Part shown: one piece after another, positions 1-64,000 of the stretch
Layout: every line of letters starts with the position of its first letter
Position numbering within the stretch: the stretch's first letter is position 1
NCBI GenBank assembly: GCA_033875325.1
Contig: JANRKA010000071.1
Span: 73,371-137,370, forward strand
DNA from: Elusimicrobiota bacterium
Lineage (GTDB): Bacteria > Elusimicrobiota > Elusimicrobia > UBA1565 > UBA9628
Length of the DNA stretch: 64,000 bases
Reading direction: 5' to 3'
The notes under the pieces: model-generated
Told to the model about the DNA's origin: nothing
Database searches by the model: none
Seen by the model: only the letters and a program-made list of their open reading frames with translations
Program-made: the position numbers and the translations under genes

Positions 1-520
1 GAAGTGTTACTTGGACGGGAGAAATCCGGAGGCGCGTAGCTTCGCGCTCGGTCTGTGCCGTGACGCCGAGGAGGCGGACGAACTGGTCCAGGAGGCGTGC
101 TACCGGGCCTTGAAGGCGCGCAAGAAGCACGACGCGACGAAGGCGGTCAGGAGCTGGCTGTTCACCATCCTGCGCCATGTGTTCATGGACTCTCGGCGGC
201 GCAAAGAGCGGCGTGACGGACTGTCATTGGACTATTGCTGTGGCATGGACGATTCGACTCCTTTTCACGAGACTCTTCCGGGTGCGGACGAGGACATGCT
301 CGAACGCCTGGAGCGAACGGAGGCGGCGGCTCAGGTGCGCCGTGCCATGGCTCGCCTTCACAGGAAGGAGCGGGAGGTATTGACGCTCTGCGACGCGCGA
401 GGCATGGCCTACACGGAGGCGGCCGAGACGCTCGGGGTGCCGCTCAATACGGTGCGTTCGCGGCTTCACCGGGCGCGCGTCAAGCTGAGAAAGACGGCGG
501 GGCGAGTCGGTTTAGTCTAA
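1..520 (+). CDS. ECF-type (sigma-70 family) RNA polymerase sigma factor, 5' end probably cut by the window edge
   Basis: Track ORF 11..520; the frame stays open back to base 2. Region-2-like EADELVQEACYRAL...WLFTILRHVFMDSRRR and region-4 HTH REVLTLCDARGMAYTEAAETLGVPLNTVRSRLHRARVKLRK. Confidence 0.85.
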   Translation, partial: KCYLDGRNPEARSFALGLCRDAEEADELVQEACYRALKARKKHDATKAVRSWLFTILRHVFMDSRRRKERRDGLSLDYCCGMDDSTPFHETLPGADEDMLERLERTEAAAQVRRAMARLHRKEREVLTLCDARGMAYTEAAETLGVPLNTVRSRLHRARVKLRKTAGRVGLV

Positions 521-600
521 GTCGGTGCCGTCCGTCGAAAGGCGGGCGGCCGCTCCGGCGGGTCGGTCCGCGGGCGCTCCACCCCTGCGGGGTCCATGCG

Positions 601-1005
601 TCAGGACGTCAGGTCCGGATAATGCTTGAAGCCGTCCTGGCGCAGCCGGAGGTAGAGGGGGAAGGCGTAGTCGTGGATCTCGAGAGTACGCGCATTCTGT
701 AGCCTGCGCATCTTCCGTGCGTCGAGGCCGAGTTCCGCGATGGCTGCGTCGATCTGCGCGAAGAACTGGAGGGCCGTCATGCGGCGCAGTTTGGCGCTGG
801 CGCGCACGTCCAGGTACTTTTCGTTCAACTCGACTCGGCTGTAAATCCTGCGGTATAGCCCGCCCGGGAGGCGGCAGTGGAAGTTGTTCAGGAAAGGGCA
901 TAGCCGCTGGCCTTTCGTGCGCCTCGCGTGCGCCGCCATCTCGCGCTCGACCTTGCGCCGAATCCCGTCCTCCTCGCTTCTCATCGTCGGGAAGTCGTGG
1001 CACAA
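601..1005 (-). CDS. hypothetical protein (no family recognised)
   Basis: Track ORF of 134 aa with coding-like composition, divergent from the promoter region at 1006-1067. The true start may be the internal MRSEED Met. Confidence 0.4.
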   Translation of the reverse strand: MCHDFPTMRSEEDGIRRKVEREMAAHARRTKGQRLCPFLNNFHCRLPGGLYRRIYSRVELNEKYLDVRASAKLRRMTALQFFAQIDAAIAELGLDARKMRRLQNARTLEIHDYAFPLYLRLRQDGFKHYPDLTS

Positions 1006-1024
1006 GTGCCCATATGACAGGGAT

Positions 1025-1053
1025 TTGACAAATATTCGCGCGCGTGTTACAGT
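1025..1053 (+). promoter_or_regulatory. sigma-70-type promoter, TTGACA - 17 nt - TACAGT
   Basis: TTGACA at 1025-1030 and TACAGT at 1048-1053, read directly. The regulator ATG at 1068 lies only about 15 nt after the -10 element. Confidence 0.5.
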
Positions 1054-1067
1054 CCATTCAACCCCTC

Positions 1068-2255
1068 ATGGCTACGATTCTTGTCATCGACGACGAAGGC
1101 GGATACGGCGCGTTCCTCGAGCGCTATCTTTCCGTCCTCGGCTTCAGCGCCTTCGTCGTGAAGAAAGGCGACCAGGGGCTGGAGTTCTCGAAGACTGTCC
1201 GTCCTGACCTCATCTTGTTGGACTGGTGCCTCAAGGAAGGCTTCACCGCGGAGGAGACTCTGCGTCTCTTCCGAAGCCAGCCCGCGACGCAGGACGTCCC
1301 GGTGGTAGTCATCTCGGGCAACAAGGAAGAGCCCGAGGACGAAGCGCGGGCGCGCCAGGCTGGCGCGTGCCAGTTCATCTCGAAGAACGAGATTTCCGAC
1401 TCGGTCAAGGACCAGACCGTGTTCAAGCGGAGACTGGACGCCCTCATCCTCGGCCGCGTCGCCTCTCCGCCGCGGAATCGGCGCTCGATCAAGAAGGTCG
1501 CGCTTCCGCGTCCTGTCGGTCGAGTCCTACTCGTCGATGACGATCCCGAGATTCGGAACATGATAGCGCTCTTCCTTCGCGACAAGGGTTACAGCGTGCT
1601 GCAGGCTGATACGGCCTCACTCGGCCTGTCCAGGGCGCAAGCCGAGGCGCCGGATCTCATCGTCCTCGACCTCGGTCTGCCGGACATGGACGGGTTGGAG
1701 GTCTGCTCGCGGCTCAAGACGAGCTCGAAGACGCGGCCGATTCCCGTCCTCATCCTCACGGCCCGCGTCTCGCGGCAGTCTCAGCTGCTCGCCGTCGAGT
1801 ACATGGCCGACCATTTCCTCCCGAAGCCGCTGCCCGACCTGGAGGAGTTCCACGGCTGGGTGACCGCGCTGATGCGGCGCCGTTCGCACGCCGCGGACGA
1901 CCGGGAGCTCCTGCGCGTCGGCGACCGGCTCGTGGTGGACGTCGCGGCCCATACGGTGACGGCCGATGAACGGCAGATCGACGATCTCCCCGCGATCTTG
2001 TTCCAACTGCTGTGCGAGCTCGCTCGCCGCCCCGGCGAGGTTCTCAGCCGGGACTATCTGTTGATGAAGATCTGGCACAACTCCGTGCGTCCCCACCAGG
2101 TCGTCACGGCCGTCAATCGGCTCAAGAAGCGGATAGGCTCGCCGCTCGTGGACTGGCTGCAGGCCGTCCCCGGCGACGGCTACCGGCTCATACCGACGGG
2201 AGTCCCTCTCCGGCCCGTCCGTGTCGAGCCCCCGACTCCTTCCGAGAACGGCTAA
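1068..2255 (+). CDS. OmpR/PhoB-family response regulator with two tandem receiver domains and a winged-helix output domain
   Basis: In the frame of track ORF 1044..2255, starting at the ATG MATILVIDDEG. Second receiver VLLVDDDPEIRNMIALFL...DLIVLDLGLPDMDGLEV...PVLILTAR. C-terminal trans_reg_C-like ...LFQLLCELARRPGEVLSRDYLLMKIW...VNRLKKRIG...GYRLI. Confidence 0.85.
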   Translation: MATILVIDDEGGYGAFLERYLSVLGFSAFVVKKGDQGLEFSKTVRPDLILLDWCLKEGFTAEETLRLFRSQPATQDVPVVVISGNKEEPEDEARARQAGACQFISKNEISDSVKDQTVFKRRLDALILGRVASPPRNRRSIKKVALPRPVGRVLLVDDDPEIRNMIALFLRDKGYSVLQADTASLGLSRAQAEAPDLIVLDLGLPDMDGLEVCSRLKTSSKTRPIPVLILTARVSRQSQLLAVEYMADHFLPKPLPDLEEFHGWVTALMRRRSHAADDRELLRVGDRLVVDVAAHTVTADERQIDDLPAILFQLLCELARRPGEVLSRDYLLMKIWHNSVRPHQVVTAVNRLKKRIGSPLVDWLQAVPGDGYRLIPTGVPLRPVRVEPPTPSENG

Positions 2256-2494
2256 GGCCCCCTTCCGGGGTGGTCTCACGGCGGTCTCACTGATCAGCGA
2301 TTAGCCTTAATTTATCGTCATAAATATGGCGCCCCCTTGACAGGATATGGAACTCGGCGCAAGGCTAATCCGTCGGTAATAATAAGGAGCTTAGCCTGCC
2401 CTCCGCCGAGAGCCGAAGTCAGCCGCGTCCCGCGCGGGTCCGATTCGATCGGACCGCGGCTCGTTTTGTTCGGTGGGCGCTCTTCGTTCTCTTC

Positions 2495-5400
2495 ATGGCG
2501 GCGATTCCTGGACCCGCTTTGGCCGCGAGCCTCGTCTGGAACGGGGCGACGAGCAGCGATTGGTTCACCGCGTCCAATTGGACGCCCGCGCAGGTTCCCA
2601 CCGCCGCCGACGACGCGCTGATCGACGCGACGGCGACCGTGCTCATCGCGGGCGCCGTGCCCGCGACGTTTAACTCGCTCCAGCTCGGCAGCGCCGCGGG
2701 TGCGACGGCGCCGCTGCTGCGCGTGGCGGGGAGCATCTCATCCTCCGGTCAGATGACCATCGAGCGCGGCGCCACGCTCCGCCAGGAGACCACCGTCCTT
2801 TCGACGGTCGGGGGACTCGTCGTTGCCCCCGGCGGTTTGCTCACGCACGCGTCCAACTCATCGGCGCGTTCGTTCGTCGTGAATCTGAGCGTGACGGGGG
2901 ACTTCGATCTGCAGTCCGGGGCGACGGTCTCGGTCGTAGGGATGGGCTACGCGGGCGGCACGGCCACCAACGGCAGCGGCCCCGGCGCGGGCCGTGGCGC
3001 CACGGGCTTCTGCGAATCCACCGGCGGCGGCGCGGGCCATGGCGGAGCGGGCGGCAACGCGACGACCCGCAACCAGAGCCCCGGCGGACCCGGCTACGGC
3101 TCGACGCTCGACCCGACCGACCTGGGCAGCGGGGGCGGCGCGGCGGGCGACCCGGGCTGTGGTCCTCATCCCGACGGCGGAAACGGAGGCGGCGCGGTCC
3201 TCCTTACTATCGGAAACACCGCGACCTTGAACGGCTTGATCACGGCCGATGGCGACAACGGCGGAGCGGGGGCTGGTGGCGGCTCGGGCGGCAGCATCAA
3301 TATAAAGGCCGGGACGCTGGCGGGAAACGGGAGCGTGCGGGCCAACGGCGGCAGCAGCGGCAATACGAGCGGAGGCGGCGCGGGCGGCGGACGCATCGCG
3401 CTGACGGCGAGCGTGGCGAGCAGCTACACTGGGACCGTTTCGGCCGTCGCGGGCACGGGCGGTACCAACGGCGCGCCGGGCGTCACGGCGATCAAGGTCG
3501 CGCCGGCGACGGACTACGACCTCATCGTGGACGGACGCGGCGTCATCCCTTCAACGCAGACCGTCATCCCTTCCGGCCTCTCCGGAGTGGCCAATCTCTC
3601 CGTATCGACCGTCAACCTCGTGGGCGGGACGCTGTCCTTGTCCAACGACTTCATCCTCGGCACGCGCGCCAACGCCGTGATTGGCCCGCTCTCGGTCGCT
3701 CGCGACCTGGTTGTCCCCGGTACCGCGTTCTCGGGCGTCTTAAACGGCGTCGTGGACGTGCAGCGCGACGTCGTCGTCACGAGCCTCGGCGCGGGCGTGC
3801 TCATCGGCACCTTCACCGTCCATCGCGACGTCGTGGTCCAGAACGGGGCGACTCTCTCGGCCAGCTCGATGAGCATAACGAACGACTTGATCGTGCGCAA
3901 CGGCGCTAAGCTGACGCATCCGGCCAACGCGGCGTCGCGGCAGTACCGCCTCATGTTGACCGTCGGGCACGACTTCGACCTTCAAAGCGGCGGCGTGGTG
4001 GATCTGATGGGCGTCGGTTACGCGGGCGGCACCAGCCGCAACGGCAGCGGTCCCGGCTTTGGTTCTGGCGCGACGGGTTTCTGCGACTCGACCGGCGGTG
4101 GGGCGGGTCACGGCGGCGTGGGCGGCAACGCGGGCACGCGCAACAACAGCGCTGGCGGCATTGCTTACGATTCGCCTGCGAACCCCATCGACTTGGGCAG
4201 CGGCGGCGGCGCGGCGGGCGACCCGGGCTGCGGCGGCGGCCCCGCCGGCGGGTCGGGCGGCGGCGCGCTCGTCATGACCGTGGCCAACCTCGCGACGCTC
4301 AACGGCCTCATCAACGCCGACGGCGTCAGCCCCGGCCCCGGCGCGGGCGGAGGCTCCGGCGGGACGATCAACATCAAGGCCGACAAGTTCGCCGGCACGA
4401 TGAGCGTGCGTGCCAACGGCGGCACCGGAATCTCCCACGGCGGAGGTGGCGGCGGCGGGCGCATCGCCTTGACCGGCTGCGACGCGAACCTCGCGGTCGC
4501 GAGCGTGACCGGCGGCCCGGCCGCGAGCGGCAACGGCGGTTCCGGGGCCGCGGGCTCGAGCAGCATCGTCGTGCCTGGCGCGTGTCCGAGCCCGCCCGCC
4601 ACCCCGACCTCCATTGCGTTCACGGCGGTCAGCGGCGCGTCGCTCTCCGCCTCCTGGAGTTCCGCCACGCTCGCGACCGCCTACCTCCTGCAAGTCTCGA
4701 CCGCCGCTGACTTTTCGGGTCCCATTACCTCTTCGAGCACGGCGGGCACATCCGCCAGCGTGACCGGCCTCCAGACCAGCACGACCTATTTCGCGCGCGT
4801 CCAGGCGACGAACCAATTCGGCGCTTCGCCCTTCTCGAGCGTGATCTCGACCATGACGCCTGCCGTCATCGACGATGAGGTAAACCTCAACGTTCCTGCC
4901 GGGCATACTTACGTCATGGCCGGGACTCACTCTTATACGGGTGGCATCGCGGTTCACGGAACCATCCAGGTCGCCGCGTTCGCGCAGGGAGCTCCCGGTT
5001 TCTTATTCCTCTCCGCCCCGAGCGCTCGGATCTTCTCTGGAGGCCGCATTCTCGCGGACGCCGCCGGCTATGCTCCTGCCACGGGCCCAGGCGCGGGCGA
5101 GACCGTCCCAGAGCAGTCCGGCGGTGGAAACGGGAGCGGAGCGGCCTACGGCGGCAACGGCGGCGTCGGCATCCGTGGCGGCAACATCGGACCGGACGGC
5201 AATATCGTTTTCGGCGGAAACGCTTACGGTTCGATCGCTCAGCCGTCCGACCTCGGGAGCGGCGGCGGTGGAATCACCAGCGGTGCTAACGTGGTGGTGC
5301 AAGGCGGGCGCGGCGGCGGCAAGCTACGCATCGATGTCGGAGTGTTGCGCGTGGATGGCCGCATATCGGCGGACGGAGAGTCCGGGCAGGAGAACGGTTT

Positions 5401-7915
5401 CTGGAACGACAGAGCCGGCGGCGGCTCGGGCGGCTCGGTGTGGATCACGGCCCAGCAGTTGGAAGGCGCGGGCATCATCAGTGCTAATGGCGGGGCCGCC
5501 TCGCCGCGCGGGTTCAAGAACGGCGGCGGGGGGAGCGGCGGACGGATCGCGATAGGCTATGACGCATCGACTTACAGCGGGACCATCGCCGCGCGCGGAG
5601 GCTTGGGGCGGCAGTTCGGCGGGGCCGGGACGGTCGTTTATGGCTCAGAGTTGCGCATTGATAACGGTATTACGGGCGCCACCACCCCCATTCTCTCAGG
5701 CAGCTACGCTTTCGAGCGCGTGGCTGTCGGTTCCCACGCCATCGTCGAAGTCGCGGCCGGCGCCTCTGTGGGCGTCTCGAACCTGTTCGTGCGCGAGAAC
5801 AGCACCTTCACCAATCGCGGCAGTCTGACGGCGACGGGCGTCGTGGTGTCATCGGGCGCCGCGGTCCTGCGTCAAATTGCGGGCACCTTGAGCGCCCCGC
5901 GCCTGGAGGCGGCGACGGGCGGTCTGCTCGCCTATGACGGCGGCGTGCTGAGCGCGCAGGAAGCGGAGGCGGCCACGGGAGGCAGGCTGAGCGTGAACTC
6001 GCCCTTGGAGTTGGCGCGCCTGAGGGTGGCGCCCGGCGGGGTCGTCACGCACGACCCTGGCGACGCCGACTTCGATCTCGCCGTCTCGCAGAGCATGACG
6101 GTGGAGTTCGGCGGCCGGGTCTCGGCCGACGCCGTCGGTCACGCGCCAGCAACCGGCCCAGGCGCCGGCGTTACAGTGACGGAGAACTTCGGCGGCGGGC
6201 GCGGGAGCGGCGGCGGCTACGGCGGGCAGGGCGGCGCCGCCACGCAGCCCGGCGGACAGCCGTACGGTTCGCTGGCGCAGCCTTCGGACCTCGGGAGCGG
6301 CGGCGGCGGGATCACCAGCGGCCACAACGTCGTGGTGGTTCAAGGTGGGCGCGGTGGCGGCAAACTCCGCATCGACGCTCAGCTTCTTCGCGTAGATGGC
6401 CTCATCTCGGCCGATGGGCAGACTGGAGAGGAGAACGGCTTCTGGAACGACCGCGCGGGCGGGGGCTCGGGCGGTTCTATCCTCATCACGGCCCGGCAAC
6501 TGGAGGGCTCCGGGACGATCCGGGCCAACGGTGGGAACTCCTCTCCGCGGAGTAGCTTCAACGGAGGCGGAGGCGGCGGTGGACGCATCGCCCTCTACTA
6601 CACCACCTTGGTCGGCACGCAGACCCTCACGGTCGGAGGGGGAAGAGGGGGCCAGGACGGCTCACCGGGTACCATCCTCGATAACGGCGTGCTCTACGGC
6701 ACGATGTCGGGCTCGAGCGCGACCTTGGCTTTCTCGCAGATGCAGGAGCGCCTGGCTGCTTCGCAGACTTTGGGGGAGACCATCTCGACGCGCCTCCTCG
6801 ACTTCGCGGGAGCTATCTCGACCGGCGTCCCGGCCGGGACTTTCGGCGTGGCGGAACTGCGCGTGGTCCTGGTCAAGACCGGACCCTTCGCCAACAAAGG
6901 TTTCTTCCGCGGGCGCTACACGCTTTCCATCCCGGCCGGGGAGTCGCTCTCCGGCGATTGGGAGGGGATGGCGTTCATCCTTGCGAACGATCCGGGTCGC
7001 TTGTTCTTGAAGGGCGTTCTCAAGGGCCGTATCCAGGGAACTCTGGATGGTGCCCTACTTGAGTCTTCCCCCGGTAGCGGGACCTTCGATCGCCTGGCCG
7101 CGAGCTGCCGCCTCATCCAGGTCGGCAACATCATGGGTGCCAGCACGATGTATGTCTCGGGCTCGGGCGTGGTGAGGGAGAGCGCGGAACATCCCGGTAC
7201 GACCCTCGACTTCTTGCAGGCCACCCAGTCAGGTGAAGTCGGCGGCTACTACTCGACGCCCATCGACATCGCCTTCTCCTTCCTGCGCGTCAATCATGTC
7301 GGCAATCCCTACAACGGGGAAGGCTTCTTTGCCGCGAACTATGACTCGCCCCAAGGCTCGGGCCAGGGCTGGGCCTACGCGGCGGTCTCCGGCGACAGTG
7401 CGCGACTCTCAGGGCCTTTCGAGCAGTCCTTGAGGGGCTTGATGGAGGGGGTGTTGACTCTCGACTCGCCGCGTTCGCTGCTCCTGACCCTGCGTAACCT
7501 GGACGCCGGACTCCCACTTCAAGCTGAAGTCACGGCTTCCTTGGCCACCGCTGGGAACACGCCTATTGGCGGTGTCGCTACCGTTAATATCGAGGTCCGC
7601 AACGACGGCTACGCCGTCGCCGAGGGTGTGACCGTCATTGCCGTTGCGCCGGAGAAGTCGAGCTTCCTGTCCGCCTCTGGTGAACATAGGGTCTATGATG
7701 TGACGCACTGGCGAGAAGGACAACTCGCGCCTAAACCCTTTATTCGTTGGGATTTCGTGACGATTCCTGCGCGCAGTTCATCGAAGATGTCATATCAGGT
7801 CCGTTTGCCGCCGGGTACTCCGAACAGCGTACAGGCGGGCATAGACGTTCGGGCTATCACGACTGCGTGGGCTGATACAGTGTTCGCGAACTATCAACCG
7901 GGAGTGACTCCGTGA
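2495..7915 (+). CDS. giant secreted glycine-rich beta-helix-like repeat protein with FN3-like segment and C-terminal DUF11-like repeat domain
   Basis: 1806 aa. Two copies each of two Gly-rich modules (approx 2843-3410 / 3911-4480 and 5048-5565 / 6120-6600), with motifs GGGSGGSINIKA and GGRIALT. FN3-like segment approx 4595-4855. C-terminal VNIEVRNDGYAVAEGVTVIAVAP. The true start may be CTG 2396 (see findings). Confidence 0.8.
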   Translation: MAAIPGPALAASLVWNGATSSDWFTASNWTPAQVPTAADDALIDATATVLIAGAVPATFNSLQLGSAAGATAPLLRVAGSISSSGQMTIERGATLRQETTVLSTVGGLVVAPGGLLTHASNSSARSFVVNLSVTGDFDLQSGATVSVVGMGYAGGTATNGSGPGAGRGATGFCESTGGGAGHGGAGGNATTRNQSPGGPGYGSTLDPTDLGSGGGAAGDPGCGPHPDGGNGGGAVLLTIGNTATLNGLITADGDNGGAGAGGGSGGSINIKAGTLAGNGSVRANGGSSGNTSGGGAGGGRIALTASVASSYTGTVSAVAGTGGTNGAPGVTAIKVAPATDYDLIVDGRGVIPSTQTVIPSGLSGVANLSVSTVNLVGGTLSLSNDFILGTRANAVIGPLSVARDLVVPGTAFSGVLNGVVDVQRDVVVTSLGAGVLIGTFTVHRDVVVQNGATLSASSMSITNDLIVRNGAKLTHPANAASRQYRLMLTVGHDFDLQSGGVVDLMGVGYAGGTSRNGSGPGFGSGATGFCDSTGGGAGHGGVGGNAGTRNNSAGGIAYDSPANPIDLGSGGGAAGDPGCGGGPAGGSGGGALVMTVANLATLNGLINADGVSPGPGAGGGSGGTINIKADKFAGTMSVRANGGTGISHGGGGGGGRIALTGCDANLAVASVTGGPAASGNGGSGAAGSSSIVVPGACPSPPATPTSIAFTAVSGASLSASWSSATLATAYLLQVSTAADFSGPITSSSTAGTSASVTGLQTSTTYFARVQATNQFGASPFSSVISTMTPAVIDDEVNLNVPAGHTYVMAGTHSYTGGIAVHGTIQVAAFAQGAPGFLFLSAPSARIFSGGRILADAAGYAPATGPGAGETVPEQSGGGNGSGAAYGGNGGVGIRGGNIGPDGNIVFGGNAYGSIAQPSDLGSGGGGITSGANVVVQGGRGGGKLRIDVGVLRVDGRISADGESGQENGFWNDRAGGGSGGSVWITAQQLEGAGIISANGGAASPRGFKNGGGGSGGRIAIGYDASTYSGTIAARGGLGRQFGGAGTVVYGSELRIDNGITGATTPILSGSYAFERVAVGSHAIVEVAAGASVGVSNLFVRENSTFTNRGSLTATGVVVSSGAAVLRQIAGTLSAPRLEAATGGLLAYDGGVLSAQEAEAATGGRLSVNSPLELARLRVAPGGVVTHDPGDADFDLAVSQSMTVEFGGRVSADAVGHAPATGPGAGVTVTENFGGGRGSGGGYGGQGGAATQPGGQPYGSLAQPSDLGSGGGGITSGHNVVVVQGGRGGGKLRIDAQLLRVDGLISADGQTGEENGFWNDRAGGGSGGSILITARQLEGSGTIRANGGNSSPRSSFNGGGGGGGRIALYYTTLVGTQTLTVGGGRGGQDGSPGTILDNGVLYGTMSGSSATLAFSQMQERLAASQTLGETISTRLLDFAGAISTGVPAGTFGVAELRVVLVKTGPFANKGFFRGRYTLSIPAGESLSGDWEGMAFILANDPGRLFLKGVLKGRIQGTLDGALLESSPGSGTFDRLAASCRLIQVGNIMGASTMYVSGSGVVRESAEHPGTTLDFLQATQSGEVGGYYSTPIDIAFSFLRVNHVGNPYNGEGFFAANYDSPQGSGQGWAYAAVSGDSARLSGPFEQSLRGLMEGVLTLDSPRSLLLTLRNLDAGLPLQAEVTASLATAGNTPIGGVATVNIEVRNDGYAVAEGVTVIAVAPEKSSFLSASGEHRVYDVTHWREGQLAPKPFIRWDFVTIPARSSSKMSYQVRLPPGTPNSVQAGIDVRAITTAWADTVFANYQPGVTP

Positions 7916-8829
7916 GAAATGTGACGAAGGTATTCCAAGCCATTTCGATGGCAAGTCTTTTTTTTGGCGTCGGCCATGCCGCCGAGCCCTCTGCAACAGA
8001 GGTGCTTGCTAGGCTTGATGCCGCTAAAACCGCACCGCAACTCGTAGCCGCGATTGATGCCGTCAAAAAGCTCGGACCCGGGGCCATGCCGACTTTGGAG
8101 GCCTATGCTTTTGATGCATCGAAGGAACCTCGAGTCCGAATGGTGGTTCTGCGAAAAGTTATTGCCGCAAGATCCGGCAATCATGCCTCCAACACCCTGC
8201 AAGACCTAATTGGAAGCAGCTCTGATGAAAATTTTAGAGCGTTGTGCGCGGAGGAGTTGGGTCGCAAGCCATCTCCCGGGGGCCGGGCTTTGTTGAAGAA
8301 GCTGCTTTTCGATTCCAAAGAGTCGGCTCATGTGCAGCTAGCCGCCGCCATGGGGTTGGCCGAGATGGGAGATGATGCGGGTAAGGATCGCGCCAAGAAT
8401 GCCGTGCTCCAGAATGAGCCGTGGGCCAATCTGGCGGTGCGCGTTCTCGAAAAACTCAAAGCCAAGGATGTCATAGCACAGATTGATCAGCAGGCTCGCA
8501 ATGCTCCAGATGCACATGACCGTGGCAGCGCTCGAATTGCATCGCTGAAGCTTCAGTTGGTCGATAAGTCACCGGTCGATCGGCTCGGCATCCTCGAAGA
8601 AGCTCTTCGTGATAAAGAGTCGCGCGAAGTCCGCAAGTGGGCTGCGATGCGGCTTGCAGACATAGGGTCGCTGGAGGCAGGGGAGCGGCTGGCATCCGTC
8701 GTTAACAGCGGGGATTCGGCGTTGGCGGATACCGCGATGCGTGGACTTCGAATGGGTATAGAACGCAAAGCCTGGACCAAGGAGAAGGTCAAGGCTTGGG
8801 TAGGCGCGGGTGGGCAACACAATCACTGA
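7912..8829 (+). CDS. secreted HEAT/armadillo-like repeat protein
   Basis: GTGA start/stop overlap with the upstream gene. Signal-like MRNVTKVFQAISMASLFFGVGHA. Repeated helical units such as LCAEELGRKPSPGGRALLKKLLFDSKESAHVQLAAAMGLAEMGD and VRKWAAMRLADIGSLEAGERL. Confidence 0.6.
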   Translation: MRNVTKVFQAISMASLFFGVGHAAEPSATEVLARLDAAKTAPQLVAAIDAVKKLGPGAMPTLEAYAFDASKEPRVRMVVLRKVIAARSGNHASNTLQDLIGSSSDENFRALCAEELGRKPSPGGRALLKKLLFDSKESAHVQLAAAMGLAEMGDDAGKDRAKNAVLQNEPWANLAVRVLEKLKAKDVIAQIDQQARNAPDAHDRGSARIASLKLQLVDKSPVDRLGILEEALRDKESREVRKWAAMRLADIGSLEAGERLASVVNSGDSALADTAMRGLRMGIERKAWTKEKVKAWVGAGGQHNH

Positions 8830-11800
8830 CACATTTTCGACTGCGAGGGCGCTCGCGCTGTCCATTGCCAGTTCCCTGGCGTGGCTCTATTCGGTGTGCG
8901 CGCTCCAAGCCGCGCTTTGGCGTGAGGGGGGGCTCTCCAGTCATGATTTTGGCCTCGGAACCATAATTCTTGGGTGGATCGCGTCTATCGGTTGGATGGC
9001 TTTCGCTTGTTATCCAATGGCCCGGCGCTTCTTAAAGTCTGCAAGTACGGCTGGCTTTCTGCTTGGCGGAGTTCTGTCAATCCCAATCGCGTTGCTGCTC
9101 GCGGTAGCCGGCGAAATGGTCTTCGGTGGAACCGGGTTGTGGTTGCCTATAACACAAGGGTTTGAAGCCGTCTTTTTCATTCTCAGCGTTGGCGGCACTA
9201 TTCCTGAGGGCCGTGCCGGGACCGCAGCGTTACTGGGGGTCTGCTGGACTGCGGTTCTCGTGGGGAGCCTGGCCGGTTTCTTTATTACCCGCAGGCGTAT
9301 TGCCGCCCTTGCCATGCTGATAGCAGCCGTATTGCCGACTTCGCCTAATAAAGCTCATGCGTACTCCGAAGGAATACATACCGAGTTCCTTACTCAAGAC
9401 GCCGCAGCCCTGTTGCACTCCAGTGCGCAGCAGCGTTATGGAGAGCTGATATTAAAAACGCCCCGTATGAATCTGGGCACCGTACAAGAAGATACGGGCA
9501 CCCAGGTTCGCAATCACTTCTATCGTCCTTCGGATCAATCCGGGATATTCCTTTTTCAGAGCGCGCGCGCCAAGTTGGAAACGCAGCAGATTTATCAGAA
9601 CGCGGTCACACAGTATAGAGCCGGTAACAAGGATCTCGCTTATAAGACCTTCGGCCATGTTCTTCACTTGGTGTCGCAAGACATGTATTCCGCGCCGCAC
9701 GCCCACAATGACGTCCACTTTACTTTGGAAGGTTTTGGCGGCCCTACCTTCGCTCCAAACTCTTATGAGACATGGACCACTGTCCATATAAACGATATCC
9801 GGGCTAGCCCGCTGCATAGGGCCAACTCTGTTCCCGAAGTATCAGGCACGATCGGGGACATTCTTGATTCGAATGCTCAGGTCACGTACAGAGCGACAAG
9901 GATTATGGGTAACGTGCAGCCTAATACTTCGACTCCGGCAACTGGCGAAATCGCCAACATGTTCCCGCCAACTCACAATCAGAGGATTATTTACATACCG
10001 CTTGCGCGGTGCGCGGTTCAGGATGGTTCGAGTTGCCTCGTGTGGGAGGCCAAATGGGAATTGACCGGCGTGGGTGACTGCTTTGAGTTCACGGGATGCG
10101 CTGCTGCCCCGGGGGCTGGAGACGAGTGGTGGATTACGCAGAACTTCCCTAGCGATCCGCCTGGCGCGCGCTTCTTCTACATTGAGGACTCTGCTGTCGC
10201 GCGCCCAGCGAACTACCGGGGGATGGATTCCGGCAACAGGGTCCTCGCGGAGTTGTGGGCTCTTGGACATCCAGGAGTTGGCGGCATCGCAGGGGAACAA
10301 TTGATAGCGAAAGGACAAGCGGCATCCGCGGCGCTGATGCGGTATTTTGCGCAAGCAGTTGACGGACTCGAGCCCAAGATTGAACTGCATCGTGGTGATC
10401 AGCAAGGGGCACTGATTGAAGGCGCGCTCATTCCAAATAACGGCTTTACGAACGCTTCGAAGGTTTTCATTCATGTTACCGATCCGAGATCTTTAGCCTA
10501 CCCTGCACCGTCAGGAGTATTCCGCCTGGTCTTGAAGAAGACCGATGCTCCGCAATCGGAGTCCCCAGTCGAATTTGCCTTGGGCAATGATGAAGAGAGC
10601 CATCTTTTCGAAAATTTGACCCCTGGTCAGTATGAAGTTGAGGCATTCGACGGCCTGGGAAATAGGAGTTTGGCTCGGTTTCGCATAGTCACTACTCCGC
10701 CAACACTGTTGCTCGTGAATGAGTACGGCGAGCGGATGGATCATGGTTCATATAGCGATAGTGCCCTTATTACTATAGCCGCCGCTCATAATCCCGCGCC
10801 TGTAAAGTCTCTCGAGTTTTTCGTCGGCAATGCCCCTGCTGGGAGCATGCCTGTCCCGGAAGGCAAAGTAGATATCTCAATCACTCGAAGGTTCTCCGGA
10901 GATTCTTGGCACTATGTGCGTGCCTGTGATGTCGCATTGAACTGCGTATACAGCCTATTCGGCGTGTTCCCGCCTGGAACGACGCCGCCCAATCCTCCGG
11001 GACCGCCTCCGTCGCCTGGGTCGGGTGGTACACAAAGGCCTAACCCCAAGCCCGGGCAGCCATTGCCTCCTCCGGACGACCCGGACAATCCGCCGCCTCC
11101 GCCGACTCCCAGTCCGCCTGGGCCGCCGACGCCTCCCGTATGCAAGGGTGAGGGTTGCTTGAATGAGCCTCCGGCCGAGGACCCACCATGGGATCCTGAG
11201 CCAAAGGTTCCCAAGTTCTGCCAGCGGACGCCGCAGAACTGCAACATCCCCATAGCATTCCCGCATGATCCGAACGCGAAGTATGGGCCCAGCGGCTCGG
11301 TGGTGCCGGGACAGTTGATGACCTATACCATCGAGTTCGAGAACGAGGGAGACGGCACGGCGCTCGGGACCTATGTTCGCGACCCCTTGGACCCCGCTCT
11401 CGATGAGACGACCTTGGTCCTACGGGACATGCGCCGTGTCAACTTCTTGACCGAGGTTGAGACGTCGGCGAACTTCCCCTGGTCTTTTGACCCCCGTACC
11501 CGTGTCGTCACCCTGCAGACAGGCGACGCGGAGTCGAGAGAGGGAGGTCGTTTTATCCTGGAGGCGCGGCTGAAGTCAGACACCACTCCAGGCACGATTA
11601 TCGGCAATCAGGCGATCGTCTACTTCCCTACTGTTCTGGAGGTCACTCCGACCAACTCGATCGTGTCGGCGGTTCCGTTTGCCAGCCAGTTGATTTATGA
11701 GGGAGCCTCCAGTGCCACTTATCTCGCTACGACTCGCTTTGCGGCACGCCTCACGGCGGGAGGGAAGCCGCTGGTGGCGCAGCCTGTCGAGTTCCTGCTG

Positions 11801-14800
11801 GCCGGCTCGTCATGGACCGGAGTGACCGACGCAAGCGGAGTGGCGGCCATTTCAACAGCCATCGCCGTTCTGCCCGGTGTCTATAGCCTGCAAGTGCGCT
11901 ACGCGGGAGACGGCTTCCTCTACCTGGCTCAAGAGACGAGCAACGAGTTCGTGATAGAAAAGAGGCGTGTGCGCGTGGATGCCCCCTTCGCCGCCGCTCG
12001 ATCGACGGAAACGGCTCGGGTGGTCGTTGTTGTGACGGACGACGAGGGGCACCCCTTGAGCGCCCAGGCCGATGATCCTAAGACGATCCATTTGGAACTC
12101 CTGAGTGGGGAAGCCGTGACGCCGTTGGCGACAGAGCTTCTCTCCGGTACGTCTGTCTCTTTCGCGATTACTCTGCCGCAGCCGCTCAAGATCAATTGGT
12201 CTGTGCGGACTCGCTTCGACGGCGATATGCGCTATGCCTCTGCGGTCAGCACCGGCGTTTTGCGGCTCGTGGACGAGACCCTGCCCACAATAACCATTCA
12301 TTCACCCACGGGGGGGCAGGTTTACGCCAGTTCTCAGCTGATCCCGATAGATTTTTCGACTCAGGATAGCGAGGATCCCACGCCCGCGTCTGTCGGTATT
12401 CTGACTTCTAGCGCTGGTTTCAGCGTGCCGGTCGCTGATGGCGACTCAGTAGCGGTGTCATCGCTCAGTCCAGGTCAGTGGTCGCTTCGGGTGCAGGCCA
12501 CGGATTGGGCGGGTAACCAGGCTGAGACGCAAGGCGAGATCTTCCGGGTTCTCGCGGTGTCGGACAACTTGGCACCGCGCACAAACCTGAACGTCGGCGG
12601 TCCCCAATTCGGTACTACCACGATCTTCATTACGACGACTACGCTCATTGGATTCTCCGCGAGCGACGACCTGACAACGGTCGGAGACGGCATCGGTGCC
12701 GGTGTTGAGCGCACAGAGTATTCTTTGGACGGGGGCACTTCAGCGGTTTTCGTTGAAGACTTCGCCGTCTCTACCGAGGGCGCGCACAGCCTGAGCTTTT
12801 TTAGCGCCGATTTCGCGGGTAACATCGAAGCACCGCAGGTGCGCGCGCTGTTCGTGGACACGACCTCTCCCATTACGAGACTCCTTGTCGGCGGTTTGCC
12901 CGTAGCGACCACCGACGTCACGCTGACGCCGACCGATGGGATATCCTTCTCCACCACGGATGCAGGCTCGGGCGTGGCGATAATCTTCTACGAAGTGGAC
13001 GGTGCGACAGCATCCACAATCACGGCCTCCGCCTTCACGTTAAGCGTGGGCACGCATTCGCTGAGCTTCTACAGCGTAGACAACCTCGGCAACACTGAGG
13101 CCGCCCAGACGGCGTTCCTCACGGTTCGTAATCCTCAGACGGATGTCGTTGCCCCGCTGGTCCGCCTGGACTTCCCAGGTACAACGGGGCGCGAGGTTGA
13201 GCAGGCCGTTGGCGGCATAGTGAGCGTGCGCGGCGCTGTCACGGATGAGAGCGGCGTTAACTGGGTGTTGGAAGCGGCTCCGGGCGCGGCAGCCTCCACG
13301 GGCTTTACGCAGATCGCCGCCGGCGGCGCGAATGTGACCGGCGTGCTCGCGGCCTGGAACACCGTGCCGCTTTCGGGACACTTCACTTTGCGCTTGAGAG
13401 CGGTTGACGTCTTCGACAACGCGTCCTCCGTCACGGCCGCGGTCTTCGTGGGTAAGCCGGTATTCAACTTCGCCATCGGCCGCAAGGACTCGCACGTCAT
13501 CGTCAACCAGCTCAAGAATCCCTCCGGCATCGCCGCGCGCCCCGACGGACTCATCTGGGTCTCGGTCGAGAATGACCGGCTGCTGCTGTTGAGCTCGACC
13601 GGTGCGGTAATCGCCCAGCTCGGCAGGCAGCACGGGCATGGACACGACGATGATGACGACGATGAAGATGATGACGAAGACGGCGGCGACGATGGCGACG
13701 GTTTGCGCTTCTCGAATCCGCGCGGCCTGGCCGTGGACGCTTCGCACAACCTCTACGTCGCAGATAAGGGCAGGAATCGCGTGCTCAAGCTCTCTCCGGA
13801 CGGCTCCCAGATTCTTCTCCAGCTCGCCCGCCTGGACCACCATGGTCGGCCCAAGTCCGGATCTGGTCCCGGTGAGTTCAAGAAGCCCTGGGACGTGGCC
13901 GTGGACGGCAACGGCGACATCTACGCGGCCGACTCGGGAAATGGGCGCATCCAGGTCTTCAACTCCTCCGGGACCTTCCTGCGCCAGTTCGGACAGGCCG
14001 TGCTGCGGCCGAAGACGGATGTGCGCGGTATCGCCCTCACAGGCGAAGGACTTTGGGTCTCGGACAAGGAGCAGGAGCGCGTCCATCTGTTCAGCCGCGC
14101 GGGCGTGCTCATCAAGTCCATCGGCGACGCTGACTCGGCGGTGGGCGAACTCTCGCGCATGCGCGGCCTGGCCTCGGATCACTTGGGCGCGCTCTACGTG
14201 GTGGAGCCCAACCGCGATCGCACGCAGAAGTTCGACCCCCAGGGCAAAGGCCTGCTCGCCTTCGGGACCAAAGATGGCCTGTCCCAGGCGGATAAGCAAG
14301 CCAAGCGCTACCTGACTCAGCCTATCGACGCGGCCGTAGCACCCGACGGCTCGATTTGGATCACGGACACCGGCCGCGACCGCATCGTGCGCTACGCCTT
14401 GCCCGTTTCGGGCGGCTACGGCGTGGCGGCCTACTCAACTGGCGGCGGTGAGGGAATCGCGTCGTCCTCCGTCGAGCCCGCCAAGCGCGTCGTGGACCAC
14501 AAGGACGGCGCCAAGGTCGAACGCGACGACGGGGCGGGTGTCATGGTTCCGAAGGGCGCGCTCTCGGCCGACCTCGAGATTACGGTCGATAAGGGCGACG
14601 AGAACGAGGACAAGGAGCAGAAGGAGGCCAAGCGCAAGGAGAAGAAGGTCGCGGCCGTATCGGAGGAGGTGCAATACGGCCCCGAGGGCACGACCTTCAG
14701 TACGCCGGTGACGCTGACCATCCCCTATGACCCGGCGCTCATCGCCTCGCGCGGCATCAAGGAGGAGAGCCTCAAGGTCTACTACTGGAATCCAACGCTC

Positions 14801-15244
14801 AAGGACTGGGAGGCCATGCCCTCGACGGTCGATAAGACCGCCAAGACGGTGAGCGCGCAGACTTCGCACTTCTCGTCTTATCAGATCGGGGGCTTGGGCG
14901 GCATCGGGGTGGCCGCTCTCGACGACTTCGGCCTGCGCGACGGCTATGCCTTCCCCAATCCTTCCCGCAACGGGGCGTCTGTCACCTTCCGGCTGCAGCC
15001 GGGTTCGGTGGACTCCATCGAGGTGCGCGTCTACGACGTGTCGGGCCGCAAGATCCACTCGTCCTCCGATTTCCGCTTCAGGGGCGCCATCGACGACGGC
15101 AACGGCAAGGGCGCGCAGAACACCTACGACCATATTTGGGACGTGTCGGGCGTCGGCTCGGGCGTCTACACCTACGTGATGACGGCCAAGAAGGCCGGAC
15201 AAACGGACATTCGCAAGACGGGGAAGGTCGGCGTCATTCGATAA
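8810..15244 (+). CDS. giant multidomain surface protein: N-terminal TM segments, zinc phospholipase C / S1-P1-like domain, Pro-rich linker, DUF11-like and Ig-like repeats, NHL beta-propeller, T9SS-type (FlgD-Ig-like) C-terminal sorting domain
   Basis: 2144 aa. NHFYRP...FGHVLHLVSQDMYSAPHAHND (PLC-like His/Asp ligands). Pro-rich approx 10970-11215. PHDPNAKYGPSGSVVPGQLMTYTIEFENEGDGTA. NHL units NPRGLAVDASHNLYVADKGRNRVLKL and PWDVAVDGNGDIYAADSGNGRIQVF. CTD YAFPNPSRNGASVTFRL...VRVYDVSGRKI...GVYTYVMTA. Confidence 0.8.
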   Translation: MGNTITDTFSTARALALSIASSLAWLYSVCALQAALWREGGLSSHDFGLGTIILGWIASIGWMAFACYPMARRFLKSASTAGFLLGGVLSIPIALLLAVAGEMVFGGTGLWLPITQGFEAVFFILSVGGTIPEGRAGTAALLGVCWTAVLVGSLAGFFITRRRIAALAMLIAAVLPTSPNKAHAYSEGIHTEFLTQDAAALLHSSAQQRYGELILKTPRMNLGTVQEDTGTQVRNHFYRPSDQSGIFLFQSARAKLETQQIYQNAVTQYRAGNKDLAYKTFGHVLHLVSQDMYSAPHAHNDVHFTLEGFGGPTFAPNSYETWTTVHINDIRASPLHRANSVPEVSGTIGDILDSNAQVTYRATRIMGNVQPNTSTPATGEIANMFPPTHNQRIIYIPLARCAVQDGSSCLVWEAKWELTGVGDCFEFTGCAAAPGAGDEWWITQNFPSDPPGARFFYIEDSAVARPANYRGMDSGNRVLAELWALGHPGVGGIAGEQLIAKGQAASAALMRYFAQAVDGLEPKIELHRGDQQGALIEGALIPNNGFTNASKVFIHVTDPRSLAYPAPSGVFRLVLKKTDAPQSESPVEFALGNDEESHLFENLTPGQYEVEAFDGLGNRSLARFRIVTTPPTLLLVNEYGERMDHGSYSDSALITIAAAHNPAPVKSLEFFVGNAPAGSMPVPEGKVDISITRRFSGDSWHYVRACDVALNCVYSLFGVFPPGTTPPNPPGPPPSPGSGGTQRPNPKPGQPLPPPDDPDNPPPPPTPSPPGPPTPPVCKGEGCLNEPPAEDPPWDPEPKVPKFCQRTPQNCNIPIAFPHDPNAKYGPSGSVVPGQLMTYTIEFENEGDGTALGTYVRDPLDPALDETTLVLRDMRRVNFLTEVETSANFPWSFDPRTRVVTLQTGDAESREGGRFILEARLKSDTTPGTIIGNQAIVYFPTVLEVTPTNSIVSAVPFASQLIYEGASSATYLATTRFAARLTAGGKPLVAQPVEFLLAGSSWTGVTDASGVAAISTAIAVLPGVYSLQVRYAGDGFLYLAQETSNEFVIEKRRVRVDAPFAAARSTETARVVVVVTDDEGHPLSAQADDPKTIHLELLSGEAVTPLATELLSGTSVSFAITLPQPLKINWSVRTRFDGDMRYASAVSTGVLRLVDETLPTITIHSPTGGQVYASSQLIPIDFSTQDSEDPTPASVGILTSSAGFSVPVADGDSVAVSSLSPGQWSLRVQATDWAGNQAETQGEIFRVLAVSDNLAPRTNLNVGGPQFGTTTIFITTTTLIGFSASDDLTTVGDGIGAGVERTEYSLDGGTSAVFVEDFAVSTEGAHSLSFFSADFAGNIEAPQVRALFVDTTSPITRLLVGGLPVATTDVTLTPTDGISFSTTDAGSGVAIIFYEVDGATASTITASAFTLSVGTHSLSFYSVDNLGNTEAAQTAFLTVRNPQTDVVAPLVRLDFPGTTGREVEQAVGGIVSVRGAVTDESGVNWVLEAAPGAAASTGFTQIAAGGANVTGVLAAWNTVPLSGHFTLRLRAVDVFDNASSVTAAVFVGKPVFNFAIGRKDSHVIVNQLKNPSGIAARPDGLIWVSVENDRLLLLSSTGAVIAQLGRQHGHGHDDDDDDEDDDEDGGDDGDGLRFSNPRGLAVDASHNLYVADKGRNRVLKLSPDGSQILLQLARLDHHGRPKSGSGPGEFKKPWDVAVDGNGDIYAADSGNGRIQVFNSSGTFLRQFGQAVLRPKTDVRGIALTGEGLWVSDKEQERVHLFSRAGVLIKSIGDADSAVGELSRMRGLASDHLGALYVVEPNRDRTQKFDPQGKGLLAFGTKDGLSQADKQAKRYLTQPIDAAVAPDGSIWITDTGRDRIVRYALPVSGGYGVAAYSTGGGEGIASSSVEPAKRVVDHKDGAKVERDDGAGVMVPKGALSADLEITVDKGDENEDKEQKEAKRKEKKVAAVSEEVQYGPEGTTFSTPVTLTIPYDPALIASRGIKEESLKVYYWNPTLKDWEAMPSTVDKTAKTVSAQTSHFSSYQIGGLGGIGVAALDDFGLRDGYAFPNPSRNGASVTFRLQPGSVDSIEVRVYDVSGRKIHSSSDFRFRGAIDDGNGKGAQNTYDHIWDVSGVGSGVYTYVMTAKKAGQTDIRKTGKVGVIR

Positions 15245-16150
15245 ATGAGAACTTTGCTTCTCGTCGCGACACTCGTGCTGGGCTCCCAGGCCGCCTGGGC
15301 GGCCGAGACGGCGGCTTTCCTCGATATCGGCGTGGGCGCGCGGGCGCTCGGCATGGGCGGCGCCTACACGGCGCTGGCTGATGACGCCAACGCGCTCTAC
15401 TGGAACCCGGCGGGGCTCTCGCGGCTTGAGAAACGCGAGTTCACGGCCAGCCACGCCGAGATGTTCGAGAGCACGCGCCATGACTTCCTGGCCTACGCGC
15501 ATCCCACGAGCCAGGGGACTTTCGCGGGCGGCCTGACATACTTGAGCCAGGGCAAGATCGACGGCCGCGACAGCCTGGGACGTCAGACGGCGGGCTACGA
15601 CGCCTCGGACGCGGCGCTCAGCCTCGCCTATGGGCGCAAGCTCGGCGTGGGGGATATCGGCGCGACGTTCAAATATCTGAGGAGCCATATCGGCTCGACC
15701 GAGGCTCAGGGCTTGGCCGCAGATGTGGGCGCCAAACGCGAGTTCGAAGGCGTCGGACCGGGCAAACTCGCCTTGGGTGCGGCGCTCAGAAACCTGGGCC
15801 CTGGGCTTAAGTTCCAAGACCAGCGCAACGACTTGCCGCTGCGGCTGGCTGTCGGGGCGGGTTATCGTTTCGCGGGTGGTCACGCGGCGGCGGCCGAGCT
15901 GGTCAACGGCCCTCGCGGCACTGGCACGGATGCCTCGTTCGGCGGAGAGTACCAGGCCATGAAGAATGTCTATCTGCGTGCGGGTTATACGACGCAGACG
16001 ACGATTACGGGCGGCTCCGGCTTCGATGCGGCACGGGGCCTCACTATGGGCCTTGGGTTCCGCGACGGCCGATGGGGTCTCGACTACGCCATCCTGCCCT
16101 CGGGCGAGTTGGGGCGCTCGCATCGGTTCAGTCTTAGCGCACGCTGGTAG
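15245..16150 (+). CDS. PorV/PorQ (UPF0164)-like outer-membrane beta-barrel protein
   Basis: ATG directly abuts the TAA of the giant CTD protein. Signal peptide, then GVGARALGMGGAYTALADDANALYWNPAGLSRL. Alternating beta-strand pattern with a C-terminal aromatic residue (...FSLSARW). Confidence 0.7.
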   Translation: MRTLLLVATLVLGSQAAWAAETAAFLDIGVGARALGMGGAYTALADDANALYWNPAGLSRLEKREFTASHAEMFESTRHDFLAYAHPTSQGTFAGGLTYLSQGKIDGRDSLGRQTAGYDASDAALSLAYGRKLGVGDIGATFKYLRSHIGSTEAQGLAADVGAKREFEGVGPGKLALGAALRNLGPGLKFQDQRNDLPLRLAVGAGYRFAGGHAAAAELVNGPRGTGTDASFGGEYQAMKNVYLRAGYTTQTTITGGSGFDAARGLTMGLGFRDGRWGLDYAILPSGELGRSHRFSLSARW

Positions 16151-16218
16151 CAGGGCGCGCGTAAGGCCCATCTATTCACGGACTTGAGATTCTTTGAGAA
16201 GCCCGTTACCCTTAAACG

Positions 16219-16680
16219 ATGGCGTTCTTCCTTTTGGTTGGGATGCTCTGGTTGCTAGGTGCGACATTCGCTGGCACCGAATTCCTACGGCGTGACGCAG
16301 ACTCCCTTGACCGGGAAGCGTGTGTTGCGGTTCTCTTCGTGACGTTCTGCGTATTCATTCCCACGATCGGCATGTACTTCATTGCGGGTGGCTTGGTGCC
16401 GATCTGGATGCATCCGGTGATGATGCTGGGTGGCGGGCTTTTCGGGTTGCTCCTGGGCAGCATCCACATAGCGTTTCATGCCGCACTGTTCTACGGGCTA
16501 TCCTGGTTGACCAATGCTTTAATTTTTGCAGCGATACCATCGGCCAGGGTGCGGAGAATCGTTCTCATCGGCTTGATGTGCTTCATAGCAGCCGCCTCGC
16601 TAGCTCCAATCTACTTTCCATTCTCGCACTCTAGCGGCAGTTGGACGAACCTGATTGGAGTCCTAGCTCGTGGATACTAG
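16219..16680 (+). CDS. small polytopic membrane protein
   Basis: 153 aa with about 5 hydrophobic segments. No family recognised. Confidence 0.5.
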   Translation: MAFFLLVGMLWLLGATFAGTEFLRRDADSLDREACVAVLFVTFCVFIPTIGMYFIAGGLVPIWMHPVMMLGGGLFGLLLGSIHIAFHAALFYGLSWLTNALIFAAIPSARVRRIVLIGLMCFIAAASLAPIYFPFSHSSGSWTNLIGVLARGY

Positions 16681-17755
16681 ACAAATCCGGTCCTACATGA
16701 TGCTCCTTATCATCCTGTTGGCATCCGTCCAAGCAGGCGCAGTGAGCCTCTCAAGTGAGGCGCGCCAGGCCTGCGCCACGGAGATCAGCGCGTTCTGCGG
16801 CGGACGCAAGGACTTGCGCGCGTGCTTGAGAGACCATGACGAAGGCCTCATGACGAAGTGCGCCGCCGTCCTGAACGGCCGTACTGGCGCGGCGTCGGCC
16901 GCGATAGCCGTTTCGAGTTCGCGTGCCGTCGTCGAGCCGCCGCCGGGGGGCGCGCCCGTGCCAGGCGTGTCGGGGGTTTGGTTTGAGGCGGGCTACTCGG
17001 GTCCCAAGGGCGAATTGCTTCCTGGGTTTCAAAAGGCGATTTCGGAGGCATTCCCAGGAGGCCTGCGGCGCGCCGCCGAGTTGCTCGGGCAACCCGAGTA
17101 TTCCTCCGGGTTTTCGCGGCCTCTCGTTCTGCGCATCGAGTACGACCCGACCCAGCAGAGGGGCTTGGCGGGCCTAGACGGTGCGCAGGACGCGAGCGGG
17201 CGCTTACGGCTTACCTTCAACATGGCGCATTGGGAGGACTGCCCCTCGCGCGACATCCTGCGCAGCGTGGTGACGCACGAAGTATCCCACGCGGTCCTGC
17301 ACGACCTTCTCGGCGAAAGACGGTTGGGGACGATTCCCCAGTGGTTCGACGAGGGACTCGCGATGCTGGCGGGCGGCGAGCCCGCGCGAAGCATCGCCAT
17401 GGACGCGGCTTACGCCCGCCATGGGAAAGACTACCCGGGATCCGTCCACTGCCCCTTCGTCAATGAGGCCTGGGGGCTGGTAGGGGGCGGGTTGCTGACG
17501 GAATGCTATCCCTTCTACCTTCTCGCGGTCGAGAAGCTCGCCGAGTCGTCTCCCGACGCGGTGCCGGGAATCATCAAGGACCTGCGCGTGGGCGTGCCGA
17601 TGGAAAACGCCGTCGCCGCGCGCGCCGGGCTGGGGTGGGGGCAATTTGCGGCCGAGGCGGTAGAGCGTTCGCGCCGCGTCATCGGCGGTAAGTCTTTCAT
17701 CAGCTTGGTCACGGGAAAGAATTGGTGGCGGCACGTCCGGTGGTGCCGCGGTTGA
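16670..17755 (+). CDS. secreted HExxH zinc-metallopeptidase-like protein with Cys-rich N-terminal segment
   Basis: Signal-like MMLLIILLASVQAGA. CATEISAFCGGRKDLRACL...KCAAVL. HEVSH motif in VVTHEVSHAVLHDL, followed by WFDEGLAMLAGG. Confidence 0.6.
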   Translation: MDTRQIRSYMMLLIILLASVQAGAVSLSSEARQACATEISAFCGGRKDLRACLRDHDEGLMTKCAAVLNGRTGAASAAIAVSSSRAVVEPPPGGAPVPGVSGVWFEAGYSGPKGELLPGFQKAISEAFPGGLRRAAELLGQPEYSSGFSRPLVLRIEYDPTQQRGLAGLDGAQDASGRLRLTFNMAHWEDCPSRDILRSVVTHEVSHAVLHDLLGERRLGTIPQWFDEGLAMLAGGEPARSIAMDAAYARHGKDYPGSVHCPFVNEAWGLVGGGLLTECYPFYLLAVEKLAESSPDAVPGIIKDLRVGVPMENAVAARAGLGWGQFAAEAVERSRRVIGGKSFISLVTGKNWWRHVRWCRG

Positions 17756-17775
17756 GCCAGGTACCAGTCTAGAAT

Positions 17776-18180
17776 CTATCGACGCAGAAGACGTCGCAGG
17801 CGCGCGAGTAGGATTTCGACTTCGAAAGGCTTGGTCAGGTAGTCGTCGGCGCCGGCGCTCAATGCCCTGACTTGGTCCTCGGTGCGCGTCCGGCCGCTGA
17901 CGATGAAGACTGGGATTGCCTTGGTGCGCGGATGTGCGCGTATCGCCTTCAGCAGATCCAGCCCGCTCAATCCGGGCAGATCCCAGTCGAGCAGCACGGC
18001 GTGGAAGTTCTCTTCGTTCAGCTTCCCGAGCGCTTCCTCCGCATTCCGGGTGAAGAGGCATGCGAACTCATCCTTGTGCCTCCGGAACAGGGACGTGTAG
18101 AACGTGCGCATGAGGTCGTCGTCTTCCACGATGATAAGGCGGTGGCGTAGTTCTGCGGCGGATTCGGCTTTATCGGTCAT
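17776..18180 (-). CDS. single-domain CheY-like response regulator
   Basis: IIVEDDDLMR...VLLDWDLPGLSGLDLLKAIR...PVFIVSG...GADDYLTKPF. 134 aa with no output domain. Confidence 0.85.
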   Translation of the reverse strand: MTDKAESAAELRHRLIIVEDDDLMRTFYTSLFRRHKDEFACLFTRNAEEALGKLNEENFHAVLLDWDLPGLSGLDLLKAIRAHPRTKAIPVFIVSGRTRTEDQVRALSAGADDYLTKPFEVEILLARLRRLLRR

Positions 18181-18284
18181 CTGGGCACCTCGCGCTCATA
18201 GGCATCAATTTATGTGCCGTTGGATGGGCCTTTAGGTCCTAGGGCAGGGCCTACTCGACGGGGGCCATATGCCCCTGAAAGCGC

Positions 18285-18415
18285 CTCGATCCGCGGCCTA
18301 CACTGAATGCAGACGCATTGATGACCTGTGTAGCCTGGGGAATCGGCCCCGGGGTATCCACGATCCCGCCGGAACGGGATGAGACCACGGGAAACGACTA
18401 CGATCGTTTCCCGTT
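18285..18415 (+). ncRNA. candidate structured leader RNA / riboswitch-like element, copy 1, ending in an intrinsic terminator
   Basis: Paralogous to 23267-23412 on the minus strand. The 38-nt core 18319-18356 is 36/38 identical to the reverse complement of 23339-23376. Flanking hairpins differ but stay paired. Terminator ACGGGAAACG-loop-CGTTTCCCGT plus T6, then conserved GTCGCC. Confidence 0.5.
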
Positions 18416-18478
18416 TTTTGTCGCCTGGCAGCAGCTGGACGGCAGAGAACGGGGACTCCGTGGGAGGGACCTGAGTCT

Positions 18479-18955
18479 ATGGATAGCGTCGATGGGCGTA
18501 TGACGGGGACGGCGGACTATGGGGGGGCGCGTCTTGCGCGTCCCGAGCGTAAGACGACGGCGGCTCAGTTCAACGAGGGGCTCCTGCGAGCAGGAGCTGA
18601 GAGGGCGAGCAGCGACGGCGGCCAGTGGCGCCACCTGTTGAGCTTGGTCTGCGCGGAATACGCCTACTGCACGATGTATGGAGTCAACATCGTGGACGGC
18701 AATATCGTCTCCTGCGCCAACATCCAGCGCAGCCTGACCTTCGGGCCCGCAAAGGACGTCGTGCCGGCCCCGCCGGCCTTCGACGAGTATTGGCAGGCGC
18801 TGCGGGACCTGTGCGCCCGCGTGCGCAACGGCCGCCTCGCGGAACTGCGCTTCAGCCGGGCGAGGCCGATCGCGGCCAAGACCAGCGAGGGCGGCAGACG
18901 GTTCAAGAGGCTGGTCAAGCCGCTCGACGCGGGCGAATCCTCGCCGAAGGCCTAG
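18479..18955 (+). CDS. hypothetical protein downstream of RNA element copy 1
   Basis: Track ORF of 158 aa with a GGGAGGGA Shine-Dalgarno about 9 nt upstream of the ATG. No family recognised. Confidence 0.45.
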   Translation: MDSVDGRMTGTADYGGARLARPERKTTAAQFNEGLLRAGAERASSDGGQWRHLLSLVCAEYAYCTMYGVNIVDGNIVSCANIQRSLTFGPAKDVVPAPPAFDEYWQALRDLCARVRNGRLAELRFSRARPIAAKTSEGGRRFKRLVKPLDAGESSPKA

Positions 18956-18987
18956 GCCCTACGAACTGAAGAGCGCCGGCGGCCGGT

Positions 18988-20598
18988 TCATGCGCCCCAG
19001 GGCGGTTCTTTGCCGACCACGCCGCTAAGGTGCTCATGACCGGAGAAGGAGCCTGCCGGACGACCCGTGGCCAGGTAAAGATTCTGGAATCCAGCGGCGT
19101 GTAAACGCGCGGACTCCTCCAACCCGCTCGCTCCTCCGCCGAGGTCGACGTCCAGGTAGACCGGAGTGCGCTTGTCGAGCGTCGCGCAGGCCGCATGGAA
19201 CGCGGCGAGGGTCTCGAACGCGACGAAGTCCTTGCCGTGCTCGTGGGCCGCGTTGCGCCAGGTGAGGCGCGTGAGGGGGTCATCGTCGATAAGCACCGCG
19301 TCGAGCCGCCGGATGCCCTGAGCCGTTGTCCCGACGGCGGGCAGCACCAGCGTCACGGCGGTTCCCACGCCGACTTTGGAGTCGATCTCCAGCCGTCCGC
19401 CCCAGACCTCCACGCTCTCGCGCGCATGATGGAGCCCGAGGCCGGAGCCGGCGGCCTTGCCGTGGCTGAAGCCGCGCTCCCCGGCCCGCGCGACGACTTC
19501 CGGCGGCATGCCTTTGCCGCCGTCTCGTACCGTCACGCGAACCTCGTCGGGATCCCGGGCCGCCTCGATGCGGACGGGCGCCGAGTCGGGCGCGCCCGAC
19601 TCGAGCGCGTTATTGATGAGGTTCGAGAGCACGCGCTTGAACTCAGCGGGATCGACGCGCGCGGAGAGTTCGCCCGGCGCCGCGCATTCGAAGAGGATGC
19701 GGCTCTCTCCCGAGGTTCCGGCGCCGAGGCTCTTCTCCGACACGATCTGCTCGATCATGTCGGAAAGAGCCGAGACGGGGGGCATGGCCGCGCGAGTCCG
19801 ATCGGGGCGGCGTCGCGCCAAAAGCCCATCGGCGATCTCCCGGATGCGTTCGAGGGCGTCGCGGAATTGGCGGCGTTTCGCGGCGGGCAGGGCGGCGGCG
19901 TCGCCCGCGGCGGCGTGTAGAGCGGCTAGCGGCGAGCGTATGTCGTGCGCCACCTGCTCGGCCAGCTCGGCGCGGACGCGCGTGTCGATCAACTGGCGCT
20001 CCTGCGCTTGGGCTCGATCGAGGCGCAGGCGGATGTCGCGCATATCGGCCATGATGCCGATCAGGTCGCGATGGGAGTCGATCTCGACTCCCGAGCCCTT
20101 GAGGAACTCGATGAGCGTGGTCGTGGTGCGCCGCTCAAGACGCCGCACGAAGGCGAGGGATAGGCCGGAGATCAGGACGTAGACGAGGAGAACGGCCATC
20201 ATCGGCGCCGTCGAGAAGCGGAAGGGACGGCACATCGTGATCCGCGCATCGCCCGCCGTGCTCGCCTTGCCGAGTGGATGCGCGAGGTCGGCGCAGTGGC
20301 CCGGCGCGGGTGGCCGGCCGAACTCGAAAGTCTCGTCGGCGATGCGTAGGCGTACGTAGAGGTCGGAAAACTCCCGGCCGACGCCTTCGACGAAGTCCCG
20401 GAACCTCCGGCCCTTGATGTCCTCGAAACGGGACTTGGTGAGCGTCAGGGCTTGGCTTTCGACGAGGCGTTGATTGTCCGCCGCCGCGAGACGATAGCTG
20501 CTATACCAGCTGCTGACCACCAGCGCCACGAAAAGGACGTTGAATACGAGCCAGACGCGCAACGGCGAGATGAGCGTCAGACGAGAGGATGGGGCCAC
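18988..20598 (-). CDS. hybrid sensor histidine kinase (2 TM + periplasmic loop, HisKA, HATPase_c, C-terminal receiver-like domain)
   Basis: ELAEQVAHDIRSPLAAL (H-box). NLINNALES, DGGKGMP, GSGLGLHHARE (N/G boxes). C-terminal VLIDDDPLTRL...VYLDVDLGG. I place the start at GTG 20596-20598, preceded by GGAGGG. The track ORF extends to 20955 but overlaps the YcaO gene. Confidence 0.85.
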   Translation of the reverse strand: MAPSSRLTLISPLRVWLVFNVLFVALVVSSWYSSYRLAAADNQRLVESQALTLTKSRFEDIKGRRFRDFVEGVGREFSDLYVRLRIADETFEFGRPPAPGHCADLAHPLGKASTAGDARITMCRPFRFSTAPMMAVLLVYVLISGLSLAFVRRLERRTTTTLIEFLKGSGVEIDSHRDLIGIMADMRDIRLRLDRAQAQERQLIDTRVRAELAEQVAHDIRSPLAALHAAAGDAAALPAAKRRQFRDALERIREIADGLLARRRPDRTRAAMPPVSALSDMIEQIVSEKSLGAGTSGESRILFECAAPGELSARVDPAEFKRVLSNLINNALESGAPDSAPVRIEAARDPDEVRVTVRDGGKGMPPEVVARAGERGFSHGKAAGSGLGLHHARESVEVWGGRLEIDSKVGVGTAVTLVLPAVGTTAQGIRRLDAVLIDDDPLTRLTWRNAAHEHGKDFVAFETLAAFHAACATLDKRTPVYLDVDLGGGASGLEESARLHAAGFQNLYLATGRPAGSFSGHEHLSGVVGKEPPWGA

Positions 20599-21533
20599 GG
20601 GTTCCCGCCCTCCTGCAGTGACTCGCTTCCCCAGGAGAGACGCGGCCAATGGGGATTCGTCGCCGCCGCGACGCAAGGAAAGCCTTCGATATCGACGAGG
20701 ACGCTGGTCTCGACATCGTCGTAGCCGCCAACTTCGATCGGCTCGGCGGTCCCGTGCCGACTTTCGAGGAATTTGAAAGCCGCGCGATTCTCCGGATTCA
20801 TGTAGAAGCTCCGGTGCGATTCGGGCCCGCCGCTTGCCGGAAGCGGGGCATAGGAGGAGGGTTTTCCATCGCGCACGACGGCGGAGCGGAGAAGCGAGCG
20901 CAACACTTTCGACTGGACATCCTTCAGCGGGACACCCGGGCGTTGATAGCAGCAATCAAAGAGCACGCCGTCCGCCGCTCCCCGGCCCAGCCCGCAGATC
21001 ACGTCGCCCAGCCTCACTTCCGACAAGCGAAACAGGTCGATTCCCCATCCGAGGTATTCCAAGGACGCCAGATGAGCCCGATTGAGAAGCCCGGCCGTTG
21101 GGACCTTCTCCCAACCCTTGCGCGAGTTCCAGGCCGTCAAGTAAACGGCTCGCTCGATGAGTTCCGCGCGCGCGGAGGCCTCCGCCTCCCCCGGGGTCGC
21201 GCCGCAGGCGAAGCCGTTGCTGCTGCGGGGGAGGCCGGTCGAGCCGATGGGTCGGTCACGCAGAAGGTCGAGCCAAAGGCGCTCCCAGGCTTCCGCGAAG
21301 GCCTGCGTGAGCGAATCCGTATACATCAGGCTGTCTCCGATGCCCTCGGCCTCGCGCCCCATTCCCGTGAGCCGGCAGCCGACGATCGAAATGGGAAGGA
21401 GCTTGGAGGGCACGGTGAAGATCGACCAGCGCAGGTCTTCGGCGCCGCCCGTGAGCGGAGAGCGTATTCGCGCGGAGCCCTTTCGAATGAAGGAGAGGTC
21501 GATGGACCAGCGGCTACTTCCAGCTGACTTCAT
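20577..21533 (-). CDS. short stand-alone YcaO-domain protein
   Basis: 318 aa. GIGDSLMYTDSLTQAFAEAWERLW, SSNGFACGATPGEAEASARAELIERAVYL and a proline-rich C-terminus GGNPWPHPLV, which are typical YcaO hallmarks. Overlaps the SBP gene by 20 nt and the kinase gene by about 22 nt. Confidence 0.7.
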   Translation of the reverse strand: MKSAGSSRWSIDLSFIRKGSARIRSPLTGGAEDLRWSIFTVPSKLLPISIVGCRLTGMGREAEGIGDSLMYTDSLTQAFAEAWERLWLDLLRDRPIGSTGLPRSSNGFACGATPGEAEASARAELIERAVYLTAWNSRKGWEKVPTAGLLNRAHLASLEYLGWGIDLFRLSEVRLGDVICGLGRGAADGVLFDCCYQRPGVPLKDVQSKVLRSLLRSAVVRDGKPSSYAPLPASGGPESHRSFYMNPENRAAFKFLESRHGTAEPIEVGGYDDVETSVLVDIEGFPCVAAATNPHWPRLSWGSESLQEGGNPWPHPLV

Positions 21534-22983
21534 AGAACCGCAGCCGCATGTCGAACGGGTTCAGCCGGGACAAGTCGACGCGCTTGCTCGCCGCGATCTG
21601 GTCCGATTCGATGAATAAGGGGACCGCATACGTTTCTTCCAGGACATGCTCATGAAGCGCGCGAATCTCCGTCTCCCGCTTTGCCTTCTCCTCCGCGGCG
21701 ATGATCCGATCGAAGAGCGGCTTTACCTCTTTCCTGAAGTAGCGCAGGTCTCCCTGGTCGGGTGAGAACATGAACTGCCAGCTCCCCATGGCGTCGTGCT
21801 GGTTGCCGGCGAACTGGGACATCTGCGCGTCGGCATCGTCCTTCGAGGCGTCTAAGTCCCTGGCGTACCCGATATCCAAAGCGACGCCTGCCTTGCCGAA
21901 GCCGGTCTTGAGGGCGTCGAGCACGGGCGCCGCGTCGGTGAACGCCGGGAGCAGATTGATCTTTACGCGCTGTCGGGCGAGGTCGGCGGTTTCGATCGCT
22001 TTCGGGGTGCAGTCGTTATCGAGGCGTCCGGAATATCCTTTAGGAATCAATTGGCACTCGCGCGCGAGGCTCGAATAGGCGAATCCATCCAGCGACCGCT
22101 GTACGATGAGAGCGAACTCACGCCGTGCCCTGGCCTCGCGCCAAAGGGCCTTTTTAGAGTTGAAGTAGAGATAGTAGATCCAGGTCGGATAGCCGCGCGA
22201 AACTTGCGGAGCACGGGAAAGCAGCTTCGGGATCGGGCTTCGGAAAACGGGAATGGGAAGCTTTAGGAGATCGACGTCGACGGAGTCGAAAAAGTCCCCT
22301 ATGGTATCCATCGTGAAGTTCACGAGCTCCACGCGCTCGGGATAGCCGCTCTCGCCGGGAAAGTGCGCATTGCGCCGCAGGACGAGCCGTTTGCCCGGCT
22401 CGTAGGAGTCGACCGAGAAAGCTCCGGAGGTCACCCGCCAGTCCTTGGCGCGGTTATCCGGATGGAGCAGAGCCGCATCGGCGAGGCTCAACTCGTGGAT
22501 CAAGCCGTCGTTGACGGGCACGGAGAACTCGAGGATAAGGCTGCGGTCCTCGACCGTCGCGCGGCGGAGCTTCTTCAGGTAGACGACATGCCGGCGCTTT
22601 TCGCGGCTGAGGGATTCGACATGGGCCGCGAGGTCCGCGGGCTTGATCGGAGTCCCGTCGCTCCAGGTCAAGGCCGGCCTCAAATGAAAGGCCCAGCGCG
22701 TCGGCGAAAGGCGCTCCCAGGACTCCGCGAGGCCGGGTCCATAGCCTGACGGCGACTGGCTCGAGTCCCGGACCAAGCCGATGGCGAGGTTCTCCAGGAG
22801 GTAATACTGGTAGGCGAACTCGGTGTTGTCCGGGTCCAGGAGCTTCTGGTCCTGCCGGAGCACCGCGAACGGGTAGCCGACGCGAAGCACGTTAGGGGCC
22901 TTCATACGGTATCGCAGGTAGGCGAGGCCCGCACCGACGCCCAACAGCAGCGCTGACGCCAGGACGGCCTTCCGGCGGGTCAT
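21514..22983 (-). CDS. extracytoplasmic solute-binding protein, family 5 (peptide/nickel type)
   Basis: 489 aa. N-terminal anchor/signal MTRRKAVLASALLLGVGAGLA. LAESWERLSPTRWAFHLRPALTWSDGTPIKPADL is typical of SBP_bac_5. Confidence 0.8.
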   Translation of the reverse strand: MTRRKAVLASALLLGVGAGLAYLRYRMKAPNVLRVGYPFAVLRQDQKLLDPDNTEFAYQYYLLENLAIGLVRDSSQSPSGYGPGLAESWERLSPTRWAFHLRPALTWSDGTPIKPADLAAHVESLSREKRRHVVYLKKLRRATVEDRSLILEFSVPVNDGLIHELSLADAALLHPDNRAKDWRVTSGAFSVDSYEPGKRLVLRRNAHFPGESGYPERVELVNFTMDTIGDFFDSVDVDLLKLPIPVFRSPIPKLLSRAPQVSRGYPTWIYYLYFNSKKALWREARARREFALIVQRSLDGFAYSSLARECQLIPKGYSGRLDNDCTPKAIETADLARQRVKINLLPAFTDAAPVLDALKTGFGKAGVALDIGYARDLDASKDDADAQMSQFAGNQHDAMGSWQFMFSPDQGDLRYFRKEVKPLFDRIIAAEEKAKRETEIRALHEHVLEETYAVPLFIESDQIAASKRVDLSRLNPFDMRLRFYEVSWK

Positions 22984-23004
22984 GAGCGAGGTTTCTCAAA
23001 GCGA

Positions 23005-23039
23005 GACGCCAAGCAACTCCTTGCCGGTTGCTTGGCGTC
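23005..23039 (-). terminator. perfect 13-bp stem-loop between the 48-codon ORF and the SBP gene (attenuator or RNA-stability hairpin)
   Basis: GACGCCAAGCAAC - 9 nt - GTTGCTTGGCGTC read directly. No clean U-run follows on the minus strand. Confidence 0.4.
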
Positions 23040-23062
23040 GTTCGCCAGGCAAGAACCCCGCG

Positions 23063-23209
23063 TCAGCGGGGAAAGCCTTTGCAGTTGGCGTCGTCGGCGA
23101 CGGGCTCGTTGGCGACGGGCTTCGTGTAGAGCTTCGCCGGCAGGGACAGCGCCAGGGAAATCACGCCGAGGAAGTAGCCGAGGGCGAGGACGGGGAGCTT
23201 CTTGTTCAT
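23063..23209 (-). CDS. 48-aa small peptide with hydrophobic signal-like N-terminus (candidate secreted or precursor peptide)
   Basis: MNKKLPVLALGYFLGVISLALSLPAKLYTKPVANEPVADDANCKGFPR. GGAGGT 8 nt upstream of the ATG. Internal start of track ORF 23063..23260. Confidence 0.5.
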   Translation of the reverse strand: MNKKLPVLALGYFLGVISLALSLPAKLYTKPVANEPVADDANCKGFPR

Positions 23210-23266
23210 GGTATCGAACCTCCGAGACACGAGTTTACGAAAATTGTCTCCTATCGACAATGTTCG

Positions 23267-23412
23267 GGCGACAAAAAAACCAAAGACCTGGAATGCCGTA
23301 TGGCATCGTCAGATCTCTGGTCTCATCCGATTGAGGTCGGATCGTGGATACCCCAGGGCCGATTCCCCGGGCTACAGAGCCGCCGCGCGGGCGGTGAGAA
23401 CAGTGTAGAGCC
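23267..23412 (-). ncRNA. candidate structured leader RNA / riboswitch-like element, copy 2, ending in an intrinsic terminator
   Basis: Minus-strand paralogue of 18285-18415, with the same order of elements: CTACAC, hairpin, core, 4-bp hairpin, AUGAGACC, terminator plus T7, GTCGCC. Starts right after the MFS stop codon, about 60 nt upstream of the 48-codon ORF. Confidence 0.5.
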
Positions 23413-23442
23413 GAGGCTGCGGTCCAGACAGGGTCCAAGGGC

Positions 23443-24624
23443 CTATCCGGCATTAGGTCTCTCCCGGCGGCCGAGCCCCCATGCCGCGCAGAGCAGCGCG
23501 CAAGCCGCGGCCGCACCGAAGAAGACGGGCGCGGGAGGCAGCCGCTTGAGCAGCAGGCCCACCCCGGCCGCCGCGAGAGGAGCGGCGAGCAAGGTGGCGG
23601 AGTTGAGCGTGCTGAAGACGCGGCCGGCTTGGGCGGCGGGGACCTCGCTTTGCAGGCGCGTCGCCACGGGGACCTGGATGAAGGGAAGCGCGGCCCCGAC
23701 GATCAGGACCGCGGCCGACGCTTGAAGCGGCGAGGTGCTGGAGCCGACCGCGACGAGTCCGCAGGCGACGGCTCCTAGGCCGGCCAGGATGGAGTCCTCC
23801 CAGCGTGCCGTTTCCATGAGCCGGCTTCCGGCTGCCAAGTTGCCGATGATCGCGCCAACGACCAGTACCGCCATGGCGCCGCCGAAGCCCTGCGGTCCGG
23901 AGCCGAGGGAGAGCAGGTGGGGGGCTAAGGCGACGTTGAGCGGCGCCAGGCAGAAGTTGACGGCGATACCCAACGCGGCGAGCGTGAGCACGAGCGGCAT
24001 GCGAAGAAGAGCGGAGAATGAATCGACGATGTCGGGCGAGCGGCCTTCCGCCGGTTGGTCGGGGGCTTGAGGAAGCGTCGCGAAGTGCGCCAGCGGCGTG
24101 GCCGCCAGGAAGACCGCGGCGAATATCGCGCAGGACGCGCCGAGTCCATGCCGCGCAAGAACCGCTCCCCCGAGCGCGGGCCCCGCGGCCGAGGCGGCCA
24201 GGAACGCAACGCCGCTCGAAGCGTTGGCCTCGTGCATTTTCTCTGGAGTGAACATGGAGGGGATGGTCTTAGAGACAGCTGGGCCGTGCGCGAGCGAGAA
24301 GAGCGCGCTCAGGAAGGCGAAGACGGCGGCGTGGGCCGCCACGGTCTGGGGCGTCAGGAGCGCGAGAGCGAGGAGGAGGACGGCGCGCGCCAGGCAGGCT
24401 GCGCTCAAGATGTTCCGCACGGGGTGGCGGTCGAGGGCTCGTCCGACCAGGGGGCCGAGCAGGCAGGCCGCGGCTGAGCCGACGAAGACTCCGCTCATCG
24501 CGGCGACGCCTCGCTGCTCCAAAGCCACCCAGGCCAGGAGCATCCGAACGCCCGCGTCCCCGGCGGTGGATAGGGCGTAGCCCGCGATCAGGCGGCGGAA
24601 CTCGCGACGATGGATCAGGCGCAT
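23443..24624 (-). CDS. MFS-family transporter (candidate exporter)
   Basis: 393 aa with about 12 hydrophobic segments. Typical MFS loop GPLVGRALDRHPVRN. Confidence 0.85.
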   Translation of the reverse strand: MRLIHRREFRRLIAGYALSTAGDAGVRMLLAWVALEQRGVAAMSGVFVGSAAACLLGPLVGRALDRHPVRNILSAACLARAVLLLALALLTPQTVAAHAAVFAFLSALFSLAHGPAVSKTIPSMFTPEKMHEANASSGVAFLAASAAGPALGGAVLARHGLGASCAIFAAVFLAATPLAHFATLPQAPDQPAEGRSPDIVDSFSALLRMPLVLTLAALGIAVNFCLAPLNVALAPHLLSLGSGPQGFGGAMAVLVVGAIIGNLAAGSRLMETARWEDSILAGLGAVACGLVAVGSSTSPLQASAAVLIVGAALPFIQVPVATRLQSEVPAAQAGRVFSTLNSATLLAAPLAAAGVGLLLKRLPPAPVFFGAAAACALLCAAWGLGRRERPNAG

Positions 24625-24645
24625 ATCCTAGCGGATGCGAAGGGC

Positions 24646-24677
24646 GGGGAGGCCGGCCCGCGCGGGCCGGCCTCCCC
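24646..24677 (-). terminator. GC-rich 15-bp stem hairpin directly after the 46-codon ORF
   Basis: GGGGAGGCCGGCCCG CG CGGGCCGGCCTCCCC read directly. Lies between the peptide stop (24690) and the MFS start (24624). No U-run. Confidence 0.45.
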
Positions 24678-24689
24678 GGGCGCGTCCGG

Positions 24690-24830
24690 CTAGATGCCGA
24701 CCGTGACCTGGATGGTGTTGCGGTACGGCTTGTCGCCGGCGTTGACCGAGGCGGGGCCGGCGGCGAGCTTGGCGAGCAGCTCCTGCGCGTCGATGCGCAG
24801 CTTGGTCTTGTTCTCGATGGTCTGGTTCAT
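24690..24830 (-). CDS. 46-aa candidate RiPP precursor peptide
   Basis: MNQTIENKTKLRIDAQELLAKLAAGPASVNAGDKPYRNTIQVTVGI. GGAG 7 nt upstream of the ATG. Lies 29 nt downstream of the radical SAM gene. It is the last 46 codons of the otherwise Arg/Pro-rich artefactual track ORF 24690..25313. Confidence 0.6.
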   Translation of the reverse strand: MNQTIENKTKLRIDAQELLAKLAAGPASVNAGDKPYRNTIQVTVGI

Positions 24831-24859
24831 GGGGTCTCCGTGCGTCTGGTTTTTACGGA

Positions 24860-26881
24860 CTACGCCGATGCGTAGAGCGGCGCCGATCGCGGCTCGGCGG
24901 CGGCCGTCCGGGCGCGGTAGAGCCCCGGGGCTTCTTCGATGAGATCGAGCTCGCCGTCGCCGATGCGGGTAAGTGCGTTCGCGATCCGGCCCAAGACGGC
25001 TTCGGGCAGGGCGTAGCCGCCGAAGCGGACGGCGAGGGCGAGGTAGAAGCCGGAGTCCTCGAGCAGCAGTCCCGTGCGCGTCATGGCCTGAGCGAGAAGG
25101 GCGATCTCCGCCTCGCGCGCAGCGTCGCCGGAGGCCTCCAAGCGGGCGGCGACTGAGCGCAGCCCCTGGATCTGGTCGCAGGACTCGTAGACCTCGCGAG
25201 CAGTGCCCTTCATGAGCCACACGCGGGGCTCGCCACGGCCGCGCTGGTCCCAGACGAGGAGCCCCTCGGCGGTCTCTATGGAGATCATCTCGCTGTCGCG
25301 GTAGTCTCCGCACCAGGCTCGGACGGCGTCCTGCAGTGGACGGACGTAGCCGCGCGGGTCGCGGCCGTCGCGGTAGTCGAACGAGAAATAATAGGCGAGC
25401 CGATGACGCGACTCGTCGTCGAGCCCCGGGTACAGGTGGGCGTAGGAGGAGCGCGCCTTGACGTTCGAGAAGCCGAGCGCGCGCGACTGGTCGAAGTTAG
25501 GGCTGAAGCGGTCCAAGCGCAACTGCGCCGTGCTGCCGGGTGGAGGAAGATGGGTGAGCAGCGGAACCCAGCGCGCCATCTTCTCGTACTCGCCCGGATC
25601 TTCCCCGGGGAAGCCCCAGAGGATGTTCCAGTAAGGAATGATGTTGAGCTCCTTGCACCATTTGATGAGCTGCACGTTCTGGAGCCCGGTCGTGCCCTTG
25701 CGCATGAGCTTGAGGACGGCGCTGCTGAGGCTCTCGATGCCGGGCTGGATGCGGGAGATTCCCGCTTCGCGCATGAGGCGGAGCTGCTCCTTGCGCAGGT
25801 TGGCCTTCACCTCGTAGAACAAGTCGGTCTTGCCGCCCCGGTCGCGCAGGGCGGGCAGGAAGCGCTGGAAGTAGCTCATGTCGAGGATGTTGTCCACGAC
25901 CGAGACCTCGATGCCGGGATAACGGGCGAGCAGGCCGTCGAGCTCGGAGAGCGCCCGCTCCTGCGACTTGGAGCGGAAGGCCATGTTGGAGCTGTTGAGT
26001 CCGCAGAAAGTGCAGTGGGACTTCTGCCCCCACCAGCAGCCGCGCGAGGTCTCGAAGAGCAGGCGCAGGTCTTGCCCGAGGTCGAGGCCGCTCTCGCGGA
26101 GTTGGCCGAAGTAGTCGTCGTAATCGAGATGCGGCAGGTCGTCGAGAGACTTGGGGGAGGGGGCCGTCAGCCGCGTGCCCGCCGCAGGCTCGCGTTGGCA
26201 GGTCAGTTGGGTGAACACTCCAGGCAAGCCCTCGGGCGCCTCTCCCGTGAGCAGTTTCTCGACCAAGGCAGGGAAGGCGACCTCGCCTTCGCCCGAGACC
26301 ACGGCGTCCACGAAGGGGAAGTTACGCAGAAGCTCAAGGCCCATCACGCCCTCGACGTTGGCGCCTCCGAAGACGATCCGAACGCCGGGGTGCGCGGTCT
26401 TGATGCGGCGCGCCAGCGCCAAGGAGGCGACGTTCTGCTGGAAGATGCTCGTGAAGCCGACCACGGGGTAGCGCCCCCAGTCGATCTCGACCGCGCAGCT
26501 CTCGATGAATTCCGTCGCCCGCTCACGAGCCTGGAGGGCCTGGGAGAAGAGCGCGTCCGTCTCGGCGGAGCCCTTGCCGCCGGCGCGGAGCACGCCTTTG
26601 AGGTAAGCGTCCGCGTCCGTGCGGCCGGGGTTGAGCGACTCGGCGAAGATCCACTCGCCGAGCATGTCGGCCGAGTCGGGCTTGCCGGAGGTGATGTCGT
26701 TGTAGAGCTCGACGCCGACGGCCTTGGCGAACGGCAGCGTCAGGTACAGGCACTGGGAGCGGATGCCCTTGTCCTTGAGGCAGGCTTGGAGCAGCGACAG
26801 GCCGATCGAGGGCATGTTCAAGGGACCGAACGGCAGGCTGACCATCAGGACCTTCGCGTCGGGGTTCGTTTTGATCATCAC
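24860..26881 (-). CDS. B12-binding radical SAM enzyme, RiPP-maturation C-methyltransferase-like
   Basis: 673 aa. N-terminal B12-binding-like VLMVSLPFGPLNMPSIGLSLLQACL. Cluster motif SRGCWWGQKSHCTFCGLN. Long C-terminal extension. From memory this matches the family NCBI names RiPP maturation radical SAM C-methyltransferase (TIGR03975). Confidence 0.85.
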   Translation of the reverse strand: MMIKTNPDAKVLMVSLPFGPLNMPSIGLSLLQACLKDKGIRSQCLYLTLPFAKAVGVELYNDITSGKPDSADMLGEWIFAESLNPGRTDADAYLKGVLRAGGKGSAETDALFSQALQARERATEFIESCAVEIDWGRYPVVGFTSIFQQNVASLALARRIKTAHPGVRIVFGGANVEGVMGLELLRNFPFVDAVVSGEGEVAFPALVEKLLTGEAPEGLPGVFTQLTCQREPAAGTRLTAPSPKSLDDLPHLDYDDYFGQLRESGLDLGQDLRLLFETSRGCWWGQKSHCTFCGLNSSNMAFRSKSQERALSELDGLLARYPGIEVSVVDNILDMSYFQRFLPALRDRGGKTDLFYEVKANLRKEQLRLMREAGISRIQPGIESLSSAVLKLMRKGTTGLQNVQLIKWCKELNIIPYWNILWGFPGEDPGEYEKMARWVPLLTHLPPPGSTAQLRLDRFSPNFDQSRALGFSNVKARSSYAHLYPGLDDESRHRLAYYFSFDYRDGRDPRGYVRPLQDAVRAWCGDYRDSEMISIETAEGLLVWDQRGRGEPRVWLMKGTAREVYESCDQIQGLRSVAARLEASGDAAREAEIALLAQAMTRTGLLLEDSGFYLALAVRFGGYALPEAVLGRIANALTRIGDGELDLIEEAPGLYRARTAAAEPRSAPLYASA

Positions 26882-26946
26882 CCCCCGGTGATCAATTTAT
26901 ATGCTGTAGCACGGGGAAAGGGCGGACGGCGCCATGGAGGTGTCCT

Positions 26947-27288
26947 ATGTTCTGCGAGATCAAGAAGAACGAAACGAAAGTCGCGAACGACTGGTTCCGG
27001 CGCTGCGAGAAGGAGCGCATGCCCTACGTGGTCGTGACGCACCGGAAGAAGTATTCCGCGGTAGACTGGGACTACATCTCGTTGCCCAAGGCGGCGGACG
27101 CCAAGCTCGATGCCGCCTCACCCGCGCTGCTCGACCAGCTGCAGGAAGTGTTCCAGCGGCACGCGAGCCGGAAGTCGAAGGTTAATTTCTCGGCGAAGGT
27201 CGGGGGATTCGACAATCTGCTGCCCGATGAAGCGCGAGCCGCAGCACGGGAAGTATTCCAGGTCCTACAGGCGACCCAGGCTTCGTGA
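26947..27288 (+). CDS. hypothetical protein, first gene of the sigma-54 module
   Basis: 113 aa. GGAGGTG Shine-Dalgarno. Its stop overlaps the GTG start of the activator gene (GTGA). Confidence 0.5.
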   Translation: MFCEIKKNETKVANDWFRRCEKERMPYVVVTHRKKYSAVDWDYISLPKAADAKLDAASPALLDQLQEVFQRHASRKSKVNFSAKVGGFDNLLPDEARAAAREVFQVLQATQAS

Positions 27289-28646
27289 CTAGAAAACTCA
27301 AAATCCTCATCGTCGAGGACGATCCGCTTTCCCGCAAGCTCGTGGAAGGGGAGCTGCGCGGCCACGCCGTGGACTTCGCCGTCGACCTGGCCTCCGGACG
27401 CAAGAAGATCGCAGCGGGCGGGCACGACATCTGCTTTATCGACCTTAAGCTCGGCGACAAGGACGCGGCGTCCGGCCTCGAACTCGTCCCCTTGGCGGCT
27501 AAGTCCGGGGCCTACTGCGTGGTCATGTCGGCGCATGACTCCGACGCCGTCGTGCAGAAAGCCTACGAGCTCGGCTGCGACGACTTCTACGCCAAGGGCA
27601 ACGAAGAGGAGAACGTGAGCTCGGTCGTGGCGCGCTTCCTGCGCAAGCGGCCCGAGGAAGGCGAAGACCGGCTGTTCAAGGACCTCTTCGTCACCGAGGA
27701 CGCGGCTACCAAGGTCGCAGTCGGCGAAGCCCTCAAGTACGCCGCCTCGGACGTGCCGATCATGATCCTCGGCCCTTCCGGGACGGGCAAGACGAGTTTA
27801 GCCGAGGTCATTCATGGGCGCTCCGGGCGCAGGGGGGCGTTCGTCGCCATGAACTGCGCGGACTACGCGACCGAGGACATGCTCGAGATCGAGCTCTTCG
27901 GCTACCGCAAGGGCGCCTTCACCGGCGCGGGAGATGGGCGCAAGGGCAAGCTGCTCCTGGCGGACGGGGGAACGCTGTTCCTGGACGAGATCGGCTCTAT
28001 GAGCCCGGCCATGCAGAGCCGCCTTCTCAAGGCCATCGAGGAGCGCTCGTTTTATCCCGTCGGTTCCGACAGCTTGGTGAAGTCGCGTTTCCGCGTCATC
28101 AGCGCCACTTTGGAGAACCCGCAATCTTTGGTCAAACGTGGGCGCATGCGCTTCGACCTGCTCCAGCGCGTCCAGGGCTTGACGATCGAGCTCAAGCCAC
28201 TGGCGCGCCGCAAGGACGACGTCCTCCCGCTCATCGCCTTCTTCACCCGGAAGGGCCGCCGGCTCGCCTTCGCGGATGACGCCAAAGAGCTTCTGCTGCG
28301 CCACGAGTGGCCGGGAAACGTGCGCGAGCTCAAGAAGTTCGTCGAGCTCGCGGTCGCAGGCGAACCTGGCCGGGTCACGGCCGACGCCGCGCGGCGGGTC
28401 CTGGCGCTGACCCGAGCCGCAGAGTCGTCCGACGGCTTCCTCACCGAGACTCAGTATCGCGAGGCGCTATCGGAGGGGCTTTCCGCCGCCGTCGCCCGCT
28501 TCGAGGGCGAGGCCATCCGGCGCAGCTTGGCTGAGAACGCCGGACGCAAGGACAAGGCCGCTCAGGATCTGCGCATCGCGGCGAAAGTGATCGACGCACA
28601 CCTCAAGCGCTCGGATGGGCCGGGAGGCCGCACCGATGGCGACTGA
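27285..28646 (+). CDS. sigma-54-dependent response regulator (NtrC family: receiver + AAA+ + C-terminal HTH)
   Basis: KILIVEDDPLSR...ICFIDLKLGD. Walker A GPSGTGKTSLAE. GAFTGA loop in YRKGAFTGAG. TLFLDEIG. WPGNVRELKKFVE. Confidence 0.9.
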   Translation: MTRKLKILIVEDDPLSRKLVEGELRGHAVDFAVDLASGRKKIAAGGHDICFIDLKLGDKDAASGLELVPLAAKSGAYCVVMSAHDSDAVVQKAYELGCDDFYAKGNEEENVSSVVARFLRKRPEEGEDRLFKDLFVTEDAATKVAVGEALKYAASDVPIMILGPSGTGKTSLAEVIHGRSGRRGAFVAMNCADYATEDMLEIELFGYRKGAFTGAGDGRKGKLLLADGGTLFLDEIGSMSPAMQSRLLKAIEERSFYPVGSDSLVKSRFRVISATLENPQSLVKRGRMRFDLLQRVQGLTIELKPLARRKDDVLPLIAFFTRKGRRLAFADDAKELLLRHEWPGNVRELKKFVELAVAGEPGRVTADAARRVLALTRAAESSDGFLTETQYREALSEGLSAAVARFEGEAIRRSLAENAGRKDKAAQDLRIAAKVIDAHLKRSDGPGGRTDGD

Positions 28647-28845
28647 CCCCAAGACCGGATTGGCCGACCTGCGTCACGAGGTGATCGCCAAGTGCGGCAA
28701 CCTCAAGACGGCCGTGGGCCAGCTCACCGGCGAGGCCACGGCGTCACAGATCGAGCTCGCGGAGCTGATGAAAGAGCAGGCGCGCTACCTTTCAGAGAGG
28801 ATCTCCGCCTACGCTGCGGCCCTGAACGCCAGTAAACGCCGATGA
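28636..28845 (+). CDS. small helical hypothetical protein
   Basis: MATDPKTGLADLRHEVIAKCGNL... (69 aa), in the frame of track ORF 28615..28845. ATGA overlap with the downstream sigma-54-like gene. Confidence 0.4.
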   Translation: MATDPKTGLADLRHEVIAKCGNLKTAVGQLTGEATASQIELAELMKEQARYLSERISAYAAALNASKRR

Positions 28846-29897
28846 GGTCGCGGACCGGGACCTCCACGCGCTCAAGCGTGCAGGTCGGCATCAAGCTGGC
28901 GCGCCTGCTGGAACTGCCGGAGGAGGAGTTCGCGGGGCGCGTGCGCGAGCTGGAAGCCGACGTCTTATTCCGACGGCTCGTTCACGCCAAGGTGATCTCG
29001 GTGCAGCCGTATTCCGGAGCCTCCTTCATGGCCCGTCGCTTCGGCGGTTGGGGGCTGAGCACGGCGACGGACGGCGTGCCGGAAGCACTCCAGGGTCAGG
29101 GCGACCTGGCGCGGCTCCTTCAGCGCGTCGGGGAGAAGCGGTTCGAGGAATACTTCCTCCGCGACGAGGGCTATTCGGACGAGGAGCGCGCGCGCCTGTG
29201 CGGGGTGGCGAAGGAAGAGGCCGGGCGCCTGCGCGAGCTGGTCAACAGCCTCTATATTCAGGCGGAGTTCGACGGCTCCGCGTCCACGCCCGCGCCGCCC
29301 AAGACCTACAGCGCCGTCGCCGGAGTCACGGTGGAGGGGGGCAAGGCCGTTCTCGGCTTCTTCAACCGCCAGATTTGGAAGGGACGCTACCAAGTGGACG
29401 AGGAGCGCAGTCGCCGGATGCTGGACTCCCTGCCCGCATCAGAGGCGCGCCGACTAGCCGGTTTCCTGCGTGACCTCGGCCTCCTTGAGCGGCGCAAGAG
29501 CACCCTCTACCGGGTGCTGGAGGCGCTCATCGAGGAGCAGGCCGAGTTCTTCCAGAGCGGCGACCCGGGCCGCCGCCGCGCCATAACCCAACGCGAGTTG
29601 GCCGACAAGCTCGACGTGACGCCGAGCGTGCTCAACCGCCTCATCTCCAACAAGTCGGTGCAGCTTCCCTGGGGCCTCGACGCACCGATGAAGACCTTCC
29701 TACCCAGCCGGAAGTCCTTGATCCGCGACCGTCTCCACGAACTTATCCGCGAGTTCCCCGACGCAACCGATGAGATACTGGGCCGCAAGATCGACCGCTT
29801 GTATGGGGTCGCGCTCTCCGCGCGTTCTATCGCGCAGTATCGCGCCGAGCTCGGCCTCGGCAACATGCGCAAGCGTCGGAAATCGACGGCTATCTAA
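28842..29897 (+). CDS. compact sigma-54 (RpoN)-like factor, 351 aa
   Basis: C-terminal half is RpoN-like: ...RRKSTLYRVLEALIEEQAEFFQSGDPGRRRAITQRELADKLDVTPSVLNRLISNKSVQLPWG...MKTFLP. RpoN-box-like LSARSIAQYRAELGL. The N-terminus lacks the long Gln/Leu-rich region I. Confidence 0.7.
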   Translation: MRSRTGTSTRSSVQVGIKLARLLELPEEEFAGRVRELEADVLFRRLVHAKVISVQPYSGASFMARRFGGWGLSTATDGVPEALQGQGDLARLLQRVGEKRFEEYFLRDEGYSDEERARLCGVAKEEAGRLRELVNSLYIQAEFDGSASTPAPPKTYSAVAGVTVEGGKAVLGFFNRQIWKGRYQVDEERSRRMLDSLPASEARRLAGFLRDLGLLERRKSTLYRVLEALIEEQAEFFQSGDPGRRRAITQRELADKLDVTPSVLNRLISNKSVQLPWGLDAPMKTFLPSRKSLIRDRLHELIREFPDATDEILGRKIDRLYGVALSARSIAQYRAELGLGNMRKRRKSTAI

Positions 29898-29916
29898 GCC
29901 GAGGGGCGGCATCTGT

Positions 29917-30600
29917 TCAGGCAGCGGCGTCTTCGGTATCCGAAAGGCCGATGAATTCTTTGAGGCCTGGCGCCAGCTTTACCAGGTCGACGAATCGGAC
30001 CACGCCTTCGTTCGCCGCATGGTATTCGCCTACCGTGGAGAACCGAGTCCCGTAGAGTTTCTTGAAATCGGCCGCGAGGTGCGCATTCTTATCAAGCATC
30101 CGCACGGAGTTGCTCCTGCCTTTCAAGAAGCGCAAAGGGATTTCGACGTTCAGTAAGTAGAAGAACCTCGACTTCTCGGTGCGCTCCCGAACCAGCTTGA
30201 AGTAGTCCTCGAAAAACGACTTTTTCCGGACGGATTCGCCGCTCCCTCCTTGCCAATAGATGAACTTGAATTCAGCGATCCGGTTGCTCGTCACAAGGTC
30301 AAAATCACTTCCTGCATTGCCTGCGCCGAGTGAGGCGCTCAGGATTGTCTCTCCGGGTTCTAGAATATAGGGGAGGGAATAGAGGATTCCCGCTGAGTGT
30401 ATAACGACGTCAATCTGGGCGCTGGCTTTCTTGACGGACGCCGCCGCCGACATCAGACTCCGATCTATTCCGGCGCGCGCATTCTGGGCCCGGATGTTCT
30501 CCAGGGAAGCCCCTCGTACCTGCGCCTCAAGTTGCGCGATCCTCTCCGTGAGGGATACGCCTTTGAACTGCGCGACACGCTGAAGGGCATCTTCCAGCAT
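29917..30600 (-). CDS. hypothetical protein with PD-(D/E)XK nuclease-like motif
   Basis: 227 aa in a visibly lower-G+C stretch. GSDFDLVTSNRIAEFKF fits D-x(n)-E-x-K. No methyltransferase is adjacent. Confidence 0.4.
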   Translation of the reverse strand: MLEDALQRVAQFKGVSLTERIAQLEAQVRGASLENIRAQNARAGIDRSLMSAAASVKKASAQIDVVIHSAGILYSLPYILEPGETILSASLGAGNAGSDFDLVTSNRIAEFKFIYWQGGSGESVRKKSFFEDYFKLVRERTEKSRFFYLLNVEIPLRFLKGRSNSVRMLDKNAHLAADFKKLYGTRFSTVGEYHAANEGVVRFVDLVKLAPGLKEFIGLSDTEDAAA

Positions 30601-30892
30601 TCCGAATGATTGTAATCGGGATTCCGCCGCTTCGCCAGTCGCGCGAACCGCATGAAAATTGATCCTCGCTCAGCGTCAGGGTGACGCGCTTCGGGACTCG
30701 TCGTCCCGATAAGAGCGAGGGTGAACTCCCCGGCTCCCGAAGAGGGAGACGCCGCCCGCCCCCTGGGGTAACCCAGGCTTGGCGGGTCGGCCACGAGCGC
30801 GGTTCTGCCAGGGCGCATCCGGCGAAGCCGGACGCCTCAACCGACCGCTGAGCCCACCGAGAACCGGACGCCAGTGAAGGGATGGTGCCTTC

Positions 30893-31609
30893 ATGGCCCA
30901 CACGCACGCCGTCGTCTCCTCCGCCGTTTCCGACCGCCAGGACGTCGAGCTCGCCCACCGCGCCGCCGCGCTCCTGCTCCGCCTCAAGCCCAGCCTCGAT
31001 CTCGAGGACGTCGTCCATGAACTGCTCGACCGCCAGCGCGCGGAGAGACTCGCGCGCGAGGCGCGGGGCCTCAACCATTGGGAGGCGCACGCCCCGATGC
31101 TCCTCGCCAAGCTGGTCCGCCGGGAGCGCTCGCGGCGCCTGCTGCGCCTCCATGAAGCCGAGACCTTTTATAGAGCCCGGCATCGTGAGGCTGTGCGCTT
31201 CGCCCTCGTCATCCTGGGCGACGCAGCGGCGGCGGAGGCCGTCGTCTCCGACACCTATCGCGAACTGCTGGATGGCCGCGCGACCATCCCGGGCTTCTTC
31301 ACCGCGCTCGTCTGCAACGCCCGGAACTACCTGGAGGCCGAGGGCTATCGGCGGGACCGATTCGTGCCGCAGGAAGAGGTCTTCGCGCCGGATCTCGGCG
31401 CGGAAAAGGACGCGGAGGGGAGCGATTCCTTCTCGTTCGAACCCCTCTCTCATCGCGCCGAGGACCAGGACCCACTCGACATCTTGATCGCCCGTGAGGA
31501 GCAAGTCGCTCATCAGAGGCAGGTGTCGGCGGCGCGGAAAGACCCACGCTGGCGCTACATCAAGCGCCGGGATTGGGCGGCCCCGCTGCTGGGTCCTGTG
31601 CGGAATTGA
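30893..31609 (+). CDS. hypothetical protein with sigma-70 region-2-like segment
   Basis: 238 aa. FYRARHREAVRFALVILGDAAAAEAVVSDTYRELL resembles ECF region 2. No region 4 seen. Confidence 0.35.
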   Translation: MAHTHAVVSSAVSDRQDVELAHRAAALLLRLKPSLDLEDVVHELLDRQRAERLAREARGLNHWEAHAPMLLAKLVRRERSRRLLRLHEAETFYRARHREAVRFALVILGDAAAAEAVVSDTYRELLDGRATIPGFFTALVCNARNYLEAEGYRRDRFVPQEEVFAPDLGAEKDAEGSDSFSFEPLSHRAEDQDPLDILIAREEQVAHQRQVSAARKDPRWRYIKRRDWAAPLLGPVRN

Positions 31610-31747
31610 CCGGCTCGCCGGATAGGTAAGTGCCGGGTCGATTTGCGGGCAGCCGGGTCGCCAGTCCGAACGAAACCGGGGAGCAAGCTTCCCCACCTGC
31701 CCAGCAGTTTGACCCTCAAGACCGAAGGTCGGAAAGGAGAGACGAGC

Positions 31748-31960
31748 ATGGACGAGCCCACGGAATCCGCAGGCGCCGGACGCGGCGGCCGGCCGCCCAA
31801 GACGGTCGCGATCATGGTGAACCTGCCGGTGGCGGACCATGAAACCCTCGCCAAGGCGGGCATCAGGAAGATGCGCCAGACCGGTGAGGACGTGGCGCGC
31901 GACCGGCTGATCTCCGAGGCGATCCAGCACTACGCCAAGAGCCTGAGCGCGGCGGAGTAG
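31748..31960 (+). CDS. small ribbon-helix-helix (CopG/MetJ-like) protein, candidate relaxosome accessory factor
   Basis: ATG 31748 preceded by GGAAAGGAGA. GRPPKTVAIMVNLPVADHETLAKAG...RLISEAIQHYAKSL fits a strand-helix-helix pattern. Internal start of track ORF 31643..31960. Confidence 0.5.
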   Translation: MDEPTESAGAGRGGRPPKTVAIMVNLPVADHETLAKAGIRKMRQTGEDVARDRLISEAIQHYAKSLSAAE

Positions 31961-32036
31961 GCAAAGCACTCCTCGGGCAGGTGCTCGGGCATGTCCGAGG
32001 GGGGAGGAAGAAAGGGCGGAAGCGGGAAAGCACGGA

Positions 32037-32169
32037 TTTTGCTGCCAAAGGTTGCCCTCTTCGTCCGCGCCGTTGGCGCGTTCGCCTCCTGACCCCTCCC
32101 TCCCAACCAACTGAAAAAGAGTGGTTGTGATGAAGGGGTCAGGAGGACAGAGGGCAAGAGGCAGCAAAA
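32037..32169. other. compound palindrome (three-way-junction-like), candidate oriT
   Basis: Paired arms: TTTTGCTGCC 32037-46 with GGCAGCAAAA 32160-69; GCCCTCT 32054-60 with AGAGGGC 32149-55; CCTCCTGACCCCT 32085-97 with AGGGGTCAGGAGG 32134-46; CAACCA 32104-09 with TGGTTG 32122-27. Inserted hairpin GCGCC-GTT-GGCGC at 32067-79. Confidence 0.4.
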
Positions 32170-32319
32170 AGAGAAAGAGAGAAAAAACAACAACAGCAAC
32201 AACAACGGAAACGGAGAACAGAAACAGCAAACGGAGAACGGAAAGGAAAAACAGAAGGGAAGGACGGAAAGAAGAGAAGACTAAGAACGGAAAAACTGAA
32301 ACAGGAAGACAGAGGAAAC
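32141..32319 (+). repeat. T-depleted A/G-rich low-complexity tract
   Basis: By my count only two T residues (32282, 32297) in 179 nt. AAACGGAGAAC occurs twice, 20 nt apart (32209-19 and 32229-39). Confidence 0.9.
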
Positions 32320-32323
32320 TCGA

Positions 32324-33136
32324 TTGGCGATGAAGACGACGGCAGACATTCGGCGCGGAGAAATCCAGCTCACGGCGCGGGACCTCAAGATGCTCGCGGC
32401 GCTCGAGAAGTGGATCGTGCTCGGCATCGGCCAGATGGTGGGGCTGGGCCTGGAGCCGACGCTGGAGAAAGCCGAACTCATCGAGCGCTTCTTCAACAAG
32501 ATGGAGCGCGAGGACTACAAGCTCGGCGTCTTCAACCGCGTCCACGCGCTGGAGGCCCAGGGCTATATCCAAGGTCATTCCTTCCTGCGCCAGCCGAAGG
32601 CGTACACGCTTACCGAGCGGGGCTACAACGCGTTGCGAGACGAGCCGGTCGAGCAGCGCCCCGAGATCCGCGACTTCGTGAGCGAGGCCCTGATCCGCCA
32701 CGAGCTGAAGGTCTCGGCCGTGGGCCTGGTCCTCACGGAAGTCCTCGGACTTCCCGGCGCCCGCCAGCACCCGAAGGCCGTGTGGACGCACGCGGGCGGT
32801 CGCCGTCGCCTCGTGGTCGAGGGGGCCTCCGATCTCTGGATCGAGGGTGCCGAGCCCAAGGCGATCGAGGTCGAGCTGACCCAGAAGTCCAAGGGGCGGT
32901 ATGAAGAGATTTTCGAGACCTACCGCCGCCGCCTGACGCGCGGCGGCGTGGTCCTCTACCTCACGGGCTGGCCGGGCGGGGCGGCCGTCATCCTTAAGAA
33001 CGCCCGCGCGCTGCGCGCGCCCTTCGTCTATGCCTGCGGCCTGGAGGAGTTCCGCCTGGCGGCGGGCCGCTGCGTCTTCCAAGGCGCGGTCGAGAGCCGC
33101 GCCATCTCTCTCGGCACGGCGGAGGCCGCGCGATGA
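32324..33136 (+). CDS. replication-relaxation-like protein (winged-helix N-terminus), candidate non-canonical relaxase
   Basis: 270 aa. LTARDLKMLAALEKWIVLGIGQM and ...IRHELKVSAVGLVL... resemble the Replic_Relax family as I remember it. Sits between the oriT-like region and the coupling protein gene. Confidence 0.4.
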   Translation: MAMKTTADIRRGEIQLTARDLKMLAALEKWIVLGIGQMVGLGLEPTLEKAELIERFFNKMEREDYKLGVFNRVHALEAQGYIQGHSFLRQPKAYTLTERGYNALRDEPVEQRPEIRDFVSEALIRHELKVSAVGLVLTEVLGLPGARQHPKAVWTHAGGRRRLVVEGASDLWIEGAEPKAIEVELTQKSKGRYEEIFETYRRRLTRGGVVLYLTGWPGGAAVILKNARALRAPFVYACGLEEFRLAAGRCVFQGAVESRAISLGTAEAAR

Positions 33137-34881
33137 GCCCTTGGTCCTTCCTCGCCGTCATGGCCGTGTTGCTGGCGGGGCTGGCCGGCCTGCGCAACGA
33201 GCGCCGGGCGCTCGGCGGCGCGCTGACGGGGCTTTCCGTCGCCTTGTTCATGGCCCTCATGCCCTGGAGGACCGTGGACTGGCTGTGCGGCGCGCACCGC
33301 GGCTTTGGACGCTGGTTCGAGCCGCGCCGGAGCATCGTGCGGCTGGGTTGGACGGCGGCGTCGGCTTGTTTTGGCGCGGCCGTCGGGCTCGGCGCTGCCG
33401 GGCGCAAGGTCGCCACCCATGACGCGAAGGACTGGGAGACGCCCGCCGATTCCCCGATCGTGGACGAGGAGCTGGGCCGTCTGCTGCGACTTGACCGGGC
33501 CGAGGAGACCTTCCTGGGGCTGACGAGCGGCAAGCGCCGGATCAGCTTGAGCGCGCGCGAGCGCGAGGGGCACATGCAGGTCGTGGGCCCGACGCGCTCG
33601 GGCAAGTCGCAGCTCCTGTTGGCGCTGGCCGCGCAGGATCTGAAGGCGGGGCTGCCCCTCTTCTTCATGGAAGCCAAGGGCGACCGGGGGGACTTCGACC
33701 AGTTCCTTAAGACGGCCGGAGCCGCCGGAAGGCTGGACTCGATTCGCTACTTCAATCCGCAGGACGACCGTTCGATGACCTTCAACCCCATCCGGCCGGT
33801 GGCCGGGCAGGACCCGACCGCCGTGGCGAACCAGATCGCCCGTGCCATCGGCCGCGAGCCCACTTCCTCGGGCGAAGGGCAGGACTACTATCGCGCGGTG
33901 GACTACGCCAAGGTACAGACGATGGCCGAGGTATTCTGCGCGACCGGCCGCGCATTCACGCTGCGCGACTGCTACTACTACTTCGCCTTCCCCGAGGCGC
34001 GAACCGAGGCGTACAAGCTGTGCCGCGACCGGCGCCTGGCGGAGCTCGCCCGTTCCGAGTTCGAGGCGAATCCGGACTCGAGTGGGCTGACCTCGGCCCT
34101 GCGGCCTTGGACGACCGGTCCGCTGGGCGAGCTCCTCAACAGCTACTCGCCCCAGATCCGCCTGGAGGACGTGTTCGAGAGCGGCCAGGCCGCCTACTTC
34201 GCGGTGCCCGTGGGGCACCTCCAGGTTCTCGCCAACCCGCTCGGGCGCATGGTGATCTCGGGCCTCCTGTCGGTCGCGGCCGCGCGCCAGCGCACCGAGC
34301 CCAAGCCCGGCCCCGCCACCGTCATCCTGGACGAGTTCGCCGAGTTCGCCACGCCTGTCTTCGCCTCCTTCGTGGCGACCGTGGGCTCGGCCAAGCTTCG
34401 CACGATTCTTTCCCATCAAGACTTGGGGCAGCTGAAACGTGTGGAGGGGATGGACGTCGAGGCCTTCGAGTCCATCGTCTTCAACAACACCGCCGGCTGC
34501 AAGGTGTGCTTCCGCGCCCCGGACCCGGAGGACGCGGAGTTCTGGGCGACCACGCTCGGCACGCACACGACCACGAGCGACACCGAGCGCGTCGAGAGCG
34601 CGCTCCTGGGCGACCATCGCACCGGCGACCGCTCGCGCCGCGAGGTGGAGCGCTTCAAGATCCACCCCAACCAGCTCAAGTCCCTGGAGCCCGGCACCGC
34701 GCTCGTGCTCTCGCCCGGCCGGGCCGAGTGCCTGGTCCGCACCGCGCGCGTGCGCGAGGTCGCGCGGGCCATCGCCGTGCCGCCTCTTCGGCCGGTCCCG
34801 CTCCAAGAGGAGAAAGGCCTCGACTTGCGCGCCGCCGTCCCGGACTACGGTCCGGCCGAACCTTCGGAGGTGAAGTCTTGA
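33133..34881 (+). CDS. type IV secretion coupling protein (VirD4/TraD/TraG family)
   Basis: N-terminal TM segments. Walker A GPTRSGKSQLLLAL. Walker B VILDEFAEFA. SHQDLGQL. Confidence 0.85.
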   Translation: MSPWSFLAVMAVLLAGLAGLRNERRALGGALTGLSVALFMALMPWRTVDWLCGAHRGFGRWFEPRRSIVRLGWTAASACFGAAVGLGAAGRKVATHDAKDWETPADSPIVDEELGRLLRLDRAEETFLGLTSGKRRISLSAREREGHMQVVGPTRSGKSQLLLALAAQDLKAGLPLFFMEAKGDRGDFDQFLKTAGAAGRLDSIRYFNPQDDRSMTFNPIRPVAGQDPTAVANQIARAIGREPTSSGEGQDYYRAVDYAKVQTMAEVFCATGRAFTLRDCYYYFAFPEARTEAYKLCRDRRLAELARSEFEANPDSSGLTSALRPWTTGPLGELLNSYSPQIRLEDVFESGQAAYFAVPVGHLQVLANPLGRMVISGLLSVAAARQRTEPKPGPATVILDEFAEFATPVFASFVATVGSAKLRTILSHQDLGQLKRVEGMDVEAFESIVFNNTAGCKVCFRAPDPEDAEFWATTLGTHTTTSDTERVESALLGDHRTGDRSRREVERFKIHPNQLKSLEPGTALVLSPGRAECLVRTARVREVARAIAVPPLRPVPLQEEKGLDLRAAVPDYGPAEPSEVKS

Positions 34882-37403
34882 AGAAACTCGTCCTCGCCGT
34901 CCTGGCCGCCGCGGCGGCCTCGTCCGCCCGCGCCGCCTCTTATGTGGAGCAGGCTACCTTCAGCGTGACGGCCTCCAATATCGCCGGCCTCGACCGTGAT
35001 TCGGTGGGCAACCTCTATGTCCTGCAGCTCGCTCCGGCGGCGACCTTCTATTCGGTGACGGGCTATCGCGTTCCGGCGATGGAGCCCCTTTTCAGCTTCG
35101 AGACCGGCGTGCGCTCTCCGCTCGCCTTCGCGGTCGAGCCTTCGGGCGTCGTCGACGTGCTCGAAGGAGGCGGGACCATCACCCTGAGGCGCTTCCTTAA
35201 CACCGGCTACTTCCTCGCGCAGTCCACCTTCTCCCTCGGTCCCTACATCAGCACGACGAGCCTTTTGTCGGCCGCCATCGACAAGAGCCGCGCGCGGGTA
35301 CTCTTGGCTTACCAGAACCAGCGCAACTACTACTGCGTGCAGCAGGTCGGCGTCGATTGCCCGCCGAGCGGCCTCAAGGGCTACGTGAACGAGCACGACA
35401 TGGCGGGCAGCGTCGTGGGCTTCGTCGAGATGCCGGGCATCAGCGGCACGCCCAGCAGCTGCTTCACGCCGACCAAGATCGCGGTGGGAATCGCGGGTGA
35501 ATTGGCCATCGCCGACGCGAACTGCCAGCAGCTCCTGCGCTACGCGCCGGAAGGAAACTTGGAGAGCCAGACGCCGGCCTCGCGCTTCGGAAGCCTCGTG
35601 AATCTTCGCGCGATGTGGTTCGACGCCGATTCCTCGCTCTATCTCAGCCAGATCGTCTGCGGCGCCGGCGGGTGCCCCTGGGGCGTGGTCAAGGTCTCTC
35701 CGGACGGCAGCGCGGTCACGAACGCGGCGGCCGACTCGGCGGTAGGCTCCGCGTGGGATGGGCGCATGCTCTACCTGAGCTCGTCAGGCCGCTCACCGCT
35801 GCGCCGCATGATCTACAACGAGGCCCCGACCGTCCCGGCGCCTTCCGCGCCGCTTGGTCCCGTGGTCCAGCACTCCTCGGCGGCTTGGCTGCGCTGGCAG
35901 GCCTCCACGGACGCCGACGGCGACCCGCTCCTCTATACGCTCGAAATCGGGACCGCGCCCTTCGTGCTGCGCAGCACAGGGACCTCCGAGACCCCGGATT
36001 TCGCCTCCGCTCCGCTCGCCTTCGGCGCGACCTACTACTGGCGCGTGACTGCGCGAGACTCCTATCTGGGACTGCCGCTGCAAAGCCGGGCCTCATCGGT
36101 CGAGAACTTCGTGCTCGGACGCGCGAACTCCGCGCCCGGGGCCTTCTCCGTCAGCAAGGGGACGGGCACCTTGCTGACGCGGGACGCCTTTGTGCTTCTC
36201 TCCTGGACACCGGCGGCCGACCCGGACGGCGACGTGCCGGTCTACGAAGTCTCCTGGCGCCGCCACGACCAGGCCCAACCCGCGGTCACGACCACGACGG
36301 CGAACTCCGTGACCATGAGCGGTCTCGTCTTCGGCTCGACCTACTACTGGTCGGTCCGCGCGCGGGACCCTTACTCGGCTGAAAGCGTGATGGACGACGG
36401 GGCGGTGCAGAGCTACGCGCCCGTGCTACGCAACACGCCGCCCACCGCCCCGGTCTATCTGTCGACGAGCGCGGTTTCCACGCGCGCCGTCCGCTACGAC
36501 CTGCGCTGGTTGGAATCCGAGGACGCCGACGAGGACGCGGTGAGCTACCGCCTCTACCTCTCGACCCAGCCCGGCGTCGCGCCAATGGTCCAGGAAGGAG
36601 CGGCGACATCCTATCCCTTGGAGTTGAGCTACGGGACGACCTATTACTGGCGCGTCGTCGCCGTCGACGTGGTGGGAGGCACGGCCGACGCCGGGACGCG
36701 CACCTTCACGGCGACCTTCCTCAACGACCCTCCCGACCCCCTGCGCCTGAACGCGCCTTTCATGGCCGCGCCGACGATCAAGACCATGCGCGACGGTGTG
36801 GAGGTCTCCTGGGAGCGCGTGACGAACCCGCAGGGCGATCCGATCTCCTACACGGCTTATCTCGGCGGCTCGCCGCTGACTCTGGCGCCAGTCGCCCGCG
36901 TCGAGCAGGTGGGCGTCTCCGCTCTACGCGTCACGGCTCTGACGGCCAAGCCGCAGGCCGAGGCGCAAGAGGACGGGAACGCCGTTCGACTGCGCCTGAC
37001 GGGACTCGACTATTACCGCGATTACTACTTCAAGGTCACGGCCGAGAACCCCTACGGCGCCGCGAGCCAGACGCCCCTGCAGAACTTCATCTTGGCCGCC
37101 GCCGACAGCTTCCCGCGTGCGTACAACTACCCCAATCCCTTCAACTCCGGGCGCGGAGGGACGAGCGTCGTCTTCAACGCGCCGGCCTCCGGCTACGAGC
37201 GCGCGACGCTGACGGTCTACTCCGAGTTCGGGCAGAAGCTCTACGAGCGCGACTGCGGCCGCGTGCCGCCCGGCATCAGCGAGGTCCGTTTCGACGGCCG
37301 CGACCGGCAGGGCCGCGCCCTCCCGAGCGGCAGCTACGTCGGCCGCGTGCGCTTCGACGGACCTTCCGAGACGGCGACCTTCTTCCTCCTGGTGGTGAAA
37401 TGA
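34878..37403 (+). CDS. secreted beta-propeller / multi-FN3 protein with T9SS-type (FlgD-Ig-like) C-terminal sorting domain
   Basis: Start placed at TTG 34878 (TTGA overlap with the coupling-protein stop), giving the signal peptide KKLVLAVLAAAAASSARA. Several FN3-like units carry the (S/A)TYYW(S/R)V signature. CTD YNYPNPFNSGRGGTSVVFNA...LTVYSEFGQKL...SGSYVGRVRF. The track ORF start at 34020 lies inside the upstream gene. Confidence 0.75.
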   Translation: MKKLVLAVLAAAAASSARAASYVEQATFSVTASNIAGLDRDSVGNLYVLQLAPAATFYSVTGYRVPAMEPLFSFETGVRSPLAFAVEPSGVVDVLEGGGTITLRRFLNTGYFLAQSTFSLGPYISTTSLLSAAIDKSRARVLLAYQNQRNYYCVQQVGVDCPPSGLKGYVNEHDMAGSVVGFVEMPGISGTPSSCFTPTKIAVGIAGELAIADANCQQLLRYAPEGNLESQTPASRFGSLVNLRAMWFDADSSLYLSQIVCGAGGCPWGVVKVSPDGSAVTNAAADSAVGSAWDGRMLYLSSSGRSPLRRMIYNEAPTVPAPSAPLGPVVQHSSAAWLRWQASTDADGDPLLYTLEIGTAPFVLRSTGTSETPDFASAPLAFGATYYWRVTARDSYLGLPLQSRASSVENFVLGRANSAPGAFSVSKGTGTLLTRDAFVLLSWTPAADPDGDVPVYEVSWRRHDQAQPAVTTTTANSVTMSGLVFGSTYYWSVRARDPYSAESVMDDGAVQSYAPVLRNTPPTAPVYLSTSAVSTRAVRYDLRWLESEDADEDAVSYRLYLSTQPGVAPMVQEGAATSYPLELSYGTTYYWRVVAVDVVGGTADAGTRTFTATFLNDPPDPLRLNAPFMAAPTIKTMRDGVEVSWERVTNPQGDPISYTAYLGGSPLTLAPVARVEQVGVSALRVTALTAKPQAEAQEDGNAVRLRLTGLDYYRDYYFKVTAENPYGAASQTPLQNFILAAADSFPRAYNYPNPFNSGRGGTSVVFNAPASGYERATLTVYSEFGQKLYERDCGRVPPGISEVRFDGRDRQGRALPSGSYVGRVRFDGPSETATFFLLVVK

Positions 37404-39277
37404 TGACGAGCCTCCTCTTCAAGTTCTTGATGCTCTATCTGGGCGCGCGGCCGCTTTATGCCGCGCCCACCATCTTGAGCCAAAGCCCCGGCGCGCAGGG
37501 AGCGGCGTTCGGCCGCGCGTTCGTGTCCGTGGTCCAGGACCCGACCGCTCTCCACTGGAACCCCGCCGGTCTGGCCGGCGCGGGCGGGGCCGTCATCGGC
37601 GAGCACCAATTCCTGTATGACGGAGCGCGTTACGATTACATCGGCCTGAGCGTGCCCTCGCGCATGGGAACCTTCGGCATGGGCGCCCTCCAGCTCTACC
37701 GCGGCGGCATCACCGCCCGCGCCGCGATCGACGACCCCGGCTATCAGGTCACGGCCTCACAGTCCGACTATCGGGCGGGTTTCGCCAGGAGATTCGGCGA
37801 CCGCTGGGCGGCGGGAGGCGCCGTCAACATGGTCAGCTCGAACCTCGCGGGATACAAGGACCGAGGCTTCGGCGCGGACGCGGGCGCGCGCTACGAGGCT
37901 TCGAGCGACGACGTCTGGCTCATGGGGCGGCCGTCGTGGTCGGCGGGCGCCGTCATCAAGAACCTGCTGGCCCCGCGCCTCAAGCTCGACTCGGACCCCG
38001 AGATCCTGCCGCGCGAGCTGCGCGGTGGCCTGAGCGTGTCTTTCGACGGCTTCTCCCGGGTCTCCCTCAACGCGGGCTCGATCCGCAAGGACAGGGCGAT
38101 GCTGGGCATGGGCCTGAGCAAGCTGGTGGGGGACACCGAGCTACGGCTCGGCTTGGGTGCTTCCTACACGCTCCAGGACGTGCTGACTTTGCGTCTCGGC
38201 CTCGACGACGGCTTCGCCTTGGGCGTGGGCTTCAAGACCGCGGACGGCCGCTTCGGCGTCGACTACGCGCTCGAGGACCGGCCGCTCGCCAAGAATCATC
38301 GCTTCACTCTCACCTACCGCTTCCTCAAGGCCGCCATCGTCCCCGCCGCTCCCGCGGCGGAGATTCAAGACGAGGAGTACGCGCGAGCCAAGGGCCGCTC
38401 CGAGGCGCTGGGCGGAGAGGCCTTCGCGCACGGCCAGGAGCTGTTCAAGGCCCAGCGCTACGAGGAGGCGGTGGAGAGCTTGGCCGCGGCCGCGCTCCTC
38501 AAGCCCGAGGACCGCGAGACGCGCGAACTGCACCGCCGCTCGGTCGAGGTGCGCCAGCGCGAGGACATCCGGCAACTGCGAGGACAGCTCGACCAGCAGG
38601 CCTCGGCCGGCGACGCGGCGGGCGCCTACCGCACGCTGGCCAAGCTCCTGCGCTACAAGACGGCGGACCAGGAGTACCTGCTTCACCTGGCCCGGCACAT
38701 GGCCGAGATCGACGCGGCTTCTCGCGAGGCGGTCTCCTCCGAGATCGTTGCGGCCGGGGCGGAGGACGTCCGTTCCGCCCTCTCGCGCGGCCTCGACGCG
38801 CAGGCCATCGCCGACGCCGCGTGGCTCGATTCGGTGGCGGCGAGCACGCAGGCGGCGGCCGCCGCGCGCGAGCTCGGCGTCGAGACGGCGCGGTCGTCCA
38901 AGGAGCACCGCAAGCGCATCGAAGGCGTCATCGCCCGCGCACGCAAGGACGGGCAGCACGGACGGGCCCTGCTCGCGGCGTTCTCGCTCGTCCGCTCCTA
39001 TCCGGACGACGCCTCGGCAGCGCGCGCGCTGGACGCGGCGAGACGGGACTACGCGGCGACGCTGCGGCTGACCGACAAGGACCGCATCTACGTCCGCAAG
39101 CTCTATTACCTCGCGGCGGTGGCCTGGACGAAGAAGGACGCGGAGCGGGCGCGCGACCTGCTCGACGAGCTGCGGCGGCGCGACGCGACGGACGCGGACG
39201 CGGCGGCCCTCATGGACGCGATGGTCCGCGCGGGGGCCGTCTACGAGACGTTCGACGACAACGGAGGTGGACAGTGA
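37400..39277 (+). CDS. PorV/UPF0164-like outer-membrane barrel fused to a C-terminal TPR/helical domain
   Basis: ATGA overlap with the upstream gene. GAQGAAFGRAFVSVVQDPTALHWNPAGLAG, then a beta-strand region ending in a C-terminal aromatic motif (NHRFTLTYRF), then about 300 aa of helical repeats (AQRYEEAVESLAAAALLKPED...). Confidence 0.65.
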   Translation: MMTSLLFKFLMLYLGARPLYAAPTILSQSPGAQGAAFGRAFVSVVQDPTALHWNPAGLAGAGGAVIGEHQFLYDGARYDYIGLSVPSRMGTFGMGALQLYRGGITARAAIDDPGYQVTASQSDYRAGFARRFGDRWAAGGAVNMVSSNLAGYKDRGFGADAGARYEASSDDVWLMGRPSWSAGAVIKNLLAPRLKLDSDPEILPRELRGGLSVSFDGFSRVSLNAGSIRKDRAMLGMGLSKLVGDTELRLGLGASYTLQDVLTLRLGLDDGFALGVGFKTADGRFGVDYALEDRPLAKNHRFTLTYRFLKAAIVPAAPAAEIQDEEYARAKGRSEALGGEAFAHGQELFKAQRYEEAVESLAAAALLKPEDRETRELHRRSVEVRQREDIRQLRGQLDQQASAGDAAGAYRTLAKLLRYKTADQEYLLHLARHMAEIDAASREAVSSEIVAAGAEDVRSALSRGLDAQAIADAAWLDSVAASTQAAAAARELGVETARSSKEHRKRIEGVIARARKDGQHGRALLAAFSLVRSYPDDASAARALDAARRDYAATLRLTDKDRIYVRKLYYLAAVAWTKKDAERARDLLDELRRRDATDADAAALMDAMVRAGAVYETFDDNGGGQ

Positions 39278-39582
39278 GCAAGAAGATGACGGGCGCGGCC
39301 CTGGCGGCCGCGGGGATGACGATGACGGCGACGCAGGCCTTCGCGCAGTACGGCGGCAACGAGGGCCAGCTCGGCAACTTCCTCAACGGGTCGGCCAACT
39401 GGCTGATCACGATCCTGGGGCCGGGCGTGTTCCTGCTGGGCCTCATCTGGGTCGGCATCAGCCTCGCGGCGGGCGACCAGGACGCGATGCGCAAGGGCGG
39501 CTACGTTGTGGGTGGCGGGGCGCTGATCTTCCTCGCGCCCTCGCTCATGGCGCTGCTCAAGCGCCTGGCCGGGGGGTTCTGA
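39274..39582 (+). CDS. TrbC/VirB2-like T4SS pilin
   Basis: GTGA overlap with the upstream gene. Signal AALAAAGMTMTATQAFA, then two hydrophobic helices (WLITILGPGVFLLGLIWVGISLAAG, GGGALIFLAPSLMALL). About 100 aa. Confidence 0.6.
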   Translation: MSKKMTGAALAAAGMTMTATQAFAQYGGNEGQLGNFLNGSANWLITILGPGVFLLGLIWVGISLAAGDQDAMRKGGYVVGGGALIFLAPSLMALLKRLAGGF

Positions 39583-39629
39583 GGAGCGGGGCGGAGTACC
39601 AGAGCGCGGGGGATATCCTGGCGCCCTGG

Positions 39630-40091
39630 ATGAAGAAGGTGAACGAACGGAGGGAACGCATGGAGAAAGAAGGAGAGGCCGGCGCGGCGCTGCCGGGCAT
39701 GGAGGGCGGCGGCGCGCCGATCGGCGAGGAGAACTCGGTGCGCGTGATCGGGCGGCTGACGCGCAAGCCGTTGACGGTGGAGGTGACGGGCGGCCACAAG
39801 AAGGCCATCTTCACGCTCGCCGTGACGCGCAGCTACCGCGACGGCGAGAACCGCGCCAAGCAGCAGAAGGCCTTCGTGCCGGTGGTCGCCTGGCGGGCGC
39901 TGGCGGCGCAGGTCGAGGCGCTCGGCAAGGAGAGCGCGGTGCTCGTCGAGGGGCACCTGCGCACCTGGTCGGACGCGCAGGGCAAGAAGTTCCACTGGGA
40001 GGTGGAGGCGGAGCTGCTGGAAGTTCTCGAGCGCCGCGCGTCGCCGTCGGACGAGCGCGCGCCGAGGCAGGAGGCGGCGGCCAACGCCTGA
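39630..40091 (+). CDS. ssb: single-stranded DNA-binding protein
   Basis: OB-fold pattern NSVRVIGRLTRKPLTVEV...AIFTLAV...FVPVVAWRALAAQV...LGKESAVLVEGHLRTWSD..GKKFHWEVEAELLEVL. Confidence 0.8.
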   Translation: MKKVNERRERMEKEGEAGAALPGMEGGGAPIGEENSVRVIGRLTRKPLTVEVTGGHKKAIFTLAVTRSYRDGENRAKQQKAFVPVVAWRALAAQVEALGKESAVLVEGHLRTWSDAQGKKFHWEVEAELLEVLERRASPSDERAPRQEAAANA

Positions 40092-40146
40092 ACGCGGTTC
40101 CGGCCGGCTCGCGGCGAGAGAAGCTGCGGGCCGGCTGGGACGCTAC

Positions 40147-40449
40147 TTGACCATGGAACACGTCCGAGTCTATCGCAGCGTGAACGCCGGCGACCGCTTC
40201 TTCGGCCTGGAGTTGGCCGACGGGGCGCTGCTGCTGCTCGTCTTCTTCCTCGCCTTCAGCTTCAACCGCGAGGGGTTGTTCGGCAACGGCCTCGTCCTGC
40301 TGCTGGCCTACTTCGGCATCCGCGCCCTCAAGCGCAACAAGCCCGACGGCTACGTGCTGGACCTGACGCGCTACGTCCTTACCAGCCGCTTCAAGGCGGT
40401 CGGTTCGTTCGATGAATCCGAGGCGTCGGATGGGAGGGAAGCTCGATGA
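40147..40449 (+). CDS. VirB3/TraL-like small T4SS membrane protein
   Basis: 100 aa, with the hydrophobic segment FFGLELADGALLLLVFFLAFSF. Located upstream of the VirB4-like ATPase gene. Confidence 0.45.
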   Translation: MTMEHVRVYRSVNAGDRFFGLELADGALLLLVFFLAFSFNREGLFGNGLVLLLAYFGIRALKRNKPDGYVLDLTRYVLTSRFKAVGSFDESEASDGREAR

Positions 40450-40691
40450 CCACCGCAGCGCCGAATAAGAGGCCGATTCGTTTCGCGAACGGCAGTAATT
40501 GCGGCGCGTCCAGGGACGCACAGAACGCGGACGTGAGGACGATCACTGCTGGACAGGCAGTCATCCTCTCGAAGTCTCGGAACGACGTGATGCTGACGAT
40601 CAACACGGGGTATCTCCTCCATAGCGCCCTACCTATAGGGAGCTTTTCCACCATTTTTCAGGAATTCTCGCGGTCGCGGAGGAAGGCTTGA
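40446..40691 (+). CDS. small hypothetical ORF coupled on both sides (between the VirB3-like and VirB4-like genes)
   Basis: ATGA overlap with the upstream stop and TTGA overlap with the downstream start. Lower G+C and atypical composition, so it may instead be non-coding. Confidence 0.3.
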   Translation: MTTAAPNKRPIRFANGSNCGASRDAQNADVRTITAGQAVILSKSRNDVMLTINTGYLLHSALPIGSFSTIFQEFSRSRRKA

Positions 40692-43126
40692 ACAGGGTCG
40701 AACTCGGTCTGACCGCGCTGCGCCAGGCGATCCATGGGCCCAAGGTCCCGCCGCTGGCCCAGTTCTTGAATCTGTGGAGCTTGGGCGACGGCGTGCTAGT
40801 CGGAGTAGACCTGTCCATGTCGTCGGCTTACGAGCTGGAGCTCGACAGCCTGCGCCTGGCCGACCCGGCGCGGACCGACCTCTTCGAGACACAGGCACGG
40901 GCGTTCCTCAACGCGCTTCCGGCCGACGTCACGCTCCAGTTCGTCGTCCAGGTCCGCAGGGGCGACCCGGACGCGATACGCGCCTTCCGCGCGGCCAACG
41001 CCCCGCCCGCCGCAGACACCCTCTCGCGCCTCGTCATCGAGAGGAAGTGCGAGGCCCTGGAGCGCAAGTTCCTCCAGCGCCGTCGCTGCCTGCTCTTCGT
41101 GACGAGCCACCCCAAGGAAGGGCTCGTGCCGATCTCGCCCATCATCCCGCGCTTCAAGCGCCCTCTGCGTCAGGTCGCGGCCGAGTTCGACACTCTGCGC
41201 CGCCAGGAGCACGCCGCGCTCGACCAGCTCGTCGCCGAGCGCCTGCACAACCTGGGGCTCAAGAGCCGTCGCCTCGACTCGCAGGAATTGCTCGATCTGG
41301 CCTACAAGCACTTGAATCCGGCCAAGGCCGAAGGCCTGCCTCTCTCGCGCGTCTCACCCCTGCGCACGCTGCGCGAGCAGGCCGCGGCGACTCCGCTGCG
41401 CGAGGAGTTCGACCACGTGCGCGTCGGCGATAGCTACTTCCGGGGCGTGAGCCTGCTACGCCTGCCCGAGACGGCGCACCCGGGCTACGCCTGGCGGCTG
41501 CTCGACAGCTTGTGGCCCGACTGCGACCTCAACCTCACCGTCCACACGCTCGACGCGGAGAAGGCGGTCTCCTCGCTCAAGCTCAAGAACAACATCACGC
41601 GCACGCTCGCCTTCTCGGCCATGAGCAAGAACTACGAGGCCGAGCGAAAGCACCAGGAGCTCGACGAGCTGCTGACCGAGATCCGCGCGACCGCGCAGCG
41701 GCTGTTCCGCTTCTCGCTCTCGGTGCTCGTGCGCGCCGAGGACCCCGAGACCCTGCGCGACAAGACGGCGGCGGTGCTGGGCTCCTTCCACGACTTCGCC
41801 TCGGCCGAGGGCTTGGCCGACGACATGAACCACTTCAGGCTATTCCTCGGCTCGATCCCCGGCCACGCGCGGCTCAACAACCGCCAGTTCTACGTCCAGA
41901 CCGACGCCCTCTCGGGCTTCCTGCCGCTGTCGGGCTCTTGGCGGGGTAGCCGACAGAAGAAGATGCTCTTCGAGACGCCTCTCGGCGAGTTGGTCGGCCT
42001 CGATCCCTTCGACGATGACCTACCCGCCAAGCATGGCCTCATCCTCGGTACCACGGGCTCGGGCAAGAGCTTCACGACCAACTACATCCTCAGCGCCTAC
42101 CTCGCCGAGTCGCCCGAGAACCACGTCGTCGTCATCGACGTCGGCGGCTCCTACCGCAAGCTGGCTCGGGCTTTCGGCGGCGAGTACCTGGAGGTCGAGC
42201 TCTCGGAGAAGTTCGGCTTCAACCCCTTCCCGTCCCGCTCCGAGATCGCGTCGGAGGGGGAGTTCGACGGCGACGCCGTGGCCTATCTCTCGCTGCTCAT
42301 CTCGCGCATGTGCCTCAAGCCGGGCGAGAGCGTGAGCACCACGGAAAAGGCCTTCCTCGAGACCGCCATCAAGGCCGCCTACGCCGCCAAGGAGGAGGTG
42401 ACGCTCTCGGACGTGCGCCGCGAACTCGCGCGGCTGGCGAGCGAGCGCCCGAAGGCCAAGGCCTACGCCGACGCCCTGGAGCTGTGGACGACCGGCATGT
42501 ACGGCCGGCTCTTCGACCGAAAGGGCCGCCTCGACCTCAAGAACCGGCTCGTCGTCTTCGACTTGCAGAACCTCGAGAACCACCCGGACCTGCAGGGCGT
42601 GTACTTCTTCGTCATCCGCTCGGTCATCTGGGCGAAGCTCCTAGACCGGCGCCTTAAGAAGATCGTGGCGATCGACGAGGGTTGGAAGTTCTTCAACGAC
42701 GACGTGGGCTCGGAGCTCATCGAGAACCTCTACCGCACGGCGCGCAAGTTCAACGGGGCGATCTTCTCCATCTCGCAGTCGCCCAAGGACTTCCTCGACA
42801 CGAAGGCCGCCAACGCCATCATCGCCAACTCCTACGTGAAGTACGTCCTCAAGCTCGCCAAGGGCCACGAACTGCTGTCGCAGTTCGACCTCAACTCGAA
42901 CGAGGTCGAGGCGGTCAAGCTCCTGCAGTCCAAGCCGCGCGTCTTCTCGGACCTCTTCGTGAAGTTCGGCGGGCGCGCCGTCGTCGCGCGCGTGGAGCCC
43001 TGCCCGCTCGACTACTGGATATGCACCACCGACGCCAAGGACCACGTCGCCGAGGAGAAGGTCCGCGCCGAGAATCCCGGTCTATCCGAGACGGACATCC
43101 TGCTCAAGCTCGCGGAGGGAAAGTGA
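40688..43126 (+). CDS. virB4: VirB4/TrbE/TraC-family T4SS ATPase
   Basis: 812 aa. Walker A GTTGSGKSFTTNYIL. Walker B KIVAIDEGWKFF. SISQSPKDF. Confidence 0.9.
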   Translation: MNRVELGLTALRQAIHGPKVPPLAQFLNLWSLGDGVLVGVDLSMSSAYELELDSLRLADPARTDLFETQARAFLNALPADVTLQFVVQVRRGDPDAIRAFRAANAPPAADTLSRLVIERKCEALERKFLQRRRCLLFVTSHPKEGLVPISPIIPRFKRPLRQVAAEFDTLRRQEHAALDQLVAERLHNLGLKSRRLDSQELLDLAYKHLNPAKAEGLPLSRVSPLRTLREQAAATPLREEFDHVRVGDSYFRGVSLLRLPETAHPGYAWRLLDSLWPDCDLNLTVHTLDAEKAVSSLKLKNNITRTLAFSAMSKNYEAERKHQELDELLTEIRATAQRLFRFSLSVLVRAEDPETLRDKTAAVLGSFHDFASAEGLADDMNHFRLFLGSIPGHARLNNRQFYVQTDALSGFLPLSGSWRGSRQKKMLFETPLGELVGLDPFDDDLPAKHGLILGTTGSGKSFTTNYILSAYLAESPENHVVVIDVGGSYRKLARAFGGEYLEVELSEKFGFNPFPSRSEIASEGEFDGDAVAYLSLLISRMCLKPGESVSTTEKAFLETAIKAAYAAKEEVTLSDVRRELARLASERPKAKAYADALELWTTGMYGRLFDRKGRLDLKNRLVVFDLQNLENHPDLQGVYFFVIRSVIWAKLLDRRLKKIVAIDEGWKFFNDDVGSELIENLYRTARKFNGAIFSISQSPKDFLDTKAANAIIANSYVKYVLKLAKGHELLSQFDLNSNEVEAVKLLQSKPRVFSDLFVKFGGRAVVARVEPCPLDYWICTTDAKDHVAEEKVRAENPGLSETDILLKLAEGK

Positions 43127-43824
43127 GAAAGTCTCTCATCATCGCCGCGGCGCTGCTGCTCCTGTGGGAGCAGCCGGCGCACGCGCTCATCTTCGACACG
43201 GCCATGTCCGGCATCCAGTACGCCGAGCAGAAGGCCTACCAGGCCTTCATGAAGCTCAAGGTCATTGAGCAGATCAGGATCATGAAGCAGAACTACGACG
43301 CCTCCGTCCGCTACTACAAGGAGTTCGAGCGCCTCAACAGCGGCAAGGGACTCTTCGCGAACGTGGCCGACATGCTCAAGACCACGGCCGAGCAGATGGG
43401 CGAAGAGCTGAAGGGGAACGTGGACCGGGACTTCATCAACACCTACAACACCGACACGAAGGTGGACCGCTTCTTCCACAGCATCGACCGCGGCATCGCC
43501 AACAACATGCGCTACGCCGGCGACGGTTTGGCCGACGTGATCTCGGGACGCAAGGCGGGCGTCCAGATCGCCCAGCAGGCCAAGGGACTCTCGCCCAAGG
43601 ACGCGGCGAACCTCTCGGCCAAGGCCGCCGGTCTGCAGATCCAGATGATGAGCCAGCTCCACGAGGACAACCTGCGCCTCATCGAGATCAACTCGATGCG
43701 CCTGGCGGCCGAGATGCGCCAGCAGCAGAGCGAGCAGAAGCTCATCAACAGCATCCGAAAGAGCGTCGAGAAGCGCGCGCCCGGGGCCTTGCCCCGGCAG
43801 TCCGAGCAGGGGGGCGACCAGTGA
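43123..43824 (+). CDS. TrbJ/VirB5-like secreted coiled-coil T4SS protein
   Basis: GTGA overlap. Signal peptide VRKSLIIAAALLLLWEQPAHA, then a long helical region. Position after virB4. Confidence 0.45.
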   Translation: MRKSLIIAAALLLLWEQPAHALIFDTAMSGIQYAEQKAYQAFMKLKVIEQIRIMKQNYDASVRYYKEFERLNSGKGLFANVADMLKTTAEQMGEELKGNVDRDFINTYNTDTKVDRFFHSIDRGIANNMRYAGDGLADVISGRKAGVQIAQQAKGLSPKDAANLSAKAAGLQIQMMSQLHEDNLRLIEINSMRLAAEMRQQQSEQKLINSIRKSVEKRAPGALPRQSEQGGDQ

Positions 43825-44819
43825 ACACGGGACTACTTCTGGACATCACGCAGATTCCGACGAAGCTCGCGGGCCTGGCCGGCGTCAGCAAGACGCTCGC
43901 GGTCGCGGCCCTGGGCTTCCTCATCCCGTTCACCATCCTCGAGATGAACGTCCGCTCGCTCCAGCGCAAGGAGTTCCCGAGCTACAGCGGGCTCATGACG
44001 CGCGGGCTCGTCGCGTGCATGTGTCTCATCGCCTACAAGGGCTTGTTCGGCTTCATCCTCAAGCTCTCGCAGGTGATGTCCTTCGCCATCCTGAGCGAGG
44101 AGCAGTGGGGGAACTTCCTGACGCAGAGCCTCAAGGGCAGCGACTCAAGCTATCCAACGCTGATGATCCTCCTCAAGAACGTCGCCTCGATCCAGGGCCT
44201 GCTGCTTTTCCTGAGCAGCCTCCTGACGATGGTCGTGCGCGAGGTCGTCATCATGCTCCAGGTCTGCTTCCTGAGCCTGCTCTACGCCTTCGGCCCGCTG
44301 GCGCTGGCCTGCGCGGTCAACGAGAAGACGCTCCAGGTCACGCGGGGCTGGATCACCAACACCTTCCAAGTGGCGTTCTGGAGCTTCTTCCTGCGTCTGG
44401 CCGTGCGCGTGTGGCTCACGCTCGCGCCGATGAGCGGCTCCACGGGCGCCGGCATGGCCGACGACTACGTCGGCGTGCTGACCGTGAACGTGACCTTTCT
44501 CATCCTGATCCTGGGCACGCCGGTCCTGACCGCCCGACTGCTCTCCGGCGAGAACATCGCCTCGATGGGCGAGGCGGCCATGGGCGCGGTGAGCACCGTC
44601 ATGGTCGCCCGGAAGATGGGAGCCGCGACTTCCATCAGCAAGGAGATCAGCTCCTACCGCAAGGCCAAGGCCGACGGCAAAGGCAAGGAGCCCTACTTCC
44701 AGCATCCCATCCCGGCGACGATGAGCCGCACCTATGAGGCGATGTTCGGCCGTAAGAAGCCCGCCGCGACGGACGCCGCCAAGCCGGCCGCCGCGGCCCC
44801 GAGAGGTAAAGGCGCGTGA
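43821..44819 (+). CDS. TrbL/VirB6-like polytopic T4SS membrane protein
   Basis: 332 aa with at least 6 hydrophobic segments and a charged C-terminal tail. Position between the VirB5-like and VirB8-like genes. Confidence 0.6.
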   Translation: MNTGLLLDITQIPTKLAGLAGVSKTLAVAALGFLIPFTILEMNVRSLQRKEFPSYSGLMTRGLVACMCLIAYKGLFGFILKLSQVMSFAILSEEQWGNFLTQSLKGSDSSYPTLMILLKNVASIQGLLLFLSSLLTMVVREVVIMLQVCFLSLLYAFGPLALACAVNEKTLQVTRGWITNTFQVAFWSFFLRLAVRVWLTLAPMSGSTGAGMADDYVGVLTVNVTFLILILGTPVLTARLLSGENIASMGEAAMGAVSTVMVARKMGAATSISKEISSYRKAKADGKGKEPYFQHPIPATMSRTYEAMFGRKKPAATDAAKPAAAAPRGKGA

Positions 44820-45466
44820 ACACGACGACTCCCGCTCACGAGACGCTGCCGCTCGGCCGACCCGCCTACTACGAGGTCTGGGGCGGCTTGGAAAGCGCCA
44901 ACAAAGCGCTCTGGACCGGTCTGTGGCTCGCGATCACGGTCGCGATCCTGGCGCTGGCGCTGCTGCGCGTGCAGTCGCGCCGGCCGCCCGTCGTCATCAA
45001 GGTGGACGGCAGCGGGCAGTCGGTCACGCTCACGGGCGTCGACCGCGAGCCGCCGGTGGGGGAGGCCGAGGTCCGCAACTTCCTCGCGCTCTACGAGCGC
45101 TTCTTCATCGAGCTCAACGCCTACACCTACGATGCGGACCTGCGCCTGGCCTTCACGATGATGACGCCCGAGTTCCAGTCCAAGGCCAACGACATGCTCA
45201 AGCGCGAGAACACGATCGAGAACCTGAAGGCCAACCAGACCAAGACGACCTTGTTCCTGACGGAGCTGCGCGTCCTGCGCGACACGCCGCAGGTCCTCGA
45301 ATGCAAGGTGAAGGGCTACCGCCAGGTGGCCTCCTACAAGCCCGACGCGGCGGCGGGCGAGGTGGTCTTCGAGCACGACGTCGTGCTCCTCAAGGTCCCG
45401 CGCTCGCAGCAGTCGCCCTACGGCATCCTCGTCCAGGACTTCCATGAGAGCGTCTTTAAGAGATAA
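44816..45466 (+). CDS. VirB8/TrbF-like bitopic T4SS protein
   Basis: 216 aa. Single TM LWTGLWLAITVAILALALL, followed by an NTF2-like-sized periplasmic domain (VRNFLALYERFFIELNAYTYD...). Confidence 0.5.
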   Translation: MNTTTPAHETLPLGRPAYYEVWGGLESANKALWTGLWLAITVAILALALLRVQSRRPPVVIKVDGSGQSVTLTGVDREPPVGEAEVRNFLALYERFFIELNAYTYDADLRLAFTMMTPEFQSKANDMLKRENTIENLKANQTKTTLFLTELRVLRDTPQVLECKVKGYRQVASYKPDAAAGEVVFEHDVVLLKVPRSQQSPYGILVQDFHESVFKR

Positions 45467-46262
45467 CGCTCCGGCGCTCCTGCTGGCGCTGGCGAGCGTG
45501 ATCCTCGCGGTCGCGTTCACCATGCCCATCGGCGCCGAGCGCCTGGCGCGCACGCAGTACCAGCGCCTGGAGGGCTTCGTCGGCCCTTTCGAGGCCTCGA
45601 AGTCCCCGGACGCGCCCGCCAAGGGCGCGACGGCCGGCGGAGGCGAGACCTGGGGATTCGTGGCTCAAGCCGTGCGCCAGAGATACACGCCGGTCGAAGC
45701 CAACGCGCTGCTGAGCCGCGTCGAGTCGCTGACTAAGGCGCAGGAGTCCGCGCGGAATACGGCCGAGCGGCCGTCGCGGACGAAGGCCAAGAAGAACGCG
45801 GCCGAGGCGACTCCGGCGGCGGTCGCGGCGAGCACCGCCGCGCTCAAGCCCGAGGCGCACATCCAAGCTGTCGCCGCGGTTCCCGCGCCCGAAACCGCGG
45901 ATTCAGTGGGAGAAACATACGAGAACGACCCCGCCAAGTATTCGCTGGACGCGAGCGCCGCACAGGGCACGGTCATCCTGCGGCTGCGCGGCTTGAGCCG
46001 CGCCGGCGCCCGCTACGTCCTCAAGGTCGCCGTGACCAACCGCGGCGGAGACGACTTCTTCGTGCGCGAGTTCGTCCTGCGCGATGGTCAGGAAATCATC
46101 GCCTCTAAATCCTTCGTCCGGCTCTTCGTCGAGCCGGGGCGTACGCGAGAAGGTTTCGTCGTCTTCGAGAAGCCCCGGAACGGGGCCGCCGTCCATGTCG
46201 CGCTTAAGGAGGATCGGGAGAAAGGACGGGTCGTCGAGCTGCCTGTCCCTTATCCCTTTTGA
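45444..46262 (+). CDS. secreted T4SS-associated protein, possible VirB9/TraK analogue
   Basis: Signal/anchor ALLLALASVILAVAF, an Ala/Pro-rich linker and a beta-rich C-terminus (GTVILRLRGLS...YVLKVAVTNRG...FVVFEKP). Assignment is by position only. Confidence 0.3.
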   Translation: MRASLRDNAPALLLALASVILAVAFTMPIGAERLARTQYQRLEGFVGPFEASKSPDAPAKGATAGGGETWGFVAQAVRQRYTPVEANALLSRVESLTKAQESARNTAERPSRTKAKKNAAEATPAAVAASTAALKPEAHIQAVAAVPAPETADSVGETYENDPAKYSLDASAAQGTVILRLRGLSRAGARYVLKVAVTNRGGDDFFVREFVLRDGQEIIASKSFVRLFVEPGRTREGFVVFEKPRNGAAVHVALKEDREKGRVVELPVPYPF

Positions 46263-46266
46263 ACGA

Positions 46267-46659
46267 ATGAACACCGCCACGAGACCGTTGCCGCCGATGC
46301 CGTATCTCAAGCCGCTGCCGCCGAGCGGGCAGAGCAAGCCGGTCGTCATCCCCCTGTTCCGCTTCGACTTCAAGCGGCGCTACGAGGGCATCTTCACCAA
46401 CCGGCACGACCGGTTCGTGCTGCGCGACGAGCACGTGGTCGAGCTCAAGCGCGTGTCTGCCGACTTCAACCGCGACCGTCCGCCGCTGACGCCCGCGCTG
46501 AGCGCCTCGGACATCATCAACGCGGCGCTCGACTTCGCCTTCGAACACCCGGTCGCCTTGGCCCGGCTGGGCAAGCCGGAGGAGTACCGCGACGCGCTGG
46601 CCCGCGAAGTGTACCGCAAGGCTTTCTTCCACTTCGCCTTCAATGACCTGCTCCGCTAA
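46267..46659 (+). CDS. hypothetical protein in T4SS operon
   Basis: ATG 46267 within track ORF 46084..46659. 130 aa. No family recognised. Confidence 0.4.
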   Translation: MNTATRPLPPMPYLKPLPPSGQSKPVVIPLFRFDFKRRYEGIFTNRHDRFVLRDEHVVELKRVSADFNRDRPPLTPALSASDIINAALDFAFEHPVALARLGKPEEYRDALAREVYRKAFFHFAFNDLLR

Positions 46660-47323
46660 GCTGCTGGCGGCGGTCATGCTCGCGGCGGCTTCCGTCTCGG
46701 CCCAGGAGACGGTCGTCGCCAAGGCGTTCCGCGAGAAGAAGGGGGAGACGGGACCTCCGGCCAAGTTCATCGGCGTCACGCAGAAGACGCCGACCAAGGC
46801 CAACTACTTCCTGCCGACCGGGTTCACCTTTCCTGTGCGGCTGGAGAACGCCGTCTACTCGTACAACGTGGAAACGCCGGCGATCGCGGTCGTGGAGCGC
46901 GACGTGGTCTACCTGCGGCGGGTGGTCATCCCGGCAGGCACGCGGGCCATCGGGACCGTCGCCGTCATCAAGAGCCACGACCGGGTGCTCGTCAACTTCC
47001 ACACGCTCGTCTTCGAGACGGGCGACGAGGCGAAGCTGACGGGGATCGCGCTGGCGCTCGACGGCTCGGCGGGACTCAAGGGCAAGGTCGAGACGCATAA
47101 GGACTCGGCGGTCGCCAACACCGTGCTGCGCTCCTTCGTCAGCGGCACACAGACCGCCCTCGACATGAGCGGCGTCAGTCCCATCGCGTCGTCGGCCACG
47201 CAGGGAATCGCGGGAGAGGCCGTGAAGGAACTCGACACGCAGCGCCAGGAAGTGACCGAGAGCATCACCATCGAGGCGGAGACGGGCCTACGGATCTACA
47301 TCCCGCAACGGCTCGAGTTCTAA
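46643..47323 (+). CDS. VirB10/TrbI-like T4SS protein (short form)
   Basis: IPAGTRAIGTVAVIKSHDRVLVNFHTLVFETGDEAKLTGIALALDGSAGLKGKVETH matches the TrbI/VirB10 C-terminal barrel region. Confidence 0.65.
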   Translation: MTCSAKLLAAVMLAAASVSAQETVVAKAFREKKGETGPPAKFIGVTQKTPTKANYFLPTGFTFPVRLENAVYSYNVETPAIAVVERDVVYLRRVVIPAGTRAIGTVAVIKSHDRVLVNFHTLVFETGDEAKLTGIALALDGSAGLKGKVETHKDSAVANTVLRSFVSGTQTALDMSGVSPIASSATQGIAGEAVKELDTQRQEVTESITIEAETGLRIYIPQRLEF

Positions 47324-47331
47324 GGAGGCGA

Positions 47332-47682
47332 ATGGAAGAGATCGACCTGAAAGCCGTTCAGATCACGAAGGAGGCCGTCCTGCGGCTCATCGCGGAGGCG
47401 TCTCGCACCGCCAAGAAGAAGGAGCCGGACTTGCTCTTGGCCGACGAGGTGGCCAAGAAGCTCCGCTTGTCGAAGTGGCGCTTCTACCACGTCTACAAGG
47501 AGCTGGGGCTCGTGCCTGTCCGCCGGCTGGGGCGCAAGCTGCTGTTTCCGCGGGTCCAAGTGGAACGCCTGCTCGGACAGGAGCCGGCGCGGCCGGGACG
47601 CAAGGCCAGGAGCTCGTTCTCGCGGCCCCTCTCCCGCGATGCCGCACATTTTCCGGGAACTTTTCAGGCCCCCAGCGCGTAG
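47332..47682 (+). CDS. xis: excisionase-type (MerR-like) helix-turn-helix protein
   Basis: LLADEVAKKLRLSKWRFYHVYKELGLVPVRRLGRKLLFPRVQVERLL. Immediately upstream of the integrase gene. Confidence 0.6.
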   Translation: MEEIDLKAVQITKEAVLRLIAEASRTAKKKEPDLLLADEVAKKLRLSKWRFYHVYKELGLVPVRRLGRKLLFPRVQVERLLGQEPARPGRKARSSFSRPLSRDAAHFPGTFQAPSA

Positions 47683-47691
47683 GTACTACCT

Positions 47692-48765
47692 ATGGGAAAG
47701 CGAGTCGTCGACGGCTTCTACGAGGTGGACTTCACCTACAACGGGCAGCGCTACCGGGGCACTCTCCCGTGTGCGACGCTCGTCGCCCTGATCTCCGGTC
47801 GCTCGACCGAGGACAACACGCGCAACCTCGGCCGCGCGGGCGTGGTCGGCTTCTCGCGATTCGTCGACGACTTCTTCATGCCTCAGCACTCCCGGGTCAA
47901 CAAGAAGCCCTCGGCGCACTACGCCGACGTCTGCTCCGTGGTCACTCTCAAGGCGTTCCTCGGCGAGACGCCCCTGCACGAGATCACCAAGGCTTCGCGC
48001 GAGGAGTTCAAGCAGAAGCGACTGTCGGGCAAGCTGTCGCCGCGCGGCATCAAGTGCTCCAACAACACCGTCAACCGCGAGCTCTCCTGCCTGTGCCAGG
48101 TGCTCGCCTACGCGGTCAGCGTGGAGCACCTTAAGGAAAATCCGTTGGAGGGCCTTAAGCGCCTGCCGACCATCCATCGCGACATGTTCTGGCTGAACAA
48201 GGAGCAGTTCGACGGCCAGCTCGTGCCTGTAGCGACGGCCTACGAGGCGGGGCGCTATCGCGACCTCATCGAGTTCGCGGCGTACACCGGCGCGCGCCGA
48301 AACGAGATACTCCTGTTCCATCGGGACGATATCAACTGGAGCCGCGACGAAATCCGAATCGCCACTCTCAAGAAGCGCCGTCGCGGGAAAGCGGAGCGCT
48401 TCTTGTCCGTCAAGGGCATCGGACCGCGCCTGGAGAATCTACTGCGGAGGATGAAGCCGCATCCCGAGACCGGCTACTTCTTCGCCACCAGGGACGGAAA
48501 GCCCTGGAACGAGCACTACGTCAACAAGGTGTTCATCGTCCTGCGCAAGAAGGCGAACCTGACGCAGTATCGCTTTCACGACCTGCGCCACACCTTCGCC
48601 ATGCACCGGGTCATGACGCAGATCACCTTCCGCCAGCTGCAGATCGAGCTCGGCCACTCGTCGCCGCAGTCGGTTCAGGCCTATCTGGACCAGGCGACCC
48701 GCTTCGACCCGAAGGAATCTCTATTCTACGTCGACCCCGCGACGGCGCCGTCGCTCAGCGCCTGA
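47692..48765 (+). CDS. int: tyrosine recombinase / phage-type integrase
   Basis: ARRNEIL (catalytic Arg region). HDLRHTFAMHRV...LGHSSPQSVQAYL (R-H-x-x-R ... H ... Y). Confidence 0.9.
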   Translation: MGKRVVDGFYEVDFTYNGQRYRGTLPCATLVALISGRSTEDNTRNLGRAGVVGFSRFVDDFFMPQHSRVNKKPSAHYADVCSVVTLKAFLGETPLHEITKASREEFKQKRLSGKLSPRGIKCSNNTVNRELSCLCQVLAYAVSVEHLKENPLEGLKRLPTIHRDMFWLNKEQFDGQLVPVATAYEAGRYRDLIEFAAYTGARRNEILLFHRDDINWSRDEIRIATLKKRRRGKAERFLSVKGIGPRLENLLRRMKPHPETGYFFATRDGKPWNEHYVNKVFIVLRKKANLTQYRFHDLRHTFAMHRVMTQITFRQLQIELGHSSPQSVQAYLDQATRFDPKESLFYVDPATAPSLSA

Positions 48766-49624
48766 TGCCGCGGTAGTAGTCCCCGACCAGGGCGAAGGCC
48801 GCTTCCACGTCCACGGCCAGGCCGCACTCGGCGGCCAGGGTCTGGAAAGGGACCTTCCAGGCGGCTGGCGGCTGCGACAGGTCGTCGGGCAGAGGGTGGG
48901 TCTTGCGGCGCTCGAAAGTAGCGCGTACGGCGGGACCGACGCGACCGGCGTCGAGCGTTCCGCTCTTCAGGAGCAGGAACAGGTCCACGAGGTCCTTGAC
49001 CCGAGTGTTGGGGCGCTCGCGCGGCAGGGTATAGGCGTGGATCTTTTCCGCGAACTGCTGTTCACGCGAGACGGTCGGATAGCGTGGCGCGGGGATGCTC
49101 GCGAAGTCGAGCCAGTCGCGACCGACAGTCTCGTCCAGCGGCTCCAGGACGACGTCGCCGGCGCCTACGTCGAGCTGGAACTTGACGAAGGTCCGCCCGT
49201 CCATCCGTGCCTCGATGGGGAAGCGCGCGCCGCCATAGGGCGCGGCATCCAGGTCCATCACCGGCGCCGCGACGATGAACGAGAAGAAATCCTCCAGATC
49301 CTTCGAGGCCGCCTCGATGAGGGCCTCATGGATGGCCGCGTTGAGCGAGTCGCCGCGTCCCTTTCCGAGAGACTCGCGCAGGGCGAGGTCCACGTCTTTC
49401 GTCGCGCGCGCCCCGGCGAAGCGGAGCTCCATGGCGTAGCCGCCCTTCAGGACCCAGGGAGCTTTCTTCGCCGCGAAGAGCCGCGCGAGCAGGCGGTCGA
49501 AGGCGACCTCGCGACGCAGGCGCTGGACGTCTCCGCCTCCTTCTTTGGCGCGGCGCAGGAGCCGGTCCTCCAGCGCGCGGCGGAATGCCGTCGCCGTCGC
49601 GTACTTCTTGGGCTCGGCGGTCAT
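48755..49624 (-). CDS. abiEii: AbiEii/AbiGii-family nucleotidyltransferase toxin (type IV TA)
   Basis: Start at MTAEPKKYATATAFRRALEDRL, within track ORF 48755..50089. WVLKGGYAMELRF...TKDVDLAL is typical of DUF1814/AbiEii. ATGA overlap with the antitoxin gene. Confidence 0.85.
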   Translation of the reverse strand: MTAEPKKYATATAFRRALEDRLLRRAKEGGGDVQRLRREVAFDRLLARLFAAKKAPWVLKGGYAMELRFAGARATKDVDLALRESLGKGRGDSLNAAIHEALIEAASKDLEDFFSFIVAAPVMDLDAAPYGGARFPIEARMDGRTFVKFQLDVGAGDVVLEPLDETVGRDWLDFASIPAPRYPTVSREQQFAEKIHAYTLPRERPNTRVKDLVDLFLLLKSGTLDAGRVGPAVRATFERRKTHPLPDDLSQPPAAWKVPFQTLAAECGLAVDVEAAFALVGDYYRGIRR

Positions 49625-50226
49625 CGCGCGAGTACCTTGATCCGCGCTCTGACCTCTCGCGGCAGACGCGCGGCCGAGTCGACTTGGGAAAGAGTCAGGA
49701 GGCCTCTCTGGACCGCCTCTTTGACGGCCTTTCTCAGGTGCTCTTCCGCGACGTCTCCGGCGGCAATCAGGTCGCCGATGGTCTTGAGCGGCTTCGTGAC
49801 GCGGTAGCCGTGCATGACCTCGGTATCGACCGGATGAAGCGGCGCCTTGTGGACCGCGAGGGCTTTGGGCGCGGCGCCGCTTCGGCGGAATCCGGGCGGA
49901 ACCGTCATGTGCAGTTTGGAAGGATTGAGGTCCGACAGGTCGTGGATGCCCAGCGCCGTCGCATGCGAGTAGACGCCTTGCGGCTCGCCCTTGCGATTCG
50001 CGGACCAGAGCGACCAAAGGATGAGCTCCGGCCTTTCGGGCGGGGGGTAGTTCTTCAGCCGGTAGATGCCGCGGTGCTCGCGGATCCAATTCCCGGCGTG
50101 GACGTGGTAGGCTTGAGCGTTGGCTTCATAGCCGGCCGCGCGCGCCTGCTTGGCGGTGAAGTACCCGCCTTGCTCGGAGGCGATGGTGTGCAGTCGTTCG
50201 GTTCGTCGTTTCCGTTGTTGGCGCAT
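49621..50226 (-). CDS. abiEi: AbiEi-family antitoxin / transcriptional regulator
   Basis: GGYFTAKQARAAGY...GNWIREHRGIYRL...YSHATALGIHDLSD...LHMTVP pattern of AbiEi_4. Confidence 0.85.
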   Translation of the reverse strand: MRQQRKRRTERLHTIASEQGGYFTAKQARAAGYEANAQAYHVHAGNWIREHRGIYRLKNYPPPERPELILWSLWSANRKGEPQGVYSHATALGIHDLSDLNPSKLHMTVPPGFRRSGAAPKALAVHKAPLHPVDTEVMHGYRVTKPLKTIGDLIAAGDVAEEHLRKAVKEAVQRGLLTLSQVDSAARLPREVRARIKVLAR

Positions 50227-50273
50227 AATACTTCAGATAATGTGCAGTATTATGCGTGTAAAACGAAATTAAA

Positions 50274-51476
50274 TCAAGATTCTGTGGATTTGCCGTGGAT
50301 TCGTGCGACTTCTTCTCGGACGCGTATGAACGCGACGCGTTCTTGCTCCAGGCGGATATCCTGTCCCCAGCGGTCGTCTCGTAAGGCGAGGAAGAGCGCC
50401 CCTTCATCGGCGGTCAATCGCTCCAGATTCTTGGTGAAGCGCTGGCCGGCCTCTTCACGTCCCCAGAGACTTTTATGGGCCAGCAGCGTCGTTTCGTCCA
50501 TTAAAAAGGATCGCGCGCCCGGAAGGATTTCTCTGAGCTGGCTGAGGATGGCGAAGCCGTGCGTGTCGATGTCTCCCCAGTAGTAGACCGCCGCTCCGCG
50601 CAGCCACGGGATGTCGGCTAACGAGCTCGCCCCGTAACCAAGGCCGAAGATGACCAAGGAATCTGGGCAATCGGGGAAGGACAAGCCGTTCATTTTGTTC
50701 TCGGTGATGAAGACCCGCTTCGGCCGTACCGATAATCCCCGCAGTTCGGGAAGCGGCACGGAAATGTCGGTCGCTCCCGCCAGAGCCCCGTCGAGCATGC
50801 GAAAACGGATCAGCGCGGGCTCGACCTTCAATCCGAAGCGCTCCTCGAAGCCGTGATTGGAAAGAGCGCGGCTCGTCGCCGTCACGACCTCCGCCGGCAG
50901 AACCGCCGTGAGAAGGTCGGCGATGATCGCGCGGCGGGTTTCAATGAACTTGGTGTCTACCCCAGGAATATCGAGCTGGCGCAGATAAAGGTCCGGCCTC
51001 GGCTTGTCCTGGAAGTAGCGGCAGACGGCGAGCAGCCTATCCCAATCGTCGACATGGTCCAGCACGAGGGCGGGACGGCGGCACAGAAGGGGCTTGAACT
51101 CGGGACGCTCCGCCAGGATGCGGGCGGCGAGTTGGCAGAATTTCTCATGCTGGCGACGTTTGCCGGTCAGGTGCAGATAATCGTCGAGTTCTGAGACGAT
51201 GACCTTTCGAGGAAAGGCTTGGTTCCCGAGGCGCCGGTGGTTGATGTGCGCGTACTCAAGGGCATAGCCTCTGCCTGCCGCTGTCTTGGCGCTCTTCTCC
51301 AACTGCTGGATCGCGGCGCGCAGGCCGGGGAACCCGTCGGCCAGCTCCTGAGCCGTCGGCTTGGGAATACCGATCTCCCACGGGAACAACGAAGCGCCTT
51401 CCAAGTGCGCGCGCTGGACGCGTTGCGTCTCCCAGAGCTTGAGCGCCCTGGAGCGGATCTCGTCGGGCGAGATCAT
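50274..51476 (-). CDS. jetD: Wadjet JetD (DUF3322/DUF2220, Toprim-like nuclease subunit)
   Basis: 400 aa. VFITENKMNGLSFP and YYWGDIDTHGFAILSQLR (Toprim DxD). Last gene of a jetABCD-ordered operon. Confidence 0.85.
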   Translation of the reverse strand: MISPDEIRSRALKLWETQRVQRAHLEGASLFPWEIGIPKPTAQELADGFPGLRAAIQQLEKSAKTAAGRGYALEYAHINHRRLGNQAFPRKVIVSELDDYLHLTGKRRQHEKFCQLAARILAERPEFKPLLCRRPALVLDHVDDWDRLLAVCRYFQDKPRPDLYLRQLDIPGVDTKFIETRRAIIADLLTAVLPAEVVTATSRALSNHGFEERFGLKVEPALIRFRMLDGALAGATDISVPLPELRGLSVRPKRVFITENKMNGLSFPDCPDSLVIFGLGYGASSLADIPWLRGAAVYYWGDIDTHGFAILSQLREILPGARSFLMDETTLLAHKSLWGREEAGQRFTKNLERLTADEGALFLALRDDRWGQDIRLEQERVAFIRVREEVARIHGKSTES

Positions 51477-54400
51477 GAGGCCGCAGCCTGCTGCTTCTTG
51501 CGCGCCCGGTCGGCGTGGAACTGCTCGATGGTGAGGTTCTTGAGCATGGAGCAGTTCTGGTTGGGGTTGTGGACGAAGTGGACCGAACGGACGTAGTCCT
51601 CGATCACGTGGATCTTCTGCAGCGGCGTGACGACGAGGAGCTGGATGTTGAGCTGGTTGAACAAGGTCAGGGCGTAACGGGCCGACTCGTCGGAGCCGCG
51701 GCCGAACGCCTCATCGATCATCACGAAGCGGAAGGCCTTGGAGCGCTTTTCGGCCCAGCCGAGGCCGAACTGGTAGGCGAGCGCCGAGGCCAGGATCGTG
51801 TAGGCCAGCTTCTCCTTCTGGCCGCCGGACTTGCCCGCGGAGTCCGAGTAGGTCTCCTTGATCTCGTTGTTCTCGCGCCAGCGCTCATAGACGATGAACT
51901 CGAACCAGTTGCGCACGTCGGTGACCTTCTTGGCCCACTTCTGGTCGATCTCCGTCATCCCCTCGCGGCCGTTGAAGCGGTCGATGACGGCCTTGACCTG
52001 GAGAAACTTGTGCTCGGTGTAGAACTCGGCGTCCTGGCCGGAGAGCGTCCCACCCAGGCACTCCTTGAGCTGCTTCTGGAACTCGCGGATCTCCGCGTCA
52101 TGGGACGCGTCGGCGACCAGCTCGATGAAGGTCCCGGAGTTGTAGTCGATGTCGCGCAGGGACTGGTTGATGCGGGCGATCTTCTCGCGGGTCTCCTGAC
52201 ACTCCTTGTCGAGTTGGTTCTGGAAGAGGGCGATGTCGTTGATCGTGCCCTCGTTGAGGAGTTGCTTGAACCGCTCCTCGTGGCGCGGCAGGTCCTCGCC
52301 GCGAAGCCGCGCCAACATGCTCCGGAACTCGTCGGCAGACTCGAGGCTGGCGTCGACGTCGCGGGTCTCGACGGGGTGCTCCGTCTTGTATTCGTGCATC
52401 TGACGCAGGATCTTCTCTCGCAGACGGTCGAGCTTTTTGTCCTCCTCATCGATTCTGGCCTGAAGCCACTCACGGGTATCCGTCTGGCAGTTGTCGCAGC
52501 TCTCAACCGTGAGCTTGCGGTCGGGGGGCGTTTCGGCGCGCAGCTCCTCCAGCCTCGGGAAGAGCCGCGCCTTGTCGGCCTCGGCGACCTTCGCCAGCTC
52601 CCCGGCCGCGTCGCTCTTGAGCTCCTCCGCGGCGGTGAGCTTGTCGTTGACCGAGCCCTGTTCCTGAAGAAGTGCCGTTTTGGCGGCGTCGGCCGCCTCG
52701 TGCTTCTGTTCCGACTCCTTGAGCGAAGCCTGGAGCGTCCGCAGGACGTCGGACTCGGCGGTTATCCGCTTCCGCTCCTCCTCGAGGTCGGCGATGCGGC
52801 GGGCGGAGCTCTTCCAGTCGATGTCCTGGAACTCGGTGACGCCAAGCAGGTCGCGGGCGGCGTCCCGTTTGGCGTCAAGCTCGGCGATCCGGTCCAGGAC
52901 CTTCTTGATCGCGGCCATGTCCTTCTTCTCGTCCTCGACCAACGACCCGAGTTGCTGCTCTAGCGCCAGGACTTTGTCCTCGTTGCTCCAGCCGAGCACG
53001 TAGCGGGACCGGTCGTCGATGTCGAATCGGTCGTCCTTCTCGTGCCTCCCTCCGGGCGTCTTGGCTTGGCCTTGTCGGGTGAGGGCCTTGGTCTCGCGCT
53101 GGAACTCATCGAGACTCTCGCAGCAGAGGTAGTCGAAGCGCTTTATGAGCTCCTGTTCCAGCCACGGCTGGAAGGCGCTATCGGGTTTGACCTGGAGCTT
53201 GTGCGCCAGATGGCGTGCATCGGAAGGGCGGCCGGAGGCGCCTGCCTCCTGGCGCACGCGGATATAGACGAGACGACCGCGCAGGTTGGTCTTGTCGACG
53301 AAGCGAGCGACGGAGGCGTAGGAGTCCTCCGGGACGAGCAGGCTCAGTCCGAAGTTGTGAAGCACCCGCTCTAGGGCGCCTTCCCACGCCGCGTGCTCGG
53401 GGCGGACTTGCAGCAGTTCGCCGACGAACGGCAGCGACTCCTCGGGGATGTCTAGAGACCGGGAGATCAGCAGCCGTATCTGCAGGCTATGGGAGGGGAT
53501 ATTCGACGCGCGTCCTTGCAGGGACTCAAGTTCCGCCTGAATTCCTTGGGCGCGCTTCTCGCGGTCGCGATGCTCGATCGCCAGATCGACGCGCCGCTCC
53601 TCCTCACGCTTCTTCTCGGCTTCGGTCTCGGCGCGAACGGACTGCGCCTTGGCCTTGTTCGCGTGGAAGGACTCGATGGCGTCGGCGGAGCGAAGGCCGA
53701 GCTTCTTGCAGTGTCCGGCGTACGCCTGCGCGCGTTGCTCGCGCGCGAACCGCTCGACCTCGCTTCGCTCGATCTCTCGGGCGATCGTCTCCAGCCGACC
53801 GCCGCCCTGCGCGCGGATGCTTTCGCGCAGTTCCTCCATCTTCCGGGCGAGCCCATCGAGCTCCTCGCGTTGCTGCGCGAGGCGGTCGGCGAGCTTGCCC
53901 TTCTCGACGCCCAGGCGGCGCAGACGCTCATCGAGAAGCTCGATCTTCTTGGCGGCGAAGAAGGCATGCAGGGCGCCGCGGCACTGGATGAACTCCTCCC
54001 GGCCTTTCGAGACCTCCTGCCAGCGGTCGCAATCCGCCACCAGAGGTCCGAGCCGCTGGATTTGGTCCTTGGCCTTCTTCACCGCGGCGTGGGCGCGGTT
54101 GAGGTTGTCGAAGTTCTGGCGGATATCGGCCAGGCGCTCCTCGATTTGCGGCTTTTCCAGCATGTGTTCGCGCACGAAGGCCGTGAGGTTCTCGACGGTC
54201 TTGAGAGCGACGGTCTGGTAGAAGAGATCGAGCGCCTGATCGCTACGGATGTCCATGCGTCGGCGGAACTCGCGGGCATATTGGACGTAGGAGTCGAACA
54301 GATGGATGTCGGCCTCCTTTCGGAGGCGCTTCTTGAGGCCGGCGATCTCAGGGCCGAAGTTGCTGAAGTGCTCGGCGATCGTCAGGGGCCGGTCGGCGAT

Positions 54401-54832
54401 CACGAAGAGCTTGTCGGGCTGGGCGTTGTCGCCCTTGGTCCAGAACACCTGCGCCAGCGTCACGCCCTGGTCGTAGCCGTCGTTGTGGAAATAGCCGAGG
54501 ATGACGCTGTAGCTGGCGCCGGAGCGCAGCGAGACGACCTTCGCCGCCGAGCGCGTTCGGTCCTCCTTGAAGTCGCCGCGCACGTACGAGAGCAGGTCGC
54601 GCTCCGAGCGCTCCGCTCCGGCGGCGCGATTGTAGACGATGCGGTGTGAGGGCACCAGGAGCGTCGTCAGGGCGTCGACCAGCGAGGACTTGCCCGAGCC
54701 GATGTCGCCGGTCAGGAACGAGTTGTGGCCCAGCGGCTCGATCCTCCATACCTTCTTGTCGAAGGTGCCCCAATTGAGGACCTCGAAGCGGTGGAGGCGG
54801 AAGCCGGAGAGCTCAGTCCGCTCGGTTTCCAT
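51473..54832 (-). CDS. jetC: Wadjet JetC (SMC-like ATPase)
   Basis: Start METERTELSGFRLHRFEVLNWGTFDKKVW. Walker A GDIGSGKSSLVDAL. About 700 aa of coiled coil. C-terminal FRFVMIDEAFGRGSDE. The track ORF extends to 55015 inside jetB. Confidence 0.9.
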   Translation of the reverse strand: METERTELSGFRLHRFEVLNWGTFDKKVWRIEPLGHNSFLTGDIGSGKSSLVDALTTLLVPSHRIVYNRAAGAERSERDLLSYVRGDFKEDRTRSAAKVVSLRSGASYSVILGYFHNDGYDQGVTLAQVFWTKGDNAQPDKLFVIADRPLTIAEHFSNFGPEIAGLKKRLRKEADIHLFDSYVQYAREFRRRMDIRSDQALDLFYQTVALKTVENLTAFVREHMLEKPQIEERLADIRQNFDNLNRAHAAVKKAKDQIQRLGPLVADCDRWQEVSKGREEFIQCRGALHAFFAAKKIELLDERLRRLGVEKGKLADRLAQQREELDGLARKMEELRESIRAQGGGRLETIAREIERSEVERFAREQRAQAYAGHCKKLGLRSADAIESFHANKAKAQSVRAETEAEKKREEERRVDLAIEHRDREKRAQGIQAELESLQGRASNIPSHSLQIRLLISRSLDIPEESLPFVGELLQVRPEHAAWEGALERVLHNFGLSLLVPEDSYASVARFVDKTNLRGRLVYIRVRQEAGASGRPSDARHLAHKLQVKPDSAFQPWLEQELIKRFDYLCCESLDEFQRETKALTRQGQAKTPGGRHEKDDRFDIDDRSRYVLGWSNEDKVLALEQQLGSLVEDEKKDMAAIKKVLDRIAELDAKRDAARDLLGVTEFQDIDWKSSARRIADLEEERKRITAESDVLRTLQASLKESEQKHEAADAAKTALLQEQGSVNDKLTAAEELKSDAAGELAKVAEADKARLFPRLEELRAETPPDRKLTVESCDNCQTDTREWLQARIDEEDKKLDRLREKILRQMHEYKTEHPVETRDVDASLESADEFRSMLARLRGEDLPRHEERFKQLLNEGTINDIALFQNQLDKECQETREKIARINQSLRDIDYNSGTFIELVADASHDAEIREFQKQLKECLGGTLSGQDAEFYTEHKFLQVKAVIDRFNGREGMTEIDQKWAKKVTDVRNWFEFIVYERWRENNEIKETYSDSAGKSGGQKEKLAYTILASALAYQFGLGWAEKRSKAFRFVMIDEAFGRGSDESARYALTLFNQLNIQLLVVTPLQKIHVIEDYVRSVHFVHNPNQNCSMLKNLTIEQFHADRARKKQQAAAS

Positions 54833-55418
54833 GTTCCTGGTAGGCCTTGATGGCCTCGTCGAGGTTCTGCAGCCAGTCGGCCGTCGCCAGCGCCTTGAGG
54901 ATCGGCCGCACTTCGTAGGCCGGCGGGTTGGACTCCAGAGGCTTGAGCACCTCCATCGCCACCGCCTTGTTGATCTGGGCGTCGATCTGCTGCTCGGTGA
55001 AGGCTTCGTTGGCACGTTGGGGGAAGAAGACCTTCATCATCTCGACGATCTGCTCGTGCGTCAGGACGACGCGGTTGCCCGCGCCGCTGCCGCCGGCGTC
55101 GGCCTCGACCATTCTCTTGCGCAGCAACACGCAGAGCACGCTCAACGCGTAGCCGAGCGGCCGTCGTTGGATGAGGCGCGGGATGCCGGAATCATCGTCC
55201 AGCGGCGCTTGTCTCAGGTAGGCGAAGCCCTCGGCCTGATCGATCATCAGGTCCAGGCCGACCATCTTGAAATAGTCCAGCACCTGGGCTTCGAGTGCCT
55301 CCAGGTCATGCCAGACCTGCGGATGCTGGTCGCGGTAAAGCACGCCCTTGAGCAGGTGGACGAGGATGGGGGGCAGCTTCGGCGCCCGCGAGGCCGGCTC
55401 GGTCGCTTTCTCAGGCAT
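54813..55418 (-). CDS. jetB: Wadjet JetB (DUF4194)
   Basis: 201 aa. LVHLLKGVLYRDQHPQVWHDLEALEAQVLDYFKMVGLDLMIDQAEGFAYLRQ. Confidence 0.75.
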   Translation of the reverse strand: MPEKATEPASRAPKLPPILVHLLKGVLYRDQHPQVWHDLEALEAQVLDYFKMVGLDLMIDQAEGFAYLRQAPLDDDSGIPRLIQRRPLGYALSVLCVLLRKRMVEADAGGSGAGNRVVLTHEQIVEMMKVFFPQRANEAFTEQQIDAQINKAVAMEVLKPLESNPPAYEVRPILKALATADWLQNLDEAIKAYQEHGNRAD

Positions 55419-56868
55419 CTTGGGCCACGCGCTCCCGGACGAAGATGACGCGCGGGATGGTCGCGCGCTTCTCTGTTCCCGCTGCGTCCAGCCACGAGAC
55501 GCCGTAGCGCGCCTCCTGCTCGATGATCGCCGTGCCGTCCTTGGCGGCGATGTTCAGATAGGTCAAGAGCTCTGCCAAGCCCTTCTCCAGCGGATGACGC
55601 TCGCAGATCTCCTGGAGCGTCACTTGCGAGGCTCCATCGAGCTCCTGCTCGATGCGCCGGCGCAGTTCCCGCTCGTCAACGAAATGGACGTTGTAGAGGG
55701 CGTCGCTCTCGAAGTCCGCCACGCCTTCATCCACCTGCACCTGCTCCAGCAGGGCCTTCTTGTTCTTCGCCGGGTCGAACAGGCCGCGGGCCATCGTGAG
55801 GTCCCAGTTGGGGCGCACGTCATCGAGTGCGGCGAATTGGCCGTCGCCGGGAATCCGGCCGAGCTCGACGGCTCGCTTCTCGATGCTTCGGATGAGCTCC
55901 ATGATGCGCCTGTTCTCTAGCCAAGCGCGCCCCTCGATGAAGCGGCGGAGACTGTCCGTGAGCGAGCCGGTCGTCTTGTTGATCTTCTCGCCGGACTCCA
56001 TCAGGCGGTATTTGAGGCGGACCAGCAGGTCGTCCGGCCCGAGCGCCTTCACGTCCTCGAGCGCCGCCAGCTTGGCCGCCATCAGCTGGAGTTCCTGCTG
56101 ACGGTCCGGAGACATCAGGAACTCCCAGAAGGCCTTGAAGCTTCGGCCCTCGTCCGAGGAGGTGATCGTACTCTCCTCGCCGAAGATCTCGTCGAGCAGT
56201 TGTCCTTTGCTTTTCTCGCTCGTGGCGATCTTCTCGCGCGTGCGTCGGTCGAGGTGGCGGAAGTTCTCCTCGACCTGGCGGAAGTCGGCGAGGAGCCTTC
56301 GGGCCGTGTCCTCGACCTGGAGATACTGCTCCTTGATGCGCGTCGGGTCGTAGGAGACGACCTCGCCCCCTTTAAGCCTCCGGATCTCGTCATCGAGCTC
56401 GGCGCGGCGCTTTTCCAGCAGGGCGATGCGAGCCGCGCGGTCGGTTTCGGCGGCCTGCGTGACCTGACGCAAAAGCTCGAAGATCGTGAGCAGACGGGAC
56501 TCCGTGCCGACGAAGGGCCGCTGCTCCAGGCTGCGCAGCCACTCGATGGCCTTCTCCGTCGCCGGGGTCAGGTCGAACTCCGGCTCCTCGCCTTTGGTGG
56601 GGTAATACTTGCGCAGGTAGGCGTTCTCTCCGCGCGCCCAATCGTCCAGGTAGTCCTGCGCGGGCTTGGGGTAGCGGTTGTCGAGCGCCGCATTCAGGTG
56701 AAAGAGGTGGTCCTCGAGTCGGGCGGCCAACTGCGACTGCTTGATGGAGCGGGCGTTGGGCTTCAGGAAGGCTTGGTCCAGAAAGCTGATGATCAGCGGC
56801 GCCGTCTCGGCGTTAAGCAGCCGCCAGGCAGGGTGCTTCCGAAGACGCTCCAGATGTTCGTGATCCAT
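55411..56868 (-). CDS. jetA: Wadjet JetA (DUF3375)
   Basis: 485 aa. LRKHPAWRLLNAETAPLIISFLDQAF... First gene of the operon, overlapping jetB by 8 nt. Confidence 0.75.
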   Translation of the reverse strand: MDHEHLERLRKHPAWRLLNAETAPLIISFLDQAFLKPNARSIKQSQLAARLEDHLFHLNAALDNRYPKPAQDYLDDWARGENAYLRKYYPTKGEEPEFDLTPATEKAIEWLRSLEQRPFVGTESRLLTIFELLRQVTQAAETDRAARIALLEKRRAELDDEIRRLKGGEVVSYDPTRIKEQYLQVEDTARRLLADFRQVEENFRHLDRRTREKIATSEKSKGQLLDEIFGEESTITSSDEGRSFKAFWEFLMSPDRQQELQLMAAKLAALEDVKALGPDDLLVRLKYRLMESGEKINKTTGSLTDSLRRFIEGRAWLENRRIMELIRSIEKRAVELGRIPGDGQFAALDDVRPNWDLTMARGLFDPAKNKKALLEQVQVDEGVADFESDALYNVHFVDERELRRRIEQELDGASQVTLQEICERHPLEKGLAELLTYLNIAAKDGTAIIEQEARYGVSWLDAAGTEKRATIPRVIFVRERVAQDA

Positions 56869-57027
56869 GCGAGGGACTCAATCCAGGTGGGACCGAATGC
56901 GGTGATTTTACTATAACTACATGACATCGTCGACGGCCGGACATTTCCGCCTTGCAATGCGGACTCTGCCGAGCGGTTCACGCCCCCATGCCGTCGATGA
57001 CCCCCATAGAGTCAGGAGAAGGACGTT

Positions 57028-58728
57028 ATGCGCTTGTGTCACCTTAAGATTGAGCGGTTCCGCGGTATCAACTCGCTGGAATGGACGGTGAGGGGGGATT
57101 TCCTCTGCTTCATCGGCCCCGGCGACGCAACGAAGTCGACAATCTTGGACGCCATCGAGCTGGCGTTGTCCGCGCGTCGCGACCACGCTTTCGATGACTC
57201 CGACTTCTACGAGAGCGATACCTCCCAGCCCATCATCATCACCGCGACTCTCACGCAGTTGCCGGAGTCGATGATCTCCGACAGCAAGTTCGGCCGGGAC
57301 ATTCGTGGGTGGTCCGAGGAGTCCGGATTGCGAGACGAGCCCGGCGAACACGACGAGCCCGCGCTCTCGATCCGACTCACCGTGGACGCATCCCTCGAGC
57401 CCGAGTGGACCGTCTACAACGAGCGTACGGCCGAACCCCGCTACATGATGGCTCGCGACCGCCAGGCAATCGGGCTCATGCGATTAGGGGCTTCCATCGA
57501 TCGGCAGTTCACATGGAACGACGGCACCGTGCTGTCGCGTATCACCGGCAAAGTGGAGGAGCTTCCTCGTCTCCTGGCGGAAGCCGCGCGAGCCGCTCGG
57601 GGCAGCGTGGCCGAAGGAGCGATCAAAACCTTGGCCGACGCCGCCGCGCGAGTCCAGGAACTCGGCAAGAAAGTGGGCGTCGCGCCCCGTAAGATATTCG
57701 GCGCCGGCCTCGATCTGCGGCGTGTCAATGTGGGCTCCGGCGGGATGGCCCTGCACGACGGGAACATCCCGCTGCGCCGTGCCGGGCTTGGTACCCGGCG
57801 CCTCCTTGCGGTCGCGCTCCAGCGCGAGATCATCAAGGACGGTGGGATCACCCTCGTCGACGAGCTTGAGCATGGACTCGAACCGCATCGGCTGCGCTCC
57901 CTGATCGATGTACTCCGTCCCGTGGCCGGAGGCGAAGGCCAACCCTCCGCGGGACAGGTCCTCATGACCACGCACTCGCCGATTGCGGTCGTCGCCCTCG
58001 ACGCCGCCGCCCTAAAGGTCGTCAGGACCAAAGATGGGGCGACTCGTATCATCGACATCGATCCGAGCCTCCAGAATCTTGTTCGCGCCGCCCCTGAAGC
58101 CTTTTTGGGCCGCAGAATCATCGTTTGCGAGGGAAAGACCGAAGCGGGCTTGCTCATGGGGTTGGACCGTTCATGGGCGGACGCCGACGTTGCCTATACG
58201 TCGTTCGCCTATCGAGGCATCGTGCCGGTGGACGGCGGCGGGGCCCAGGCGCCGAGCCGCGCGGTCGCGCTCGCCCAGCTCGGCTACGACGTGGCCTTCC
58301 TCGGCGATTCGGACCGGCCGACGAATCCGACACCTGAGCAGATGACCGCCGCGGGTATCAAGGTCTGCATCTGGGACGGTGCCTCAAACACAGAGGATCG
58401 GTTCGCCCGCGATCTTCCGTGGGGCGCAGTCAAGTCGCTTGTCGCACTTGCCGCGCGCGAGCACGGTGGCGACCAGCGAATTATCGATATGATTAGAGGC
58501 CGAATCGCTGGTGGCCAGGTTCCCGCCGGCGCGCCGGCGACTTGGGTGGATGCCGAACCTCTGCGCGCCGCGATTGGCGCGGCGGCACACGCGAACGATT
58601 TGTTCAAGCGGATCGGGCTCGGTAAAGAGGTCGCGGCCGTCGTCGCTCCGTGCCTGGCGCAGATTCCCGCGACAGACCTCGCGGCCAAGCTAGCGTCTTT
58701 GCGCGCCTGGGTCACGTCCGATGCCTGA
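57028..58728 (+). CDS. gajA: Gabija GajA-like OLD-family ATPase-Toprim nuclease
   Basis: LKIERFRGINSLEW...FIGPGDATKSTILDAIELAL (ABC-type Walker A). LVDELEHGLEP. Toprim IIVCEGKTEAGLL ... FLGDSD. Confidence 0.8.
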   Translation: MRLCHLKIERFRGINSLEWTVRGDFLCFIGPGDATKSTILDAIELALSARRDHAFDDSDFYESDTSQPIIITATLTQLPESMISDSKFGRDIRGWSEESGLRDEPGEHDEPALSIRLTVDASLEPEWTVYNERTAEPRYMMARDRQAIGLMRLGASIDRQFTWNDGTVLSRITGKVEELPRLLAEAARAARGSVAEGAIKTLADAAARVQELGKKVGVAPRKIFGAGLDLRRVNVGSGGMALHDGNIPLRRAGLGTRRLLAVALQREIIKDGGITLVDELEHGLEPHRLRSLIDVLRPVAGGEGQPSAGQVLMTTHSPIAVVALDAAALKVVRTKDGATRIIDIDPSLQNLVRAAPEAFLGRRIIVCEGKTEAGLLMGLDRSWADADVAYTSFAYRGIVPVDGGGAQAPSRAVALAQLGYDVAFLGDSDRPTNPTPEQMTAAGIKVCIWDGASNTEDRFARDLPWGAVKSLVALAAREHGGDQRIIDMIRGRIAGGQVPAGAPATWVDAEPLRAAIGAAAHANDLFKRIGLGKEVAAVVAPCLAQIPATDLAAKLASLRAWVTSDA

Positions 58729-60145
58729 CGCGGAATCCCTGGCTCAGGCCCGTCGCGGCTACGTGGCGGCCGCCGCGGGCTGCGGTAAGACCCAGTTAAT
58801 CTCGGAGGCTGTCGCCTCTCATCCGACGGGGCGACAACTCGTCCTCACGCACACTCACGCGGGGGTGGACGCCCTACGGGCACGTCTCGAGCGGCTCGGT
58901 GCGAGGCTCGGCGGCTACTCGGTCCAGACCATCGCTGGTTTCTCGCTTTCGTACGCGTCCGCGTTCCCGCGCGCATCGTCTCTCGCCTCGGCCAAGCCAA
59001 AATCGCAGGACGAGTGGAAGAGCGTCTATTCTGGGCTCGCCGCGGTCCTCAAGCTGCCCGCCGTGCAGAAGGTCATCAAATCGTCCTACGCGGGATTGTA
59101 CGTCGACGAGTACCAAGACTGCACCAAGGCTCAGCATGGGCTCATGATGAGCGTGGCCGACTTACTACCGACTCGGGTCCTCGGCGACCCGCTCCAGGGC
59201 ATCTTCGACTTCGGCGACAACGACCCCGTCGATTGGGAAGCAGACGTGAAGGAGAAATTCCAGAGCGTCTGTTCTCCGGACGAGCCGCGGCGTTGGGCTG
59301 GCAAGAACGAGGTCTTAGGCGCTTGGCTGAAACAGGTTAGGACTTCGCTGATCAACGGGCAGCCAATCGACCTGAGGCATGCCGCCGTCCGCTTCGTGGA
59401 CACCTCGCGCTCGGTGAACCCGCTGCTGGCCGTCGGTGTTTGTCAGGAGGTCGCCTCCCAAAACCCCGACGACACGGTCGTCGCGATCCACCATCGTCCC
59501 CAGCAATGCCATTGGGTCGCGAACAAGCTGAACGGGCGCTACTCCTGCATCGAGCCCATCGAATCCGGCGAACTGCTCAAGTTCGCGGAGTCTTTAGCAT
59601 CAGGAAACGGCGCCCAGAAAGCGTCCGCGGCGATCGAGTTCGCGGGTAAGTGTATGACGGTCGCCGCACCGATGTTGCGGGGGGCCCAGAAAACAATCCT
59701 CAAAGGCGGTAAGCCCAGGAGCACTAAAGCCGAGCTCGCCGGGCCGCTGGCCGCGTTGGACAGGGTCGTCTCAACCAATGATCTCGTCAATGTCGCCGCG
59801 GCACTCGAAGTGATGAAAGAGATGCCCAAGGCCGTGATTTATCGCCGTGAACTGTTGGACGAGAGCTTGCGCGCGCTACGGGAATACGATCCCGCGAAGC
59901 ATCAGAGTGTGGCGGATGCTTTCTGGGCCGTGCGGAATCGAACGCGCCAGATGGGGCGCAGAATACCGCGCTGCAGCGTGGGGCGAACCCTCCTCATCAA
60001 AGGCCTCGAGTTCGACCATGCCGTTATTTTAGATGCCGACGCCTTGAGTGCGAAGGATCTCTATGTGGCTTTGACGAGAGGCTGCAAGAGCCTGACCATT
60101 CTAGGTAAATCACCCGTCGTGCAGTTCGCAGCAATCGCCGCTTAG
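58721..60145 (+). CDS. gajB: Gabija GajB-like UvrD-family helicase
   Basis: AAAGCGKTQLI (Walker A). LYVDEYQDC (motif II). VALTRGCKSLTIL (motif VI). Overlaps gajA by 8 nt. Confidence 0.8.
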   Translation: MPDAESLAQARRGYVAAAAGCGKTQLISEAVASHPTGRQLVLTHTHAGVDALRARLERLGARLGGYSVQTIAGFSLSYASAFPRASSLASAKPKSQDEWKSVYSGLAAVLKLPAVQKVIKSSYAGLYVDEYQDCTKAQHGLMMSVADLLPTRVLGDPLQGIFDFGDNDPVDWEADVKEKFQSVCSPDEPRRWAGKNEVLGAWLKQVRTSLINGQPIDLRHAAVRFVDTSRSVNPLLAVGVCQEVASQNPDDTVVAIHHRPQQCHWVANKLNGRYSCIEPIESGELLKFAESLASGNGAQKASAAIEFAGKCMTVAAPMLRGAQKTILKGGKPRSTKAELAGPLAALDRVVSTNDLVNVAAALEVMKEMPKAVIYRRELLDESLRALREYDPAKHQSVADAFWAVRNRTRQMGRRIPRCSVGRTLLIKGLEFDHAVILDADALSAKDLYVALTRGCKSLTILGKSPVVQFAAIAA

Positions 60146-60160
60146 CGCAGACGCCCACCC

Positions 60161-61264
60161 ATGACCGGAAAATCGTGTGTCTTCTGCGGCTCTTCGGACG
60201 ACATGACGGGCGAACACGTCTTCGGCGCCTGGCTTGGGCGCTTGGGATTACCTCATGAGCCGTCTCCGCATCGCGCTGGACGTCTCAATCGCAGCCCGCG
60301 AGACATGGGCGTCACCCGGCCCTTTAAGTCCACTGTCCGAGACGTCTGCGCCTCCTGCAATAACGGTTGGATGAGCGCGCTCGAAGCGGCCGCTGCGCGA
60401 GTCCTGCCTCCGCTCATACTTGATGGTCATGGAGAAATCGGGGCGAGCGACGGCTCGTTGATCGCCGCTTGGGCGCAAAAGACGGCGCTCGTCAGCATGC
60501 TGGTCTCCTCAGAAGGAGATCGAGCAGCCGGCTACGGCTTGCCCAGCACTGAGTATCGAGCGCTTTTCGCGGCGCGAGACGGAGCGGCGCCATTACCCGA
60601 CACAAGGGCCTGGATCGGGCGCTATGATGGTGAACGAGTCCGTGCTTCCGCTTGCGTGACGCCGATGGTCGTGAGAATCGACGGGGTGGCCGTCCCGGAG
60701 ACGCCGCAGGGCTATCTCGTCACGATCATCCTTGGCAAGTTGTTATTGCATCTTCTTCGGTTCACGTCGCCTCACCTGGCTATCGACGCCTCCGCTGGCG
60801 CTGAGTTCTCTGAGCTGTGGCCCGCCGTCGCGGGAACGGCGCGCCTAGGGAGCAAAGGAATCGACGACAAGAGGATAAACAAGGTCGAAAAGGGCGCCGC
60901 GTTACGCTCCCTCATGCCGGGCGTCTTGCTCGAAGCCTGGAAGCCAGCGACCGAGCTTCCTCAGAGCACGCTTCAGGATTCGATGGTGAAACTGCCGACG
61001 CCATGCGGGAAGCACTTCATCTTCTATCCCGCGAACCTCGCGCTGGCGGGCATGCGTGGGGTGTATCACGCGTTCCTCACCAACTGCGAATGCGGCAAGA
61101 GCTATCTCATCGTGACGGAAGGAGACGGAGCGCATTTCAAGCTCGAAGGGTCGCAAGAGGCAATCACGGATGCTTACGAGCGCGCGCCGGGGCACGAAAT
61201 CACGCTCGAAGACGAGAACGGGGTGTTCTTGTGCAAGCGCCTGGCTAAAGAATGGGGGAGTTAA
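60161..61264 (+). CDS. HNH (His-Me finger) nuclease-like N-terminus fused to an unrecognised ~290-aa domain
   Basis: CVFCGSSDDMTGEHVFGAWLG ... CASCNNGWMS fits CxxC...EH...CxxCN. Lies 15 nt downstream of gajB on the same strand. Confidence 0.5.
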   Translation: MTGKSCVFCGSSDDMTGEHVFGAWLGRLGLPHEPSPHRAGRLNRSPRDMGVTRPFKSTVRDVCASCNNGWMSALEAAAARVLPPLILDGHGEIGASDGSLIAAWAQKTALVSMLVSSEGDRAAGYGLPSTEYRALFAARDGAAPLPDTRAWIGRYDGERVRASACVTPMVVRIDGVAVPETPQGYLVTIILGKLLLHLLRFTSPHLAIDASAGAEFSELWPAVAGTARLGSKGIDDKRINKVEKGAALRSLMPGVLLEAWKPATELPQSTLQDSMVKLPTPCGKHFIFYPANLALAGMRGVYHAFLTNCECGKSYLIVTEGDGAHFKLEGSQEAITDAYERAPGHEITLEDENGVFLCKRLAKEWGS

Positions 61265-61273
61265 AGTCTCGGC

Positions 61274-61963
61274 CTAGGAGTTGGCGTCTTCTGGACTACG
61301 AAAGCGCAGAGACTTGATGGCGAGAACGCACTCGATCCAAGCGTCGAATACGGCTCGTGTTACGCTCGAATTGCTCATCTTGTCAGTGATGTAGCGGAGG
61401 TACTCCTCAAGCGTTCCCAGCGGCGGGAAGGCGGGGTCGCGCGTGATATCCTTGGCGAGATCTCCAGTCGGATCATCTCGATGTTGTTGGCCGAGCAGCC
61501 AGGCTCGGAGAGGAATGGGTTGAGCAATCGGCAAGCTGATGATTTCTCGGAGCTTGTCGCTGATCAGGTCCGAGACGACTCTGGCAGCAAGCTCTTCCTG
61601 TGGGGTCCTTTCGACCTCCGGTTGCTCCGTGCCCGTTCGGGCGTCAGCCATGGCGATCCAGAAGCGCTCGCCCGCTGAGCTGAGTGGCGAGTCTTTCATG
61701 TGGCTCAGCAACGCGAGTGCCGCCTCTCGCTCAAACCATTCGCTGCGGACCCGATGAGGAGTAAGCAATTCATGGATTGCCCGCTCGACTACCGGCCCCG
61801 CGTCGACCATCCCGAGAACAACATACTCTTCTGCCGAGCCGGTTTGCAGCTGAGCACGGCGCTTCTCAGCGTCTCGATTGGCGGTATAGCCGATCTTTAC
61901 CGGGCCCGTGTCTTTGGGTCCGATGAAGTAGACGACGCCATAGCTTTCGCTTTGAATTCCCAT
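61274..61963 (-). CDS. T5orf172 / MUG113 (GIY-YIG-like) domain protein
   Basis: YGVVYFIGPKDTGPVKIGYTANRDAEKRRAQLQTGS...ERAIHELLTPHRVRSEWFE. Its ATG shares one base with the stop of the upstream gene (TAATG). Confidence 0.65.
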   Translation of the reverse strand: MGIQSESYGVVYFIGPKDTGPVKIGYTANRDAEKRRAQLQTGSAEEYVVLGMVDAGPVVERAIHELLTPHRVRSEWFEREAALALLSHMKDSPLSSAGERFWIAMADARTGTEQPEVERTPQEELAARVVSDLISDKLREIISLPIAQPIPLRAWLLGQQHRDDPTGDLAKDITRDPAFPPLGTLEEYLRYITDKMSNSSVTRAVFDAWIECVLAIKSLRFRSPEDANS

Positions 61964-63642
61964 TAGGCGTTTCCTCGCGTTCCTTTCGTAGCCGCCGTCT
62001 TGATGCCCTCAAGGATATCGTGACATGCGACCCGGAGCCGTGATTGCTCAACTTCCGGCCATAGATGTTCAGGTCTAAAGTGAGCGCTGTCCGTCCGGCC
62101 TTTCACGATAACGTCCATGAGCTCAATAAATCGCTTTCGTGGAAGCGAGAAGTGTATCTGGAAGATTGACCATTCAGCGGAAACAAGGTCGCGCAAATCC
62201 TTGAGATACAAGAAATGGATGATTTCGCTCTGATCCATAACGTGCCTGTCGGCCATTCGCTTGGCGGCATCGTTGAATGCTTCGGCGGGCATCTTTTCTT
62301 TGATGAAACCTATCCACGCGTCCTTGAAGCGGGCCTGGGCTTCGTCGCGGATGATCTTGCGAAATGCCGTTTCGACTTTGCCGACGGTTTTGTGCGGATC
62401 TGGGCGACCACCAGCTGCATCCCATTCCTGAGCGTGTTTCTTGGCGTTGCCCAAGACGCCTGAAAACCACGCCTTCAATTGTCGCTTCACGTTTTCAAGA
62501 GAGAGCGTGGCGGTTTCGATGAAAAGTTTTTCCTGCGCAGTGAGTTCGAAATGGAGTGTTCCGATTCGTAGACGCTCGTTCTCAATCGTCTCATCGACCT
62601 CGCTGAGACGTTCTTTAACCCAATCGTCGTACATCCCGAGATCTTCGCCGAATTCTATTCGAATCAATTGAAGCAGAGGCTCTGAAAACGTTGGGCCGCC
62701 CAGTTGCTCAAGGCATGCGCCAATCCGCGCCTTCAAATTAACGATGAACCGCATTAAAGGATCGGGTGTGTAGCCGCCTTCCGCCGTTATGTAATGGGTT
62801 AAATACGCGCGGTACACTTCCCAATATTTTCCGAGGAGAAAGAAAAATCTGTTTCGTGACTTGTATTCGGGAAGTCCAGCGGGTGAAGGAATCTGGAAAT
62901 CGAAAATCATCACTTCGTGGAGTGCCTTTACGGCATCCTGCAAGGCCTTCGGGCAGAGCTCTTGAGCGCGCGCATGAGCCTCACTCTCCGAGCAACCTAA
63001 TTGTTTTTGGAGCGCGAGCATCGCGGTTAACATAGGGCCGAGTAGGGCAGCCATGTATTCATCGCTTTCTGGCGTTGCCTTAGCTCGTCGGAAATTTCCT
63101 AGCGCGTCCTCTTGCTTCGCGGAAGCAAGGGAACTTTCTAGCTCTTGCGTAAAGAGCTCTAATAGTTGAGTCGGCCCGGGCTTTGCTAAGTCCTGCGGAT
63201 ACATGCCGCCGTGGAGTTTCAAAGACCAGAGACCGCTTGCAGCGGTAAGCACCCAGGCGGAGTGCCCCGACGTCGTGAATCCTAATGTGTCTTGAGAGTC
63301 TGGCGCCTCCCTTTTTTCTTCAGCGGACCACTCTTCGAGCTGTGCGAGCCCGTGATGGGTGATCTTCATTTCGAAGTTCGCGTGGTAGAAAAACCATCGC
63401 TCCATTTCTGGGCCGGGTTCGAAATCGACGAACCCGCGTTTGTCGTCCCATTTATGCAGCGCGATAGCTTTCTGATCGAACAAGATTAGAATGGCGGCCT
63501 GTATGTCCTCGAATTCGAGCTTCCAGGTGTTGGAAAAATCAGGAATTCTGAAGGCTAGGAATCGCCCCTTGTTCCCCTGGCTCGCGAGGAGCTGAAGGAC
63601 TTTGTGTTTGGCGGCATTAATCTGCGGGGGCGTGGATGTCAT
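61963..63642 (-). CDS. large hypothetical protein with C-terminal Swt1-like HEPN domain
   Basis: 559 aa in a visibly lower-G+C stretch. C-terminus VETAFRKIIRDEA...LYLKDLRDLVSAEWSIFQ...FIELMDVIVKGRTDSAHF contains an R-x4-H HEPN motif. Confidence 0.55.
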   Translation of the reverse strand: MTSTPPQINAAKHKVLQLLASQGNKGRFLAFRIPDFSNTWKLEFEDIQAAILILFDQKAIALHKWDDKRGFVDFEPGPEMERWFFYHANFEMKITHHGLAQLEEWSAEEKREAPDSQDTLGFTTSGHSAWVLTAASGLWSLKLHGGMYPQDLAKPGPTQLLELFTQELESSLASAKQEDALGNFRRAKATPESDEYMAALLGPMLTAMLALQKQLGCSESEAHARAQELCPKALQDAVKALHEVMIFDFQIPSPAGLPEYKSRNRFFFLLGKYWEVYRAYLTHYITAEGGYTPDPLMRFIVNLKARIGACLEQLGGPTFSEPLLQLIRIEFGEDLGMYDDWVKERLSEVDETIENERLRIGTLHFELTAQEKLFIETATLSLENVKRQLKAWFSGVLGNAKKHAQEWDAAGGRPDPHKTVGKVETAFRKIIRDEAQARFKDAWIGFIKEKMPAEAFNDAAKRMADRHVMDQSEIIHFLYLKDLRDLVSAEWSIFQIHFSLPRKRFIELMDVIVKGRTDSAHFRPEHLWPEVEQSRLRVACHDILEGIKTAATKGTRGNA

Positions 63643-63740
63643 GGCTTTACGCGATGCGGCGTGCGCCTGGGGTAATTTTACTATAACCCCAGATACAGCC
63701 TTTCTGATGCGTTGAAGGCTTTACATTGGGTGGGGGCGGC

Positions 63741-64000
63741 ATGACTGACCAGGAATTCGTCGAAGACCGTCGCCGCGCTCTATCGGAATCCGTTGAGTAT
63801 TTCTCTGCGAAGAACAAGATCGAGCGGGAACTCTGGGTTTGCGTCGAGTTCCTGAAGAACCTGGGCGTACGCTTTGAGGATAAAGAAGCGCGGCCATGGA
63901 GCGACGAGCCTCCAGACGTCGTGTTTCGCGACGCTCGGTTCGAAATCAAGGAGATTCTAGACCCAGGCCGCCGCCGGCACGCCGAGTATAAGCTGGACTT
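63741..64000 (+). CDS. partial ORF (runs off the window) with PD-(D/E)XK-like motif
   Basis: Not in the supplied track. ATG 63741, with no stop to base 64000 when I read the codons. MTDQEFVEDRRRAL...PPDVVFRDARFEIKEIL fits D...E-x-K. Confidence 0.4.
   Translation, partial: MTDQEFVEDRRRALSESVEYFSAKNKIERELWVCVEFLKNLGVRFEDKEARPWSDEPPDVVFRDARFEIKEILDPGRRRHAEYKLD

Follow-up and report, generated by a model that had tools for sequence, protein, structure and literature searches.

Rap-Phr systems, including RapI-PhrI of ICEBs1, rely on Sec-exported Phr peptides that are sensed via OppA, and PrgZ of pCF10 is an enterococcal pheromone-binding protein. LuxP-LuxQ and TorT-TorS are sensor kinase systems that depend on a binding protein (SBP). 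Among riboswitches, the rare 2'-dG-II class was reportedly described by Weinberg in 2017. A structure of this class has been reported (PMC6847200), and its published members are known only from short environmental reads with the host unassigned (PMC5473149; PMC12342879). The clavusporin mpc cluster comprises an MFS, a peptidase, a Val/Ile/Thr/Pro-rich precursor, a B12-binding radical SAM enzyme (rSAM) and DUF5825 (PMC10849626). Azoline-forming YcaO cyclodehydratases (McbD, BalhD, LynD/TruD) belong to the linear azol(in)e peptide and cyanobactin systems, while the TfuA-independent thioamide YcaOs of methanogens (MJ1094, M. kandleri; PDB 6pe3, 6cib) modify a Gly in McrA.

The locus presented here spans positions 18,988 to 26,881 of the window, the whole 64,000-nt stretch of DNA analysed (Elusimicrobiota bacterium, GCA_033875325.1, contig JANRKA010000071.1, positions 73,371-137,370 of the forward strand). 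An ORF check of the window found seven genes, all on the minus strand, at the positions given in a preliminary description, which had listed an rSAM, two micro-ORFs, an MFS transporter, an SBP, a YcaO and a kinase; all are present and the family assignments hold. The locus is composed of two adjacent units within a conserved Elusimicrobiota island. Module A contains the rSAM, and module B is an undescribed cassette of a secreted mini-peptide, a binding protein, a miniature YcaO and a sensor kinase, found in two bacterial phyla. There is, in our judgement, an even chance that module B is a signalling system gated by 2'-dG and built on a modified secreted peptide. Module A consists of three genes:

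24860..26881, minus strand: B12-binding rSAM, 673 aa (TIGR03975, PF04055, PF02310)
24690..24830, minus strand: microA, 46-aa candidate precursor, MNQTIENKTKLRIDAQELLAKLAAGPASVNAGDKPYRNTIQVTVGI (46-codon ORF, GGAG RBS)
23443..24624, minus strand: MFS transporter, 393 aa (PF07690)

The rSAM carries SRGCWWGQKSHCTFCGLN, previously pointed out as a RiPP C-methyltransferase signature, and a profile search confirms TIGR03975 (638.7 bits, cut-off 281.85); more than 7989 homologues are found at E<1e-50. MicroA lies 29 nt downstream, exactly the distance first stated, and an ORF of 46-47 codons occupies its position in L001, L002, L033 and L034, with the leader-like part kept and a variable C-terminal x-V-x-V/I-G-x core. 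The MFS gene accompanies the rSAM in these four loci and in L035, and its product is the probable exporter of the rSAM product. L035 combines a 47%-identical, distant rSAM with its own small ORF after it (63 aa, ending GEVEVGVSVKVKF), along with an M16 peptidase and an MFS gene, while YcaO, SBP and kinase are all missing there. Module A is a self-contained, conventional RiPP-type unit, in which the 46-aa peptide most likely has its Val/Ile/Thr-rich C-terminal core C-methylated by the cobalamin rSAM, the MFS exporting the product. It resembles clavusporin mpc and polytheonamide PoyB/C in its B12-rSAM, its short precursor with a beta-branched hydrophobic core and its MFS exporter, but in the window it has neither the DUF5825 partner nor the peptidase of mpc.

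The remaining four genes, with a strong hairpin in the interval between the first two, make up module B:

23063..23209, minus strand: microB, 48-aa predicted secreted pre-peptide, MNKKLPVLALGYFLGVISLALSLPAKLYTKPVANEPVADDANCKGFPR (48-codon ORF, GGAGG RBS)
22990..23061, minus strand: hairpin between the pre-peptide and SBP genes (-46.1 kcal/mol, z = -5.5)
21514..22983, minus strand: family-5 SBP (SBP_bac_5), 489 aa (PF00496)
20577..21533, minus strand: miniature YcaO, 318 aa (partial Pfam match, AF2 model, Foldseek)
18988..20598, minus strand: sensor histidine kinase, 536 aa (PF02518, HATPase_c; start from gene calls)

Module B is conserved across approximately 20 loci in Elusimicrobiota and Bdellovibrionota, and the SBP gene stands immediately upstream of the YcaO gene (overlapping it or a few tens of bases away) in 14 of 14 genome loci from the two phyla. 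The rSAM/46-aa ORF/MFS trio is missing from most YcaO loci (L003, L004-L014, L019, L030-L032, P0020, P0033, P0043), and among YcaO-carrying loci it is confined to the close relatives of the window. Since the SBP-YcaO pairing is constant, the trio so restricted and the rSAM module of L035 independent of the cassette, the two units are considered separate, and the single RiPP cluster of the preliminary description is not borne out. The MFS, which had been placed in that joint cluster, belongs to module A, whereas the module B peptide has a Sec signal instead. The accompanying idea of a peptide made, exported and sensed by one locus fits the 48-aa ORF, SBP, YcaO and kinase well, the rSAM trio being set apart. 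One integrated cluster, with rSAM and YcaO tailoring the same or co-acting products, the MFS exporting them and the SBP and kinase sensing them, would agree with the single strand shared by all genes, with the fact that the trio and the SBP/kinase cassette are neighbours in the window, L001, L002, L033 and L034, and with an island motif in the rSAM promoter region, through which both units may answer to one circuit. It is highly improbable, however, as the trio is missing even from the closely related L003, the rSAM module occurs independently in L035, and a separate small ORF lies next to each enzyme. Moreover, the units are split by a riboswitch terminator in the window and by an open reading frame of ~530 aa in L001 and L002, and L034 keeps the rSAM though its YcaO has been replaced.

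Positional homologues of microB precede the SBP gene at all loci where the region is readable, except L007, in which no small ORF was found at this position, and L010, in which the assignment is ambiguous. The preliminary description had made its case depend on conservation of the micro-ORFs beside homologous enzymes in other genomes, which holds for both. All microB homologues have an N-terminal Sec-type signal-like segment, several with canonical AXA sites, and near the C-terminus 15 of 15 module B small ORFs contain Asn-Cys, a pair present in 3.3% of 1785 control ORFs. In the Elusimicrobiota peptides with Asn-Cys this Cys is the only one. The signal segment, the motif, the RBS and the downstream hairpin suggest that the 48-aa peptide is the YcaO substrate. 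We know of no precedent for a Sec signal sequence as the leader for a cytoplasmic YcaO, an arrangement in which modification must come before export. The hairpin that follows the pre-peptide gene recurs with a different sequence at the equivalent position in L001, L003, L030 (with a U-run) and L031, and is a putative attenuator or mRNA stabiliser.

The match of the mini-YcaO to Pfam is weak and partial (28 bits vs 25.7, covering only profile positions 113-180), and NCBIfam profiles gave no match. Its AF2 model (pLDDT 89) finds M. jannaschii and M. kandleri YcaO, McbD and LynD/TruD as best Foldseek matches, with TM 0.52-0.59. Invariant in the alignment are EAWER, SNGFAxG...ELIER and the terminal NPWPHPL, with residues E81, E84, R85, E124, E127 and R128 and the terminal PWHP... 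PxPxP motif. The original call of a 318-aa YcaO is upheld, its fold being confirmed by AF2 and solved structures with ATP motifs and terminal PxPxP intact, and the protein is counted as a presumably active enzyme. With the azoline-forming cyclodehydratases it shares the fold, the ATP/Mg motifs, the C-terminal PxPxP and a Cys-containing ribosomal peptide encoded alongside. It differs in its size of only 318 aa, in its lack of an RRE partner and in being paired with an SBP and, at almost all loci, a kinase, while the core has one Asn-Cys site instead of being Cys/Ser/Thr-rich and the leader is a Sec signal. The mini-YcaO comes without an azoline dehydrogenase and without any E1/ThiF-like or TfuA partner, and this, combined with the single Cys, makes the system unlike a classical azole RiPP. 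The methanogen thioamide YcaOs are the best structural matches and similarly small, with sequence similarity in the SxGxAxG...ExxER region (identity 13-16%), but lack a small ORF, SBP or kinase context. The nearest solved structures thus belong to enzymes that form thioamides and not to cyclodehydratases, a point against the reading of module B favoured here.

An N-terminal signal anchor or lipobox is found in all SBP members, which marks them as membrane-anchored, extracytoplasmic proteins. NCBIfam matches to OppA and NikA are weak, and the SBP operon contains no ABC permease or ATPase partner. In both phyla, translation of the SBP gene is coupled to that of the YcaO and kinase genes; the kinase gene adjoins YcaO in almost all loci and in most overlaps the end of the YcaO gene. 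Two TM segments with a ~100-aa periplasmic loop between them are followed in the kinase by an H-box, HATPase_c and a C-terminal REC-like domain, with the start most likely at 20598 (536 aa) and not that of a 655-aa ORF. Of the periplasmic loop and receiver first ascribed to this kinase, the loop stands, together with HATPase_c, while the receiver can be called no more than REC-like (Pfam E = 0.13, which misses the threshold; the HisKA match is also weak). In L019 this REC-like domain is a free-standing gene.

Module B resembles the Phr and PrgZ systems in its pre-peptide of ~40-50 aa with a Sec signal and a C-terminal active part, in its OppA-type family-5 receptor and in its association with conjugation or type IV secretion genes. 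The peptides of those systems, however, are unmodified and imported to cytoplasmic receptors, whereas module B has a YcaO maturase, no permease, probably a membrane kinase as transducer, and diderm hosts. As in LuxP-LuxQ and TorT-TorS, an orphan periplasmic SBP is found beside a kinase with a periplasmic loop and a C-terminal receiver-like domain; these differ in SBP family and ligand type and lack an adjacent peptide gene or maturase.

The short or overlapping gaps of the preliminary description apply to all gene junctions but one. The exception is a 233-nt gap that separates the 48-codon ORF from the MFS gene and houses a riboswitch with a terminator, both missed before, and the regulatory logic as a whole, with two 2'-dG-II riboswitches and a sigma-54-like circuit, had been overlooked. 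The riboswitch features are:

23312..23382, minus strand: 2'-dG-II purine-type aptamer, copy 1, upstream of module B (Rfam RF03165)
23270..23324, minus strand: copy 1 expression platform, terminator stem and U-run (MFE -63.9 kcal/mol, z = -4.8)
18323..18393, plus strand: 2'-dG-II aptamer, copy 2 (RF03165, 76.6 bits)
18479..18955, plus strand: 158-aa protein, predicted to be riboswitch-controlled (46 homologue clusters, Elusimicrobia only)

Copy 1 is a full-length match to RF03165 (77.1 bits, gathering score 60, E = 3.8e-18), and its J2/3 (UAUCCACG) and 5-nt J3/1 agree with the model. The platform, a transcription terminator, has a 5' arm that includes J3/1 and the 3' strand of P1, the geometry of an ON switch. 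In copy 2 the terminator (18387-18414, with U-run) likewise overlaps the 3' strand of P1. Copy 1 has conserved counterparts upstream of the small ORF of L001, L002 and L003, and a riboswitch precedes the homologue of the 158-aa protein, itself without a match in Pfam or NCBIfam, in L001, L002, L030, L031, L033 and L034; altogether, copies occur at equivalent sites in L001-L003 and L030-L034. Unlike in the published members, the host phylum and regulated genes are visible here. The Bdellovibrionota cassettes have no 2'-dG-II riboswitch, so any gating by 2'-dG would be lineage-specific.

Around the two modules lie the regulatory features of the island:

17776..18180, minus strand: single-domain response regulator, 134 aa (PF00072)
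18204-18217: promoter-like island motif before the response regulator gene
26891..26904, minus strand: promoter-like motif GCATATAAATTGAT just upstream of the rSAM (family CAGCAT-N5-TTGATCAC)
27285-28646, plus strand: divergent REC-AAA+ sigma-54 activator (PF00072, PF00158)
28615-28845, plus strand: 76-aa ORF in the divergent group
28842-29897, plus strand: 351-aa protein with a sigma-54 DNA-binding domain only (PF04552)

The motif CAGCAT-N5-TTGATCAC is matched 3 times in the window, where 0.1 matches would be expected, and its place before the rSAM and REC genes is conserved in L001, L002, L003 and L031. This putative promoter element deviates from the sigma-54 GG/GC rule. The trio of activator, 76-aa ORF and sigma-54-like protein adjoins the cassette in the P0020 locus, L030, L031, L032, L033 and L034, and the conserved island includes the sigma-54-like factor and type IV secretion genes.

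In the proposed signalling system, binding of a 2'-deoxyguanosine-type ligand would stabilise P1 and block the terminator, allowing transcription into the cassette, with the pre-peptide produced in excess, aided by the hairpin after its gene. The cytoplasmic, ATP-dependent YcaO would activate the backbone amide at the invariant Asn-Cys, giving most likely a thiazoline or, alternatively, ATP-dependent cleavage or thioamidation. The pre-peptide would then be exported by the Sec machinery and freed by signal peptidase. The membrane-tethered family-5 SBP, having no ABC transporter, may bind the mature peptide and relay this to the kinase at its periplasmic loop. The kinase would then phosphorylate the neighbouring REC-AAA+ activator and the single-domain REC protein. 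Together with the sigma-54-like factor of the island, these receivers could drive the CAGCAT-N5-TTGATCAC promoters, among them those of the rSAM operon and of the genes next to those for type IV secretion.

Sister lineages keep the island but exchange, as one unit within it, the peptide together with the SBP, the maturase and the sensor domain of the kinase. L033 and L034 conserve the rSAM (74% identity), MFS (58%), activator (61%), sigma-54-like protein (62%) and kinase core (40-45%), while SBP, maturase, peptide and the first ~200 kinase residues are replaced. Synteny of the rSAM with the cassette, seen in five close relatives, could still mean a functional link. Such swapping, like the hypervariable tails also seen here, is known from bacteriocin/immunity systems too, and the evidence for a modified secreted peptide would serve equally if the 48-aa peptide were a YcaO-modified, bacteriocin-like antimicrobial, with kinase autoinduction as in nisin and subtilin and an SBP for immunity or capture. 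This is distinctly unlikely, given that an immunity ABC transporter, a protease and a dedicated exporter are all missing, that the cassette sits in a regulatory island of activator, sigma-54-like factor and REC proteins and not in a toxin/immunity locus, and that the coupling of the SBP gene to those of YcaO and kinase extends over two phyla.

It is also unlikely that the SBP and kinase sense an unrelated external ligand (oligopeptides, a metal or a nucleoside-derived compound), with YcaO acting on a pathway protein, McrA-like, or otherwise, and the small ORF an unmodified accessory that is secreted or sits in the membrane. Family-5 SBPs often bind environmental peptides or nickel, as the OppA/NikA matches recall, the nearest solved YcaO structures are protein-modifying, and induction by a metabolite riboswitch is typical of nutrient systems. 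An external ligand would, however, leave unexplained why small ORFs that are otherwise unrelated share Asn-Cys (15 of 15), why the small ORF is followed by an attenuator hairpin and why peptide, SBP, maturase and the sensor part of the kinase are exchanged jointly. Against the favoured reading, the L033 peptide has Ile-Cys in place of Asn-Cys, although the YcaO there is a different one, and in L034 the place of YcaO is taken by an alpha/beta-hydrolase, a Cys-free signal-peptide ORF and an ICMT-like methyltransferase.

All seven genes named in the preliminary description are present on the minus strand at 18988-26881, in the order rSAM, 46-codon ORF, MFS, 48-codon ORF, SBP, YcaO and kinase. The 46-codon ORF does start 29 nt past the rSAM stop, and the MFS and SBP assignments are borne out by Pfam (PF07690 and PF00496, respectively). 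The sensor kinase was rightly recognised, with HATPase_c matched and a periplasmic loop evident, although its supposed C-terminal receiver is only REC-like (Pfam E = 0.13). The short gaps or overlaps described between the genes hold for the most part, with 20 nt shared by the SBP and YcaO genes and 22 nt by the YcaO and kinase genes (the kinase starting at 20598 to give 536 aa, following gene calls on identical public contigs), but 233 nt separate the MFS gene from the 48-codon ORF, the sole long intergenic gap in the locus. As for interpretation, which is partly supported, a peptide-signalling role fits the YcaO cassette, whereas the single cluster gives way to a locus of two modules, one composed of the rSAM, 46-aa ORF and MFS, the other (the cassette) of the 48-aa ORF, family-5 SBP, 318-aa YcaO and kinase.

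The window proteins were mapped onto 14 genome loci with a YcaO relative, 4 from Elusimicrobiota and 10 from Bdellovibrionota, and a metagenome scan added 9 loci. Related loci carry L numbers, while P0020, P0033 and P0043 are gene tables which the small-ORF counts leave out. In each of the 14 genome loci the SBP gene immediately precedes the YcaO gene, and among these loci the rSAM, 46-aa ORF and MFS are confined to L001 and L002, where an open reading frame of ~530 aa stands between this trio and the small ORF of the cassette. Gene tables of further members run from a small ORF of 49-75 aa through SBP and YcaO to kinase, with the rSAM absent. The kinase gene overlaps the end of the YcaO gene in five Bdellovibrionota loci (L004, L006, L008, L009 and L024) and is found just upstream of YcaO in two others (L007 and L012). 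A compact cassette, consisting of a signal-peptide Asn-Cys mini-ORF, a family-5 SBP, a YcaO of ~300 aa and a kinase, is thereby conserved across two phyla.

The rSAM (24860-26881, 673 aa) was correctly assigned, matching TIGR03975, ‘RiPP maturation radical SAM C-methyltransferase’, over model positions 1-606 with 638.7 bits against a cut-off of 281.85, and containing B12-binding (PF02310) and Radical_SAM (PF04055) domains together with the motif CWWGQKSHCTFC. This family is very large, with more than 7989 matches at E<1e-50 across many phyla. A 47%-identical rSAM is accompanied by its own 63-aa ORF, with the C-terminus GEVEVGVSVKVKF, and then by an M16 peptidase, a MarR gene and an MFS gene, and YcaO, SBP and kinase are all absent from that locus. 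The 46-aa ORF is kept in position and length beside homologous enzymes in 5 loci (the copies in L001 and L002 being one codon longer), harbouring a conserved middle, EELLAKLAAGPASVNAGDK, and a variable C-terminal x-V-x-V/I-G-x tail. Owing to the separate rSAM locus, the conserved small ORF of its own and the absence from most YcaO loci, the rSAM, 46-aa ORF and MFS are, judged on gene content, a self-contained RiPP-type unit with a candidate precursor. Taken alone, this unit falls among the ordinary members of a known, very large annotated family, the nearest described analogues being B12-rSAM C-methylated peptides with MFS export, such as the clavusporins (PMC10849626). One integrated RiPP cluster, in which the neighbouring rSAM and YcaO genes of the window would serve a common product, is accordingly set against a locus of two separable modules and is very unlikely.

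Within the cassette, a short ORF upstream of the SBP is present in every readable locus, with an N-terminal hydrophobic, signal-like segment and a C-terminal part that is otherwise unrelated between loci. Several of these ORFs contain canonical AXA cleavage sites, for example TASA|F in L006 and AFA|S in L004. Asn-Cys occurs 2-17 residues from the C-terminus in 15/15 distinct loci. Of 1785 control ORFs comparable in length and drawn from the same DNA, 3.3% carry it in their last 25 residues. No small ORF was found upstream of the SBP in L007 and L010 was ambiguous, while the peptide of L033 has Ile-Cys and lies beside a different YcaO. The 48-codon ORF of the window is preceded by a GGAGG ribosome-binding site and followed by a hairpin:

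22990-23061, minus strand: very stable hairpin separating the 48-aa ORF from the SBP gene (-46 kcal/mol, z = -5.5)

The position of the hairpin is kept, with a different sequence, in L001, L003, L030 (with a U-run) and L031. A small ORF with such a hairpin is an arrangement typical of abundantly expressed structural genes in peptide operons. A second Cys follows the Asn-Cys by 1-7 residues (N-C-x1-7-C) in Bdellovibrionota L004, L005, L006, L013, L019 and L024, as well as in L032, and is missing in most of the peptides from Elusimicrobiota. This residue could provide a further site of modification or take part in a disulfide.

Close relatives of the YcaO are scarce, forming 43 clusters in an index of 5.8 billion proteins, and a profile search of 1.84 billion representatives returned 123 at E<=1e-30 and 250 at E<=1e-10, almost all of ~300 aa. 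The match to Pfam YcaO (PF02624, 28 against 25.7 bits) agrees with the preliminary assignment, being weak and partial and spanning exactly the ATP/Mg2+-motif region. Alignment of 18 members demonstrated that EAWER, SNGFAxG...ELIER and the terminal NPWPHPL(A/V) are invariant, including E81, E84, R85, G107, A109, E124, E127 and R128 of the ATP/Mg2+ motifs (ExxER, SxGxAxG...ExxER) and N311, W313, P314, H315 and P316 at the C-terminus. The latter forms a PxPxP tail, a mark of azoline-forming YcaOs. Comparison of the alignment profile with PDB sequences was marginal (E = 0.03-0.08), so a fold comparison was required. With an AF2 model of pLDDT 89 and pTM 0.88, the best 20 Foldseek matches in the PDB are all YcaO enzymes (E = 2e-8 to 5e-4, TM 0.47-0.61), ranked from the small thioamide-forming enzymes of M. 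jannaschii and M. kandleri to McbD, the ATP-dependent YcaO peptidase 7u58 and LynD/TruD. Judged by its predicted fold, the protein is a real but unusual YcaO.

With regard to its chemistry, no TfuA and no known thioamidated substrate were found in the examined neighbourhoods; thioamide formation is nevertheless possible, as the best structural matches are TfuA-independent enzymes. An E1/ThiF-like partner, an RRE partner and an FMN dehydrogenase were likewise not found within 10 kb at any of the loci examined. The cassette is therefore not a classical azole RiPP, from which it differs in the missing E1/RRE partner and dehydrogenase, in its single Cys and in a leader that is a Sec signal. The YcaO itself lacks a signal sequence, meaning that any modification of the peptide must precede Sec export.

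All SBPs contain an N-terminal signal anchor or a lipobox, such as LLAGC in L031, and no ABC permease or ATPase was found in any cassette operon examined, which together mark the SBP as an orphan periplasmic binding protein with a kinase as its neighbour. The same anchor or lipobox, seen in every member, led to the rejection of a cytoplasmic role for the SBP in recognising substrates for the YcaO. Two TM segments of the kinase flank a loop of ~100 residues, and its C-terminal REC-like domain is a separate gene in L019. An extracytoplasmic SBP, the absence of a permease and a kinase with a putative periplasmic domain are the features of an SBP-coupled sensor kinase. Furthermore, the components of a peptide-pheromone circuit occur together, the small ORF, YcaO and kinase in one operon with REC and REC-AAA+ genes adjoining it. 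No dedicated exporter or processing protein of the agr, com or nisin type was found in the cassette, which has the Sec signal sequence instead. A bacteriocin with autoinduction, which would share the modified peptide and the sensor with a pheromone circuit, is an improbable account of this gene set.

The 233-nt gap upstream of the 48-codon ORF contains a riboswitch of the 2'-dG-II class (RF03165), a second copy of which precedes the gene of a 158-aa protein:

23312-23382, minus strand: copy 1, in the 233-nt gap, full length, 77.1 bits (gathering 60)
18323-18393, plus strand: copy 2, before the 158-aa ORF, 76.6 bits
18479-18955, plus strand: 158-aa protein, the gene most consistently behind the riboswitch

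Both copies outscore the gathering value of 60 and win over other purine-clan models. In addition, 11 further copies are found in related loci:

L001: 8152-8222 and 13593-13663
L002: 8139-8209 and 14875-14945
L003: 8133-8202
L030: 8071-8143
L031: 2188-2258
L032: 4283-4354
L033: 20203-20273
L034: 11166-11236 and 18586-18657

J2/3, UAUCCACG, does not vary, and J3/1, 5 nt long with the sequence G-A-G/A/C-A-C, is gapless on the model (7 copies). A J3/1 longer by two nucleotides has been described as unique to the 2'-dG-II class (PMC6847200), and the J3/1 of the window agrees with this class-specific insertion. In both window copies the next helix is a terminator with a U-run, the 5' arm of which includes the P1 3' strand; as the two share this strand, ligand should block termination, making these riboswitches ON switches as predicted from folding. 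The copies in related loci likewise each have a terminator behind them in competition with P1. A simple terminator scan recovered the second riboswitch terminator only, the first being missed because of its interrupted stem.

The aptamer precedes the small ORF in L001-L003 and the SBP gene in L034, and in L032 stands before the activator heading the whole operon. It precedes a homologue of the 158-aa protein in L001, L002, L030, L033 and L034, and also in L031, where this homologue itself precedes the small ORF. The RF03165 search found no riboswitch in the Bdellovibrionota loci. The 158-aa family comprises 46 clusters, all from Elusimicrobia, with the conserved core EYxYCTMYGVNIVDGNIVSCxNIQRS...GRRFRRL; Pfam and NCBIfam searches gave no match, and the AF2 prediction, at a pLDDT of 45, is too poor to be used. 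The 2'-dG-II class was reported from 12 metagenomic reads with the host not assigned (PMC5473149), and in 2025 was still described as from environmental samples (PMC12342879). Searches of the accessible literature on a 2'-dG riboswitch in Elusimicrobia gave nothing relevant, and this is, within that literature, the first genomic context found for the class. A rare riboswitch class thereby gains a host phylum, represented by Elusimicrobiota MAGs, and a regulon, so that the targets of such switches become directly testable. The regulon is unexpected, being made up of genes for signalling and type IV secretion and not of those for nucleotide metabolism.

Combining these features, a model can be proposed in which a riboswitch-gated, YcaO-modified and Sec-exported peptide is read by the SBP and kinase. 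Accumulation of 2'-dG or a close relative would open the operon through the riboswitch; the YcaO, with ATP, would modify the pre-peptide at Asn-Cys, thiazoline being the simplest product with cleavage or thioamidation as alternatives; Sec would export the peptide; and the anchored SBP would bind its mature form to activate the kinase, which in turn would feed the REC and activator proteins. The chances of this integrated model holding or failing appear evenly balanced, and the structural conclusions, namely the two modules, the conserved YcaO cassette, the Asn-Cys motif and the riboswitch, are much firmer. Comparable systems include the Sec-exported Phr peptides, which are read via OppA, PrgZ, the pheromone-binding protein of enterococcal conjugative plasmids, and LuxPQ, an SBP-coupled kinase system. 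The cassette resembles all three in its proposed function, but adds a YcaO maturase and has a kinase in place of import. No description of a cassette combining a signal-peptide Asn-Cys mini-ORF, SBP, ~300-aa YcaO and kinase was found in the accessible literature, and literature searches on YcaO with kinase and SBP, on YcaO in Elusimicrobia or Bdellovibrio and on TIGR03975 gave nothing relevant. Together with its riboswitch, the YcaO cassette represents a new variation on peptide-signalling and RiPP systems and, if the model is true, YcaO chemistry would reach the Sec-exported signalling peptides of diderm bacteria.

In two sister loci, L033 and L034, the cassette has been swapped. Both retain the flanks (rSAM 74%, MFS 58%, activator 61% and sigma-54-like protein 62%) and, at 40-45% identity, the catalytic core and C-terminal domain of the kinase, but differ from the window in the stretch that runs from the MFS gene to the kinase core. 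In L033 this stretch encodes a peptide of other sequence (…GSICDKKG), an SBP of 25% identity and a YcaO of another type, while in L034 the YcaO and Asn-Cys peptide are replaced in the same island slot:

L034, 11265-16584: variant cassette with a different SBP, an alpha/beta-hydrolase, a signal-peptide ORF of 42 aa that lacks Cys and an ICMT/PEMT-like methyltransferase, followed by the kinase

The first ~200 kinase residues, comprising the sensor part, cannot be aligned with those of the window in either locus. Peptide, binding protein, maturase and sensor domain are thus replaced jointly, as expected of a signal and its receptor. This counts against a YcaO substrate outside the cassette, and an arrangement in which the SBP and kinase detect an unrelated external ligand while the YcaO acts on a protein is unlikely. 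Such swapping of peptide, receptor and maturase provides a natural experiment on the evolution of specificity in peptide signalling.

The cassette sits inside a conserved Elusimicrobiota island, which in the window includes the following features:

17776-18180: single-domain REC protein
27285-29897, plus strand: REC-AAA+ sigma-54 activator, 76-aa ORF and 351-aa protein with the sigma-54 DNA-binding domain only
33133-34881, plus strand: VirD4/TraG-type coupling protein (type IV secretion/conjugation type)
39267-40091, plus strand: SSB-domain protein
40688-43126, plus strand: VirB4/TraC-type ATPase
2495-7915, 8810-15244, 34020-37403 and 15245-16150, plus strand: giant surface proteins (fn3, DUF11, FlgD_ig) and a PorV-like outer-membrane protein

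The trio of activator, 76-aa ORF and sigma-54-like protein adjoins the cassette in six other Elusimicrobiota loci and may be a private sigma-54 paralogue system. TraG-like genes are likewise found close to the cassette in L019, L030, L031, L033 and the P0020 locus.

A sigma-70 promoter scan gave no match, and a search for the canonical sigma-54 promoter TGGCAC-N5-TTGCW, allowing <=2 mismatches, showed no enrichment (15 against 19.7 expected). It was replaced by a repeated motif, CAGCAT-N5-TTGATCAC, which precedes the rSAM, the REC gene and other genes of the island and has 3 window matches where 0.1 would be expected:

26891-26904, minus strand: before the rSAM
18204-18217, minus strand: before the REC gene
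30650-30663, plus strand
L001: 2311, 13756 and 15656
L002: 2277, 15038 and 16911
L003: 2264
L031: 2070 and 9838

In L001-L003 and L031 it is again upstream of rSAM and REC genes. Its spacing is like that of a -24/-12 promoter, while its bases depart from the canonical GG/GC. The motif is a lead: it may be a promoter used by the sigma-54-like factor of the island itself, in which case the rSAM module would be a downstream target of the signalling circuit.

A broader, rather doubtful proposal can be put forward, that of a diderm peptide pheromone of a new kind in Elusimicrobiota, with a simpler form in Bdellovibrionota. It would be Sec-exported, tailored at Asn-Cys by a stand-alone mini-YcaO and read by an OppA-type SBP and kinase, and in Elusimicrobiota armed only by the DNA-breakdown signal 2'-deoxyguanosine via 2'-dG-II riboswitches. 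Through the private sigma-54-like factor it would control the type IV secretion/SSB DNA-transfer island and the methylated-peptide module, its peptide, SBP, maturase and sensor diversifying like pherotypes.

Giant surface proteins comparable to those of the window also flank the island in other Elusimicrobiota loci.

Follow-up and report, generated by a model that had tools for sequence, protein, structure and literature searches.

Two genes on the reverse strand were analysed within a 64,000-nt stretch of DNA from an Elusimicrobiota bacterium, referred to throughout as the window. The first, a conserved unit, is an open reading frame for a 559-aa protein, HEPN-559 (61963..63642), and the second an open reading frame for a 229-aa protein with T5orf172 and YozE-SAM-like domains (61274..61963). 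Both frames, and the TAATG stop/start overlap that joins them, are as originally predicted; the overlap reads ...GCCTAATGGGA..., with a Shine-Dalgarno-like GAGGA 7 nt 5′ of the T5orf172 ATG. We found no terminator-like site between the two genes, and they are probably co-transcribed in the window. A hint of expression is limited to one 209-nt contig, from a run whose RNA origin is a guess. We note that, in this case, a TAATG-type stop/start overlap within a defence island is no proof of a system.

The two genes have a G+C content of 0.525 (HEPN-559) and 0.586 (T5orf172), against 0.647 for the window. The claim that they occupy its lowest-G+C stretch, made from a 60-nt sample, holds: positions 62161-62220 contain exactly 26 G+C, a value as low as this is reached in 6 out of 1066 60-nt bins in the window, and three of these six fall inside the HEPN-559 gene. 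The window's lowest-G+C kilobase is 62001-63000 (0.515).

Upstream of HEPN-559, the element GTTATAGTAAAATTAC (63672..63687, reverse strand) begins 45 nt before the start codon and ends, at its 3′ side, 29 nt short of it. The window contains exactly two copies, against a chance expectation of 0.05; the second copy lies upstream of jetA, and the element is kept upstream of the HEPN-559 homologue in the related locus L015. GTTATAGTAAAATTAC is likely a promoter -10 region or an operator. The GTTATAGTAAAAT element may serve jetA and the HEPN-559 gene alike as a promoter. A scan for consensus promoters found nothing. Positions 60000-64000 contain no Rfam family, and the window has no tRNA gene; we therefore find neither a noncoding RNA partner nor a tRNA integration site.

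The surroundings had been described as a defence island, and PADLOC identifies both Wadjet genes (JetD, 4.9e-131; JetC, E=0; JetB, 8e-65; JetA, 2.4e-182) and Gabija genes (GajA, 2.2e-172; GajB, 1.4e-145) in the window. Convergent with the T5orf172 gene is a gene for a 367-aa protein (60161..61264, forward strand). Beyond the other end of the pair lies the 5′ part of a DUF1780 gene (63741..64000, forward strand), cut by the window end and 85% identical to an L015 gene that matches PF08682. This gene is divergent from HEPN-559 in both the window and L015 and was considered as its true partner, a candidate that we rejected since the other HEPN loci lack it.

HEPN-559 consists of three domains: a winged helix, an all-helical domain of ~290 aa, and a HEPN domain of the Swt1/Abi2 clade. 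The original prediction saw no recognisable match in the first ~400 aa. This is so for Pfam, yet two features can be made out there, the winged helix (aa 8-110) and a recurrent domain family (aa 120-410). In the AF2 model the N-terminal domain (63313..63621, reverse strand) has the secondary structure H-E-H-H-E-E with pLDDT of about 86-92. Its top Foldseek matches are PadR, MarR, ZitR, and SarX (probability 0.96-1.0, E-values 0.08-0.8), and it is the only part of the full-length model to be matched. The winged helix is missing from one homologue (P0005) and is joined to other C-termini in three proteins (P0089, P0124, and P0136), the first of which gave no significant match in a PDB sequence search.

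The central all-alpha domain (62413..63285, reverse strand) belongs to an uncharacterised recurrent family. It has no match in Pfam and, despite a pLDDT of 88.7, its fold has no match in PDB or BFVD by Foldseek. The domain is present in >100 other protein clusters, and 108 mapped proteins carry it without HEPN and with varied C-terminal tails, which mostly lack Rx4-6H and fall into many unrelated clusters: the alternative C-termini comprise the Swt1-like HEPN here and at least 12 unrelated tails elsewhere. Across 114 domain sequences, P252, R265, Y273, W274, P293, R306, and E371 are near-invariant, and most members have a Cys/His/Cys trio. A possible second HEPN motif within this domain, R278-x4-H283, was rejected because it is conserved only in the closest homologues. 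The central domain is perhaps an undescribed, widely distributed module; tentatively, it could be the hallmark of a new family of modular sensors/effectors that act as single proteins, of which HEPN-559 would be the RNase-armed, wHTH-bearing, defence-island branch.

HEPN-559, whose C-terminal HEPN domain spans aa 414-550 (61993..62403, reverse strand), contains both motifs reported in the original prediction, HFLYLKDLRDLVSAEWSIF and VKGRTDSAH, as read in the sequence. Within the second lie the predicted catalytic residues of the Rx4H motif, R516-T-D-S-A-H521 (codons at 62080..62097, reverse strand). HEPN-559 itself has no PF18731 match in Pfam at E≤1, and its membership in this HEPN family is transitive, by way of sequence matches of its relatives. 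Those found by the HEPN-559 family profile at E≤1e-25 (1e-25 to 1e-29) match PF18731 positions 2-115, the best match being 2.3e-14; two exceed the gathering score of 27.5 bits (P0147, 39.6; P0031, 31.7), the other relatives fall below it, and one relative also matches Abi_2. R516-TDSA-H521 is invariant in 23 sequences and also in 22 C-terminal domains, some of them from proteins related to HEPN-559 through the HEPN domain alone; E424, R428, W443, and W491 are likewise invariant in the domain. The predicted Swt1-like C-terminus is thus supported transitively, since relatives match the whole of PF18731 and R516 and H521 are invariant. The model used to look for a HEPN fold consists of helices throughout, at a pLDDT of around 90 but of 57-85 over the Rx4H loop. 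Foldseek searches of this confident model against PDB and BFVD returned no HEPN structure and no meaningful match, all E-values being above 0.1, and neither the HEPN-only nor the family profile matched any PDB sequence by HMM search. Among the relatives we also see fusions of HEPN with nSTAND2 (P0137) and with RVT_1 (P0141).

Full-length homologues of HEPN-559 have identities of 50-99% (P0001-P0004 and P0006), the L015 protein being 88% identical. The family is very rare: we find 6 close relatives among 5.8e9 proteins, distant relatives at 3 loci in 185,579 genomes, 1 relative in JGI metagenomes, and 0 in IMG/VR. Repeating the word-indexed homologue search with the 23-sequence alignment brought in no more than two fragments. 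Because of this rarity, co-occurrence statistics rest on few independent lineages, and the relatives from the genome and metagenome scans are too few for a statistical test of defence enrichment.

The two genes had been proposed to form a two-gene defence module, and the co-occurrence check does not support this. Outside the window, the two genes occur together in L015 alone, where a 28-nt spacer with its own ribosome-binding site takes the place of the overlap; since L015 is syntenic on both sides, it reflects shared ancestry and is not independent evidence. By tblastn, none of the eight loci with relatives of the large protein (L001-L008) has a T5orf172 homologue, among them all four other loci at which a close homologue is followed by readable sequence (L001-L004). 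These eight loci have no neighbour in common, save that L001 and L004 both have a HamB-like helicase. Conversely, the HEPN-559 gene is absent from the T5orf172 loci P0157, L009-L014, and L016: the syntenic Wadjet/Gabija locus P0157 (JGI 3300056388) has the order JetA-GajA-GajB-319aa-T5orf172, and in other lineages the genes upstream of T5orf172 homologues are unrelated. The pair is not an evolutionarily conserved functional module. It might still be a true two-gene system, at least in this lineage, in which an RNase works with a DNase or DNA-binding partner: the genes overlap on the same strand with no terminator-like site between them, the arrangement is retained in L015, and both proteins have weak matches to PADLOC candidate families. 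Given the gap in L015, the loci at which either gene stands without the other, and the difference in G+C between the two genes, we regard such a system as improbable.

The T5orf172 gene has a distribution of its own. Its product shows the predicted motifs (VKIGYT...SEWFERE, as read in the sequence), and its assignment to T5orf172/MUG113 is confirmed, both profiles scoring above their curated cut-offs (PF10544, 36.7 bits, cut-off 20; PF13455, 34.2 bits, cut-off 22.3). The Pfam matches place T5orf172 at aa 9-79 (6.1e-9) and YozE_SAM_like at aa 155-209 (3.6e-6). We found 53 homologues; Y12, K23, R35, E60, and E75-W-F are invariant in 25 of them. A PDB sequence search with the 229-aa protein gave no significant match, as did one with the 326-aa protein of L009. 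The 367-aa gene recurs beside T5orf172 in several lineages, not all: the counterparts of its product in L009 and L010 are 69% identical, that in L011 64%, and that in L015 78%, and at all four loci the gene is convergent with the T5orf172 homologue. The 367-aa protein has no match in Pfam, PADLOC, NCBIfam, or PDB. On this comparative sequence evidence the T5orf172 gene, which encodes a predicted GIY-YIG-type nuclease with a YozE-like domain, is an evolutionarily independent unit, and it marks a slot or boundary where different cassettes were exchanged.

Close homologues of HEPN-559 adjoin known defence genes at five loci in four lineages (the window and L015; L001 and L004; L002; L003). At L001 and L004 the homologue begins 18 nt and 6 nt, respectively, downstream of a same-strand gene for a HamB-like helicase of 1182 aa. 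At L002 the neighbours are an N6_N4 methyltransferase gene and, beyond it, ResIII, which together point to a type III R-M system, as well as TIR_2; the neighbour at L003 is DUF4145. The helicase loci raise the alternative that HEPN-559 is an accessory effector of a neighbouring helicase/defence system, Hachiman-like at L001 and L004 and Gabija in the window. Consistent with such a role, the homologue P0005, in that helicase setting, lacks the wHTH domain, and HEPN domains frequently form part of R-M and helicase operons (PMC3710099). However, no helicase adjoins the gene in L002, L003, L005, L015, or the window; in the last of these, GajB is on the opposite strand at a distance of 1.8 kb, with two other genes in between; and the distant relatives are solitary. 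We consider an accessory role slightly more doubtful than a two-gene system. Nor do we see a type II toxin-antitoxin pairing, there being no conserved neighbour and no nucleotidyltransferase or antitoxin Pfam match beside the homologues.

The distant relatives, of ~450 aa, are flanked by housekeeping/metabolic genes, which indicates that not all of the family serves in defence. HEPN-559 might accordingly have no immune function and be a wHTH regulator, a housekeeping or stress RNase, or a toxin-like growth regulator that merely lies in a variable region. The metabolic surroundings of these relatives, the resemblance of the winged helix to MarR/PadR regulators, and the occurrence of the central domain in many proteins for which no link to defence is known are all compatible with this. 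The proximity of close homologues to defence genes, the patchy and rare distribution, the atypical G+C, and the strict conservation of the Rx4H motif argue the other way, and we hold a non-immune function to be as improbable as a two-gene system.

We think it somewhat probable that the HEPN-559 gene is self-contained, reached its defence island by horizontal acquisition, and encodes a candidate abortive-infection or stress RNase that acts as a single protein. Horizontal acquisition is indicated by its G+C relative to that of the window and by its presence or absence between syntenic loci (L015 and P0157, respectively). As in other HEPN RNases, a domain with one Rx4H would dimerise or oligomerise into a composite active site. 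The winged helix and the ~290-aa domain would keep the nuclease inactive and form its sensing or regulatory part, which would respond to nucleic acid or to a phage protein. Once activated, HEPN-559 would cleave RNA of the cell or of the phage, with tRNA anticodon loops a possible target by analogy with HepS, and growth would arrest. T5orf172 is a separate unit that, in this lineage, happens to stand beside the slot into which the HEPN gene was inserted. If HEPN-559 alone protects against phages, it would add a three-domain architecture to the few sense-and-kill HEPN proteins and would give a handle on the unannotated ~290-aa family, whose >100 diverged members have neither annotation nor a structural relative.

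As originally stated, neither protein fully matches a named system: the PADLOC matches, to PDC-M34B (1.4e-4) and PDC-S57 (2.4e-6), are weak and partial. HEPN-559 aligns with profile positions 67-146 of 192 in PDC-M34B, although the HEPN domain is homologous and 13 of 40 relatives match (best 1.5e-34). No PDC-M34A partner was found by PADLOC in the T5orf172 protein, the 367-aa protein, GajA/B, JetA, or the scanned neighbours of homologues, and the literature searched yielded no mention of PDC-M34. PDC-S57 is a single-gene candidate, and the T5orf172 protein covers only its profile positions 5-94 of 212, which correspond to the T5orf172 domain.

The T5orf172 subfamily includes HEGs of ICP1 phage whose nuclease activity depends on a conserved glutamate (PMC10448857). 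Like these, the 229-aa protein has a T5orf172 domain with conserved Tyr, Arg, and Glu (the last in EWFE), and its gene lies at a boundary between variable gene cassettes; unlike them, the gene is bacterial and chromosomal rather than phage-borne, and its product has a YozE-SAM-like C-terminal domain.

HEPN domains of the Swt1/Abi2 clade are described as catalytically active in bacteria, often fused to wHTH, AAA+, or STAND modules, and sited near R-M systems (PMC3710099). HEPN-559 resembles the Swt1/Abi2 proteins (PF18731; Abi_2/AbiD/AbiF) in its C-terminal ~135 aa, with the E..LR of helix 1 and the invariant Rx4H, and differs from them in falling below Pfam detection and in the ~290-aa Pfam-less helical domain that precedes its HEPN. 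Comparison of HEPN-559 with solved structures, by sequence or by fold, gave no match; we found no HepS entry in the PDB sequence searches and noticed none among the top 50 Foldseek PDB matches. HepS is a solo-HEPN abortive-infection protein of the Salmonella prophage Gifsy-1 that senses phage and cleaves tRNA, has no conserved partner gene, and depends on Rx4-6H for its activity; its homologues have one domain and fewer than 250 aa (PMC13043305). By analogy, HEPN-559 is proposed to sense and to execute as a single HEPN polypeptide with no conserved partner, but it differs from HepS in its length of 559 aa and in its two extra domains.

The HEPN-559 gene (61963-63642, minus strand; 559 aa) and the T5orf172 gene directly downstream of it (61274-61963, minus strand; 229 aa) are intact ORFs, and they overlap as originally predicted: the minus strand at the junction reads ...AACGCCTAATGGGAATT..., where the TAA of the large gene and the ATG of the small one have one base in common, and a GAGGA lies 7 nt 5′ of the small-gene ATG. 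Every peptide motif cited in that prediction is found in the translated proteins, and the low-G+C sample at 62161-62220 has exactly the 26 G+C claimed. Bins of 60 nt as low as this are rare (six of 1066 in the window, three of them inside the HEPN-559 gene). The HEPN-559 gene has a G+C of 0.525 (GC3 0.591) and is foreign to the genome in composition; the T5orf172 gene has a G+C of 0.586, the window 0.647, and the Wadjet and Gabija genes 0.62-0.65, with GC3 reaching 0.88. These last two systems, all of whose genes have very strong PADLOC matches (complete Wadjet jetABCD, 50274-56868, minus strand; Gabija gajAB, 57028-60145, plus strand), bear out the proposed defence-island setting.

The further proposal that the two genes form a conserved module fails on comparison with other genomes, since we find the pair only in the window and in the syntenic locus L015. 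Among 5.8 billion clustered proteins there are only six close relatives of HEPN-559 (50%-99% identity), five of them full length and one (P0005) lacking the first ~118 residues. A tblastn search with the small protein found no T5orf172 homologue in the eight loci carrying HEPN-559 relatives (L001-L008). What lies downstream of the close homologues differs from locus to locus: in L001 an HTH-like ORF in convergent orientation, in L002 a protein of 202 aa and in L003 one of 182 aa with DUF4145 next to it, both unrelated, and in L004 convergent genes that begin after a gap of 400 nt.

The T5orf172 homologues give the same picture from the other side. The gene for P0157, 90% identical to the small protein, lies on a 560-kb contig whose order matches the window (JetA-GajA-GajB-(319 aa)-T5orf172); a histidine-kinase gene and a 300-nt gap precede it, and neither an HEPN gene nor a DUF1780 gene is present there. 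At three loci (L009-L011) the upstream gene encodes an unrelated 326-aa protein without a match in Pfam or PADLOC, which may have an EVE-like N terminus and a nuclease-like D...ExE motif. Another unrelated protein is found at L012 and L013, and a 169-aa protein, amid arginine-biosynthesis genes, at L016. Across the window, the P0157 locus, L009-L014, and L016, the slot directly upstream of T5orf172 is occupied, depending on the lineage, by one of several unrelated genes (HEPN-559, that of the 326-aa protein, or another unknown gene) or is empty, which recalls phage T5orf172 nuclease genes at genetic-exchange boundaries (PMC10448857).

In L015, homologues of four window proteins stand in identical order (HEPN, 88% identity; T5orf172, 85%; the 367-aa protein, 78%; DUF1780, 85%), so the co-occurrence there reflects shared ancestry rather than independent association. 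A functional pairing of HEPN-559 with T5orf172 specific to this lineage would fit the overlap in the window and the presence of both genes in L015; it sits less easily with the 28 nt that separate them in L015, where the T5orf172 gene has its own AAGGAG ribosome-binding site, and with the absence of the HEPN gene from the syntenic P0157 locus, and we think it unlikely. The divergent DUF1780 gene cut by the window end (63741-64000, plus strand) is likewise in L015 and missing from the P0157 locus, so that it and the HEPN gene may have arrived together; its L015 orthologue matches no PADLOC family. We conclude that HEPN-559 and T5orf172 are not a new two-gene system: across the loci compared the genes have no association outside one lineage, and HEPN-559 is the sole conserved unit of its locus.

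In an all-against-all comparison of neighbours, the only common gene is that of an 1182-aa HamB-like helicase (PADLOC HamB, 1.5e-63) upstream of the HEPN-559 homologue in L001 (region 3544-9680) and L004 (region 1-2693). The homologue starts 18 nt after the helicase in L001 and 6 nt after it in L004, where the HEPN protein has no wHTH domain. An unannotated 294-aa gene preceding the L001 helicase may be a divergent HamA, and the arrangement may represent a Hachiman variant plus an HEPN effector. That HEPN-559 is itself an accessory to a neighboring helicase system would agree with this close spacing; the helicase is shared by these two loci only, and we consider the idea quite improbable. The neighbors of close homologues are Wadjet and Gabija, the Hachiman-like helicase, and DUF4145, together with N6_N4 methyltransferase, ResIII, and TIR_2 genes; the methyltransferase/ResIII set suggests a type III R-M system. 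Distant ~450-aa relatives adjoin dehydrogenase, TetR, sugar-nucleotide, and symporter genes, surroundings that would suit a regulator or RNase without an immune role; the defense genes beside the close homologues point the other way, and such a role for HEPN-559 seems doubtful.

HEPN-559 was assigned to no family in Pfam, NCBIfam, or PHROG, and its sole PADLOC match is a weak one to PDC-M34B (1.4e-4, aa 422-499). When the family profile was run exhaustively with HMMER against 1.84 billion representatives, it found 245 proteins, and the matches split HEPN-559 into three modules. The first (aa 1-115) occurs in three other proteins; the second (aa ~120-410) is found without the C-terminal domain in 108 proteins among the matches listed; the third (aa ~414-550) is joined to other N termini in 17 proteins; and the middle and C-terminal modules occur together in 21 proteins of about 430-450 aa. 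In the full AF2 model (mean pLDDT 84.8) the N-terminal module is predicted to be a winged helix (helix-strand-helix-helix-strand-strand), with PadR, MarR, ZitR, and SarX as best PDB matches (Foldseek probability 0.96-1.0, E-values only 0.08-0.8).

The predicted Swt1-like HEPN C terminus is upheld transitively. Proteins sharing the module match Pfam HEPN_Swt1 across nearly the whole model, two above the gathering score (P0147, 7.4e-10, which also matches Abi_2; P0031, 2.1e-7) and several others just under, and 13 of 40 relatives match PDC-M34B (best 1.5e-34). Invariant across 22 aligned C-terminal domains are E424, R428, W443, W491, R516, and H521, which make up the helix-1 E..LR signature and the predicted catalytic Rx4H motif. 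Because relatives match these profiles, we accept the module as a putative HEPN domain; fold comparison of the aa 118-559 model gave no confirmation.

This second model (pLDDT 88.7) is predicted to be helical throughout and has no meaningful match among PDB and BFVD structures. A sequence-profile search for central-module relatives of known structure found nothing, and ten large proteins with the module have hardly any Pfam annotation. Across 114 copies, P252, R265, Y273, W274, P293, R306, and E371 are 96%-100% conserved, and a trio of Cys249 (89%), His294 (74%), and Cys310 (76%), at about 62713-62898 in the window, may form a metal site. HEPN-559 keeps only C310; Phe and Asp replace the other two, as in most close homologues. 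Since the regions C-terminal to the module in other proteins form many unrelated clusters, most without Rx4-6H, it is a conserved core to which swappable C-terminal domains are attached. The central domain family is undescribed and the three-domain architecture rare. HEPN candidates in general are plentiful; this orphan domain with interchangeable C termini merits follow-up.

The identity of the small protein was correctly predicted: aa 9-79 match Pfam T5orf172 (6.1e-9) as well as MUG113, and aa 155-209 match YozE_SAM_like (3.6e-6), an architecture found in 53 homologues, and its PDC-S57 match in PADLOC is confined to the T5orf172 part of that profile. Y12, K23, R35, E60, E75-W76-F77, and residues of the C-terminal domain are invariant. 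T5orf172 is a subfamily of GIY-YIG, and because a conserved glutamate is needed for nuclease activity in at least one member (PMC10448857), the protein is plausibly an active nuclease. Convergent with its gene lies that of a 367-aa protein (60161-61264, plus strand), an arrangement that recurs in L009-L011 and L015 (64%-78% identity). The protein carries CxxC...GEHV near its N terminus; Pfam, PADLOC, NCBIfam, and PDB contain nothing that matches it, and a PHROG of unknown function matches only weakly. With its gene directly following gajB, it could serve Gabija as an accessory or T5orf172 as a partner. In L012 and L013 its position is taken by a different protein resembling PADLOC PD-T7-5; the L012 gene (285 aa, 981-1838, minus strand; PD-T7-5, 2.2e-13; PD-T7-1, 3.6e-9) is another defense-type gene adjoining a T5orf172 homologue.

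The 64-kb window contains exactly two copies of a 16-nt element, GTTATAGTAAAAT(C/T)AC, where chance would give 0.05, and each copy precedes a gene on its own strand. The copy at 56902-56917 (minus strand) lies upstream of jetA, with 33 nt between its 3′ end and the start codon; for the copy at 63672-63687 (minus strand), upstream of the HEPN gene, this distance is 29 nt. It is kept upstream of the L015 HEPN homologue (L015 1383-1395). The element may be a shared putative -10-type promoter (TATAGT) or operator, and may place the HEPN gene under regulation in common with Wadjet. The complete region is present (100% of sampled words) in eight "synthetic metagenome" DNA runs, so that the DNA may come from an organism kept in culture as part of a defined community. 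A 209-nt contig from run X23 (organism A), labeled "RNA?", is 99% identical to 62972-63180 inside the HEPN gene; the RNA status of the run is a guess, and the contig does no more than hint at transcription.

The most economical reading is that HEPN-559 would act as a single protein, using its HEPN domain as an RNase in abortive infection or stress. Its wHTH and central domains would form the sensing or regulatory part, and oligomerization would unite two Rx4H motifs. A 2013 survey describes bacterial Swt1/Abi2-clade HEPN domains as active, fused to wHTH, AAA+, and STAND modules, and located near R-M systems (PMC3710099). HepS, a solo HEPN protein that senses a phage protein and cleaves tRNA, provides a precedent for one HEPN protein doing both sensing and RNA cleavage (PMC13043305). 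HEPN-559 is a candidate defense-type HEPN RNase, of a kind already known.
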